A DNA stretch of 57,518 nucleotides from a virus (IMGVR_UViG_2861048470_000006), one strand, 5' to 3'. Positions 1 to 57,518 are shown, numbered from the stretch's first letter. Program-made: numbers and translations. Notes: generated by a model not told the origin, from the sequence alone.

Positions 1-1284
1 TTACAGACTTCTGGAAGGTTGCACAGCTCTTACAACACGCGGTTGATCTTCCGCAGCGTCTTCCAGCGCACTTAAATCACGGTCTTTCACTTCTGGCATT
101 TTCAGCGCAGAGATTAAACCAATCACTGAATATGCCATGATCATAATGGCGATCGGATACCAGGATTCCGTCATGGTGCAGAAAATACCCGCCAGGATAG
201 GACCAAAACCGGAAGCGATAAGACCACCAATTTCTTTAGAAATGGCCATCCGGGTAAAGCGGTTTTTACAGCCGAACATTTCTGCCATGGTAATGTTTTC
301 CAGAGCAAATAATCCCAGCACCGCACAGTTATGAATCACAATCAGTGCAACCATAATGGTGCTCGGGGCATAGCTTTTATCTACAATGATAGAAAGCATT
401 GGCCATGCCAGCACAATCGCGGAGGTATTCATAATAATATACGGGATCCGGCGACCAATTTTATCGGATAACCAACCAAGGAACGGAATGGTCATAAAGC
501 CGAGAATCGAACTAATCATCAATGCATCTGTTGGAATTGCTTTGTTAAACAATAACGTCTGCACTAAATAGCCTGCAAGGAAAGTCTGAATTAACCCGGA
601 GTTACCCGCCTGACCAAAACGCAGCCCTGTTGCCAGCCAGAAGGATTTGCTCTGGAACATGCTACCAGCAGGTGCAGGTTTTGCTGTGGGTTGGTTGCTG
701 TCATTAACCTTCTCAAAGACCGGGCTTTCTTTCAGATTCATACGTAACCAGATAGCAAAGACCATCACGACAACGCTCGCCAGGAACGGTATACGCCATC
801 CCCACGCCAGCAGTTCCTCTTTACTGAGAATGAAGAACATAAAGGCCCAGATTGCCGTTGCGCTCAAGGTTCCGCAGTTAGTTCCCATAGCTACAAATGA
901 GGAGATAATTCCGCGCTTACCTTTTGGTGCATATTCCGCCAGCATCGTACCGGCACCGGAAATTTCCGCACCTGCACCCAACCCCTGAATAATACGCAGC
1001 GTCACCAGCAAGATGGGGGCAAAAACACCAATCTGTGCATAGGTCGGTAACACACCAATTAAGGTGGTACAGATCCCCATCATGGTGATGGTAATAAAGA
1101 GCACTTTTTTACGCCCTATTCTGTCGCCCATTTTGCCGAAAATAAATGCTCCGACAATACGCGCCACATAACCTGCACCGTAGGTTCCCATTGCCAAAAT
1201 TAACGCCATTGCCGTTGATGATTCAGGAAAAAATATTTCATGAAACACTAACGCTGCGCCGAGCGAATATAACTGGAAATCCAT
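1..1284 (-). CDS. ydfJ: MFS transporter of the metabolite:H+ symporter (MHS) family, YdfJ-like; reading frame starts inside the first TM helix, consistent with N-terminal truncation at the prophage junction
   Basis: 427-aa ORF in track; MHS-type loop motif GDRIGRKK; N-terminus MDFQLYSLGAAL aligns with the WFDFY segment that normally follows a ~25-aa N-tail in KgtP/ProP/ShiA; symbol rests on recollection that K-12 ydfJ abuts Qin. Confidence 0.65.
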   Translation of the reverse strand: MDFQLYSLGAALVFHEIFFPESSTAMALILAMGTYGAGYVARIVGAFIFGKMGDRIGRKKVLFITITMMGICTTLIGVLPTYAQIGVFAPILLVTLRIIQGLGAGAEISGAGTMLAEYAPKGKRGIISSFVAMGTNCGTLSATAIWAFMFFILSKEELLAWGWRIPFLASVVVMVFAIWLRMNLKESPVFEKVNDSNQPTAKPAPAGSMFQSKSFWLATGLRFGQAGNSGLIQTFLAGYLVQTLLFNKAIPTDALMISSILGFMTIPFLGWLSDKIGRRIPYIIMNTSAIVLAWPMLSIIVDKSYAPSTIMVALIVIHNCAVLGLFALENITMAEMFGCKNRFTRMAISKEIGGLIASGFGPILAGIFCTMTESWYPIAIMIMAYSVIGLISALKMPEVKDRDLSALEDAAEDQPRVVRAVQPSRSL

Positions 1285-1503
1285 AATTCATAGATATTTT
1301 TTACCATCCTATGGATTTTTGGGCGTTTTCTAAGTTTTTTCAGATGGTTGTATTTTTTCTAAAAACTCCTGATCTCGATTTTGCTGTTTGTCTGAGACCT
1401 TTTTATGTCCCATATATGCCCCAAGGTGCCCCATGTAAATCCAATTCAACTCAAAGCATCCCTGTTCAATATTTTTACAAGGGGCTTGCATATCAGTGTT
1501 TTT

Positions 1504-2070
1504 TTATTGCGTAACGTCAAACGCTCGGATTGAGCGTAAATCATCAAGATTATTCAGCTCTTCCTTCATCTCCCGCTGACGACGATAAATCTCGTCATTG
1601 CGATCGGCCTGTGCCCGTGCCATTACTGCCGCAAGTTCTTCCAGTTCCTGCATCGTCAGGAGGATTGGCGTATTCTCTCCATCTCCCCAAACAATTGTTT
1701 CTCTGCCAGCTCCTGATTTCGCCGCCATTACCACTGGTAAGAGGCGGGACAGCGAAACCGGACCAGCATTCCATTTGTGACCTTTCCATTCCAGCATGAA
1801 CGACATGGACTCCTGTTCCTGACGCCATACTTCGATCTCACACACTTTAGCCTCTTTTTCTGCGGCAATAAGTTCAGGCGTAACGGTAAACCGGGCTATT
1901 CCGCCCCACTTCCCGCTTTGCAGTTCCTGCCAGACCTGTTTACCCATTTCCGCAACATCATTCTCAACAGCGGTATAAGGTAGATGTACCTCCTGCCCCT
2001 CCAAAAGCACTTCACAATATACAGCACCATCCTCCAGAAACATGGCATTTCTTATATTTTTTATCTGCAT
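1504..2070 (-). CDS. tfa: tail fibre assembly protein (Tfa)
   Basis: 188-aa ORF directly downstream of stf; sequence typical of lambdoid Tfa chaperones. Confidence 0.85.
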   Translation of the reverse strand: MQIKNIRNAMFLEDGAVYCEVLLEGQEVHLPYTAVENDVAEMGKQVWQELQSGKWGGIARFTVTPELIAAEKEAKVCEIEVWRQEQESMSFMLEWKGHKWNAGPVSLSRLLPVVMAAKSGAGRETIVWGDGENTPILLTMQELEELAAVMARAQADRNDEIYRRQREMKEELNNLDDLRSIRAFDVTQ

Positions 2071-2076
2071 ACTCTG

Positions 2077-4041
2077 TCACCCGACCCGCACAAATAATCC
2101 TATATACGCTTCCTTTCCGTTGGTGGTATAAAGACCATCTCCCCCCAGAGACTGATACACTCCGGGAAATGCCGATGTATTCGTTCTGCCAATGACAAAC
2201 GTTGCCTCCCCTTTCATTGTGCCTGCTCCTGTCACGCCTCCCACTACTATTTCCACCGGCGCAAGTGCTTTTCCCGGGCATGGTTGTCCACGACTCAGGC
2301 GCATTAAAACTCCACCTTCCGCTACTCCCAAAAAAGCTGCCATAACCACACTGCCGATATCCGGTTTCGGCGAACTGATACTTCTTAAAAATTCATCCTT
2401 TGATAATTTGCTCTGAGCCTCATCCATTACCACTTTGACCGCTTTTGGGGTTGCCGCCAGTGACTCGGAAGTGCTGTTTGTCGCACTACTGAGTTGTACT
2501 ATCCCTTTCTGTGCTGTCGTTGCATTCTGTGCGGTGTATTTCCCGTTAGCCAGGTCATACGCGGCCTTAACTGCTTTTGGCGTTGCCGCCAGTGACTCGG
2601 AAGTACTGTTTGTCGCACTGCTGAGTTGTACTATCCCCTTTTTCGTCGTGCTCGCATCCTCAAGCGCCACGGCGTATGCAATATCCTCTGCCCGTTTTGC
2701 TGCTGTCTCGGCGCGCGTTGCTGCGGATTCTGCCGTACTCTTGCTCTGTGCTGCCGCCGTCGCACTACCAGCTGCCTCGGTCGCTTTCGTGGATGCCGTC
2801 GTGGCACTTCCCTTCGCTGCTGACGCCTGTTTAGTCGCCTCATCTTTTGAAGCAGACGCAGATGATGCCGATGACGCCGCCGAACTGGCGGACGATGCGG
2901 CAGCCGTTTTTGAGGATTCTGCGCTGGTTTCCGACGCTTTCGCGTTCGTTTCGGATGTCTTCGCTGCGGAAGCAGACCTCGCTGCTGCGCTGGCCTGTTC
3001 AGCGGCTTCGCCAGCCTTCGTTGTGGCTGTTGAAGCAGACGATGCGGCACTTTCTGCCGATTTTCCGGCGGCGGTGGCACTGGCTGAGGCCTGCCCGGCA
3101 CTTGTTGACGCGGCACTGGCAGACGACGCAGCCGCTGTTTTTGAGCCTGCCGCAGCTGAGGCGCTCTGTCCCGCTGCCGTCTCAGAAGACTTAGCGTTCG
3201 TCTCGGACGTTTTTGCCGCCTTCGCGGAATTTCCTGCCGCCGTTGCCGAGGAAGCGGCACTACTGGCGCTCGAGGATGCGTTCGTTTCTGATGATTTCGC
3301 TGCCTCTTTTGAGGCCGCCGCATCCCGGGCTGAGGTGGCAGCTTCTGAGGCTTTCGTAGTCGCGGTGGATGCAGAAGTGGCTGCTGATTGTTGTGACGCT
3401 GCGGCATTCGTTTCTGACGTTTTCGCCGCACCGGCACTGGTGGCCGCCGCGCTTTTTGAGGACTCTGCAGCGGCAGCACTTTTTGATGCCTCAGAGGCTT
3501 TTGCTGATGCCGTTCCCGCGCTGGAAAAAGCCTCCTGAGCCGACGTCGCGGCCTGTCCGGCTGACGTGCTGGCGGCACGAGCTGAGCCTGCAGCATCAGT
3601 CGCATGGGTTGCCGCCTCACGGGCTGATGTGCTGGCATCGCTGGCTGACTTCTTCGCGGCTGCCGTGTTCTGTGCCACCGCGGACGCGTTACGCGCCACC
3701 TCTTCCACCATCAGTTCAAAACGGCGCAGTGCCTCAGGACGGGCATCATCCTCCGTCATGGCACCGAGAAAATCATTCAGCGTACCGGGTCGGGAATCTT
3801 CATACACGGTGATGGTCCCGGCATGTGACGGCGGGAATCCCTCCACCAACAGAATAACGCTGTACTGCCCGTACTCAACGTCCATGCTGTAACGCCCGGC
3901 TTCATCCGGATTTTCTGAGGCCAGCGTGTTCACCACCACCGTGGTGCTGTTACGTTTTGCTTTCAGCTGGATTGTGCAGTTCTGTACCGGTTTTCCTGTG
4001 CCGTCTTTCAGTACACCTGAAATCTTTACTGCCATATTCAC
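2077..4041 (-). CDS. stf: side tail fibre protein (Stf); lambda-like N-terminus (MAVKISGVLKDG...), long Ala/Ser/Thr-rich low-complexity shaft; true start probably the ATG 2 codons in (4035)
   Basis: 654-aa ORF; N-terminal match to lambda Stf as recalled; position between lom and tfa. Confidence 0.85.
   Translation of the reverse strand: MNMAVKISGVLKDGTGKPVQNCTIQLKAKRNSTTVVVNTLASENPDEAGRYSMDVEYGQYSVILLVEGFPPSHAGTITVYEDSRPGTLNDFLGAMTEDDARPEALRRFELMVEEVARNASAVAQNTAAAKKSASDASTSAREAATHATDAAGSARAASTSAGQAATSAQEAFSSAGTASAKASEASKSAAAAESSKSAAATSAGAAKTSETNAAASQQSAATSASTATTKASEAATSARDAAASKEAAKSSETNASSSASSAASSATAAGNSAKAAKTSETNAKSSETAAGQSASAAAGSKTAAASSASAASTSAGQASASATAAGKSAESAASSASTATTKAGEAAEQASAAARSASAAKTSETNAKASETSAESSKTAAASSASSAASSASSASASKDEATKQASAAKGSATTASTKATEAAGSATAAAQSKSTAESAATRAETAAKRAEDIAYAVALEDASTTKKGIVQLSSATNSTSESLAATPKAVKAAYDLANGKYTAQNATTAQKGIVQLSSATNSTSESLAATPKAVKVVMDEAQSKLSKDEFLRSISSPKPDIGSVVMAAFLGVAEGGVLMRLSRGQPCPGKALAPVEIVVGGVTGAGTMKGEATFVIGRTNTSAFPGVYQSLGGDGLYTTNGKEAYIGLFVRVG
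2441..2640 (-). repeat. two ~70-bp near-identical direct repeats inside stf, encoding the duplicated peptide KGIVQLSSATNSTSESLAATPKAVK
   Basis: gcttttgg(g/c)gttgccgccagtgactcggaagt(g/a)ctgtttgtcgcact(a/g)ctgagttgtactatccc occurs twice about 120 bp apart; coordinates approximate. Confidence 0.6.
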
Positions 4042-4099
4042 CCCACAAAAAAGCCCTCCTGAACCGGCGGGCTGTCATAACACTGTGTTACCTGGCTAA

Positions 4100-4699
4100 T
4101 CAGAATTTATAACCGACACCCACAATGAAACCGTCAGTGCGCCAGTCACCACTGCCGGAGCCTTCATAAGCAATATCAATGGCCACGGATTCGGTCGGGT
4201 TAAACTGCACGCCAGCCCCCCACGCCAGAGACGTGTTGCTGTGGCGACCGTCATCACTTCCGGTCAGCACATCATGCGTTTTCCCCGTATTGTCGGTCAC
4301 CTGCAGATAATCCCCGGAGAAAGTCGACACACGGCTGTAAGCCACACCCGCCATCGCATACGCGCTGAACCATTCATTCACGCGCACAGACGGTCCCGCC
4401 ATCACGCTGAACCAGCGGTTACGCACGGAATCCTCATGCCAGCGGGTATCGCTGTAATGCGTTTTTTGCTCATCTTCAGCGTTGGCATAACTGAATGACG
4501 TAATCAGCCCCAGCGTGTCCGTAAACTCATAACGGTATTTCACGTTAATCCCGTTCAGATTATCGCTGCCGGGAGCGTTCGTACGGGCATGAAGATACCC
4601 TGCGCTCAGTGTGGCCTGCTGCTCAGACGCCCATGCAGGCGCACCGGATACGGCCAGACAGATGGCTGCGGACAAAATGGCTGCATAAACTTTACGCAT
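4100..4699 (-). CDS. lom: Lom/Ail-family outer membrane protein
   Basis: 199-aa ORF with signal peptide and beta-barrel C-terminus ending ...VGYKF; lambda gene order J-lom-stf. Confidence 0.9.
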   Translation of the reverse strand: MRKVYAAILSAAICLAVSGAPAWASEQQATLSAGYLHARTNAPGSDNLNGINVKYRYEFTDTLGLITSFSYANAEDEQKTHYSDTRWHEDSVRNRWFSVMAGPSVRVNEWFSAYAMAGVAYSRVSTFSGDYLQVTDNTGKTHDVLTGSDDGRHSNTSLAWGAGVQFNPTESVAIDIAYEGSGSGDWRTDGFIVGVGYKF

Positions 4700-4766
4700 A
4701 ATTACCTCTCGCTTTTCTGCAATAAAAAAGGCGCCATTTCTGGCGCCCGTATTGGGGTTATAAAAT

Positions 4767-7700
4767 TCAGCTGATACTGATGCCTGCGGTGGCTTTCTTC
4801 ATCACCACAACCAGCAAATCGCTGATACTTGCTGTGGGATACCAGTCATTTACCAACCATGCTGACACCGAAAACTCCAGTGTCATGTGACCGTGACCGG
4901 CAGGCATATCAATAACACCACTGTAAATCAGCGTATTATCCAGCGCGGTACGGTTATAAATTTCAGCACCGTTTTTCCGTACTATCAGACGGCATGAGGA
5001 GTAAATATCAGTATGCTCTTTCTCATGTTTAGCGCCGCTGAATGCCACCGCCGGAATAACAATCTGCCGGTCAAACGGCTGATCGTCATAAACCCTGACG
5101 GTAATGGTTCCTGATGGCCACCGCTCCGGTGCACGGGAGTCCCGGGGGAAAGCTTTGCCCACTGTTTTAACGAGATCGCCTTCAATCTGGTTCGCGGACA
5201 GTTTTCCCAGAACCCGACAGTTCTCGTTAATCGTGACGTTGTTGAGCGTCCCGGAGTTCGCATTCACGTTACCGCTGATATCGGCATTTTTCGCCGTCAG
5301 CCGCCCGTCCGGTGTCAGGGAAAATGCCGGAGGATTACCGCCGCTGGTAATGGTCGGAGCCGTCAGGCGTTTCAGGAACACGTCGTTCATGAATATCTGA
5401 TCGCCCTGACCAACAAACATTGGTCTTGTGTTGCCATTAGACGGATCAATAAACGCGATACGGTTAGCGGCAACCAGGAACTGGCTCAGCTTGCCTTCTT
5501 CCGTGTCCTCCATGCTGAGGCCAATACCCGCGACATAATGTTTGCCGTCTTTGGTCTGCTCAATTTTGACAGCCCACATGGCATTCCACTTATCGTTGGC
5601 GTCCTTCCACTCTTTCGAAAACTCCTCCAGTCTGCTGGCGTTATCCTCCGTCAGCTCGACTTTTTCCAGCAGCTCCTTGCCGAGATGGGATTCGGTTATC
5701 TTGCCTTTGAAAAAATCCAGGTAACCTTCCGCATCATCGCTCGCCCGACCGACGGCCTCCACGAATGCCGATTTGCCAACGGTGTTCACACTGCGGATAT
5801 AAAAGTAATAATCATGGCCCGGTTTGATATTGATACTGGCGGCTATCCAGTACAGCCCCGTGCCAAGGTAGCGGGCTGTGGTTTCAACCTGCCTGATATC
5901 GGTAATCCGCGTTTCCGAGAACCAGAACTCAAACTGCACCGTCGGGTCATATACAGCCAGTTTCGGGACCGCCGTTATCTGAAAATAGCCCGGTGTCAGC
6001 TCAATCCGCGACGGCGCTGCCGGTGCGGCAATCCGGAACGATACCGACGCCGGATCGCCCTGCTGCCCCCACGCATTTACTGCCCGGACTGTCAGCCTGT
6101 AGTTCCCCAGCGCCAGTTGTGTGAAGCGGTAAGTGGTTTCCGTCGTCCGGGCCGTGCTGACCAGCCGCTCACTGCCGTCATCCGCTGCCACGGTCAGGCG
6201 AAGCATAAAGCTCACCCCCTTCACCACCTTCGGCGTGTCCCAGCGCGCCAGCACCTGATATTCCCCGCTGTCTGCGGTGACTTCGGCAGTCAGGTGCTGC
6301 ACCGCGGGCGGCGTGACACCATTCACCGTGCCGCTCTGGTCGCCGTCAAAGTGCGCCCCGTTATCCACGATGGCTTCTTTTTCCGGTACATGCTGCACGG
6401 CGGTGATGGCATACGTGCCGTCGTCGTTCTCACGGATACTCACGCAGCGGAACAGGCGCTGGCGCAGCGTCGGCAGCTTCAGCCCCCACACGCTGTATTC
6501 AGCAACGCCGTCAGGAACACGGCTCACTTTCACCTTCACGCCGTCGGTGACGGACTGAACCTCCACGCTGACCGGATTACCACTTCCGTCAACCAGGCTT
6601 ATCAGCGTGGTACCGGAGGATGGCAGCGTGATTTCACGGTCGAGCGTCAGCGTCCGGGTCTGGCTGTTCACCGCCAGCACGCGACCACCGGTGCTGATAC
6701 CGGCATAGTCATCATCGCAGATTTCAATGACATCGCCCGGTACATGGCGAAGCCCTTCAGCACCCACGCTGAAATCCACGGTCTGCGTCTCCAGCAGTTC
6801 CGTTTTAATCAGCCACAGCCCGGCGCGGTGTGCCTGCCCCCGGCTGGTACAGCCAAAGGCATCCATCTTCGTGACGTTACGACCGTAACGGGCAATGGCC
6901 TGCGTATCTTCAACAAGCTCTGTCGCCGTCTCCCAGCCGTTATCCGGGTCAATCCAGTTCACCTCAACGGCATTATGGCGGTCTTTCAGGGCGCTGAAAC
7001 TGTAGCGGAACGGCGCGCCATCATCCGGCATCACCACATTACTGCGGTTATAGGCCCACACCTTATCCGACGGTCGGTCCTGCACGAACGTCAGCGTCTG
7101 CCCGTTCCATACCGGCATACAGCGCATCGCCGAGCAGAAATCACTGAGCACATCCCACGCTTTGCGCTGTGTGGTCAGGTACGCATTACAGGTGATGCGC
7201 GGCTCCGTGCCGCCAAAGCCGTCCGGCACTGACTGGTCGCAGTACTGGCCGATGACATACAGCGCCCATTTGTCCACATCCGCCGCACCAAGACGTTTCC
7301 CCATGCCGTAGCGTGGATGGGTCAGCATATCCCACAGACACCAGGCCATGTTATTGCTGTATGCTGGCTTAAACGTTCCGTCCCAGATACCGCTGTATTG
7401 CCGAGTCTGCGGGTTATAGTTCGACGGCACCTGCAGAATACGCCCGCGCAGATGATAATTACGGCTCACCTGCTGGCTGCCGAACTGCTCCGAATCCACC
7501 TGTACGCCGACCAGTGCCGTGTTCGGGTAGCACTGTTTCACATCGATGATTTCGGTGTATGACGACCAGAGCGTTTTGTTCTGCAGCTGGTCTGTGGTGC
7601 TGTCCGGCGTCATTCTGCGCATCCGGATATTAAACGGGCGCGGCGGCAGGTTATCCACCACCACCGAGGCCAGATACTGCGAGGTGGTTTTGCCCTTAAT

Positions 7701-8162
7701 GGTGATGTCTTTTTCCGTCACCCAGCCACCATTACGCTGTATCTGAACCAGCAGGCGAACTTCCGACGGATTCCGGTCCCCCTTTGAGGTGGTTTCCACC
7801 AGTGCCTGCACACCGAAGGTAAAGCGCAGACGGTCGATGTTTGCCGACGTGATGGTCCGGGTAATCGGCGTGTCGTATTTCACTTCCGTACCCAGTACCG
7901 TCTCGGAACCTGATGATTCAAATCCCTCCGGCGGTGTCTGTTCCTGCTCACCTGCCCGGAACACCACCGTGACACCAGAGATGTTAGTATTCCCCTCACT
8001 GTCCAGCACCGGTGTACTGTTCAGCAGCACGCTTTTTAATCCATCCACCGGACCTTCAACCGGCCCTTCGCTGATGGCATCGATCACACTCAGCAACTGC
8101 GTGGACTTCAGGTTGTCCTTTGCTTCGCGCGGGGTATGCCCCTTACTGCTGCCTTTACCCAT
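4767..8162 (-). CDS. J: tail tip / host specificity protein J
   Basis: 1131-aa ORF, N-terminus [22 protein letters not shown] as in lambda gpJ. Confidence 0.95.
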
Positions 8163-8222
8163 TCCTCACGCTCCATAAACGACAAAACCGCCCGGAGGCG
8201 GTTTCACATAAAACATTTTGCA

Positions 8223-8864
8223 TCAGCGACCAATCACCACAACCTGACCACCATCCCCTTCGTCTGCCGTGCTGATCTCCTGAGAAACCACACGTGACCC
8301 CACGCGCATTTCACCGTACAGAACAGGCAGAACATTGCCCTGGGCAACCATGTTATCCAGTGAGGAGAAATAGGTGTTCTGTTTGCCGTTATCCGTTGTC
8401 TGTGTACGGGGAGTTCTGGCTTTCGGTGCCAGCATCTGCGCCACACCACCGAGCACCATACTGGCACCGAGAGAAAACAGCAGATTACTCGCCATAATTC
8501 CTACCCCCGGCATCCATATAGCAACCGCCATAACAGCCGCCCCCAGCACAGCCTGAAACACACCGCCACTTTTGGCTCCTGCCAGACGCGGCACGATATG
8601 GATCACGGCACCATTTTCCAGCGGCTCATTAAGACGGGCAGACAATTCGGTTTCACCTGCATCACGCCCGGCAATGCGTACCTGATACCAGCCGTCGCTC
8701 AGCTTCTGACGAAACGCCGGGATCTGCATGGCCAGCGCCCGGATGGCTTCGGCCCCCGTTTTCACACGAAGGTCGATGCGGCGGCCAAATCGTTGCAAAT
8801 CCCCGTAAAGGCAGATGCGTGCCATTCCCGGTGACGCCAGAGGGAGTGTGTGCGTCGCTGCCAT
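8223..8864 (-). CDS. I: tail assembly protein I
   Basis: 213-aa ORF matching lambda gpI as recalled; overlaps 3' end of K. Confidence 0.9.
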   Translation of the reverse strand: MAATHTLPLASPGMARICLYGDLQRFGRRIDLRVKTGAEAIRALAMQIPAFRQKLSDGWYQVRIAGRDAGETELSARLNEPLENGAVIHIVPRLAGAKSGGVFQAVLGAAVMAVAIWMPGVGIMASNLLFSLGASMVLGGVAQMLAPKARTPRTQTTDNGKQNTYFSSLDNMVAQGNVLPVLYGEMRVGSRVVSQEISTADEGDGGQVVVIGR

Positions 8865-9505
8865 TTGTCGGTATACCTCTCTCGTTTACTCAGTTGTTCA
8901 GGAATATGGTGCAGCAGCTCACCGTCGCCGCAGTAAATGGCGGCATGATTCGGCACCGATGAACCAAAGCAGCACAGCAGCACATCGCCAGGCTGCGCCT
9001 CTGTCAGTGGGACACGGTAAAAACCAGTCGCCTCCATATTGTCAAGATAGAGATTCTGACCGTGACGCCACCAGTCATCCCCGCGATAAAAATCCGGCAT
9101 CTCAATCCCCGCCAGATGATAAGCATCCCGGAACAGTGTGTAACAGTCCGTCACACCGTGCTCAAAGCGCCGCCCGGTGAGATGCGGCACACAGCGGAAC
9201 TTATGAATCGTCCCCCGGCAGACCAGCCACCACGGCAAATCACTCTGCACCTGCAGCCGCCGGTCGGCCTCACTCAGCCAGGGCAGACCACCGGGGTGGC
9301 TGTGGACCAGCGCCACAATCTCACCCTGCATTTCTGCCTGCAGCCAGTCTTCCGGCGACATACGGAAATACGCCTCCGGCTCACCGGAGATATTCGCGCA
9401 GGGGAAATATCTTTCCCCCTCCGGCGTGCTTACCACGAAGCCGCACGACTCCGCTGGCGCACATCGCCGGGCGTGCGCCAGAATCGCTGATTCTGTCTGT
9501 GTCAT
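8762..9505 (-). CDS. K: tail assembly protein K (NlpC/P60 plus JAB/MPN domains)
   Basis: 247-aa ORF matching lambda gpK; HSHPGG JAMM-like motif. Confidence 0.9.
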   Translation of the reverse strand: MTQTESAILAHARRCAPAESCGFVVSTPEGERYFPCANISGEPEAYFRMSPEDWLQAEMQGEIVALVHSHPGGLPWLSEADRRLQVQSDLPWWLVCRGTIHKFRCVPHLTGRRFEHGVTDCYTLFRDAYHLAGIEMPDFYRGDDWWRHGQNLYLDNMEATGFYRVPLTEAQPGDVLLCCFGSSVPNHAAIYCGDGELLHHIPEQLSKRERYTDKWQRRTHSLWRHREWHASAFTGICNDLAAASTFV

Positions 9506-9510
9506 GGGAT

Positions 9511-10209
9511 TTACTGCGAAAGTTTGTTAATGGAAAGGAAGCCGCCAAAGTTGCCGACGTTATTGCGGAACTTACAACCGCTCAGGCATTTGCTGCATTT
9601 ATCCTTCGTGATATCGGACGTTGGCTGGTCATATTCATCCGCGACAGCCGGACCGCTATAACCGCACTCGTCACCGCGATAGGTCCAGGTGCAGGTGTTG
9701 GCCAGCATGATACGTCCCGGAAAAACAGCGCCATCCGTTTCCGTCGGCGTGGACAGTACAAAGGAGGCACTCACCGCGCTCAGTTCGCTGCACTGCTCAA
9801 TGCGCCAGCGGCTGATCACCTCCTGCTCCGGATCGGCATAACTGTTTCCGTTGACGAAGTTCACCGCATCCAGAAAACGGGCGTAAACCTTACGCCGGAC
9901 CACCGTTCCGCCGACCAGACTCTGCATATCTTCCGCCATCCCGGTGACCATACCGTACAGGTTAGAAACCGTCAGCGTGGGGCGCGTACTGGTGCCTTTG
10001 CCATTCAGTTCAAAACCGCTCCCCTGAATGGGATACGGCTGATACTGTCGCCCCTGCCAGGTGACCGGCTCACCTTTTTCGTTCTGCTCATTACAGAAAA
10101 AATAACGTTCTCCACCGACCTCTGTCAGGTCGATTTCCCAGAGCACCACGCTGGCCGACTGCTCCGCACGGGTGCATTCATTCAGTGTTTCCTGCCGGAT
10201 ATCCTGCAT
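9511..10209 (-). CDS. L: minor tail protein L
   Basis: 232-aa ORF matching lambda gpL; C-terminal Cys cluster. Confidence 0.9.
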   Translation of the reverse strand: MQDIRQETLNECTRAEQSASVVLWEIDLTEVGGERYFFCNEQNEKGEPVTWQGRQYQPYPIQGSGFELNGKGTSTRPTLTVSNLYGMVTGMAEDMQSLVGGTVVRRKVYARFLDAVNFVNGNSYADPEQEVISRWRIEQCSELSAVSASFVLSTPTETDGAVFPGRIMLANTCTWTYRGDECGYSGPAVADEYDQPTSDITKDKCSKCLSGCKFRNNVGNFGGFLSINKLSQ

Positions 10210-10538
10210 CAGTTCACCACCTGTTCAAACTCTGCGCTGAACTCAACACGCAGCATACTGACCCGCGACGACCATTTTGCGCAGGTCACCTTTATCTGCC
10301 GCCACTCATAAGGCGGCGTCCACAGAAAGGATTTCCAGCCCCCGTGCTCTTCCAGAAACGACTCCAGTACCGTGGCCTCCTCACGGGGGACAGAAAGCGT
10401 CACGCTGTACGTTTTCAGGTTGGCATTCAGCCCGGCAGGCGCTCGCTGGGAATAGCCATCACCAAAGCGCACCTTTCTTACAGAAGGGACCGAAGCCACA
10501 TCCATACCGGGTTTCACTTTCCAGCGGAAGGTCTTCAT
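10209..10538 (-). CDS. M: minor tail protein M
   Basis: 109-aa ORF matching lambda gpM; 1-nt overlap with L. Confidence 0.9.
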   Translation of the reverse strand: MKTFRWKVKPGMDVASVPSVRKVRFGDGYSQRAPAGLNANLKTYSVTLSVPREEATVLESFLEEHGGWKSFLWTPPYEWRQIKVTCAKWSSRVSMLRVEFSAEFEQVVN

Positions 10539-13114
10539 CGTCCACCTCCGGAGAACAGGCCACCATCACGCATCTGTGTCTGAATTTCATCACGGGCACC
10601 CTTGCGGGCCATGTCATACACCGCCTTCAGAGCAGCCGGACCTATCTGCCCGTTCGTGCCGTCGTTGTTAATCACCACATGGTTATTCTGCTCAAACGTC
10701 CCGGACGCCTGCGACCGGCTGTCTGCCATGCTGCCCGGTGTACCGACATAACCGCCGGTGGCATAGCCGCGCATCAGGCGGTACAGGTTGCCGACACCAA
10801 TCCGGCTGGTTGCCTCCTTCGTGAAGACAAATTCACCACGGTGAACAATCCCCGCTGGCTCATATTTGCCGCCGGTTCCCGTAAATCCCCCGGTCGCAAA
10901 ATGGAATTTCGCCGCAGCGGCCTGAATGGCTGTACCGCCTGACGCGGATGCTCCACCACTGGCAGCACCGCCAATGGCGCTGCCGATACTCCCGACAATC
11001 CCCACCATTGCCTGCTTAAGCAGAATTTCTGTCATCATGGACAGCACGGAACGGGTGAAGCTGCGCCAGTTCTGCTCACTGCCGGTCAGCATCGCCGCCA
11101 TATTCTGCGCAATACCATCAAAGGTCTGCGCGGCTGCACTTTTAACCTGCGACATACTGTCCGTGGCGCTCTCTTCCCACTCACTCCAGCCGGACTTCAG
11201 GCCTGCCATCCAGCTCCCGCGAAGCTGGTCTTCAGCCGCCCAGGTCTTTTTCTGCTCTGACATGACGTTATTCAGCGCCAGAGGATTATCGCCATACTGT
11301 TCCTTCAGGCGCTGTTCTGTGGCTTCCCGCGCTGCCTGCCGGTCAGTCAGCCCCCGGCTTTTCGCATCAATGGCGGCCCGTTTTGCCCGTTGCTGCTGTG
11401 CGAATTTATCCGCCTGCTGCGCCAGCGCGTTCAGGCGCTCCTGATACGTAACCTTGTCGCCAAGTGCAGCCAGCTGGCGTTTGTACTCCAGCGTCTCATC
11501 TTTATGCGCCAGCAGGGATTTCTCCTGTGCGGATAGCTGGCGACGTTGTGCCGCCTCCTCCAGTACCGCGAACTGATTTTCAGCCTTCCACAAATCCCGG
11601 CGCTGCTGGCTGATTTTCTCATTCGCTCCGGCATGCTTCTCCAGCGTCCGGAGTTCTGCCTGAAGCGTCAGCAGGGCAGCATGAGCACTGTCTTCCTGAC
11701 GATCGCCCGCAGACACTTTCACGCCGGACTGTTTCGGCTTTTTCAGCGTCGCTTCATAATCCTTTTTCGCCGCCGCCATCAGCGTGTTGTAATCTGCCTG
11801 CAGGATTCTCCCGTCTTTCAGTGCCTTGTTCAGTTCTTCCTGACGGGCGGTATATTTCTCCAGCGGCGTCTGCAGCCGTTCGTAAGCCTTCTGCGCCTCT
11901 TCGGTATATTTCAGCCGTGATGCCTCAGACTCGGCCCAGTCCTTTGCTGCCATCTCTCTGGCCTTTTCAAGATCGGCCTGCAACGTGGCGGCTGAAAGCC
12001 CAAGTTGCGCATTCGCTCTGTCCTCCCATGCTCCCCGGAGATTGGCAAGAAATGCTGAGGTTTTACCGCGCCGGTGGCTCCGGCTCTGATACCACTGCCA
12101 TTTTTTGTCCGCCTCATCAAAAGCCTTTTCTGCTTTCTCCAGCATTCCCTGGGCAGTGTCCGGGCGACCAATATCCAGCACCGAATCCCACATGGATTTG
12201 AATGCCCGTGCTGTCCTGTCTGCCCAGGTTTCCAGCGTGCCCATGTTCTCTTTCAGGCGGCGGGTCTGGTCATCAAACCCTTTCGTTGCGGCCTCGTTCG
12301 CCGCCTGCAATGCCCCGGCTTCATCGCCGGAACGCTGCAACTGAGCAACATACGCAATCTGCTCCGCCGTCACGTTATGGAACTGGCGTGCCATCGCCGT
12401 CAGCCCCGACGTCGGGTCAGTGGTCAGCTTCCCGAAGGCTTCAGCGACCTTGTCCACCTCCACGCCGGATGCAGAGGAGAAACGCGCCACACTCTGGCTG
12501 ATGGACGCAATCTGAGCCTCACCGCTTACCCCCGCCTTAACCAGTGCGCTGAGTGACTCGCTGGTCTGGTTAAACGTCAGCCCTGCCGCCTGCCCGGCTC
12601 TGGACAGGACCAGCATACGATCTGCCGTCAGCCCGGCCTGATTGCCGGAAAGGACCAGCGTTTTGTTGAAATCGGACAGGGTTGAGTTGCCCTGATACCA
12701 GGCATACGCCAGCGCACCGGTCGCCACCGCCAGCGAGGTGGCCCCCACCATCGGCAGGGTGATCGCACCGGCAAGCCCCCGGAACATGGGGATCATCCCG
12801 CCGAAGGAGTCCTTCACCTGACCCCCCTGTTGCAGCAGGATCAGCCACGGACTTTGCCCGCCTGCAAGCTGCGTGGCCACGTCAGTGAACTGCGCAGGCA
12901 GCATACGCATGGCGGCTTTATACTGCCCGACGGAAACTCCCGCTTTCTGTGCAGCCAGCGCCTGCCGGTTCATCGACTGTTCAACGACTGCCGCTGTTTT
13001 TTTCGCATCACTTTCCGTACCGGAAAAATGACGCCTGACTCTGGCCATCTGCTCGTCAAATCTGGCCGCATCCAGACTCAAATCAACGACCAGATCGCCT
13101 ACCGGTTCAGCCAT
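10535..13114 (-). CDS. H: tail tape measure protein H
   Basis: 859-aa ORF matching lambda gpH; position between T and M. Confidence 0.9.
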   Translation of the reverse strand: MAEPVGDLVVDLSLDAARFDEQMARVRRHFSGTESDAKKTAAVVEQSMNRQALAAQKAGVSVGQYKAAMRMLPAQFTDVATQLAGGQSPWLILLQQGGQVKDSFGGMIPMFRGLAGAITLPMVGATSLAVATGALAYAWYQGNSTLSDFNKTLVLSGNQAGLTADRMLVLSRAGQAAGLTFNQTSESLSALVKAGVSGEAQIASISQSVARFSSASGVEVDKVAEAFGKLTTDPTSGLTAMARQFHNVTAEQIAYVAQLQRSGDEAGALQAANEAATKGFDDQTRRLKENMGTLETWADRTARAFKSMWDSVLDIGRPDTAQGMLEKAEKAFDEADKKWQWYQSRSHRRGKTSAFLANLRGAWEDRANAQLGLSAATLQADLEKAREMAAKDWAESEASRLKYTEEAQKAYERLQTPLEKYTARQEELNKALKDGRILQADYNTLMAAAKKDYEATLKKPKQSGVKVSAGDRQEDSAHAALLTLQAELRTLEKHAGANEKISQQRRDLWKAENQFAVLEEAAQRRQLSAQEKSLLAHKDETLEYKRQLAALGDKVTYQERLNALAQQADKFAQQQRAKRAAIDAKSRGLTDRQAAREATEQRLKEQYGDNPLALNNVMSEQKKTWAAEDQLRGSWMAGLKSGWSEWEESATDSMSQVKSAAAQTFDGIAQNMAAMLTGSEQNWRSFTRSVLSMMTEILLKQAMVGIVGSIGSAIGGAASGGASASGGTAIQAAAAKFHFATGGFTGTGGKYEPAGIVHRGEFVFTKEATSRIGVGNLYRLMRGYATGGYVGTPGSMADSRSQASGTFEQNNHVVINNDGTNGQIGPAALKAVYDMARKGARDEIQTQMRDGGLFSGGGR

Positions 13115-13547
13115 ACCGGACTCCTCCTGCGATCCCTTCTGATACTGTCATCAGCATTACGTCATCCTCCGTCATGTCCGCCACATCCGGGGAAGTAGGG
13201 ATAACTTCATTCCCGTCCGGGCCAAAGCGGACACCTCCGGCAAGCCCTGCCGCTTTCTGCATCAGCACATCATCTTCAGGCTCTTCGTCAGCCTCACGCC
13301 GGTTCAGCAAACTGAAATCCAGCGGATGCATATCCGGATCGCTGAAAAACAGGCTGAGCACGGTGTACGTCAGCCCGGAAAAGTGCATATCCAGCAGAAC
13401 ATCATGAAAATAATGGGTACTGTAAAAGCGGTGCCAGTCGGCATACTCCGTGGATGACATCCCGGCAAGCATGGCACGCCAGTCGGGTCGCCCCATCTCA
13501 CGCGCCAGTTTCAGGGCAAAACTCAGCTCACCGTCGAACACTTTCCC
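13107..13547 (-). CDS. T: tail assembly chaperone T segment, expected to be expressed only as a G-T fusion after -1 frameshift
   Basis: -1 frame ORF overlapping the 3' end of G and beginning at the slippery heptamer; no independent ATG. Confidence 0.75.
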   Translation of the reverse strand, partial: GKVFDGELSFALKLAREMGRPDWRAMLAGMSSTEYADWHRFYSTHYFHDVLLDMHFSGLTYTVLSLFFSDPDMHPLDFSLLNRREADEEPEDDVLMQKAAGLAGGVRFGPDGNEVIPTSPDVADMTEDDVMLMTVSEGIAGGVRYG

Positions 13548-13945
13548 GCAGAAACAGGCTCTGCGGGCCCGGCGTCCTCTGTCTGTTCAGGGGCATTATT
13601 CACCACAAACTCATACATACCAGACAGCCGGTACACCACGTTTTCAGCATGAGAAATTGCCTCCGTGGGCCAGGTGGTAAGCACTTCCTGCTCAATCTGT
13701 TTAACGGCTTCATTCATGGACGGCATCTGCGTCTTCTGCGGATGGTTATGCCACAGGGACATCGCCACCAGAAACGCGCCGGTTCTGATGGCGTCTTCCA
13801 CAGTAAACTTCCGGTTGCTGTCTGACTCCGCCTGTTCTGCCTGCCGTTTCATCAGGGCGAGATGCTCAATACGCTGCAGGGCTGACAGTTCAGAAAGCGT
13901 GACGGTCACACCGTTATGTTCAAATGATTCGGTTTTCAGGAACAT
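13523..13945 (-). CDS. G: tail assembly chaperone G
   Basis: 140-aa ORF ending ...AGKCSTVS, lambda gpG-like; contains slippery site near 3' end. Confidence 0.9.
   Translation of the reverse strand: MFLKTESFEHNGVTVTLSELSALQRIEHLALMKRQAEQAESDSNRKFTVEDAIRTGAFLVAMSLWHNHPQKTQMPSMNEAVKQIEQEVLTTWPTEAISHAENVVYRLSGMYEFVVNNAPEQTEDAGPAEPVSAGKCSTVS
13541..13547 (-). other. programmed -1 ribosomal frameshift slippery heptamer G GGA AAG (G/T)
   Basis: plus-strand ctttccc at 13541-13547 is GGGAAAG on the coding strand, in the G frame as gcG GGA AAG, 6 codons before the G stop, as in lambda. Confidence 0.8.
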
Positions 13946-13960
13946 CGCTGACTCTCCGGA

Positions 13961-14701
13961 TTAACTGGCGGTGACGGTGATTTCTGCAACCGCAGCAAAC
14001 TCACCATTACCGGATACGACCGGAATGTTGACCTTACCTGCAGCAACGCCATTCACGGTGATGGTCATACCACTGACCGACACGGTGGCTTTTGTTTTAT
14101 CCGCTGACACCGCACGGAAGCTCTTGTCAGTTGCACCCTCCGGCTGGAATGCCACGGTCAGCGTGGTGCTCTGCCCTTTCACCACCGAGGAGCTGGCAGG
14201 CGTCACAGTCATACCGGTTGCCGCCGTCACCGTACTGCGATCTTCTGCCATTGACGGACGGCCCACATTGGTGACCTTCACCGTACGGGTGATCACTTCC
14301 TTCGCCGTCACCGCCTTACCGATACTGCTGACCCAGCCACGGAACACATCGACCGTGCCGTTCGGGAAGCGGATTTTATAGGCACGGGTATCGCCTTCAT
14401 TAAACCACGCCAGCAGCGCCTGCTGCCCCTGCTCTCCGGGCATCCACGCCAGCGTGAAGCTGGTATCTCCGGCAGATTTCTGCCCCTGCCCGGTCGCAGT
14501 CCAGTCTGCATCTTCATCATCGAGATAGCTGTCGTCATAGGACTCAGCGGTCAGTTCGCCGGGCGTCAGGTCTTTAACTTTTGCCAGACGCGACCAGTCA
14601 ACGTCTGAAAGCGGATTCGCATAAGGGTCACCGCTTCCCTTATAAACCCACAGGGTGGTCCCGGCACCTTTCACCGGCATTACAGGATTTGGTACAGGCA
14701 T
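13961..14701 (-). CDS. V: major tail protein V (with C-terminal Ig-like domain)
   Basis: 246-aa ORF matching lambda gpV; RBS GAGGACGCT ATG retained next to the IS end. Confidence 0.9.
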
Positions 14702-14769
14702 AGCGTCCTCACATTTGTAACCGGCTCATTTAAACCGTCTGGTCTGTTTCCTCCGGCTCTACAAAAATA

Positions 14770-15447
14770 ATGTCCATCATTTTTAATGGACACTATCGTA
14801 TGAAACACCGGACCTGGATCACTGAAGCTTTACGTCTTCACTTTGAAGAACATTTACCCCGGGTTGTGGCCGGGCGTCGCCTGGGTGTACCAAAATCAAC
14901 AGTTTGTAGTATGTTCGTGCGCTTTCGGAGAGCTGGCCTTTCGTGGCCTTTGCCCGCAGGCATGTCGGAGCAGGAACTTGATGCCTGCCTTTACGGACAA
15001 TTTTCCACGGTACCAGTCGTACGTCCTGAAAGCACCGTTATATCCGAAGCCCCCGTGGTAAAAAAACGTCCCCGGCGGCCCAACTTCCCTTATGAGTTTA
15101 AAATCGCCTTAGTGGAGCAGTCACTGCAGCCCGGAGCCTGTGTGGCGCAGATCGCCCGGGAAAACGGAATCAACGATAACCTGCTCTTCAACTGGCGCCA
15201 TCAATACCGGAAAGGTGGCCTGCTGCCTTCCGGAAAAAATATGCCGGCACTGCTTCCCGTGACGTTAACGCCGGAGCCGGATAATAAAATCCCGGCCCCC
15301 GCACAGGAACCAGAGCAGATAAATACACCGCCCGACAGTCTGTGTTGTGAGCTGGTTCTGCCGGCCGGAACTCTCAGGCTTAAAGGTAAACTGACGCCGG
15401 CGTTATTACAGACACTTATCCGCGAAATAAAAGGGAGCAGCCACTGA
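14770..15447 (+). CDS. IS66-family accessory protein OrfA with extra N-terminal HTH-like extension
   Basis: 225-aa ORF; C-terminal half (RPRRPNFPYEFK...NDNLLFNWRHQYRKG) aligns with OrfA of the second IS66-family copy at 43197. Confidence 0.75.
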   Translation: MSIIFNGHYRMKHRTWITEALRLHFEEHLPRVVAGRRLGVPKSTVCSMFVRFRRAGLSWPLPAGMSEQELDACLYGQFSTVPVVRPESTVISEAPVVKKRPRRPNFPYEFKIALVEQSLQPGACVAQIARENGINDNLLFNWRHQYRKGGLLPSGKNMPALLPVTLTPEPDNKIPAPAQEPEQINTPPDSLCCELVLPAGTLRLKGKLTPALLQTLIREIKGSSH

Positions 15448-15794
15448 TGATATCTCTCCCTGCAGGTTCGCGTATCTGGCTGGTTGCAGGTATCACCGAT
15501 ATGCGAAATGGCTTTAACGGCCTGGCATCAAAAGTTCAGAACGTCCTGAAGGATGACCCGTTCTCCGGACACCTGTTCATCTTCCGCGGACGCCGGGGTG
15601 ACCAGATAAAAGTGTTGTGGGCTGACAGTGACGGACTGTGCCTCTTCACCAAACGCCTGGAGCGGGGCCGCTTCGTCTGGCCAGTCACCCGTGACGGCAA
15701 GGTGCACCTTACTCCGGCTCAGTTATCCATGCTTCTTGAAGGTATCAACTGGAAGCACCCGAAACGAACGGAACGCGCTGGAATCCGCATATAA
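15447..15794 (+). CDS. IS66-family OrfB (TnpB-like)
   Basis: 115-aa ORF, ~75% identical by eye to the OrfB at 43595; conserved [16 protein letters not shown]. Confidence 0.85.
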   Translation: MISLPAGSRIWLVAGITDMRNGFNGLASKVQNVLKDDPFSGHLFIFRGRRGDQIKVLWADSDGLCLFTKRLERGRFVWPVTRDGKVHLTPAQLSMLLEGINWKHPKRTERAGIRI

Positions 15795-15813
15795 CCCGTT
15801 GTAAAGTGAGGAT

Positions 15814-17385
15814 ATGGACACCTCACTTGCTCATGAGAACGCCCGCCTGCGGGCACTGTTGCAGACGCAACAGGACACCATCCGCCAGATGGCTGAATAC
15901 AACCGCCTGCTCTCACAGCGGGTGGCGGCTTATGCTTCCGAAATCAACCGGCTGAAGGCGCTGGTTGCGAAACTGCAACGTATGCAGTTCGGTAAAAGCT
16001 CAGAAAAACTTCGTGCAAAAACCGAACGGCAGATACAGGAAGCACAGGAGCGAATCAGCGCACTTCAGGAAGAAATGGCGGAAACGCTGGGTGAGCAATA
16101 TGACCCGGTACTGCCATCCGCCCTGCGCCAGTCTTCAGCCCGTAAACCGTTACCGGCCTCACTTCCCCGTGAAACCCGGGTTATCCGGCCGGAAGAGGAA
16201 TGCTGTCCTGCCTGTGGTGGTGAACTCAGTTCTCTGGGATGTGATGTGTCAGAGCAACTGGAGCTTATCAGCAGCGCCTTTAAGGTTATCGAAACACAAC
16301 GTCCGAAACAGGCCTGTTGCCGGTGCGACCATATCGTGCAGGCACCAGTACCTTCAAAACCCATTGCACGCAGTTATGCCGGAGCGGGGCTTCTGGCCCA
16401 TGTTGTCACCGGGAAATATGCAGACCATCTGCCGTTATACCGCCAGTCAGAAATATACCGTCGTCAGGGAGTGGAGCTGAGCCGTGCCACACTGGGGCGC
16501 TGGACAGGTGCTGTTGCTGAACTGCTGGAGCCGCTGTATGACGTCCTGCGCCAGTATGTGCTGATGCCCGGTAAAGTCCATGCTGATGATATCCCCGTCC
16601 CGGTCCAGGAGCCGGGCAGCGGTAAAACCCGGACAGCCCGGCTGTGGGTCTACGTCCGTGATGACCGTAACGCCGGTTCACAGATGCCCCCGGCGGTCTG
16701 GTTCGCGTACAGTCCGGACCGGAAAGGTATCCATCCACAAAATCACCTGGCCGGTTACAGCGGTGTGCTTCAGGCCGATGCTTACGGTGGTTACCGGGCG
16801 TTATACGAATCCGGCAGAATAACGGAAGCCGCGTGTATGGCTCATGCCCGGAGAAAAATCCACGATGTGCATGCAAGAGCGCCCACCTACATCACCACGG
16901 AAGCCCTGCAGCGTATCGGTGAACTGTATGCCATCGAGGCAGAGGTCCGGGGCTGTTCAGCAGAACAGCGTCTGGCGGCAAGAAAAGCCAGAGCCGCGCC
17001 ACTGATGCAGTCACTGTATGACTGGATACAGCAACAGATGAAAACACTGTCGCGTCACTCAGATACGGCAAAAGCGTTCGCATACCTGCTGAAACAGTGG
17101 GATGCACTGAACGTGTACTGCAGTAATGGCTGGGTGGAAATCGACAACAACATCGCAGAGAACGCCTTACGGGGAGTGGCCGTAGGCCGGAAAAACTGGA
17201 TGTTCGCGGGTTCCGACAGCGGTGGTGAACATGCGGCGGTGTTGTACTCGCTGATCGGCACATGCCGTCTGAACAATGTGGAGCCAGAAAAGTGGCTGCG
17301 TTACGTCATTGAACATATCCAGGACTGGCCGGCAAACCGGGTACGCGATCTGTTGCCCTGGAAAGTTGATCTGAGCTCTCAGTAA
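15814..17385 (+). CDS. IS66-family transposase OrfC
   Basis: 523-aa ORF with N-terminal leucine zipper, CxxC...CxxC zinc-finger and DDE core, parallel to ORF at 43992. Confidence 0.9.
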
Positions 17386-17415
17386 ATATCAATACGGTTC
17401 TGACGAGTCGCTTAC

Positions 17416-17811
17416 TCACATTTCATAGGTAATGACATAAGTCAGATCGGCTGAACTCCACAGGCCCGCATCATCGTCGCGCCGGTAGTCATAGCCGCTG
17501 GCCACCATACTGGTGATCAAATCTGACAGTGCCGGGATATCACTCATCACCGGATAAATCCGGGACTCCATCCACGAATCCAGCTCTGAATCCGGCACCT
17601 GAGCAGGCAGGAAAACTTCGATATGCAGCTCCGCCTGCCATGTATCGCTGTCCAGCTCTTCGCCCGTGTATTCAGCGCCGGTGAGATAAACGGCAACTGC
17701 CGGAAAATCCGCCCCATCAAAAACAGCGGGGCGACCATCAAAAAACGTCGCCCCGGTGTCATGCTTCTCCAGTGCATCCAGTACGGCTGCACGGAGTTCA
17801 GTATGTTTCAT
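17416..17811 (-). CDS. U: tail terminator protein U
   Basis: 131-aa ORF matching lambda gpU; its stop codon lies within the right-hand target duplication. Confidence 0.9.
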   Translation of the reverse strand: MKHTELRAAVLDALEKHDTGATFFDGRPAVFDGADFPAVAVYLTGAEYTGEELDSDTWQAELHIEVFLPAQVPDSELDSWMESRIYPVMSDIPALSDLITSMVASGYDYRRDDDAGLWSSADLTYVITYEM

Positions 17812-18386
17812 CGCTTTATTACTATCCTCAGTTGATGCTGCAGCGCATAGCCCAGCTCTTTCGGAAGACGTTCACGCCGTATCCGTTCAATATTCTGTTT
17901 AAACGCCGTGGTAAGCGGCACCGCCATCGGGATTTTCACCACATCAATGGGGTAACGGTTTTTCCCGGCCACACGCTGCATGACATGCCACCGGCCATTT
18001 TTCAGTTGCTGAATAAACGCGCCGGGAATACGACGGTTTCCCACCACAAGCACGCTGCCGCCACCTTTCAGGGATGAACGCTGCCCCTTTTTACGACGCC
18101 TGCGGCGCGAAAGGACAACCCGCGCGTTACCCAGCTTGATTACGGGCAAATCCCCCCGGTTAACCCTGATTCTGGCCTGCGGATTTTTGACCGTGGCCCT
18201 TTTCAGCCTGGCCCTTTCCTTTACCAGTTTCCGGCGTACCTTTGTCTCACGGGCAACCTGTGCCACCGACTGCGATATCGCGGATGAAGCAACGCGGTTA
18301 ATGGCCATTGCGGCGGCACCGGGCACCGCCGTTCTGCTGATACGGCTGAGGTTTTCAACGGCCTGCTCAAGACCTTTTATGGCCAT
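17808..18386 (-). CDS. Z: tail completion protein Z
   Basis: 192-aa ORF starting MAIKGLEQAVENLSRIS, lambda gpZ-like. Confidence 0.9.
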   Translation of the reverse strand: MAIKGLEQAVENLSRISRTAVPGAAAMAINRVASSAISQSVAQVARETKVRRKLVKERARLKRATVKNPQARIRVNRGDLPVIKLGNARVVLSRRRRRKKGQRSSLKGGGSVLVVGNRRIPGAFIQQLKNGRWHVMQRVAGKNRYPIDVVKIPMAVPLTTAFKQNIERIRRERLPKELGYALQHQLRIVIKR

Positions 18387-18397
18387 ACATCCCCCTT

Positions 18398-18751
18398 TCA
18401 GCGGCGACGGTTAACGGCAGGCGGTACGCCCCGCCCAAGCCAGAGATGACAGCTTCCGCCATCATCCGGCGAAATCCGGTCTATCCAGAAGTTTTCCTCA
18501 CCGATGGTCAGCGTGTCGCCGCGCCGCAGCTGCCGCACATCATCAGTCCGGACAAACAGGGACGGGCTGGAGCCTTCAACGCGCACGCCCTGTCCGGCAT
18601 AGCTGATATTTTCAGGGTCATCAAAAACACCACGTATCACCGCACCTGACTGCTCACCGGATGTCATGGTGGCTGACGTTCCCATGTACCCGCGTATCGT
18701 TTCATCGGCGCGGGCAATGGCAGCATCGAACAGGTTATCGAAATCAGCCAC
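18398..18751 (-). CDS. FII: head-tail connector protein FII
   Basis: 117-aa ORF matching lambda gpFII. Confidence 0.9.
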   Translation of the reverse strand: MADFDNLFDAAIARADETIRGYMGTSATMTSGEQSGAVIRGVFDDPENISYAGQGVRVEGSSPSLFVRTDDVRQLRRGDTLTIGEENFWIDRISPDDGGSCHLWLGRGVPPAVNRRR

Positions 18752-18762
18752 AGCGCCTCCCG

Positions 18763-19149
18763 TTATTGCATTCTGGCCAGGCCGCGCTCTGTCATTTCGG
18801 CTGCCACACCGGCAGAGACACGAAACGCCGTTCCCGGCAGCACAAATGCCACAGGTTTATCCCGCGTGGCGTGAAGTGCATCGGTATGCAGCGTCACCAG
18901 TGCCACAACCGTGACCAGAGCAGCCGTATCAGTCACGGTATCCGGCTGCGCTGATACCACCTCATTTTCATGTCCGGTCAGCGCATTTTCCGGGCTGAGA
19001 GGGGTATCCTGATCGGCAGTGTCATCAAGCTCCTCTTCCAGCTCTGCCACACGGAGCGCCAGTTCTTCTTTCGTCCCCGTCAGGCTGACATCACGGTTCA
19101 GTTGCTCACCCAGCTCCTGAAGACGGGCAATCAGTTCATCTTTCGTCAT
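18763..19149 (-). CDS. FI: DNA packaging protein FI
   Basis: lambda gpFI-like; start placed at internal ATG (MTKDELIARL) preceded by GGAGGAG RBS rather than the upstream track start. Confidence 0.85.
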   Translation of the reverse strand: MTKDELIARLQELGEQLNRDVSLTGTKEELALRVAELEEELDDTADQDTPLSPENALTGHENEVVSAQPDTVTDTAALVTVVALVTLHTDALHATRDKPVAFVLPGTAFRVSAGVAAEMTERGLARMQ

Positions 19150-19190
19150 GAACTCCTCCACAGAGAGAAAATGGCCCCGAAGGGCCATGA

Positions 19191-20216
19191 TTACGCCAGT
19201 TGTACGGACACGAACGCATCAGGATCAGCCAGCAGCATCAGCGGTGCTGACTGAATCATGGTGAACTCACGCGCCGGATCGCCGGTGGTCACCCAGTTTT
19301 TCGGGTAGCGGGCAGAGGCGTTAATACCTTCGCGCTGTGCGTCCGCATCCTGAATGCAGCCATAGGTGCGCAGACCGCGTGCCTGAGTGTTCCCCAGCAC
19401 CATCGTGTTGTCCGGAAGGAAGTTCTTTTTGACGTCGTTTTCCACGTACTGTCCGGAATACACGACGATCGCCGTATCGCCATACATCCCCTTATAGGAC
19501 ACCGCTTCGCCCAGGTCTTTTACCGCTGTCTCCAGCTCGGAATTAGAGCCGCGACGGGTATCCAGCTTCTCCTTGACGGCTTTGAAGGAACGGAACAGCG
19601 CCCAGCCTTTCGGATCAAACACGATGATATTCACCACGCCGCTGGCGTTCAGCGCGTAGGCTTCGATATCGTCGGTCGGGTCATACGTGGACTTGTCACG
19701 CTTGCTCCACTCCGTGCCGCCGGACTGCGTGATGTTGTTGGCCGCACTGCGGCCCATATCCACCTCAACCGGATCGAAAGCTTCACCGGTCATGGTGTAT
19801 TTGCCCTTAAGCACGGCAGAAACTGCCTGCATCTCTTCGACCTGGGCAATGGCCAGCTCTTCGTCACGCATGTTCTGCATAATGATGCGACGGCGGCGGT
19901 AAGCCGGGTCCGCCAGATTCTGCGGATCTTCATCCGGCAGGCGACGCAGGGTCATCTGCGGATTCACCTCATGCTTCGGCTTGACATATCCCGGCGTAAA
20001 TTCAGAGGTGGAGCCGCCACGGGAGCGGATAACCTCACCGGAAACAATCGGCGAAACGTACAGCGCCATGTTTACCAGCCCCGGAATTTGTGAGAGATAG
20101 ACTTTCTCCGTGGTGAAGGGATAGCTCTCACGGAAAAAGAGACGCAGAAACAGCGGATCAAACTTAAATTTCTGCTCATTTGCCGCCAGCAGCTGGGCGG
20201 TTGTGTACATCGACAT
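19191..20216 (-). CDS. E: major capsid protein E
   Basis: lambda gpE-like; start placed at MSMYTTAQLLAANEQ. Confidence 0.9.
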   Translation of the reverse strand: MSMYTTAQLLAANEQKFKFDPLFLRLFFRESYPFTTEKVYLSQIPGLVNMALYVSPIVSGEVIRSRGGSTSEFTPGYVKPKHEVNPQMTLRRLPDEDPQNLADPAYRRRRIIMQNMRDEELAIAQVEEMQAVSAVLKGKYTMTGEAFDPVEVDMGRSAANNITQSGGTEWSKRDKSTYDPTDDIEAYALNASGVVNIIVFDPKGWALFRSFKAVKEKLDTRRGSNSELETAVKDLGEAVSYKGMYGDTAIVVYSGQYVENDVKKNFLPDNTMVLGNTQARGLRTYGCIQDADAQREGINASARYPKNWVTTGDPAREFTMIQSAPLMLLADPDAFVSVQLA

Positions 20217-20271
20217 AAAAAAATCCCGTAAAAAAAGCCGCACAGGCGGCCTTTAGTGATGAAGGGTAAGG

Positions 20272-20604
20272 TTAAACGATGCTGATTGCCGTTCCGGCAA
20301 ACGCGGTCCGTTTTTTCGTCTCGTCGCTGGCAGCCTCCGGCCAGAGCACATCCTCATAACGGAACGTGCCGGACTTGTAGAACGTCAGCGTGGTGCTGGT
20401 CTGGTCAGCAGCAACAGCAAGAATGCCAACGGCAGCACCGTCGGTGGTGCCATCCCACGCAACCAGCTTACGGGTGGAGGTGTCCAGCATCAGCGGGGTC
20501 ATTGCAGGCGCTTTCGCACTCAATCCGCCTGGCGCGGTTGCGGTATGAGCCGGGTCACTGTTGCCCAGCGGCTGGTAATGGGTAAAGGTTTCTTTGCTCG
20601 TCAT
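20272..20604 (-). CDS. D: head decoration protein D
   Basis: lambda gpD-like; start placed at [12 protein letters not shown]. Confidence 0.9.
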
Positions 20605-20613
20605 AAACATCCC

Positions 20614-21913
20614 TTACACTGGTGTGTTCAGCAAATCGTTAACGGCATCAGATGCCGGGTTACCTGCAGCCAGCGGTGCCGGTGCCCCCTGCATCAGACG
20701 ATCCAGCGCAGTGTCACTGCGCGCCTGTGCACTCTGTGGTGCTGCGGCCAGAATGCGGCGGGCCGTTTCCACGGTCATACCGGGGGTTTCTGCCAGCACG
20801 CGCGCCTGTTCTTCGCGTCCGTGAGCCTCCTCACAGTTGAGGATCCCCATAATGCGGCTGTTTTCTGCCGCAACCGCTGCAGTGATCTGCGCGTTCACGT
20901 CCGGCTGCGCCGCGCTGGCGTTTTCGCCCTCCGTCGCTGGCACCACGTCAGTAACGTCAGCCTGCGAAGCAGTGGCTGAAACAGTTGTTGATTGAGTCTC
21001 TTTGGTCATTCGCCCTCCTGAGAGACGGGATTTATGTGCATCCAGTGCATCACGCATGACGGTGATCGCATCGGTGCTGTTAACAAGTTCATCAGCCAGT
21101 CCGGCATCAATGGCCTCCTGACCGCTGTACACTGCAGCCTCGGTATCCAGCACAGCCTGCACAGACAGGCCGGTATATGCCGACACCTTCTGCGCAAACA
21201 TCTGGCGGGTTGCGTCCATCCGGGACTGCAGTGTCTCCCGGACGTCATCCGGAAGATGGCTGTAAGGATTGCCATCCACCTTATGGCTGCCGCTGTAAAT
21301 CAGCGTGATTTCCACGCCCTGTTTCTCCAGGGCAGCACCGTAATTACTGTGAGCCATCATGACGCCGATGGAGCCTGTCCGGGCGGTCTGCGTGACCAGA
21401 CGCCGGGAGGCGGCACTGGCAAGCAGCTGACCTGCACTGCAGTTCATGTCGTTGGCCAGCGCCCATACCGGTTTTATGTCACGCACACGGGCGATGATGT
21501 CAGCGCAGTCAAATGCCCCCGCCACCATTCCGCCTGGCGTGTCCATATCGAGCAGAATGCCGTCCACCATCGGGTCGCTGGCAGCCTGTTGCAGACGGGC
21601 GATAATGCCGTTGTAACCGGTCATCCCCGAGTACGGCTGCAGCGCCCGCGTCCGGCTGACCAGCGTGCCGGAAACCGACAGCACGGCGATGCCGTTCATG
21701 ACCTGATAACTGCGGGCCTGTCGTGGTCCGTCATCATCACCGGATAACGCCAGCGTCGCGAGTGTCTCCTGGGCAGTCAGGCTGTCACCGGACACCGCAT
21801 CCGTCAGGCGGCTGATCCCAAGCTGGCCTGCAAGCGCACAAAAGAAAACCCGCGCATAGGCGGGTTCAAGCATCAGCGGCTCATTAAAGGCCATACTGGC
21901 AATATGCGGGAGA

Positions 21914-21933
<20 letters not shown>
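20614..21933 (-). CDS. C: prohead protease / scaffold C (Nu3 nested in frame in 3' portion); apparent GTG start
   Basis: track ORF extends upstream, but lambda gpC alignment begins at VTAELRNLPHIAS (GTG at 21931-21933), 20 bp inside the end of B as in lambda. Confidence 0.8.
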
Positions 21934-25614
<3,681 letters not shown>

Positions 25615-25640
<26 letters not shown>

Positions 25641-26160
25641 TCAGCAACCCCGGTATCAGTTCATCCAGCGCGGCTGCTTTGTTCATGGCTTTGATGATAT
25701 CCCGTTTCAGGAAATCAACATGTCGGTTTTCCAGTTCCGGAAAACGCCGCTGCACCGACAGGGGGATCCCGTCGAGAATACTGGCAATTTCACCTGCGAT
25801 CCGCGACAACACGAAAGTACAGAATGCGGTTTCCACCACTTCAGCGGAGTCTCTGGCATTCTTCAGTTCCTGTGCGTCGGCCTGCGCACGCGTAAGTCGA
25901 TGGCGTTCGTACTCAATAGTCCCTGGCTGGAGATCTGCCTCGCTGGCCTGCCGCAGTTCTTCAACCTCCCGGCGCAGCTTTTCGTTCTCAATTTCAGCAT
26001 CCCTTTCGGCATACCATTTTATGACGGCGGCAGAGTCATAAAGCACCTCATTACCCTTGCCACCGCCTCGCAGAACGGGCATTCCCTGTTCCTGCCAGTT
26101 CTGAATGGTACGGATACTCGCGCCGAAAATGTCAGCCAGCTGCTTTTTGTTGACTTCCAT
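25615..26160 (-). CDS. Nu1: terminase small subunit Nu1
   Basis: 181-aa ORF starting MEVNKKQLADIFGASIRTIQNWQEQGMP. Confidence 0.95.
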
Positions 26161-26337
26161 TGTTCATTCCACGGACAAAAACAGAGAAAGGAAACGACAG
26201 AGGCCAAAAAGCCCGTTTTCAGCACCTGTCGTTTCCTTTCTTTTCAGGGGGTGTTTTAAATAAAAACATTAAGTTACGACGAAGAAGAACGGAAACGCCT
26301 TAAACCGGAAAATTTTCATAAATAGCGAAAACCCGAG

Positions 26338-26349
26338 AGGTCGCCGCCC
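26338..26349 (-). other. cos cohesive-end site (cosN 12-nt overhang GGGCGGCGACCT), uncut in the prophage
   Basis: reverse complement of 26320-26349 is GGGCGGCGACCTCTCGGGTTTTCGCTATTT, one mismatch to the lambda left end as recalled; 178 bp upstream of Nu1. Confidence 0.8.
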
Positions 26350-26548
26350 CGTAACCTGTCGGATCGCCGGAAAGGACCCGCAAAATGATAATAATTATCA
26401 TCTACATGTCACAACGTGCATCTACGCCATCAAACCACGTCAAATAATCAATTATGACGCAGGTATCGTATTAATTGATCTGCATCAACTTAACGTAAAA
26501 ACAACTTCAGACAATACAAATCAGCGACACTGAATACGGGGCAACCTC

Positions 26549-26743
26549 ATGTCAACGAAGAACAGAACCCGCAGAACAACAACCCGCAACATCCGCTTTC
26601 CTAACCAAATGATTGAACAAATTAACATCGCTCTTGAGCAAAAAGGGTCTGGGAATTTCTCAGCCTGGGTCATTGAAGCCTGCCGTCGGAGACTAACGTC
26701 AGAAAAGAGAGCATATACATCAATCCAAAGTGATGATGAATAA
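26549..26743 (+). CDS. small basic protein, YlcI-like (DUF3950) candidate
   Basis: 64-aa ORF in cos-proximal region, same position and size as ylcI in DLP12 as recalled; family assignment from memory. Confidence 0.4.
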   Translation: MSTKNRTRRTTTRNIRFPNQMIEQINIALEQKGSGNFSAWVIEACRRRLTSEKRAYTSIQSDDE

Positions 26744-27103
26744 ACATCCCGGTTTCTTCCACCATCGCACCGGAAAAGCGACTATGAGGGTAACCCTGCG
26801 TCTGTCAGCACAGTAAAACCCGGTGTGCATCGTTTTTGATTATTCCCGCACACTCACGCAGAAGGAATTCCCCGTCGGGCTACGGTCATGGTTAATGCGG
26901 GAATACGGCGACGATACAGCGCAGCTAAAAGGGTAATGGACAGATAGAGCGGTTTATTTCATTCCACAGGATTCTGAGTGCCCCCCCTCCTCCAATAGGC
27001 TGAGCATCCACCTATATAGTTTTAATTTTCATCAATCCATTTAACTATCGTTTAATTGTTGTCACATAGGATTCTGCCGTTTTTAACAATGCAGGATAAT
27101 AAG

Positions 27104-27397
27104 ATGAAAAAAATGTTGTTTTCTGCCGCTCTGGCAATGCTTATTACAGGATGTGCTCAACAGACGTTTACTGTTGGAAACAAACCGACAGCAGTAACAC
27201 CAAAGGAAACCATCACCCATCATTTCTTCGTTTCGGGAATTGGACAGGAGAAAACTGTTGATGCAGCCAAAATTTGTGGCGGCGCAGAAAATGTTGTTAA
27301 AACAGAAACCCAGCAAACATTCGTAAATGGATTTCTCGGTTTTATTACTTTAGGCATTTATACTCCGCTGGAAGCGCGTGTGTATTGCTCACAATAA
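27104..27397 (+). CDS. bor: Bor lipoprotein (serum-resistance, Iss-like)
   Basis: MKKMLFSAALAMLITGCAQQTFTV... lipobox LITGC; near-identity to lambda Bor; opposite strand to late genes as in lambda; start at ATG 27104 with AGGA RBS. Confidence 0.9.
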   Translation: MKKMLFSAALAMLITGCAQQTFTVGNKPTAVTPKETITHHFFVSGIGQEKTVDAAKICGGAENVVKTETQQTFVNGFLGFITLGIYTPLEARVYCSQ

Positions 27398-27568
27398 CTG
27401 CATGAGTTGCCCATCAAACGGGCAACTCTTTCTACTTTGTTCCTCCCCCCCGGAAACGGCGGAAGTAAGAAATTATGTCATCGAATGATCACAAACATAG
27501 AATTTCATGCTTTCCGGACGCAAGTGACCCCTTCATTTTTCAGCAAAATATTCTGCTCTTACAGGCGA

Positions 27569-27751
27569 TCAGTTCTGCATACACTGCCGAACACCGTCGA
27601 CAATTTCACAGACCTGAGAAGCCGTATCGAAAAGCTGGCGCGCTTTATCCAGGCTGACGCATCCCACCAAGAAAAAAGGCACCAGTATCGCTACCAGTGC
27701 CCATTTCGCCGCCGTTCGCGGCATTCTGTGTGTCCAGTGTTTTCGCGTCAT
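27569..27751 (-). CDS. small lipoprotein (signal peptide with lipobox LVGC), function unknown
   Basis: 60-aa ORF; N-terminal basic n-region, hydrophobic core, LVGC lipobox; start overlaps preceding small ORF (TGATATG). Confidence 0.5.
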   Translation of the reverse strand: MTRKHWTHRMPRTAAKWALVAILVPFFLVGCVSLDKARQLFDTASQVCEIVDGVRQCMQN

Positions 27752-27752
27752 A

Positions 27753-27866
27753 TCACCACCAACGCACAGCCCAAATCAGAACAGCGACCGCCACAAGGCG
27801 AATTGCAAAGGCCGCAGCCCTTGTCAAATCAAGGCTCGCGGGAGTTTCCACTTCAATACCTTTCAT
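27753..27866 (-). CDS. candidate 37-aa single-TM peptide (MKGIEVETPASLDLTRAAAFAIRLVAVAVLIWAVRWW)
   Basis: hand-translated sub-60-aa ORF immediately upstream of and overlapping the lipoprotein gene; no RBS check beyond a GAGG 9 nt upstream. Confidence 0.3.
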   Translation of the reverse strand: MKGIEVETPASLDLTRAAAFAIRLVAVAVLIWAVRWW

Positions 27867-27951
27867 AATGGACAACCTCAAAAAGAATCTTTTATACTTT
27901 CCCACGAGGATTTTCTCCGTACTCACTACTCACAATTTCCTCTTTGACGTG

Positions 27952-27992
27952 AAAACTAAAAACCCCGGACTGTTCCAGCAGCCGGGGTTTTT
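27952..27992. terminator. GC hairpin flanked by A-run and T-run (possible bidirectional intrinsic terminator) downstream of endolysin gene
   Basis: aaaaCCCCGG-13 nt-CCGGGGttttt; coordinates approximate. Confidence 0.4.
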
Positions 27993-28085
27993 GCTATCTG
28001 ATGCTGTACCCCTTACTTTCGCTCATCGTAACCCCAGAAAAGAGCCTGCGTGAGTTGAGGGTGTTCAGCACTTCAGCGTCAGTTT

Positions 28086-28652
28086 TTAAACTGCTACGCG
28101 CTCTTTCATCCAGCCGTAGACAAACGACTCGTTGGCCTCGCGTTTTTCTGCCAGCTCCAGATAGCGGTCGCCCTGCGTGCAATTCAGCGCCTTCAGCATC
28201 ACCAGTTCGCCGTCTTTGCCGCGTTTTTGCAGATAAGTCCGTAGTGCATTAATCGTGCGGGGGCCGATACGCCCGTCTGCGTCCATATCCGGGAACAATT
28301 TGCCTTGCAGGTTGAAAACGTTCAGCCAGCGTTGGAGCATTTTCGATGCTACGGACGGCCCCATATTCACACCGGTATCACACAACTCTGCAGCAATATC
28401 AGAGGATAATGCGGCCACCTGATCAAAGCGTGGTCCGAACCAGTAATCCGCCTCAAGGATTTCCAGTGCCTGTTCGCGTGTCAGGTCACGCATATCGCCC
28501 TGATATCCGTGAGCGCGGGCGACTTTTTCCGTAATACCCCATTTTGTCGGTCCGCCTTTATCATCCGGGTGATTGACGTAACCGCCCTCTTTTCCCAGAA
28601 CTTCGTCAAAAATTTCATCTTTCGACTTCATATCAGCGTCTTCGTAATACAA
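28086..28652 (-). CDS. endolysin, glycoside hydrolase family 108-type N-domain with C-terminal peptidoglycan-binding domain
   Basis: 188-aa ORF with EGGY motif (VLGKEGGYVNHPDDKGGPTKWGIT) characteristic of GH108/COG3926; follows holin. Confidence 0.7.
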   Translation of the reverse strand: MYYEDADMKSKDEIFDEVLGKEGGYVNHPDDKGGPTKWGITEKVARAHGYQGDMRDLTREQALEILEADYWFGPRFDQVAALSSDIAAELCDTGVNMGPSVASKMLQRWLNVFNLQGKLFPDMDADGRIGPRTINALRTYLQKRGKDGELVMLKALNCTQGDRYLELAEKREANESFVYGWMKERVAV

Positions 28653-28965
28653 AGATTTTTGAAACGTTCCCGCGTGCGCGAATAACCAACACGCAGAACA
28701 GCAGATTAAGCCCCACCGCCAGCCAGTTCGCCGCTAACGGGCGACCGCACAGATAACTGAGTGGTGCAAAGGCATAAAGCAGCATCAGCAGCCAGGCCAG
28801 CCATGACATCAACGGTTTATGTCTGGAATCACGACGACGATAAAAAAAGAGCGTCAGCACGATAACCGTGCATAACGCCACATTCAGCAATCCGGGAAGG
28901 TTACTTAACATTGCCGCCTCCTCCGCCCCGCAGACGGGAGAACAGACCGGACACCAGTGATGCAA
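28633..28965 (-). CDS. small multi-TM membrane protein between holin and endolysin (possible antiholin/lysis accessory)
   Basis: 110-aa track ORF, three hydrophobic segments; real start may be internal ATG at 28911. Confidence 0.4.
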   Translation of the reverse strand: MHHWCPVCSPVCGAEEAAMLSNLPGLLNVALCTVIVLTLFFYRRRDSRHKPLMSWLAWLLMLLYAFAPLSYLCGRPLAANWLAVGLNLLFCVLVIRARGNVSKIFVLRRR

Positions 28966-29293
28966 TATCCTGCTGGTGGATGAACGAGAGAATCTTCACC
29001 GACACCACTGACACCAGTACTGCACACAATGCGTCGACAGGTGCACCGTCAAACTCTGTATGCTTTACCAGCCAGGATGCCAGAACTTCTGCCCCCAGCA
29101 CACCAACAATGAACGACACCAGAAAATGTGCCGCCACACGCCAGGCTGAAAGCGCCTGCGGCATCGTTGCCACAAATAACGCCCCGGCAAAGGCACCAAA
29201 CACAATCCCGAAATCCGTTCCGGTAAACAGCCCGTACACCGTCGCCCCGCCGAGCGCTGCAGCCGTGCCGGAACCGGATAAGGGTTCAGACAT
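28901..29293 (-). CDS. putative holin (multi-TM small membrane protein)
   Basis: start set at MSEPLSG (ATG 29293) with AGGAG RBS 7 nt upstream; hydrophobic segments; first gene of lysis cassette after terminator. Confidence 0.55.
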   Translation of the reverse strand: MSEPLSGSGTAAALGGATVYGLFTGTDFGIVFGAFAGALFVATMPQALSAWRVAAHFLVSFIVGVLGAEVLASWLVKHTEFDGAPVDALCAVLVSVVSVKILSFIHQQDIASLVSGLFSRLRGGGGGNVK

Positions 29294-29308
29294 ACTTTTT
29301 CTCCTGTA

Positions 29309-29333
29309 AATAAAAAAGGGCCACCAGCGGCCC
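29309..29333 (-). terminator. intrinsic terminator-like hairpin immediately upstream of holin (tR'-like candidate)
   Basis: minus strand GGGCC-6 nt-GGCCC followed by UUUUUUAUU; coordinates approximate. Confidence 0.5.
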
Positions 29334-29650
29334 GTAAAAAAACACCCCGTGAAAGGCACCCGCAGATACCTTTTATGTGGTGTTATCTGATGTGATATGC
29401 GCCTGACGTGGCTCGGAGAAAATGAAATAAAGCTTATCTGAAATTAAGGTTAATCCGGGGGTTTAAACCATTTTTAAAGCTTAGTAATATCAAATCGTCT
29501 CCTGGAGGAGACTGATGCTTATTCTTCTTCACGGACTTTGTCCCGCGGCGTTAATCCGACAGCCGCGCTTTTTTTGCGCTCAGTTCATTATTGGCTTTCA
29601 TGGCCTTGCCACACGGGTAATATCAATGCCCGTGTATTCTTTTCTGAGTT

Positions 29651-29682
29651 CAGAATAAAAAAAACCGCCCGGAACGGCGGTT
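29651..29682 (-). terminator. intrinsic terminator (minus strand)
   Basis: AACCGCC-6 nt-GGCGGTT stem followed on minus strand by U8 run; coordinates approximate. Confidence 0.55.
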
Positions 29683-30040
29683 GAAAAATGCCAGAGATGA
29701 ATCATTTTTGTAGTAGAAAAACAGAGGTGTCGGGTGCCCCCCGAAGTATCCATCTCTCCATGAATACTGTGGTTTCCCGCTAAACAGTTACATAAACCAC
29801 CCTCGCACTGAGGAACACCTCTGTAGTGTTATTTACAACACCGGGATAGTGCATCATCGGCCCCTGTCAGGAAATGCTCAATTTCCACCGATAATGCACC
29901 ATTCCAGTGGTGTAAAAAACAGCACTGTGGCTATAACCGACCTCAAATCACAGCCAGAAAACAGAATGCCTTTTAAAAACAACCTGCTCCCACGCAATAA
30001 AAAATACGCCAGTGCAACGATACAATAAGGCTTGTTTCTC

Positions 30041-30115
<75 letters not shown>

Positions 30116-30118
30116 ATA

Positions 30119-30194
<76 letters not shown>

Positions 30195-30362
30195 ACAGGT
30201 TCCTCAAGAGAAATAAAAATGACCGCGCTTACATCCCCTTCGGAACCGGGTACCGATATTAATAATGCCAGCTCTCTTTTCAATGGAAAATCATATCAAG
30301 ATTTGTAAATATACGTATATATTTTTATTTTTTATGAAATAAAGAAATTATTAAATGCATAT

Positions 30363-31409
30363 TTAACGATTATTTTTTATTTCAGTTACAGTCTGATTAA
30401 ATCTCTCTTCTTCCAGTTCCACGCCAATTGCGCGACGTCCCAGTGAAAGTGCTGCTTTTATTGTTGAGCCAGACCCCATAAAAAAATCAGCGACCAAATC
30501 ACCGGGGCGACTGCTGGCAGTAATTATCTGACGCAACATATCTGCCGGTTTTTCACAGGGATGTTTGCCTGGATAATACTGCACAGGCTTGTGCGTCCAG
30601 ACATCCGTATACGGAACAGCAGCTGATACGGAAAAATAACGCCGCAGGGATTTATACTCCTCCTGCAGGCTGGCATATTGCCGGTTCAGTTCACTGTATG
30701 TGCTGACCAGCTGGTGGTGCGGCTTTTCCAGCTCCCCGCGCTGGTGTTTTTCTGCTGCAACACGCGCGAACAGCGCCTGAAGTTTTTTGTAATCAGCCTC
30801 GTTCGGCAACTGCCACTGACTGGCACCAAACCAGTGTGACGCCATGTTTTTCTTTCCGGTGGCTTCCGCTATCTGTTTTGATGTTATTCCCAGAGATTCT
30901 CGCGCATCACGAAAGTAAGAAATCAGCGGGGCCATGACGCACTGTTTAAGCTCGCGCCCCTTTGCCGCATAGCCGTCATTTTTGGGCTGGTATGGCCCCT
31001 GATAATGTTCAGCAAACAGAATGCGCTCTGTTGCCGGGAAATACGCCCGCAGGCTTTCCTTGTTGCATCCGTTCCAGCGTCCGGACGGCTTCGCCCAGAT
31101 AATGTGGTTCAGCACATTAAAGCGTTCACGCATCATGATTTCGATATCAGATGCCAGGCGATGCCCACAGAACAGGTAAAGGCTTCCGGCAGGTTTCAAC
31201 ACCCGCCAGAACTGGGCCAGACAGTGGTCCAGCCACTTAAGGTAATCTTCGTCCCCTTTCCACTGATTGTCCCAACCGTTGGGTTTCACCTTGAAGTAAG
31301 GCGGATCGGTAACAATCAGGTCAATGGAATCATCAGGCAGGGACTGAATAAAATGCAGGCAATCAGCGTTGATTAAATCAACACTGTTTATTTTTACAGT
31401 ATTTTTCAT
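30363..31409 (-). CDS. orphan DNA methyltransferase (N6-adenine/N4-cytosine class, DPPY motif)
   Basis: 348-aa ORF; motif IV DPPY near N-terminus (DLIVTDPPYF) and FxGxG SAM-binding motif near C-terminus (FFMGSGST), beta-class order; no adjacent restriction gene. Confidence 0.8.
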   Translation of the reverse strand: MKNTVKINSVDLINADCLHFIQSLPDDSIDLIVTDPPYFKVKPNGWDNQWKGDEDYLKWLDHCLAQFWRVLKPAGSLYLFCGHRLASDIEIMMRERFNVLNHIIWAKPSGRWNGCNKESLRAYFPATERILFAEHYQGPYQPKNDGYAAKGRELKQCVMAPLISYFRDARESLGITSKQIAEATGKKNMASHWFGASQWQLPNEADYKKLQALFARVAAEKHQRGELEKPHHQLVSTYSELNRQYASLQEEYKSLRRYFSVSAAVPYTDVWTHKPVQYYPGKHPCEKPADMLRQIITASSRPGDLVADFFMGSGSTIKAALSLGRRAIGVELEEERFNQTVTEIKNNR

Positions 31410-31558
31410 GGATCAGTAAGCGTAACTCTGGTAGGCTCACTCTGCTTTTGCGCTAAAGCAGTGGGCCGTGGTTCGCTTGTGACCAGTAAGCATGAGCGAA
31501 TGGCTGGCAGGTGCTACCAACACCCACCAGCCGCCCATTTTCACAAATTAAAAGCCCT

Positions 31559-31777
31559 TCATTGCTGAAGACGTCTGTAACAGCCGAACTGGTAATCTGC
31601 CAGCCCCGCCATAACCAACTGGGTCAGTATTAACTGACAGCGTTCGCGTGAAAGGTATGTGTTTTGTGCAATCTCCCCGACTGTTGCCGGTTCGATGCTT
31701 AATTCATTAAAAACAACTTTCGCCGTTTCTGTCATATCTTGCTGTTTTAGCATGTCTTTTTCCCTTCTGGTTAACAT
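31559..31777 (-). CDS. small hypothetical protein, possible winged-helix DNA-binding
   Basis: 72-aa ORF upstream of methyltransferase; no motif recognised with confidence. Confidence 0.35.
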   Translation of the reverse strand: MLTRREKDMLKQQDMTETAKVVFNELSIEPATVGEIAQNTYLSRERCQLILTQLVMAGLADYQFGCYRRLQQ

Positions 31778-31875
31778 GACATACCAATAACTCTTGTCTA
31801 AAAAGCCAGCAAGATAAAAAGTCAGTATTCACTACCACCAGCGTGTTTACCGTACTGCACCAAGTTTACAGGTAC

Positions 31876-31901
31876 AAAAAAACCCGCTCGACGGCGGGTT
31901 T
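31876..31901 (-). terminator. intrinsic terminator (minus strand) at the distal edge of the 427-aa gene moron
   Basis: AAACCCGC-6 nt-GCGGGTTT stem followed on minus strand by U7; coordinates approximate. Confidence 0.45.
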
Positions 31902-32009
31902 AAGCTGTGTGGCGAAGTAACCACTCTTAACAGATTACAAGAATTTTTGCGTACGCGTTAATTTTTTTGTATTTTTCTCATTACACAACATATAAACCCT
32001 ATGTAAAAA

Positions 32010-33293
32010 ATGACAGCAGAAATAGCCGTATTTAACAAGACCGCAGTAGCTTTAGCCGCAGATTCAGCTGTAACGATTTCTGGAGGCGGCAAACATAAAA
32101 TCTATAATGGCGCTGAAAAGCTTTTCGCTCTCACTAAACATCATCCTGTAGGTTTGATGGTATATGGAACTGGTGATCTCTGCACAGCTCCATGGGAGCT
32201 TATCATTAAGGCTTATAGAAAGGATTTAGGCTCTAAATGTTTTGACTCTTTGGAGGAATATGCTGAGGATTTCTTCAATTATCTACAGTCAGCTAAATCA
32301 ATCATCACACCAGGTATGCGTGAGGCTCATCTTTATCACTTCCTGAGCGAGATTGTATTCAGCATGCTTGTTGATGCTTTTTCTGAAGGTCTCGAACCAA
32401 CATATCTCGTTAACTTCGATAAGAATCAATTTGTTACAGACCTCACGAATTATTGCAACGATCTCCTTACAAAATTATCTGATATTAATTACTTTGATGG
32501 TTTTACTCCGGATGATGAACAAGCAGCCCAAACCTATGCTTCATCAATTACCCAACGCATCATTGCTCAAAAGTTTAGTGACTTTGATTCAATATCCATA
32601 ACTCCACAGTTGACAAAAGCAGTTAGTGATGTATTGGCAGCTATGATATGCAAGCAAAGTGATATTGGTTCCGTCTCTGGGATTGTGATTGCAGGTTATG
32701 GCGATAAAGACTATTACCCTAAAGTATTATCATATGAAGTTTGTGGCTTCTTTAATGATAAAATAAGGAAAACCACAGATGCTGACAAGTGCTGCATCAC
32801 TCCTAATTGCGGCGTGACTCCCTTTGCGCAAGAGGATGAAGTTTCTGCTTTCATGCAAGGAGCTAGTTCACATCTTATCCAAAATCTTCATGCTGAGTAT
32901 CAACGTTCTATCGGCGATTTACTTGATGGTATTGATTCAGTAATCACAGATTTGGTGCCCACTTCAGATATCGAAGGAGCCAAGGATGCTATAGTTGATG
33001 TAGTGCGCAGAACTGTTTCCGATTGCAAGGGGCGAATTGATAGCTTTGTCCGAGAAAACTATGTTGACAAAGTCGTAAATATGATCGAGTTTTTACCCAA
33101 GCAAGATTTAGCTTATATGGCTGAATCATTAGTAAATTTAACCGCTTTCAAGCGCAAGGTCTCCGATGATACTGAAACAGTGGGAGGCCCCATAGATGTT
33201 GCAATCATTTCTAAAGCTGATGGTTTTATCTGGGTTAAACGTAAGCACTATTTTGCAAAAGAACTGAACCATCACTACTTTTCACGGTCATAG
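32010..33293 (+). CDS. 427-aa protein with N-terminal HslV/proteasome-beta-like Ntn-hydrolase region (Thr2) and uncharacterised C-terminal half
   Basis: N-terminus MTAEIAVFNKTAVALAADSAVT aligns position-for-position with HslV [21 protein letters not shown] as recalled; GxGD-like segment GLMVYGTGDL; lower GC than flanks; opposite strand to phage late genes. Confidence 0.5.
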   Translation: MTAEIAVFNKTAVALAADSAVTISGGGKHKIYNGAEKLFALTKHHPVGLMVYGTGDLCTAPWELIIKAYRKDLGSKCFDSLEEYAEDFFNYLQSAKSIITPGMREAHLYHFLSEIVFSMLVDAFSEGLEPTYLVNFDKNQFVTDLTNYCNDLLTKLSDINYFDGFTPDDEQAAQTYASSITQRIIAQKFSDFDSISITPQLTKAVSDVLAAMICKQSDIGSVSGIVIAGYGDKDYYPKVLSYEVCGFFNDKIRKTTDADKCCITPNCGVTPFAQEDEVSAFMQGASSHLIQNLHAEYQRSIGDLLDGIDSVITDLVPTSDIEGAKDAIVDVVRRTVSDCKGRIDSFVRENYVDKVVNMIEFLPKQDLAYMAESLVNLTAFKRKVSDDTETVGGPIDVAIISKADGFIWVKRKHYFAKELNHHYFSRS

Positions 33294-33316
33294 CAACAAA
33301 TAGACAAGGGGAACAC

Positions 33317-33466
33317 ATGTCACTTAAGCAAGCCTATGAAAGAACTCAACCCAAAAGCATCAATGATTTCTTTCAGTTGAGTACTTCTGGAAAGAGTCGA
33401 CGTACTGTAACAAGCCAATCTAACTTCTTTACTAAATTGAACAAAACATTACCTGCACAATCCTAA
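33317..33466 (+). CDS. candidate 49-aa ORF co-oriented with the 427-aa gene
   Basis: hand-translated (MSLKQAYERTQPKSINDFFQLSTSGKSRRTVTSQSNFFTKLNKTLPAQS); AAGGGG RBS 6 nt upstream; 23 bp after 427-aa stop. Confidence 0.3.
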   Translation: MSLKQAYERTQPKSINDFFQLSTSGKSRRTVTSQSNFFTKLNKTLPAQS

Positions 33467-33472
33467 AATGCT

Positions 33473-33494
33473 AAAAGCCACTACGGTGGCTTTT
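33473..33494. terminator. bidirectional hairpin terminator between convergent Q gene and 427-aa cassette
   Basis: AAAAGCCAC-tacg-GTGGCTTTT with T-rich flanks on both strands. Confidence 0.5.
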
Positions 33495-33499
33495 AGCTT

Positions 33500-33862
33500 T
33501 TATTTACATGCAATAACGCTCGTAATACCCTCTACAAAACCAATTGCAGTTTGTAATTCCTTTCTAATCGTGCCATCTGAACACCTTCTCTTTTTGGCAA
33601 TAGTGCGTAATGAGATACCAATAACAAAGTGGGCTATGATGAGCTCATATTCCTCTGGTTTATACCTTCTCAACCGAGCCACACAACTGTCTATCATAAT
33701 GCCTTCGTCATCATCACACTGAATCCGTGACTTTTTACCATGAGGTAAAAGCCCCTTGAAGCCCGCTGCTATCGGTTGCCAATCGACACCACTATTTTCT
33801 GCTGCAGCCCATGCCCCCCAGCGGTCTAAAACCTCATACATATCACGCCCCATTACTATCAC
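33500..33862 (-). CDS. late antiterminator Q (phage-82/QuuD type)
   Basis: motifs LDRWGAWAA...IAAGFKGL...CSDG match QuuD-type Q as recalled; probable start at internal ATG (33853). Confidence 0.7.
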   Translation of the reverse strand: MIVMGRDMYEVLDRWGAWAAAENSGVDWQPIAAGFKGLLPHGKKSRIQCDDDEGIMIDSCVARLRRYKPEEYELIIAHFVIGISLRTIAKKRRCSDGTIRKELQTAIGFVEGITSVIACK

Positions 33863-34214
33863 CTCTAATTTCGCAAATCTTCACGCCCAGCCGACCACCA
33901 GGAACGAGCTTACCGCGCACAATATTGATTTCATCAAACTGCTCGTCGTCTATGAGAAGCCCCGCATGCGTCAGTGCATCCAGCGGTGCTTTCAGGATAT
34001 TGTCCAGGTCCCGACGGCGCTTATCCGGCGGCTCTGCAGTAATTTTTATTGCCAGCCTTCCGGACAGGTTTAATTTCAGCCGCTGCTGGCGGACAATAAG
34101 TGCCACATCCCGGCGATAACGCTCACCGGCTTTTGATACAAAATATGTGCTGCCACGACGACGCCAGTAGGTGTTCACCGTCGGCGGGTAAGGCAAAACA
34201 AACTCTATACGCAT
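33843..34214 (-). CDS. rusA: Holliday junction resolvase RusA
   Basis: 123-aa ORF with RusA motifs (PPTVNTYW, RRRDLDN). Confidence 0.85.
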   Translation of the reverse strand: MRIEFVLPYPPTVNTYWRRRGSTYFVSKAGERYRRDVALIVRQQRLKLNLSGRLAIKITAEPPDKRRRDLDNILKAPLDALTHAGLLIDDEQFDEINIVRGKLVPGGRLGVKICEIRGDSNGA

Positions 34215-34226
34215 CAGTAACCTCTT

Positions 34227-35273
34227 TTACCCGAGCACGCCGGTTGCAAAGGCGCGATCAAGAAAACGAAAAATTAAATCAATCTGGGAACCATGCTTTT
34301 CTTCGAACGCCAGCGGATCCGCATGAAGCTCGTTGTGATGCTCCCGACACAGCGGTAGCGTGAAAATATCGTGGGATTTTGTCCCTATTCCGCCCTGACC
34401 ATGACCAATCAGGTGATGGGGATCGTCGGCTGGCTTATCACAACACGCACACGGCTGTGTCTTTACCCAGCGCGTATATTTCTCATTTACCCAACGGCGA
34501 CGTTTAGGTCGCTTCATGAAAGATTCCGGAGACTCCGGATCAACAGCAATGCTGACCACCGTCTTTTCCTGTGGTGGATTTTGCTGGTGGGCGTGAGGCA
34601 GCGGCGCAAGATTTTTTGTGCGCTGCTTCAGTATGCTGGTGGCGGTCTGCTCTCCCGGTACGATGTCGCTTTCGCGGTACACCGAGCGAATTTTTTCCGC
34701 ACGTAACCCCAGAGAACGACGTAATACTACCTCCGGTAGTGCGTCCGCCACCTGATTGCAGACAGCCCACCAGGATAATTCAGCCAGCGATAATTCCCGC
34801 TCCTGTGTGCCATTCATTGCATGGCGCATGACATCAATCATCCATGCTGACAGGTTTTGGTGAGCAAGTTGCTCAAGTGATTCGGAGGACTGGTCACGCA
34901 ACTGGTTGTCACAGTGCCAGCACAACACCATCGCGCCAGCACCGTAACGATGTATGACGGTTTCGCTGTGATGGTAATCACCATGAGGCCACTGGCAGGA
35001 TTTAATATGGCGCAACAGCCAGTCAGACAATGCACCAGCACCACCAGCAGCACGAATCACCCGTGCGTTACTGAAAAACGGCAGCAATGTTTTGTCTTCC
35101 ACTAGCGGCTGGCGAACGGCAGGAACGACCCCGGACGGCAGATTACGCATGCTTTTCGGTTCCGGCTCCACCAGTACCCGGGTATTGTGGAATACCGGCA
35201 TGGATTCCCGGCCCGGCTTAACGATCACCAGCCCGAGTTCCGGTACCAGAACAGGTCGAAGTAATACCCGCAC
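34227..35273 (-). CDS. DUF968-family phage protein (YdfU-like) with C-terminal Cys/His HNH-like motif
   Basis: 348-aa ORF; CACCDKPADDPHHL...CREHHNELH; position after rusA as in Qin. Confidence 0.6.
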   Translation of the reverse strand: MRVLLRPVLVPELGLVIVKPGRESMPVFHNTRVLVEPEPKSMRNLPSGVVPAVRQPLVEDKTLLPFFSNARVIRAAGGAGALSDWLLRHIKSCQWPHGDYHHSETVIHRYGAGAMVLCWHCDNQLRDQSSESLEQLAHQNLSAWMIDVMRHAMNGTQERELSLAELSWWAVCNQVADALPEVVLRRSLGLRAEKIRSVYRESDIVPGEQTATSILKQRTKNLAPLPHAHQQNPPQEKTVVSIAVDPESPESFMKRPKRRRWVNEKYTRWVKTQPCACCDKPADDPHHLIGHGQGGIGTKSHDIFTLPLCREHHNELHADPLAFEEKHGSQIDLIFRFLDRAFATGVLG

Positions 35274-35274
35274 G

Positions 35275-35682
35275 TTACCTCCAGATGCGTTGCTGGAATG
35301 TGCGGGACGGACGCGGTGGGCGTTCGGAGTAAGGAAGCCTGACGGAGATTATCCAGTGACGATAATCGAGGCTGAGGGCTTTCTTAATCTCGTATCCGTG
35401 TCTGCGGTAGCACTGAATTAGCCACTCGGCCTGTTCTTCAGTGCATGGGGGATGCTGGAACCAGTCAGATTTGAAAGTGCGGGAACGCCGCCCGTGCCTG
35501 CTGGCAAAGACGGCAGAATCATCAGAATTGTGTAATTTGGTATCGTGCGCCATCGGTTGTCTCTGCTGGCGCAGCAGGTGCCAGTTGTTCAGGCTGGCGT
35601 GCGAATTGTAAACCAGAATGCTAGGAAAAAACAAAACCCGCCGAAGCGGGTTAAGTGCGGGTGCGTTGAGGATGCCTGACAC
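35275..35682 (-). CDS. hypothetical phage protein (position of rem in Qin)
   Basis: track ORF 135 aa; likely shorter from internal ATG; no motif recognised. Confidence 0.3.
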   Translation of the reverse strand: MSGILNAPALNPLRRVLFFPSILVYNSHASLNNWHLLRQQRQPMAHDTKLHNSDDSAVFASRHGRRSRTFKSDWFQHPPCTEEQAEWLIQCYRRHGYEIKKALSLDYRHWIISVRLPYSERPPRPSRTFQQRIWR

Positions 35683-35719
35683 ATCAGAGGTGGCGAGGGA
35701 TTCTCCCCCGCCTGGTCTC

Positions 35720-35875
35720 TTACTCCTCAGGTTCGTAAGCTGTGAAGACAGCGACCTCCGTCTGGCCGGTTCGGATTCGTACCTCGCAGAGGTCTTTCCT
35801 CGTTACCAGTGCCGTCACTATGACGGTTAAACAGATGACGATCAGGGCGATTAACATCGCCTTTTGCTGCTTCAT
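35720..35875 (-). CDS. hokD: Hok-family type I toxin
   Basis: 51-aa product MKQQKAMLIALIVICLTVIVTALVTRKDLCEVRIRTGQTEVAVFTAYEPEE matches Hok/RelF as recalled; track ORF extends upstream in frame. Confidence 0.9.
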   Translation of the reverse strand: MKQQKAMLIALIVICLTVIVTALVTRKDLCEVRIRTGQTEVAVFTAYEPEE

Positions 35876-36086
35876 AGCCTGCTTCTCCTTGCCTTTCGGC
35901 ACGTAAGAGGCTAACCTAGATTTGCCGTTCATAGATTGAGCCTCAGATTAATGTTAAGCGTCTTGCAGGACGCGTAATGTTAACTGGGGCTTTTCTCTAT
36001 CTGCCTTTGGTGTTCATGCCTGAGACAGATAGCCTCAAGCACCCGCAGCCATTCTACTTAACTCCCGTTACCTCGCCAATATAAAA

Positions 36087-36176
36087 TCAATCAGAAAGGC
36101 GATCCATAAGAACAACAGCAAGACAATAAATTGCCATTACAGCTGCAATAGCCAGCGCACATTTGAGAACCAGCAC
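36087..36176 (-). CDS. candidate 29-aa hydrophobic peptide (VLVLKCALAIAAVMAIYCLAVVLMDRLSD), GTG start
   Basis: hand-found; AGGAGG 5 nt upstream of GTG; different frame from the Cys-rich 72-aa track ORF. Confidence 0.3.
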   Translation of the reverse strand: MLVLKCALAIAAVMAIYCLAVVLMDRLSD

Positions 36177-36381
36177 GACAACCTCCTGTATTGGACGTAC
36201 ACCAGTCCTGATAAATATGAGGCTGTCTCATCATTGATGAGATACAACTATTGGGTATAGTTTCTGTGATTTTGTTCTGTAGAAATGGAACACAACAACC
36301 AGTCACCACCAGTACTTCTTTAAATACGCCAAGTCCGACGCAAGCTAACCTTCTAGTCCGCTTTGAGCGAGAAGCGGAAGT

Positions 36382-36648
36382 ATGAAACTTGTTCTCACCA
36401 CCGATGAAGCATTACAAACAATGCAGTTAGTTTATCAACGGGCAGGATCAGGGCGTACTCTCAAGCGGTTTAAGATTGATAACCTCAGGTACATTCATCT
36501 TGCCACGTTTCATATAGCGTATTTGCGACAGAGTTCATGTGAAGAAACACCGACTACGAGGATGATATTCATGTTGTATTGTTCGGGAAATCACTTCTTC
36601 ATATGGAACCCTCATCACACTTACAAAACCATTATTAACATAGCTTAA
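36382..36648 (+). CDS. hypothetical protein
   Basis: 88-aa track ORF, no recognisable motif. Confidence 0.25.
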   Translation: MKLVLTTDEALQTMQLVYQRAGSGRTLKRFKIDNLRYIHLATFHIAYLRQSSCEETPTTRMIFMLYCSGNHFFIWNPHHTYKTIINIA

Positions 36649-36888
36649 GTGTTAATCAAAATTGAGCCATTCACATTACATTAGGTAAGGTATCTTACTA
36701 AAAATATTGTAATGTTTTGTTTTTAAAGATAAAGATTTCAGGTTGAAAACCAAAAATTTTTAGTTAAAAATATTTATGGTGTATGTAAAAAATGATAAGG
36801 TAGTGATAAGACATAAGTTTGTAAAACACATGTTAAATTTCAATGCTGATGAAAAAGCTTAGCGTTAATCAAAACAGGAGCAAGAAGA

Positions 36889-37719
36889 TTGAAAGTTATT
36901 AGCTTAATCAATATGAAAGGTGGCGTTGGTAAGTCAACATTGGCTACCAATATTGCTAATCATCTTTCAGATAAACTTGGGCAAAAAATATTATTAATAG
37001 ATATCGACCCACAATTTAACGCAACGCAATGTGTAATGGATACAAGCAAATATGTTGCACATATGAAAAGCGGAGGCGATAGCATATGTGATATTTTTTA
37101 TAGTTCAAAAATTCGACTATCTACAATGACTGGTCCTTTAGTTAACACACCTAAAGAATTAGCCGATATAACACCAATTCAATTAAATGATAATTTTCAC
37201 ATTGTTCCCGGAAGCCTTGGGCTATATAAAATTGAAATGAAACCAGGAGAAGGGATAGAAAACAAGCTTAGACGCTTTCTTAAAATCCATGAAAATGACT
37301 ATGATTATGTCATAATTGATACCCCACCAACCCCATCAGTTTGGATGTCCAGCGCATTAATTGCATCTGATTATTACCTCATTCCAGCCAAACCCGATCC
37401 TCTTTCGATCACTGGTATCGATCTATTAGATAGCATTATAAATGAGAAGAGAGAAAATTTCGATCTTAAGATTGAATGTGCGGGCATAGTTTTTAATATG
37501 GTTGAAGGTAATAGTAATTTATATGAGGAAAGTCTTCGTTACTTCAATAATCAAAAACGTTGGCGTAATAAGATCTTTAAATCATATTTGAGCAAACGTA
37601 CTGAGTTGGCAAGAAATCAAACAAGAGGCTTATTTATTAACAATTTAACGGATGAGGATATGAAGTTTTCGCTGTCTAAAATTACTGACGAACTTCTCTC
37701 TAGAGTAGGTGACTTATGA
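36889..37719 (+). CDS. ParA/MinD/Soj-family P-loop ATPase
   Basis: 276-aa ORF, TTG start with AGGAG RBS; deviant Walker A KGGVGKST, DIDPQ and Walker B-like VIIDTPP motifs; very AT-rich. Confidence 0.8.
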   Translation: MKVISLINMKGGVGKSTLATNIANHLSDKLGQKILLIDIDPQFNATQCVMDTSKYVAHMKSGGDSICDIFYSSKIRLSTMTGPLVNTPKELADITPIQLNDNFHIVPGSLGLYKIEMKPGEGIENKLRRFLKIHENDYDYVIIDTPPTPSVWMSSALIASDYYLIPAKPDPLSITGIDLLDSIINEKRENFDLKIECAGIVFNMVEGNSNLYEESLRYFNNQKRWRNKIFKSYLSKRTELARNQTRGLFINNLTDEDMKFSLSKITDELLSRVGDL

Positions 37720-38222
37720 CTGACAAAAAAAATAACTCAAAAGAAATTAAGCAACTGTTAAACTTTTTAGAGGAGTTTTCCTTTATTTCAAAAAAATTAT
37801 CAAGAATCAACTTTATTGAATTACTTCAAGATAGTTATACTGATAATTTAGAAGTTAACGAAAGAAATTCAAAGTCCAAAAAAAATGATATTAAAGGTTT
37901 CCTTGTTGGGTATCTTCCGAGGATTTTATTAGACAAAGATCTCTTCCAAAAAAATAAAGATATAGATGATTTTGCACGCATGTTAGGTATCGAAATCAGC
38001 AGGCCTGAAAAAAGATCTAGAGAGGAAATGATCGGCATAATCGTGTGTGACGTTCACGAGAAAAACTCATCCGATTTAGGTAAGGCTTATAATATTATCA
38101 ATTCAATGTCAAATAACCCTCTAGTTTTGAGTAGAATAAAAGAGAGGAAGAACCTTTCTAGCGCTCAAAATGAGATATATGACTGGAATGAAGTTATAAA
38201 AGATATATTCAATAAGGACTAA
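37716..38222 (+). CDS. hypothetical protein, second gene of ParA-like operon
   Basis: 168-aa ORF overlapping ParA stop by 4 nt (ATGA); Lys/Asn-rich; no motif recognised. Confidence 0.5.
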   Translation: MTDKKNNSKEIKQLLNFLEEFSFISKKLSRINFIELLQDSYTDNLEVNERNSKSKKNDIKGFLVGYLPRILLDKDLFQKNKDIDDFARMLGIEISRPEKRSREEMIGIIVCDVHEKNSSDLGKAYNIINSMSNNPLVLSRIKERKNLSSAQNEIYDWNEVIKDIFNKD

Positions 38223-38224
38223 CA

Positions 38225-38920
38225 ATGTCGAGAGAAGTAAACAGCGATTTCACTGAGTTAGTTACTTATTTCTCTGAATATAAATTAAAAAATGTTTTCG
38301 AGAATATTAACTCAAGAGGGAAAATAAGCATGATACATAAGAGATATTATTCTTTTATGTGCCTTGTTTACTGTTTGTATCATTTCTCCAAGGAGAAAAT
38401 AGACGCCAACTCATTGGAGCGATTGCAAGAAGCTTCATCTGACCTTGGTACAGCTATGTTTATGGTTATAAATGGTGCATACAAACCAGCAAATCTAATG
38501 ATGCGAAGTTATATTGAAAATTCTTTAAAATCAATCGGTTGCTTACTAGATCCTTCAATACTTGAAGAAAAATCATTGTTTAAGGTAATTGAACAAACTG
38601 GGGAACATCCTGTCTTCAAAAAAAATCCTCTACTACATGAAACTTTAAAAGCTGAATACTCTTCGTTATGCAGTCACGTACATACAGCTACTGTAAAAGA
38701 AATGGCTCACATAAAAGCTTTAAATGTTTTTCCCGAAATAGACTTGGTTAAAATAGATAATATTTCGAAGGTGATTGATAAGGTGGTTAAGACTATGATA
38801 TCAACTATCATAAGAATTTTTCCTGATGTTTTCTTTTCCTTTGCACCTGAGTATCGAGAAAAAATCCTCCTTAGCTTAACCTCTGCACAACGAGCCTCAC
38901 TTCATTCCTTAAGTGATTAA
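38225..38920 (+). CDS. hypothetical protein, third gene of ParA-like operon
   Basis: 231-aa ORF 2 nt after previous stop; no motif recognised. Confidence 0.5.
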   Translation: MSREVNSDFTELVTYFSEYKLKNVFENINSRGKISMIHKRYYSFMCLVYCLYHFSKEKIDANSLERLQEASSDLGTAMFMVINGAYKPANLMMRSYIENSLKSIGCLLDPSILEEKSLFKVIEQTGEHPVFKKNPLLHETLKAEYSSLCSHVHTATVKEMAHIKALNVFPEIDLVKIDNISKVIDKVVKTMISTIIRIFPDVFFSFAPEYREKILLSLTSAQRASLHSLSD

Positions 38921-38933
38921 CTAACAAGTATGA

Positions 38934-38966
38934 CATAAAAACTATCCTATTGTGATAGTTTTTATG
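38934..38966 (+). terminator. 13-bp-stem hairpin directly after the three-gene operon (putative terminator)
   Basis: CATAAAAACTATC-ctattgt-GATAGTTTTTATG; coordinates anchored to stop at 38918-38920. Confidence 0.4.
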
Positions 38967-39116
38967 TTCATTAAGATGACTATATCAGGAATTATTGCCG
39001 AATTTTAATTTTCATATTGATTTTACTATCTCTCACCAACTCTTGTAAGTATCCTTCCGCCACAAGCGGACCATGTGCATTTAAATATCTGACCTAACGT
39101 GCCGTAACGCCGCAAT

Positions 39117-39140
39117 GTCCGCTTCTGGCACAAAGCAGAC
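39117..39140 (+). repeat. 24-bp imperfect direct repeat, copy A (GTCCGCTTCTGGCACAAAGCAGAC)
   Basis: 20/24 identity with copy B at 42790-42813; internal dyad symmetry GTCCGC...GCAGAC. Confidence 0.4.
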
Positions 39141-39202
39141 GCCCACTCTCACGCGAATGCTTTGCCCTTGACTTGCCAACAACCGTATCGCTTGCTCCGC
39201 AA

Positions 39203-40495
39203 CTATGGTTTTTTATTAGAATCTTCGCCACTAAATAAATTATAATAAATTGATTTTATTAGATATCTGTCAGAATCTATATGGTCAGCACGAGTAGCAT
39301 GCTCTAATGTTTCAAATGCTAGGGTTTGTGCGGCTTCAGCAAAAATTCCAGGCCAACCCTTACTCAGCATCGACAGTCCTTTAAGGATCCTTATCTGAAT
39401 TTCCCTCATACTGGCACCATCGCGCGCAACAGGTGAGAAAAAGTCTTCAAGTAGATCGTTATTCTGAAGTGGTGCAACATGTACAGAAGGATATTTCACT
39501 TCTATTTCATCAGATTTATTCTGCGCGTAAGCGGAAAGTATACGTACACCTCTGCCAATGACATCAATGGCGGTTCCAGGATCGTTCACTGCGGGGGAAA
39601 GGGCTCGGCAGGCTATTTCGGCCATGACGCTAAGACAAAATCGGGGGTCCTGAGCAAATGAACGTACATCCGAGACAATAATCGTCTCAAGTAAATCGGT
39701 GCTGATTGATGACTCCTGGCCCTGACTCAGGTACAAAACTGGCGTGGACGGATGTATGAAACTGCCCGGCTGCGCCACGAGGTATACATGACGGGGATCA
39801 TTGGTCAGCAGCTTGCTGAGTTTCACCATATCAACATATTCAACATAGCCAATCTTTTTCGGATAAACTGCAACCGTTCCTTTCGGCTGTTCATTGTTCT
39901 CAAGCCATGGATATCCGCCGAGACAGGGATTTCTTGCTCTCGCAATAAATGTTTCGATGGCCGCCTGTTCTACTTTTGCCGTTGTCTCACCAACCCTCCC
40001 CAGAGAGGTCAAATGCTGTATCCAGCGAAGCAATGTGATGAGGATTAAGGCAATGACAACCAGTGTTACAATGAATAAAATGACTCTCCCCCTTTCTCCA
40101 TAAGCTCCCATATTGAGGGCAATAATCCCTACCAGACTGAAGAGAAAAGAACCGATGAAGGTGGCCAGTACATTTTGTGTGGTGACGTCTTCAACAACTA
40201 AACGAGTAGCTCTGGGAGTCACATTAGTAGTGGCTGAACCGTAGGCTGTGACCATGATGCTCAGCGAAAATGTGGTCACTGCCAGCATACTCGATGCCAG
40301 TATGTTCAGAATGTTATCGACTGCTTCCGCACCAACCTTCACGGAAACCGACTCAGGTATCATTGATTTAAAAAGAATTGATAAAAGGGCCGTTATTATT
40401 GCGACAATTGCGAATAACGTTGCCCTGAACCATAGTTTTTTAAATGTCTGCTTCAGCATCCATTTCCAGCGTGAAATCATTCTGCATTCCCTCAT
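39203..40495 (-). CDS. DUF2254-like multi-TM membrane protein
   Basis: 430-aa ORF with N-terminal TM helices and large soluble C-terminal domain; family from recollection. Confidence 0.5.
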   Translation of the reverse strand: MRECRMISRWKWMLKQTFKKLWFRATLFAIVAIITALLSILFKSMIPESVSVKVGAEAVDNILNILASSMLAVTTFSLSIMVTAYGSATTNVTPRATRLVVEDVTTQNVLATFIGSFLFSLVGIIALNMGAYGERGRVILFIVTLVVIALILITLLRWIQHLTSLGRVGETTAKVEQAAIETFIARARNPCLGGYPWLENNEQPKGTVAVYPKKIGYVEYVDMVKLSKLLTNDPRHVYLVAQPGSFIHPSTPVLYLSQGQESSISTDLLETIIVSDVRSFAQDPRFCLSVMAEIACRALSPAVNDPGTAIDVIGRGVRILSAYAQNKSDEIEVKYPSVHVAPLQNNDLLEDFFSPVARDGASMREIQIRILKGLSMLSKGWPGIFAEAAQTLAFETLEHATRADHIDSDRYLIKSIYYNLFSGEDSNKKP

Positions 40496-40543
40496 ATTGC
40501 AGCCGGGATAAATAAATGCCGCCTCTGTGGCGGCATGTTGCTG

Positions 40544-42547
40544 TTAACGAACCAGATGCAGGAAGTGCAGGTGTTTTTCGTACTGGTCCAGTATGTCATT
40601 AATCAGCTGTTCCTGATTCCAGCCCATTACATCATAATTTTGGCCGCCCTCTTTGAGATAGACTTCAGCGCGATAATATCGATGTTGTTCACTCTGCTGC
40701 TCATCATTATCCAGCGCAGCGAGCGCGAAGGTCGGTGAGTTATACCCGCGAAGCCTCACTTCATATATATAATTCAGCTCGTTGCCCAAATCGACTTCAA
40801 GGCGAATACGATCCTCGGCGGCGTCACTGATGTGGCTTATCGTTCCCTGCTTGTTAAGTTCCTCCTGAACCAGCGTCATGGCGGGTTGGATAATGTCGTC
40901 CATAAAACGTTTCACAAGAGAGCGCTTCGGCAAATACGCGATATTGCGTAACCTTCTCTGCCAGGGAATTGGGTTACGTGCAGCCGTAGGAGCAATAGTC
41001 GCCATGCTAAGGCTTTCACGCTTGGTCAAATCCCGACGCAGGGCTTTTAACAGTCCGTATATGGATATTAATAAGATAACTGAGAAGGGCAATGCACTCG
41101 CTATCGTTACGGTTTGCAACGCACTCAGCCCCCCTGCGATCAGCAGGGCAATAGCAACAACGCCCATGAGCAATGCCCAGAAAATTCGCTGCCAGACGGG
41201 CGTGTTTGCCACCCCACCTGATGCCAGAGTATCCACAACCATTGCCCCCGAATCAGCAGACGTTACAAAGAAGACGATGACCATCGCCATTGCAATGAAT
41301 GACAGCACGGAAGAGAACGGGAAATGCTCCAGGAAATTAAACAGGGCAAGCGCAACATCCTGCTGAACGGTATTGGCGAGGTCAGTGGCGCCCTGGTTCA
41401 TGATGAGATAGATGGCGCTGTTTCCAAACACCGTCATCCACATGAGCGTAAAGCCGGCGGGAACAAACAACACGCCAGTCACGAACTCACGAATTGTCCT
41501 GCCGCGGGAAACGCGTGCAATGAACATACCTACAAACGGCGACCATGAAAGCCACCATCCCCAGTATAATAATGTCCAGCCCCCCAGCCAGTTGCTCGAC
41601 TTGGGTTCATACGCGTAAAGGTTGAACGTTTTACTCACCAGTTCCGACAGATAACCACCCGTATTTTCCACAAATGACTTCAGCAGAAGCACAGTGGGAC
41701 CCAGGCACAAGACCAGCGCCAGGAGCAACACCGCCAGGCCCAGATTAAGCTCAGACAGGATGCGTATTCCCTTGTCCAGGCCGGACACCACCGAAATCGT
41801 CGCTAACCCCGTGATGACCACGATCAAAATGACCTGTACCGTTTCATTGATGGGCACGCCGAAAAGATGGTTCAAACCGGCATTCACCTGCAATACACCG
41901 TAACCCAGCGATGTTGCAACGCCAAAGACAGTGCCTATCACGGCGAAGATATCAACCGCGTGGCCTATAGGCCCGTAAATGCGATCGCCGATAATGGGAT
42001 AGAGCGCAGAACGCAGCGTTAAAGGCAGACCGTGACGGTAACTGAAAAAGGCCAGAATCAGCGCCACGATGGCATAAATTGCCCATGCGTGCAGACCCCA
42101 GTGGAAGAACGTCAGGCGCATGGCTTCCTTCGCTGCCGCAACGGTCTCTGGAGTGCCGACAGGTGGCGAAAGATAATGCATCACAGGTTCGGCAACGCCA
42201 AAGAACATCAGGCCGATCCCCATCCCTGCCGAAAAAAGCATCGCGAACCAGGAGTGGTAGCTGAAATCAGGCTGCGCATGGTCTGGGCCCAGCTTTATAT
42301 CACCGTAACGTGAGAGTCCAAGGAACGTGACGCTCAGTAAAATCAGGGCCACAGCAAGTATGTAGAACCAGCTGGCATTCGTGAAGATTTGTTGCTGAAG
42401 TAGTTTAAAATTTTTGTCGGCGACATCCGGGAATACGGCGGCAAAGGCGACAAGAAGGAAAATTAGCAAAGCAGATGTAAAGAATACCGCTTTGTTAACC
42501 TGGCTTGTAGACTTCTTTGGGGTTGTATCATTTTCACTCATAATCAT
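40544..42547 (-). CDS. BCCT-family transporter (BetT/BetU-like choline/betaine transporter)
   Basis: 667-aa ORF; conserved BCCT segments (GDIKLGP, WTLLYWGWWLSWSPFVGMFIARVSRGRTIREF) parallel E. coli BetT as recalled. Confidence 0.85.
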   Translation of the reverse strand: MIMSENDTTPKKSTSQVNKAVFFTSALLIFLLVAFAAVFPDVADKNFKLLQQQIFTNASWFYILAVALILLSVTFLGLSRYGDIKLGPDHAQPDFSYHSWFAMLFSAGMGIGLMFFGVAEPVMHYLSPPVGTPETVAAAKEAMRLTFFHWGLHAWAIYAIVALILAFFSYRHGLPLTLRSALYPIIGDRIYGPIGHAVDIFAVIGTVFGVATSLGYGVLQVNAGLNHLFGVPINETVQVILIVVITGLATISVVSGLDKGIRILSELNLGLAVLLLALVLCLGPTVLLLKSFVENTGGYLSELVSKTFNLYAYEPKSSNWLGGWTLLYWGWWLSWSPFVGMFIARVSRGRTIREFVTGVLFVPAGFTLMWMTVFGNSAIYLIMNQGATDLANTVQQDVALALFNFLEHFPFSSVLSFIAMAMVIVFFVTSADSGAMVVDTLASGGVANTPVWQRIFWALLMGVVAIALLIAGGLSALQTVTIASALPFSVILLISIYGLLKALRRDLTKRESLSMATIAPTAARNPIPWQRRLRNIAYLPKRSLVKRFMDDIIQPAMTLVQEELNKQGTISHISDAAEDRIRLEVDLGNELNYIYEVRLRGYNSPTFALAALDNDEQQSEQHRYYRAEVYLKEGGQNYDVMGWNQEQLINDILDQYEKHLHFLHLVR

Positions 42548-42789
42548 TTATTCCATTAATTAAATCCGCACTGGATAGAAGGTACTACCTCTCACAGAGT
42601 AGCAAAGTTCAACTGGCTATGCGGGATTAATCGGAATGCATGGTGGAATGAGTGCCGATACAAATCATCCTATATTCTAAGGAGTTTTAAGTTACTCAGC
42701 CTGCCAATTACTGGGGCATTTAATTTGTATGATCTGTATCAAAGCTGGGATATAAGTTAAGTGAAGTATATTAGGCACGAATTACCAGC

Positions 42790-42813
42790 GTCTGCTCTTG
42801 GCACAAAGCGGAC
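42790..42813 (+). repeat. 24-bp imperfect direct repeat, copy B (GTCTGCTCTTGGCACAAAGCGGAC), abutting IS3
   Basis: see copy A; last 3 nt GAC are the IS3 target duplication. Confidence 0.4.
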
Positions 42814-42878
42814 TGATCTTACCCAGCAATAGTGGACACGCGGCTAAGTGAGTAAACTCTCAGTCAGAGGTGACTCAC

Positions 42879-43125
42879 ATGACAAAAACAGTATCAACCA
42901 GTAAAAAACCCCGTAAACAGCATTCGCCTGAATTTCGCAGTGAAGCCCTGAAGCTTGCTGAACGCATCGGTGTTACTGCCGCAGCCCGTGAACTCAGCCT
43001 GTATGAATCACAGCTCTACAACTGGCGCAGTAAACAGCAAAATCAGCAGACGTCTTCTGAACGTGAACTGGAGATGTCTACCGAGATTGCACGTCTCAAA
43101 CGCCAGCTGGCAGAACGGGATGAAG
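42879..43125 (+). pseudogene. insE: IS3 orfA (insE) 5' portion, interrupted by nested ISEc8-like element; remaining orfA codons resume at 45568
   Basis: MTKTVSTSKKPRKQHSPEFRSEALKLAERIGVTAAARELSLYESQLYNWRSKQQ... reads through to RDE then hits the IS end; continuation [17 protein letters not shown] found after the nested element. Confidence 0.85.
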
Positions 43126-43196
43126 GTAAGCGTACAGCCTGAACCGTCTGGTCAGAATCTGACAAATTAGACAAAGTGGTGTCCACCAAATAAGTA

Positions 43197-43598
43197 GTGG
43201 GAACCAAAGTGTCAGATATGCAGAAAAATGTGACTCCCGGCAGGCGAAAAGGCTGCCCTAATTATCCTCCCGAATTTAAACAGCAGCTCGTTGCTGCCTC
43301 CTGTGAACCCGGGATATCCATCTCAAAACTTGCTCTTGAAAATGGCATTAACGCCAATCTGTTGTTCAAATGGCGACAACAATGGCGCGAGGGAAAGCTG
43401 CTATTACCTTCTTCAGAGAGCCCCCAGCTACTTCCTGTGACTCTCGATGCAGCTGCCGAACAGCCAGAATCGCTCGCAGAGGACCCGGAAACCCTCAGTA
43501 TCAGCTGTGAGGTAACGTTCCGGCACGGGACGCTCCGCTTCAATGGCAATGTCAGCGAAAAGCTCCTGACTCTGCTGATACAGGAACTGAAGCGATGA
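43197..43598 (+). CDS. IS66-family OrfA
   Basis: 133-aa ORF. Confidence 0.85.
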   Translation: MGTKVSDMQKNVTPGRRKGCPNYPPEFKQQLVAASCEPGISISKLALENGINANLLFKWRQQWREGKLLLPSSESPQLLPVTLDAAAEQPESLAEDPETLSISCEVTFRHGTLRFNGNVSEKLLTLLIQELKR

Positions 43599-43942
43599 TC
43601 CCGTTACCTTCCGGGACCAAAATTTGGCTGGTTGCCGGTATCACCGATATGAGAAATGGCTTCAACGGCCTGGCTGCGAAAGTACAAACGGCGCTGAAAG
43701 ACGATCCCATGTCCGGCCATGTTTTCATTTTCCGGGGCCGCAGCGGCAGTCAGGTTAAACTGCTGTGGTCCACCGGTGACGGACTGTGCCTCCTGACCAA
43801 ACGGCTGGAGCGTGGGCGCTTCGCCTGGCCGTCAGCCCGTGATGGCAAAGTGTTCCTTACGCAGGCGCAGCTGGCGATGCTGCTGGAAGGTATCGACTGG
43901 CGACAGCCCAAGCGGTTGCTGACCTCCCTGACCATGCTGTAA
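43595..43942 (+). CDS. IS66-family OrfB (TnpB-like)
   Basis: 115-aa ORF, 4-nt overlap with orfA. Confidence 0.85.
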
Positions 43943-43991
43943 ATCTCTTTATCCTGGTTGTCACAGAATAAGCCCGGTAAAATACGGGCTT

Positions 43992-45530
43992 ATGAACGAC
44001 ATCTCTTCTGACGACATCTTCCTGCTGAAACAGCGCCTGGCCGAACAGGAAGCGCTGATCCACGCCCTGCAGGAAAAGCTGAGCAACCGGGAGCGCGAAA
44101 TAGACCATCTGCAGGCGCAGCTGGATAAACTCCGCCGGATGAACTTCGGCAGTCGTTCCGAAAAAGTCTCCCGCCGTATCGCACAAATGGAAGCCGATCT
44201 GAACCGGCTTCAGAAAGAGAGCGATACGCTGACTGGTAGGGTGTATGACCCGGCTGTACAGCGTCCGTTGCGTCAGACCCGCACCCGTAAGCCGTTCCCT
44301 GAATCACTACCCCGTGACGAAAAGCGACTGTTGCCTGCGGCGCCGTGCTGCCCGAACTGCGGCGGTTCACTGAGCTATCTGGGCGAGGATACCGCCGAAC
44401 AGCTGGAGTTGATGCGTAGTGCCTTCCGGGTTATCCGGACGGTACGGGAAAAACATGCCTGTACTCAGTGCGATGCCATCGTGCAGGCACCTGCACCTTC
44501 GCGGCCCATCGAGCGGGGTATCGCCGGACCGGGGCTGCTGGCCCGCGTGCTGACCTCGAAGTATGCAGAGCACACCCCGCTGTATCGCCAGTCAGAAATA
44601 TACGGCCGGCAAGGTGTGGAGCTGAGCCGTTCACTGCTGTCGGGCTGGGTGGATGCATGCTGCCGGCTGCTGTCTCCGCTGGAAGAGGCGCTTCATGGCT
44701 ATGTCATGACTGACGGCAAACTCCATGCCGATGATACCCCGGTCCAGGTACTGCTGCCGGGTAATAAGAAGACGAAGACCGGGCGGTTGTGGGCGTATGT
44801 TCGTGATGACCGCAATGCCGGGTCAGCGTTGGCACCTGCAGTGTGGTTCGCTTACAGCCCGGACAGAAAAGGCATCCATCCGCAGACTCATCTTGCCTGC
44901 TTCAGCGGTGTGCTGCAAGCGGATGCGTACGCCGGGTTCAACGAGCTGTATCGCAATGGTGGGATAACGGAAGCTGCCTGCTGGGCTCATGCCCGCCGAA
45001 AGATCCACGATGTGCACGTCCGCATCCCGTCAGCACTGACGGAAGAAGCCCTGGAGCAGATCGGTCAGTTGTACGCCATAGAGGCGGATATAAGGGGAAT
45101 GCCGGCAGAGCAGCGGCTTGCTGAACGTCAGCGAAAAACGAAACCGCTGTTGAAATCCCTGGAAAGCTGGTTGCGTGAAAAGATGAAAACCCTGTCGCGA
45201 CACTCAGAACTGGCGAAAGCGTTCGCATACGCCCTGAACCAGTGGCCGGCGCTGACGTACTATGCAGATGATGGCTGGGCTGAGGCGGACAATAACATCG
45301 CTGAAAATGCGTTGCGGATGGTCAGTCTGGGCCGCAAAAACTACCTGTTCTTCGGTTCGGATCATGGAGGAGAGCGGGGAGCGCTGCTGTACAGCCTGAT
45401 CGGGACGTGCAAACTGAACGGAGTGGAGCCAGAAAGCTACCTCCGCTATGTCCTTGACGTCATAGCCGACTGGTCGATAAACCGGGTCGGCGAACTGCTC
45501 CCCTGGCGCGTAGCACTGCCGACTGAATAA
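43992..45530 (+). CDS. IS66-family transposase OrfC
   Basis: 512-aa ORF. Confidence 0.9.
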
Positions 45531-45624
45531 CACATCCCCGTCAATACGGTTCTTGCTGCACGCTTACGGATGAAGAGCTGGCTATCCTCCAAAAGGCCGC
45601 GACATACTTCGCGAAGCGCCTGAA

Positions 45625-46491
45625 ATGAAGTATGTCTTTATTGAAAAACATCAGGCTGAGTTCAGCATCAAAGCAATGTGCCGCGTGCTCCGGGTGGCCC
45701 GCAGCGGCTGGTATACGTGGTGTCAGCGGCGGACAAGGATAAGCACGCGTCAGCAGTTCCGCCAACACTGCGACAGCGTTGTCCTCGCGGCTTTTACCCG
45801 GTCAAAACAGCGTTACGGTGCCCCACGCCTGACGGATGAACTGCGTGCTCAGGGTTACCCCTTTAACGTAAAAACCGTGGCGGCAAGCCTGCGCCGTCAG
45901 GGACTGAGGGCAAAGGCCTCCCGGAAGTTCAGCCCGGTCAGCTACCGCGCACACGGCCTGCCTGTGTCAGAAAATCTGTTGGAGCAGGATTTTTACGCCA
46001 GTGGCCCGAACCAGAAGTGGGCAGGAGACATCACGTACTTACGTACAGATGAAGGCTGGCTGTATCTGGCAGTGGTCATTGACCTGTGGTCACGTGCCGT
46101 TATTGGCTGGTCAATGTCGCCACGCATGACGGCGCAACTGGCCTGCGATGCCCTGCAGATGGCGCTGTGGCGGCGTAAGAGGCCCCGGAACGTTATCGTT
46201 CACACGGACCGTGGAGGCCAGTACTGTTCAGCAGATTATCAGGCGCAACTGAAGCGGCATAATCTGCGTGGAAGTATGAGCGCAAAAGGTTGCTGCTACG
46301 ATAATGCCTGCGTGGAAAGCTTCTTTCATTCGCTGAAAGTGGAATGTATCCATGGAGAACACTTTATCAGCCGGGAAATAATGCGGGCAACGGTGTTTAA
46401 TTATATCGAATGTGATTACAATCGGTGGCGGCGGCACAGTTGGTGTGGCGGCCTCAGTCCGGAACAATTTGAAAACAAGAACCTCGCTTAG
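45625..46491 (+). CDS. insF: IS3 transposase OrfB (DDE integrase-like catalytic domain)
   Basis: 288-aa ORF; normally expressed as OrfAB fusion by -1 frameshift. Confidence 0.9.
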
Positions 46492-46592
46492 GCCTGTGTC
46501 CATATTACGTGGGTAGGATCAGACAACCACGCTAGCTCTACCCTGTGCCACAAAATGTCAATTTGCATCTGAACTAATGCACTTTAATCTCG

Positions 46593-46763
46593 TCACTTCA
46601 ATAAATACCGAACATCCCCCTGATAAAACGACAATATGCGCTGCATAACTTCGCTCTTCCGGCACTCGCGACAGATTATGTTTAGGCGACTGTCGTAGCG
46701 ACGTATTTCTCCGTCAGGTAATGACCAGATAAGGTCCGGATCAACCACAACCGGTTTCTTCAG
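46593..46763 (-). pseudogene. 3' fragment of a ~140-aa phage replication-region gene split by IS100
   Basis: in-frame continuation (…KLKKPVVVDPDLIW…) of the 5' fragment once one copy of the duplication is removed. Confidence 0.7.
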
Positions 46764-46770
46764 TGTCAAT

Positions 46771-48974
<2,204 letters not shown>

Positions 48975-49014
48975 AAGCCCTCCTGAAAATTACCTCATGA
49001 CCAGAAATTAACAC

Positions 49015-50091
49015 TTACCCCCTGAAGCCCGGCGGAATTTCGTTATCCGGTTCAGAAATATGATTCACACAACGCTGGTTGTTCGTGCCGCTTACCGGGA
49101 GCAACCAGGGGTTCTCAAAATTCCGGTCCGGTCCAAAAAACGTCGTCGCTCGCTGAACAAATTCCGTTCCCGTTTTCCCGGTAGCCGCCAAGTATCTTGC
49201 GTAACGCCTCACGCCATCCAGCATGGCCTCTGGTGGCACCCCCTCGCGTAATCTGGCCTTCCAGGCACTGAAAGCGGATTTCTTCGGGTTTGCCCCAGCA
49301 CGCAACGGGTACTCCCGCCAGACCTGTTCGAACACATCCGGATAATCCACTCGTCCCACAGACTGCCCGGTGTTTTCCGGGACTACCCGATCGGCTTCCC
49401 GCTGAATGGCGGAATCGGCTTCAGGCTGCTGCAGTTGGTGTGATTGCTCCGCCCTTGCGGTCATCACCTGCTGCACAGCGCCCGAATCGGCTTTCAGCGC
49501 ATACGCTGAATCGGCTTCCGGTGTCGTGCCTGCTGGCTGACCAAGATTGACGGTCTGAACATCCCCTGCCTGGTTCGTGGCGTTTTTTACGCCATGGACC
49601 ATAGTGTTTTGATCTTCTTGATCTGTATCTTTATCTGTATCTTTATCTGTCGTGACTCGTCGTGACATGTGCGTGACATTTCGTGACGCGCCGTGACAAT
49701 TGCCATTTTGTTCCCGCTTTCTTTCCCTCTCTCGCTGCGCCCTCTTGCGCTCTGCAGGAGATTTTGCGGTTTGCGAAATATTGCCGTTGTCCTCTTTAAG
49801 CACCTGGCGTTTTTCCCATCCAGTGATTAAATCACCATCAAGTACCCGCCCCTGCATCGTCTGCAAAATTGAATCAATTACCTCTTCTGTCACGTCGAGC
49901 GCACTTGCCAAATCTTCTGTCGTGACATCAATGTGACCTCGCGTGACATTTCGTGACGCGCTCACCAGGAGGTGGATATACACTGCCATCACTGTTGCAA
50001 TTGGCTGCCCTGACACCCTGGCAATTGTTCGCCACTTAGGGTCATTTGGCATGTCATGCCATAATCTGAGCCAAGCGTTAGCCATACTCAC
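49015..50091 (-). CDS. phage replication initiator / replisome organiser with DnaT-like C-terminus; contains in-gene iterons
   Basis: 358-aa ORF; C-terminal VNHISEPDNEIPPGFRG resembles the DnaT C-terminus as recalled; CGTGAC iteron arrays inside. Confidence 0.65.
   Translation of the reverse strand: MSMANAWLRLWHDMPNDPKWRTIARVSGQPIATVMAVYIHLLVSASRNVTRGHIDVTTEDLASALDVTEEVIDSILQTMQGRVLDGDLITGWEKRQVLKEDNGNISQTAKSPAERKRAQRERERKREQNGNCHGASRNVTHMSRRVTTDKDTDKDTDQEDQNTMVHGVKNATNQAGDVQTVNLGQPAGTTPEADSAYALKADSGAVQQVMTARAEQSHQLQQPEADSAIQREADRVVPENTGQSVGRVDYPDVFEQVWREYPLRAGANPKKSAFSAWKARLREGVPPEAMLDGVRRYARYLAATGKTGTEFVQRATTFFGPDRNFENPWLLPVSGTNNQRCVNHISEPDNEIPPGFRG
49621..49697. repeat. iteron array: tandem ATCTGTATCTTT x2.5 followed by five CGTGAC repeats at ~10-11-bp spacing (candidate origin)
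   Basis: cgtgac at about 49651, 49661, 49672, 49682, 49692; coordinates +/-2. Confidence 0.6.
49887..49957. repeat. second iteron cluster: (C/T)GTGAC x4 direct plus one inverted copy
   Basis: gtcacg at ~49890 then cgtgac/tgtgac at ~49921, 49933, 49942, 49952. Confidence 0.5.
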
Positions 50092-50156
50092 CTCTTCTGA
50101 TACCGAATCTTTTTACTCACGAGTTGCCGGAAGCGATTCGATATGGCTATTGTCAG

Positions 50157-50582
50157 TCAATGTACTGCCACAGCATTTCCTGCCGGGCCACCACGGTTCA
50201 TCTGATTGAAACCGGCGATTGCCACTGCGACAAAATCATCAGCGTCTCTCACCAGTCGCTCCCGCGTCTCCACCAGCTCCCGAAAATAAGCTGAACTGTG
50301 GCTGCGCATTCTGGCCACCAGCAAAGGTGGCATTGCCTTTTCGATCGCTGGTAACAACGCCTGAATTTTTTCAACTGCATCAGGGGTGTCTTTCTCTACC
50401 CAGCGGAAAATTTTCTGGGTATTGCGAGCCAGGGCTTCCGGATGGCTGTCGTCATACAGTTCCGGGAACGTCATTCCCAGCTCGAAATACGCTTTGGTAA
50501 TTTTCGCAGCCGGTACTTTTTCGCCGTCCGGATGCGCCCAGGCATTCATCGCCATGCGGATGTGTTCATGCTTGATTTTCAT
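50157..50582 (-). CDS. hypothetical early-region protein (CII/YdaT-position)
   Basis: 141-aa ORF directly downstream of cro-like gene with 4-nt overlap; no motif recognised. Confidence 0.35.
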   Translation of the reverse strand: MKIKHEHIRMAMNAWAHPDGEKVPAAKITKAYFELGMTFPELYDDSHPEALARNTQKIFRWVEKDTPDAVEKIQALLPAIEKAMPPLLVARMRSHSSAYFRELVETRERLVRDADDFVAVAIAGFNQMNRGGPAGNAVAVH

Positions 50583-50794
50583 GAATCATTCTTTCCTTCG
50601 TTCGAGGTGCTATCCTGCTTCTTGTAAAGTTCTGGGTTGTATTTCAATTCACCGTTAGTAATTTCATCCAGTTCCATTGCGCGAAGTTTGGGAATAACTG
50701 CTTTCCACCGCACAACAGCCACATGTGAAATTCCAAGAGCCTCAGCTACTAGTCGCTTTTTTTTGAAATAGCGCAGAACATCATCTTTGAACAT
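50579..50794 (-). CDS. Cro-like HTH regulator
   Basis: 71-aa ORF divergent from cI-like gene; HTH segment LVAEALGISHVAVVRWK. Confidence 0.6.
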   Translation of the reverse strand: MFKDDVLRYFKKKRLVAEALGISHVAVVRWKAVIPKLRAMELDEITNGELKYNPELYKKQDSTSNEGKNDS

Positions 50795-50823
50795 AAAACT
50801 CTCCTGTTATTTCGAGCAGGATG

Positions 50824-50885
50824 GTAACAATAGTTACATAGCAATGTCAACCATAGCAACATCACTTGGTAGTAACATTGGTTAC
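50824..50885. promoter_or_regulatory. two operator-like 14-bp sites GTAAC-N4-GTTAC in the cro/cI divergent intergenic region
   Basis: GTAACaataGTTAC (50824-50837) and GTAACattgGTTAC (50872-50885), the latter abutting the cI ATG. Confidence 0.45.
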
Positions 50886-51560
50886 ATGAAAAACACTATC
50901 AGCGAACGTATTCGGAATCGTCGAAAAGACGTTGGATTAACCCAACAGCAGGTTGCGAAAGCAATCGGCATATCTCGTGTATCCGTAACAAAATGGGAAA
51001 ATGGCTCTTCAAAACCTGACGGTGAGAATTTGCATCTACTGTCAAAATTGCTTTCCAAATCTCCTGAATGGATTCTTTATGGAAAGGACGGTCACGATAA
51101 AACCGATGATCTGCGTCTGAATCAGTATCCTTACATTAGTGACAACATCGCCCGGTTGCCCGTTTTAACGTGGGAACAGGCTGGTTATTGGGATATGAGT
51201 TGTCCAGTAACCGAGATTCCTGGCATTAAGAATTGGGTTGATGTCATGACAAAAACCGCTGAAAACTCTTTTTTATTGCATGTTGAGGGAGATGCGATGA
51301 CAAACTCTAACGGCCTCCCAACCATCCCCGATGGATCTACCGTGCTGATCACACCATGCTCAAGTAACATTAGAGAACTGGTGGGAAAAATAATCTTAAT
51401 CCAATTGGAAGGAACGCCAAACGTAACACTAAAAAAAGTTGCGATTGACGGACCAAACATCTATCTGTTGTCACTGAATCCGCTTTACAAACCCATCGAA
51501 CTGAATGGTGGTTACACCATTAAAGGTAAAGTTTCACAAATACATCAATACTTAGACTGA
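50886..51560 (+). CDS. CI-like repressor (N-terminal XRE HTH, C-terminal S24 LexA-like peptidase)
   Basis: start at MKNTISERIRN... (ATG 50886); HTH LTQQQVAKAIGISRVSVTKWE; C-terminal S24-like region. Confidence 0.8.
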   Translation: MKNTISERIRNRRKDVGLTQQQVAKAIGISRVSVTKWENGSSKPDGENLHLLSKLLSKSPEWILYGKDGHDKTDDLRLNQYPYISDNIARLPVLTWEQAGYWDMSCPVTEIPGIKNWVDVMTKTAENSFLLHVEGDAMTNSNGLPTIPDGSTVLITPCSSNIRELVGKIILIQLEGTPNVTLKKVAIDGPNIYLLSLNPLYKPIELNGGYTIKGKVSQIHQYLD

Positions 51561-51832
51561 GTCAGAACCCGCATTCATTGCGGGTTTTTCACGCTCTCAA
51601 ATGTACCTTTTGCAACATCGTATTGACTCGAAAGGTAACTCTTGTTACCTTAACGGCATACCAACCCACCCCGCCCCACAGAATGCAGGGCAATACTTCG
51701 AGTTACCAGGCAGTGGTCAGGGGTTAAGTAGCCAGCCCGAGGCGTAAGAACATGACGGCAGGGTTCAACTTTAATAACTATGCAGCAGGTTTTTGTTCCG
51801 CTACCCCGGCGTTAAGGGGAAATGAGGTCAGC

Positions 51833-51988
51833 ATGGATACTATCGATCTTGGCAACAGCGAATCTCTGGTATGTGGCGTGTTCCCCAACCAGGACGGTAC
51901 GTTCACCGCGATGACGTATACCAAAAGCAAAACGTTTAAAACCGAAAATGGTGCCCGTCGCTGGCTGGAAAGAAACTCAGGTGAGTGA
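51833..51988 (+). CDS. small protein YdfA-like
   Basis: 51-aa ORF from internal ATG with GAGG RBS; first gene of the dicB operon by position. Confidence 0.5.
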   Translation: MDTIDLGNSESLVCGVFPNQDGTFTAMTYTKSKTFKTENGARRWLERNSGE

Positions 51989-51989
51989 T

Positions 51990-52118
51990 ATGGATTTCGA
52001 CACAATCATGGAAAAGGCTTACGAAGAATACTTCGAAGGTCTTGCCGAAGGCGAAGAAGTTCTCAGCTTCAGTGAGTTTAAACAGGCGCTTTCCAGTTCG
52101 GCAAAATCTAACGGCTGA
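51990..52118 (+). CDS. small acidic protein YdfB-like (42 aa)
   Basis: hand-translated MDFDTIMEKAYEEYFEGLAEGEEVLSFSEFKQALSSSAKSNG; starts 2 nt after previous stop. Confidence 0.4.
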   Translation: MDFDTIMEKAYEEYFEGLAEGEEVLSFSEFKQALSSSAKSNG

Positions 52119-52147
52119 TAAGCGAAACAGCACCGCGAGGAATCAGT

Positions 52148-52366
52148 ATGCAGAAACGAGAACCCGTCATCATCGCGCCAGACTATACCGATGATGAACT
52201 TTATGAGTGGATGCACCAGAAAATTAATGCAGCGCAGGATCTGAAATGGGCCAATGAAGCCAGGGCTAAGCAGGCTGAAAATCTGTCCGCTCTGGAGCAG
52301 GATATCACCAATCTGGAAAAAGCAGCGGCATTAAGCATTGCCAGAATGATTACATACCCGCGTTAA
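52148..52366 (+). CDS. small protein YdfC-like
   Basis: 72-aa track ORF. Confidence 0.5.
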   Translation: MQKREPVIIAPDYTDDELYEWMHQKINAAQDLKWANEARAKQAENLSALEQDITNLEKAAALSIARMITYPR

Positions 52367-52706
52367 TAGCTAACCAACGAAGCTAAGGTTGGTAATTAAG
52401 GAGTTCTCCACGGGTGAGGTGGAGTGCGTGCGCCGGACACGGGTGAGCATCCGGCACTGACAGTTTACTGAAAGGATATTTCCCTGAAAAGTCAGACCAT
52501 AACGCGAAAGCGCACGGCGAGGTAGCTGGTTCATAGATAGCCTGTTGTTAAATTTTCGTCGACCGTGCGCTTCCGGTTGTGGCAATCCGCGAAATGGCGC
52601 GGCGGTAAGTATGGCGGGGCTATTCCTTCCCCGTTGAGGACACCGGGTTGTCAGGTTGACCATACGCTTAAGTGACAACCCCGCTGCAACGCCCTCTGTT
52701 ATCAAT

Positions 52707-52759
52707 TTTCTGGTGACGTTTGGCGGTATCAGTTTTACTCCGTGACTGCTCTGCCGCCC
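52707..52759 (+). ncRNA. dicF: DicF small RNA (ftsZ-targeting sRNA)
   Basis: 53-nt TTTCTGGTGACGTTTGGCGGTATCAGTTTTACTCCGTGACTGCTCTGCCGCCC matches DicF as recalled, followed by TTTTT; immediately upstream of dicB. Confidence 0.8.
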
Positions 52760-52933
52760 TTTTTAAAGTGAATTTTGTGATGTGGTGAATGCGGCTGAGC
52801 GCACGCGGAACAGTTAAAACCAAAAACAGTGTTATGGGTGGATTCTCTGTATCCGGCGTTAATTGTTAACTGGTTAACGTCACCTGGAGGCACCAGGCAC
52901 CGCATCACAAAATTCATTGTTGAGGACGCGATA

Positions 52934-53122
52934 ATGGAAACGTTATTACCAAACGTTAATACGTCTGAAGGTTGTTTTGAAATTGGTGTCACTATCAGTA
53001 ACCCTGTATTTACTGAAGATGCCATTAACAAGAGAAAACACGAACGGGAGTTATTAAATAAAATATGCATTGTTTCAATGCTGGCCCGTTTACGCCTGAT
53101 GCAAAAAGGACGCTGGCAATGA
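52934..53122 (+). CDS. dicB: cell division inhibitor DicB
   Basis: 62-aa product METLLPNVNTSEGCFEIGVTISNPVFTEDAINKRK... near-identical to DicB as recalled. Confidence 0.9.
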   Translation: METLLPNVNTSEGCFEIGVTISNPVFTEDAINKRKHERELLNKICIVSMLARLRLMQKGRWQ

Positions 53123-53322
53123 ATACTGCTGTTGCCCTCACTCTGACTGTTTTTCTTAATACTGGCGAACCTGTTGATGTGGTTACTGGTATATATGGTT
53201 CAATGAAAGAATGTATGGCTGCCGCAGCAGAACAGAAAATTCCTGGTAACTGTTATCCGGTCGAGAAAGTTATTCGCATGGATAATAACGAAATCCCGGC
53301 AGGATTAAAAACAGCGCCGTAA
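53119..53322 (+). CDS. small membrane protein YdfD-like
   Basis: 67-aa ORF from internal ATG overlapping dicB stop (ATGA). Confidence 0.55.
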   Translation: MNTAVALTLTVFLNTGEPVDVVTGIYGSMKECMAAAAEQKIPGNCYPVEKVIRMDNNEIPAGLKTAP

Positions 53323-53401
53323 TTAATATCCAGTTTCATTTTTACATGCCAGCAATGGCAGGGATTTGTTCACCCTTAAATCTGTAATGAGGTAAAACAA
53401 A

Positions 53402-55882
53402 ATGAGTAAAGTCTTTATTTGCGCCGCCATTCCGGACGAACAGGCAATAAAGGAAGAAGGTGCAGTTGCTGTAGCCACTGCCATTGAAGCCGGTGACGAA
53501 CGCCGCGCCCGTGCCAAATTTACCTGGCAATTCCTGGAGCAATATCCGGCTGCTCAGGACTGCGCTTATAAATTTCTTGTCTGCGAGGATAAACCCGGCA
53601 TGCCCCGCCCTGCTATCGACTCCTGGGATACCGAATATATGCAGGAAAACCGCTGGAATGAGGAAGGCGCTTCCTTTGTCCCGGTCGAAGCAGAATCCGA
53701 TCCGATGAACGTCAATTTTGACAAGCTGTCCCTTGAAGTACAGAACGCGGTCCTGGTTAAGTTCGGTACATGTGAAAACATCACCGTTGATATGGTGATT
53801 AGTGCACAGGAATTGTTGCAGGAGGACATGGCAACATTCGACGGGCATATCGTTGAGGCATTGATGAAAATGCCTGAAGTTAACGTCATGTATTCAGAAC
53901 TAAAGCTGTTCGCCATCGGGTGGGTTAAACATAAATGTAAGCCGGGCGCAAAATGGCCTGAGATCCAGACAGAATTACGCACCTGGAAAAAACGTCGCGA
54001 AGCCGAACGCAAAGAAACCGGGAAATACACGTCTGTTGTTGATCTCGCCTACGCCAGAGTCAACCGGCAGAACACTGAAAACTCAACAGGAAAAATCCAC
54101 CCTGTCACTGCCGCCATTCGTCGCGAATACAAGCAGACATGGAAAACACTGGATGATGAACTGGCCTACGCTCTCTGGCCTGGTGATGTGGATGCCGGAA
54201 ACATTGACGGCAGCATCCATCGCTGGGCAAAAAATGAAGTTATCGACAACGACCGCGAAGACTGGAAGCGTATCTCGGCATCAATGCGCAAACAGCCTGA
54301 TGCCCTTCGCTACGACCGCCAGACTATTTTTGGCCTTGTCCGTGAACGTCCGATCGACATTCACAAAGACCCTGTGGCACTGAACAAATACATTACTGAA
54401 TACCTGACTACAAAGGGCGTGTTTGAAGATGAAGGAACAAATCAGAGCGCAACTGATACTCTCTCGTCGCCAGTACCAGAAACTGATGCAGTGGAAACGG
54501 CAATTCCGGACAACGAAAAAACCGAATGCAAAGTGGAAGTCGAACCATCTGTAGAGCGTGAGGGGCCGTTCTACTTCCTCTTCACCGACAAGGATGGCGA
54601 AAAATACGGTCGCGCAAACAAACTTTCTGGTCTGGATAAGGCACTGGCTGCCGGGGCTACTGAAATCACGAAAGAAGAATATTTCGCCCGCAAAAACGGT
54701 ACATACTCAGGTTCACAACAAAATACTGGTGCATCTGACACGACCGCACAACCAGGGCCGGTAAAAGTTACCGCTGACGAAGTAAACAAAATTATGCAGG
54801 CAGCCAATATCAGCCAGCCTGACGCCGATAAGTTGCTTGCTGCCTCTCGCGGAGAATTTGTTGCAGGGATTAGCGACCCGAATGATCCGAAATGGGTTAA
54901 GGGGATCCAGACCCGCGATTCTGTAAACCAGAACCAGCATGAATCGGAACGGAACTACCAAAAAGCGGAACAAAACAGCCCAAATGCGTTACAAAACGAG
55001 CCAGAAACGAAACAGCCTGAACCAGTGGCGCAACAGGAACCGGAAAAGATCTGCACCGCCTGCGGTCAGAGCGGTGGCGGCAACTGCCCTGAATGTGGTG
55101 CGGTGATGGGCGACGCAACATACCAGGAAACATTCGATGACAAGAACCAGGTTGAAGTTCAGGAAGACGATTCGGAGAAAATGGAAGGCGCTGAACATCC
55201 ACACAAGGAGAATGCTGGCAGCGCTCAGGACCACGCCAGCGATAGTGAAACTGGCGAGACGGCAGATTCCTTAATTTCGGTGAACGGTCATCACGTTATC
55301 ACATCCACCAGCAGAGTGTGGTACCACCTGATGATCGACCTTGAAACAATGGGAACCAACACCAATGCGCCCATCGTGGTTATTGGTGCGGTTTTCTTCG
55401 ACCCACAAACAGGGGAAATCGGGCCAGTATTTTATATCGTTATCAGTCTGACTGACGCAATGAATACAGGGGCTGTTCCTGACGGTGGAACCATCGAATG
55501 GTGGCTGAAGCAGTCCAGTGAAGCCAGAGCTGCCATTTTAACAGACCAGGTAAAACTGAAGGATGCCCTTTCGCAGTTTCGGGAGTTCATCAACGAATAC
55601 TCAGATGAAAAATTCGTTCAGGTATGGGGTAATGGTGCGACTTTCGATAACGCAATTTTGCGCACCTCATACGAACGTCTGGACATCCCCTGCCCGTGGC
55701 GCTACCACAACGATCGCGATGTACGCACAATCGTTGAGCTGGGAAAAACAATCGACTTTGATGCCAGAACCGTTATTCCATTCGAAGGCGTGCGCCACAA
55801 TGCACTGGATGACGCCCGTCACCAGGCAAAATACGTTACAGCTACGATACAAAAACTGATCCCGAGTCAGGCTGATTTTTAA
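53402..55882 (+). CDS. large phage exonuclease-domain protein (C-terminal DEDDh 3'-5' exonuclease fold; internal CxxC...CxxC zinc ribbon)
   Basis: 826-aa ORF; Exo motifs MIDLETMG, WGNGATFD, HNALDDARHQ; CTACGQSGGGNCPECG. Confidence 0.7.
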   Translation: MSKVFICAAIPDEQAIKEEGAVAVATAIEAGDERRARAKFTWQFLEQYPAAQDCAYKFLVCEDKPGMPRPAIDSWDTEYMQENRWNEEGASFVPVEAESDPMNVNFDKLSLEVQNAVLVKFGTCENITVDMVISAQELLQEDMATFDGHIVEALMKMPEVNVMYSELKLFAIGWVKHKCKPGAKWPEIQTELRTWKKRREAERKETGKYTSVVDLAYARVNRQNTENSTGKIHPVTAAIRREYKQTWKTLDDELAYALWPGDVDAGNIDGSIHRWAKNEVIDNDREDWKRISASMRKQPDALRYDRQTIFGLVRERPIDIHKDPVALNKYITEYLTTKGVFEDEGTNQSATDTLSSPVPETDAVETAIPDNEKTECKVEVEPSVEREGPFYFLFTDKDGEKYGRANKLSGLDKALAAGATEITKEEYFARKNGTYSGSQQNTGASDTTAQPGPVKVTADEVNKIMQAANISQPDADKLLAASRGEFVAGISDPNDPKWVKGIQTRDSVNQNQHESERNYQKAEQNSPNALQNEPETKQPEPVAQQEPEKICTACGQSGGGNCPECGAVMGDATYQETFDDKNQVEVQEDDSEKMEGAEHPHKENAGSAQDHASDSETGETADSLISVNGHHVITSTSRVWYHLMIDLETMGTNTNAPIVVIGAVFFDPQTGEIGPVFYIVISLTDAMNTGAVPDGGTIEWWLKQSSEARAAILTDQVKLKDALSQFREFINEYSDEKFVQVWGNGATFDNAILRTSYERLDIPCPWRYHNDRDVRTIVELGKTIDFDARTVIPFEGVRHNALDDARHQAKYVTATIQKLIPSQADF

Positions 55883-55951
55883 TGTTCAACCATCGCCGGT
55901 TGTGACTGGTATTCTGCAACCGGCGCTCATCTGAAGTAAGAGATAAAAGCG

Positions 55952-56203
55952 ATGAGCGAAGTAATCATGATTGTCTCTCCCGGTAAATGGGTATCCGAAG
56001 AACAGCTAATTGCGCTGAAAGGAATAAAAAAGGGAACACTAAAAAAAGCCAGGGAAAAATCGTTTATGGAAGGAAGGGAATATAAGCATGTAGCCCATGA
56101 CGGTATGCCATGGGATAACAGCCCATGCTTTTACAACCTGGAAGAAATTGATCGCTGGATTGAACGTCAGGCATCAGCAAGACCAAGACGTCATCTTACT
56201 TGA
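55952..56203 (+). CDS. excisionase-like protein
   Basis: 83-aa ORF immediately upstream of integrase; assignment by position and size. Confidence 0.5.
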   Translation: MSEVIMIVSPGKWVSEEQLIALKGIKKGTLKKAREKSFMEGREYKHVAHDGMPWDNSPCFYNLEEIDRWIERQASARPRRHLT

Positions 56204-56222
56204 CTAAAAACAATACTAACCA

Positions 56223-57518
56223 ATGAGAGAAGCTAAAATGAAATATCCGACAGGCGTGGAAAACCATGGAGGGAAATTACGTATCTGGTTTGTTTATAAA
56301 GGTGTAAGAGTCAGGGAAAATCTGGGGGTTCCTGACACGACAAAAAACAGGCGCATTGCAGGTGAGCTGCGCGCCTCTGTTTGTTATGCAATAAAAACCG
56401 GCGTTTTCGACTATGCAAAACAGTTTCCCTCCTCACACAATCTGGAAAAATTTGGTGAGGCCCGGCAAGATTTAACCATAAAGGAACTGGCTGAAAAATT
56501 TCTGGCACTGAAAGAAACGGAAGTCGCAAAAACGTCACTCAACACGTACCGTGCCGTCATCAAAAATATTCTGAGCATAATCGGTGAAAAAAATCTTGCC
56601 TCGTCGATTAATAAAGAAAAATTGCTGGCGGTACGTAAAGAGTTACTTACTGGATACCAGATCCCCAAAAGTAATTATATTGTTACGCAACCGGGGAGAT
56701 CGGCTGTCACCGTAAATAATTACATGACAAATCTTTACGCCGTGTTCCAGTTTGGTGTTGATAACGGTTACCTGGCAGATAATCCGTTTAAGGGGATCTC
56801 GCCATTAAAGGAATCAAGAACCATTCCTGATCCTCTTTCACGGGAGGAATTTATCCGTCTTATCGACGCCTGCAGAAATCAGCAGGCCAAAAATTTATGG
56901 TGTGTTTCTGTTTATACAGGCATTCGCCCTGGTGAACTGTGTGCGCTTGGGTGGGAGGACATAGATCTGAAAAATGGAACAATGATGATCAGGAGAAATT
57001 TAGCAAAAGATCGTTTTACGGTACCGAAAACACAGGCTGGTACCAATCGGGTAATTCACCTTATCAAGCCTGCAATCGACGCTCTCAGGAGTCAGATGAC
57101 ACTAACGAGGCTGAGCAAAGAACATATTATTGACGTTCACCTCAGAGAGTTCGGCAGAACAGAAAAACAAAAATGCACCTTTGTTTTTCAACCTGAAGTG
57201 TCAGCGAGAGTAAAAAATTATGGTGACCATTTTACCGTTGACTCAATAAGGCAGATGTGGGACGCAGCGATAAAGCGCGCTGGCCTCCGCCACCGCAAAT
57301 CATATCAGTCGAGACATACTTATGCCTGCTGGTCGCTGACAGCCGGTGCCAACCCGGCATTCATAGCAAACCAGATGGGACATGCAGATGCGCAAATGGT
57401 GTTTCAGGTATACGGGAAATGGATGTCTGAAAACAATAATGCACAGGTAGCCCTGCTAAATACACAGCTAAGCGAGTTTGCCCCAACCATGCCCCAAAAC
57501 GAGGTGGCGCAAAATTAA
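56223..57518 (+). CDS. int: tyrosine integrase
   Basis: 431-aa ORF with C-terminal catalytic residues (…RHTYAC…HADAQMVFQVYGKW); stop codon is the last triplet of the window. Confidence 0.9.
   Translation: MREAKMKYPTGVENHGGKLRIWFVYKGVRVRENLGVPDTTKNRRIAGELRASVCYAIKTGVFDYAKQFPSSHNLEKFGEARQDLTIKELAEKFLALKETEVAKTSLNTYRAVIKNILSIIGEKNLASSINKEKLLAVRKELLTGYQIPKSNYIVTQPGRSAVTVNNYMTNLYAVFQFGVDNGYLADNPFKGISPLKESRTIPDPLSREEFIRLIDACRNQQAKNLWCVSVYTGIRPGELCALGWEDIDLKNGTMMIRRNLAKDRFTVPKTQAGTNRVIHLIKPAIDALRSQMTLTRLSKEHIIDVHLREFGRTEKQKCTFVFQPEVSARVKNYGDHFTVDSIRQMWDAAIKRAGLRHRKSYQSRHTYACWSLTAGANPAFIANQMGHADAQMVFQVYGKWMSENNNAQVALLNTQLSEFAPTMPQNEVAQN

Follow-up and report, generated by a model that had tools for sequence, protein, structure and literature searches.

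A canonical dicBF operon with an unchanged DicF small RNA in a Qin-family lambdoid prophage

The segment at positions 51833-53322 (plus strand) of the window, i.e., the whole 57,518-nt stretch of viral DNA that was analyzed (IMGVR_UViG_2861048470_000006), is almost certainly the canonical dicBF operon, ydfA-ydfB-ydfC-dicF-dicB-ydfD, which serves a Qin-family lambdoid prophage as its leftward early (pL-type) operon. Its products DicF and DicB each inhibit the division of the bacterial cell. As a bacterial regulatory RNA, DicF was one of the first to be described, and the operon found here is already known and ordinary: among the 5426 complete E. coli genomes searched, 4766 contain matches to the operon query, which marks the finding as real and, at the same time, as already known. 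Judged by its sequence, the operon is complete and encodes a DicF identical to the K-12 RNA; strain-level statements have this basis throughout, and all steps that involve RNases, Hfq or target RNAs are carried over from K-12. What is added is confined to two points, the placement of the processing sites on two helices and a repressor that differs from that of K-12. An earlier note on this DNA, made from the sequence alone, had proposed the same series of genes, and all of the parts that it named were found on one strand and in the K-12 order, with the start of ydfA at 51833 and the stop of ydfD at 53322 where it had placed them. Four features described below go beyond that note: the putative second RNase III helix between dicF and dicB, the predicted promoter with its operator, the LexA-type repressor, and the genes that follow downstream in the same direction.

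An Rfam scan of the 57,518 nt identified a single copy of DicF (RF00039) at 52708-52759 on the plus strand, with a score of 76.7 bits (E 3.3e-15; gathering score 48 bits) and an alignment that covers model positions 1-52 of 52. The RNA itself extends over 53 nt (52707-52759, plus strand) and consists of a single-stranded 5' part followed by the terminator hairpin GGCGGUA...UGCCGCC, for which a folding energy of -15.9 kcal/mol was calculated. Directly 3' of the hairpin follow a C and the run TTTTT, the latter at 52760-52764, so that the match to DicF proposed in the earlier note and the T-run behind it were both borne out. Relative to RF00039, the copy is a full-length match with the consensus terminator hairpin and shows no difference from the majority sequence variant, which was found in 71 of the 131 DicF loci obtained from genome and viral collections. 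Alignment to the DicF of the K-12-type Qin locus (strain FS1576, whose scores equal those of the MG1655 and TG1 hits) revealed identity at 53 of 53 positions. A failing Rfam score and deviations at the ftsZ-pairing positions had been named beforehand as possible refutations; the segment instead scored well above the gathering threshold, and zero differences were observed at these positions. In K-12, the 3' region of DicF pairs with ftsZ, while the 5' region pairs with xylR and pykA (PMC5069750). As no DicF position differs from K-12, the ftsZ-pairing residues are unchanged, and the residues that pair with xylR and pykA are likewise those of the K-12 RNA. The RNAduplex energy for DicF and the K-12 ftsZ leader, -38.5 kcal/mol, does not separate from that of shuffled sequences (-32.0 +/- 4.3 kcal/mol).

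DicF is located within the ydfABC-dicF-dicB operon of a lambdoid prophage, and the surrounding protein genes, all on the plus strand, are those of the K-12 operon. The first gene, ydfA (51833-51988), codes for 51 amino acids, matches Pfam DUF1391 with 96.2 bits (cut-off 27.3) and shares 49 of 51 residues with the K-12-type protein. It is followed by ydfB (51990-52118; 42 amino acids), which starts one base before the position 51991 given in the earlier note; the DNA of this gene is almost identical to K-12-type Qin and it is called ydfB in a RefSeq locus of 100% identity, while no Pfam or NCBIfam model matched its product. The 72-residue product of ydfC (52148-52366), which is annotated under this name in the same RefSeq locus, agrees with K-12-type YdfC at 71 of 72 residues. 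Downstream of dicF, the gene for the cell-division inhibitor DicB (52934-53122; 62 amino acids) begins with an ATG at 52934, the position expected from the earlier reading, and its product is recognized by Pfam DicB (PF05358; 132.4 bits, cut-off 27) as well as by NCBIfam NF049927 (135.8 bits, cut-off 100), over residues 1-62 of 62; 57 of the 62 residues are identical to K-12-type DicB. The last gene (53119-53322; 67 amino acids; Pfam DUF1482, 70.2 bits, cut-off 25) is a diverged ydfD-like allele whose product shares only 42 of 67 residues with K-12-type YdfD, and comparison with other DicF loci identifies ydfD as the least conserved part of the locus (53-85% DNA identity). In K-12, YdfD is a lysis protein that inhibits IspG (PMC8835842). 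The DUF1482 profile and the overlap with dicB suggest that the product encoded here belongs to the YdfD lysis proteins, with lysis and IspG binding as putative activities. The small membrane protein that had been described as overlapping the dicB stop codon does overlap it, the ydfD-like start codon being part of an ATGA, but the membrane assignment is not supported by the N-terminal 15-residue hydropathy, which is only 1.2.

The spacer between ydfC and dicF (52367-52706) is 340 nt in length and thus as large as had been noted, but it is GC-rich only in relative terms, its G+C content being 53.5% compared with 51.4% for the whole window and 38-49% for the flanking small genes. Comparison with 130 other DicF loci divides the spacer into two conservation zones with a boundary at ~52497. 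The promoter-proximal zone (52367-52496, plus strand; 130 nt), which corresponds to the ydfC 3' UTR, forms a string of small hairpins and is linked to ydfC; it was found in about 52-74% of DicF loci, and ydfC itself is present in only about 52% of the 130 other loci. One of its hairpins, at ~52372-52393, exhibits a compensatory change from C-G to U-A. In two loci, a deletion has removed 29 nt between CACGGGTGAG direct repeats, which indicates that this part is dispensable. Insertions or deletions of 1 nt, e.g., CCCC versus CCCCC, are common among the spacer variants.

The promoter-distal zone belongs to a block (52497-52925) that is present in 97-100% of the 130 other DicF loci and is kept together at essentially all DicF loci of E. 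coli and Shigella. With an identity of ~95-99.8%, which drops to 77% only at the apex of a hairpin, this block exceeds both ydfD (53-85%) and the 3' half of dicB (76-90%) in conservation. The hairpin in question (52497-52582, plus strand) is an imperfect structure of ~24 stem pairs (MFE -43 kcal/mol, z -3.2) whose lower stem was formed in every distinct variant folded; its apex is variable, with 21 apical variants in the alignment and ~35 nt swapped for unrelated sequence between lineages. In K-12, a 190-nt precursor of DicF receives its 5' end through RNase III (PMC10448788), and RNase E then produces the 53-nt DicF from it (PMC10448788, PMC5069750). The RNase III site was reported as '813/814' in the authors' own numbering (PMC10448788), and the fragment sizes in the literature, 190 and 72 nt, served to place the RNase III sites on the window. 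If the 3' terminus of DicF is taken as the last of the 190 nt, the precursor would begin at position 52570, which is located in the 3' arm of the hairpin, pairs with 52510 in the lower stem according to the pair list, and is part of the sequence with which Fig. S1 of PMC10448788 illustrates the mapped RNase III site. These coincidences point to the hairpin at 52497-52582 as the probable RNase III substrate that would yield the precursor 5' end at ~52570.

The remainder of the precursor upstream of DicF (52583-52706, plus strand) is present in 99% of the 130 loci with 95-99.8% identity and ends at a putative RNase E-type site, AA↓UUU (the arrow marks the cut), in the context ...AUCAA↓UUUUCUGG. 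RNase E prefers A/U-rich sites of the form RN↓WUU, and the DicF 5' end would, by our own reading, fit this preference. The whole 190-nt precursor does not adopt a significantly stable fold (z -1.8). A helix covariation test on 95 distinct sequences, which is weakly powered given that the homologues are ~95-99% identical, counted 21 pairs changed on both sides compared with 7.5 in shuffles, and its weakly positive overall score was matched by 18 of 500 shuffles. The suggestion that the spacer contains the structures for DicF processing is therefore retained for its promoter-distal 210 nt, where the hairpin carries the cut position of the 190-nt precursor, and is narrowed with respect to the proximal 130 nt and their small hairpins.

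The second non-coding segment of the conserved block is the dicF-dicB spacer, i.e., the dicB leader (52760-52933, plus strand; 174 nt), which is composed of the U-tract at 52760-52764 and a multi-branch domain. It is closed by a 28-bp helix of 52760-52787 with 52898-52926, whose first strand opens with the terminator U-run and whose second strand ends in the dicB Shine-Dalgarno sequence, GAGGA at 52922-52926, which is thereby placed inside the helix. With an MFE of -67.5 kcal/mol and a z-score of -4.85, equaled by none of 200 shuffles, this spacer forms the strongest structure in the locus, and two variable positions of the helix keep their pairing (C-G/U-G/U-A and G-C/G-U). For the 72-nt form of DicF, it was reported that the 3' end is generated by RNase III in read-through transcripts (PMC5069750, PMC9438474). 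A length of 72 nt from 52707 ends at 52778, in the middle of the helix. The helix thus presents itself as a candidate second RNase III substrate that would fit the published fragment sizes; it might also mask the dicB Shine-Dalgarno sequence until it is cut, in which case cleavage would free the ribosome-binding site. In lambda, the pL-operon leader of the N gene is likewise processed by RNase III. Both leaders share a long pL-leader helix beside the start of a small early gene, and this helix may plausibly act as a substrate of RNase III and hide the ribosome-binding site, but the dicB leader bears no sequence relation to that of N, and its effect on dicB translation is one that we infer only.

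Transferred from published K-12 work, the course of events would be as follows. A polycistronic transcript would begin upstream of ydfA and be cut by RNase III at the hairpin of the ydfC-dicF spacer, giving rise to the 190-nt precursor, after which RNase E would cut at the DicF 5' end. The 53-nt form would end at the intrinsic terminator, and the 72-nt form would obtain its 3' end from the downstream RNase III cut in transcripts that read through. Together with Hfq, DicF would then pair with the ribosome-binding site of ftsZ as well as with xylR, pykA and manX, DicB would bind MinC and block Z-ring formation, and YdfD would be expected to cause lysis unless division is blocked. The assignment of the published processing sites to two conserved helices offers concrete positions that can be mutated to alter the balance between DicF and DicB output.

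Besides its role as a leader, the dicF-dicB spacer (~52757-52966) could represent a separate sRNA of the STnc100/PasD family, which would be freed by two RNase III cuts in the closing helix; this reading is considered unlikely. It draws on a full-model alignment to STnc100 (RF02076) with 38.7 bits (E 2e-6 in a search of 1.9 kb), on scores of 34.4-37.9 bits for the same region in three other loci, on a UCACCUGGAGGCACCAGGCACC block that matches the STnc100 consensus with one compensatory pair, and on the strong structure of the domain (z -4.85). In addition, STnc100 and PasD were described as related prophage sRNAs in a recent preprint (10.64898/2026.05.13.724894). However, 38.7 bits fall below the gathering threshold of 47, the three other hits are homologous copies and hence not independent, neither dicF nor dicB is mentioned in the preprint (10.64898/2026.05.13.724894), and no RNA of that size from the dicF-dicB spacer is reported in the DicF literature examined. 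The match is a resemblance and not family membership: the spacer aligns to the entire STnc100 model and shares the CCNGGAGGCACCNGG hairpin, but the element in the window is an operon-internal leader located directly 5' of dicB. In a wider sense, it is an outside chance that the ~430-nt non-coding block at 52497-52925 gives rise to further functional RNAs besides DicF. The main candidate would be an STnc100/PasD-like RNA cut from the dicF-dicB spacer, followed by the 137-nt 5' by-product (52570-52706), whose conservation equals that of DicF; moreover, dicB translation may be switched on when the 28-bp helix is cut.

Within the canonical dicBF operon as the pL operon of this prophage, control of transcription appears to differ from that known for K-12. 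Upstream of ydfA, a gene for a CI-type repressor (50844-51560, plus strand; 238 amino acids) was identified by two Pfam domains in its product, HTH_3 with 60 bits and Peptidase_S24 with 61 bits; a P22_Cro-type gene is oriented divergently to it, and the RefSeq name at the identical locus is 'LexA family protein'. A pL-type promoter is predicted at 51623-51651 (plus strand; TTGACT, 17 nt, TACCTT), and an operator, GTAACTCTTGTTAC, is situated over it at 51635-51648 (plus strand). The exact motif GTAAC-N4-GTTAC occurs three times in the 57.5 kb, twice between cro and cI (50824 and 50872) and once at 51635, and is confined in all three cases to the immunity region; allowing for up to one mismatch, six matches were found compared with 0.88 expected. 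The predicted pL promoter was not called by the promoter scan and agrees with the consensus at 8 of 12 positions, but its architecture mirrors the layout of the divergent TTGACA-18-TACCAT, which the scan did find. Similarity to DicF loci of other immunity types starts at ~51650-51675, right after the -10 element, which is the expected end of a lambdoid immunity module. Taken together, TTGACT-17-TACCTT is probably the pL promoter, and the combination of HTH and S24 domains with apparently cognate operators at a promoter is that of a putative cleavable repressor.

In K-12, DicA represses the dicBF operon. In the window, the CI-type protein is predicted to take the place of K-12 Qin DicA as the repressor of the operon, and the two differ considerably, the former being a 238-aa LexA-type CI that has an S24 domain and operators of its own, and the latter a protein of 135 aa. 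As a LexA-type (S24) CI is combined with an operator over pL, the operon should be SOS-induced along with the prophage. The repressor would thus act via this operator, with SOS-linked induction replacing the control via DicA and Rem that operates in K-12.

Alignment to the K-12 Qin dicF/dicB region, which had been put forward as a check, resulted in 94.4% identity over the operon and 53 of 53 nt in DicF. The operon has in common with that of K-12-type Qin its genes, their order and strand, the 340-nt ydfC-dicF and 174-nt dicF-dicB spacers, and the chromosomal site beside rspB; the prophage is a Qin-family lambdoid element at the Qin site, between ydfJ' and rspB. Homology to K-12 Qin starts only at 51795, and the YdfD allele has diverged (42/67). 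Exonuclease, xis and int are intact, whereas they are cut by IS2 in K-12. The exonuclease gene (53402-55882, plus strand; 826 aa; Pfam Rv2179c-like, 228 bits, residues 642-814) corresponds, at full length, to the ydfE region that is truncated in K-12. With its LexA-type repressor and the intact downstream exonuclease, xis and int, this copy shows the K-12 remnant before decay. The prophage carries IS66-, IS3- and IS21-type insertions.

It is highly improbable that the copy is a silent relic without function in a prophage that is being degraded. These insertions and the location at the site of the cryptic Qin element would be in line with such a state, but the six genes are undamaged, as are the two processing helices, DicF does not differ from the active K-12 RNA, and a repressor, an operator and a predicted promoter are present. 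Moreover, the far more degraded K-12 Qin still expresses DicF in stationary phase (PMC10448788).

Slightly less credible still is the idea that the ydfC-dicF spacer or the operon leader acts as a processive antitermination RNA, HK022 put-like or nut-like, that allows transcription to pass the DicF terminator to dicB, exonuclease, xis and int. An intrinsic terminator midway in a long co-directional early operon, a spacer rich in hairpins and the lack of an evident N-like protein among YdfA, YdfB and YdfC would agree with it. However, HK022 putL (from NC_002166), a single put sequence that was compared by sequence and checked against the residue numbers in PMC9378689, gave only chance matches of 8-11 nt in the window (best E >= 0.7), and a permissive Rfam scan of 51500-53400 detected no structured-RNA family besides DicF and the sub-threshold STnc100. 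The promoter-proximal spacer is, furthermore, absent from about half of the DicF loci and has lost one hairpin in two of them, and partial read-through alone accounts for the published 53-nt and longer species. A Trp_leader match at 51500-51593 in the same permissive scan turned out to be the cI terminator hairpin. Least probable of all, and practically dismissed, is a protein-coding function of the 340-nt spacer, since the uninterrupted 111-codon ORF that runs across the entire spacer on the minus strand (52370-52705) starts with TTG, is preceded by no promoter-like site on that strand in the promoter scan, and is not conserved among 98 distinct spacer variants, in which the maximum length without a stop varies between 56 and 113 codons, full length is reached in only ~1/3 and frameshifting 1-nt indels are common.

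The canonical dicBF operon is widely distributed. At least 80% of the operon query was recovered in 2132 E. coli genomes, matches occur at a median of 2 places per genome and at 10 at the most, and 60 phage records match the query. For the Salmonella DicF locus, likeness was limited to the DicF core, and its flanks were unusable for comparison. The chromosome of E. coli strain 504237 carries the region 51560-53400 with 100% identity, and the RefSeq genes there read ydfA(DUF1391)-ydfB-ydfC-dicB-DUF1482, followed by exonuclease, xis, int and rspB. Among temperate phages that carry dicF, Escherichia phage Tritos (OV696610), mEp460 and vB_EcoS-689R5 show 94-95% identity over the operon; their repressor (immunity) modules differ from that of the window, and they are sequenced phage genomes, whereas the window copy resides in a prophage with IS insertions. 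The RefSeq annotation of the identical strain 504237 locus omits the dicF RNA gene, which gives the present assignment its value for annotation, and the Tritos record annotates DicF as a misc_RNA between the same genes, again followed by exonuclease, xis and int.

The spacer between ydfC and dicF contains two sites at which hairpin tips have been exchanged for unrelated sequence among lineages. One is the apex (52520-52555) of the hairpin at 52497-52582, the putative RNase III substrate, for which 21 variants were found; the other is situated at 52617-52645. The stems and flanks around the exchanged tips have kept an identity of ~92-99%. At the second site, the hairpin GGGGCUAUUCCUUCCCC has given way to another hairpin (CUGGGG...CUCCAG) in five loci. 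In addition, two of the DicF-carrying loci fetched for comparison (L089 and L107) have lost 29 nt, equivalent to window positions 52409-52437, between direct repeats of CACGGGTGAG. The ydfC 3' UTR has a pair of similar hairpins, one of which is removed by this deletion.

The spacer between dicF and dicB, the dicB leader, was aligned end to end with the Rfam family STnc100 (RF02076) over 52757-52966, at a score of 38.7 bits that does not reach the threshold of 47. The CCNGGAGGCACCNGG hairpin is common to this spacer and STnc100 and includes one compensatory pair. STnc100 has been linked to the PasD prophage sRNAs in a 2026 preprint (10.64898/2026.05.13.724894), which mentions neither dicF nor dicB.

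A DicF homologue was also identified in Salmonella enterica (locus L006, 3644-3695; 60.6 bits). Compared with E. coli, the hairpin core is kept, whereas the 11 nt at the 5' end differ and the flanks are unrelated; the targets of its 5' seed and its processing may be unlike those in E. coli. In L001, the RefSeq locus identical to the window operon, no dicF RNA gene is annotated between ydfC and dicB (NZ_CP025862.1, 2149992-2150558), even though the sequence scores well over the Rfam threshold as DicF.

Downstream of the operon, an “exonuclease” gene of 826 aa (53402-55882) represents the full-length form of the gene that is truncated by IS2 in the ydfE region of K-12. The middle region of the protein bears only a weak resemblance to RecE/exonuclease VIII (275 bits; cut-off, 1269), and the C-terminal domain belongs to the Rv2179c-like 3'-5' exoribonuclease (DEDD) type (228 bits).

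Upstream, a strong terminator-like hairpin, AACCCGCAUUCAUUGCGGGUUUUU (51565-51593), directly follows the stop codon of the CI-type repressor gene cI and is the source of a weak Rfam match to Trp_leader, which was rejected as spurious. Other RNA genes of the prophage include a sok antisense RNA on the minus strand (within 35870-36044; RF01794, 110 bits). In E. coli strain 504237, whose prophage is near-identical, a hokD toxin gene is annotated beside the equivalent position. Two adjacent genes, for tRNA-Gly(UCC) and tRNA-Thr(UGU) (30041-30194, minus strand), are found in the vicinity of the lysis genes, with a DNA methyltransferase gene downstream of them.

Cargo genes coding for ParA-family, DUF2254 and BCCT-family transporter proteins are placed between the late and early regions (36900-42550), their identities being carried over from the annotation of the near-identical prophage by correspondence with L135 40365-46017. 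The same annotation puts the serum survival gene iss close to the lysis cassette. Insertion elements differ from strain 504237 within 14717-17415 and 42704-48717: the same IS66-family element lies in the tail-gene region of the window but inside the terminase large-subunit gene of that strain, the IS3/IS21 region differs in its arrangement, and nothing in that strain corresponds to 43125-45568. Therefore, the window derives from a different, closely related strain.
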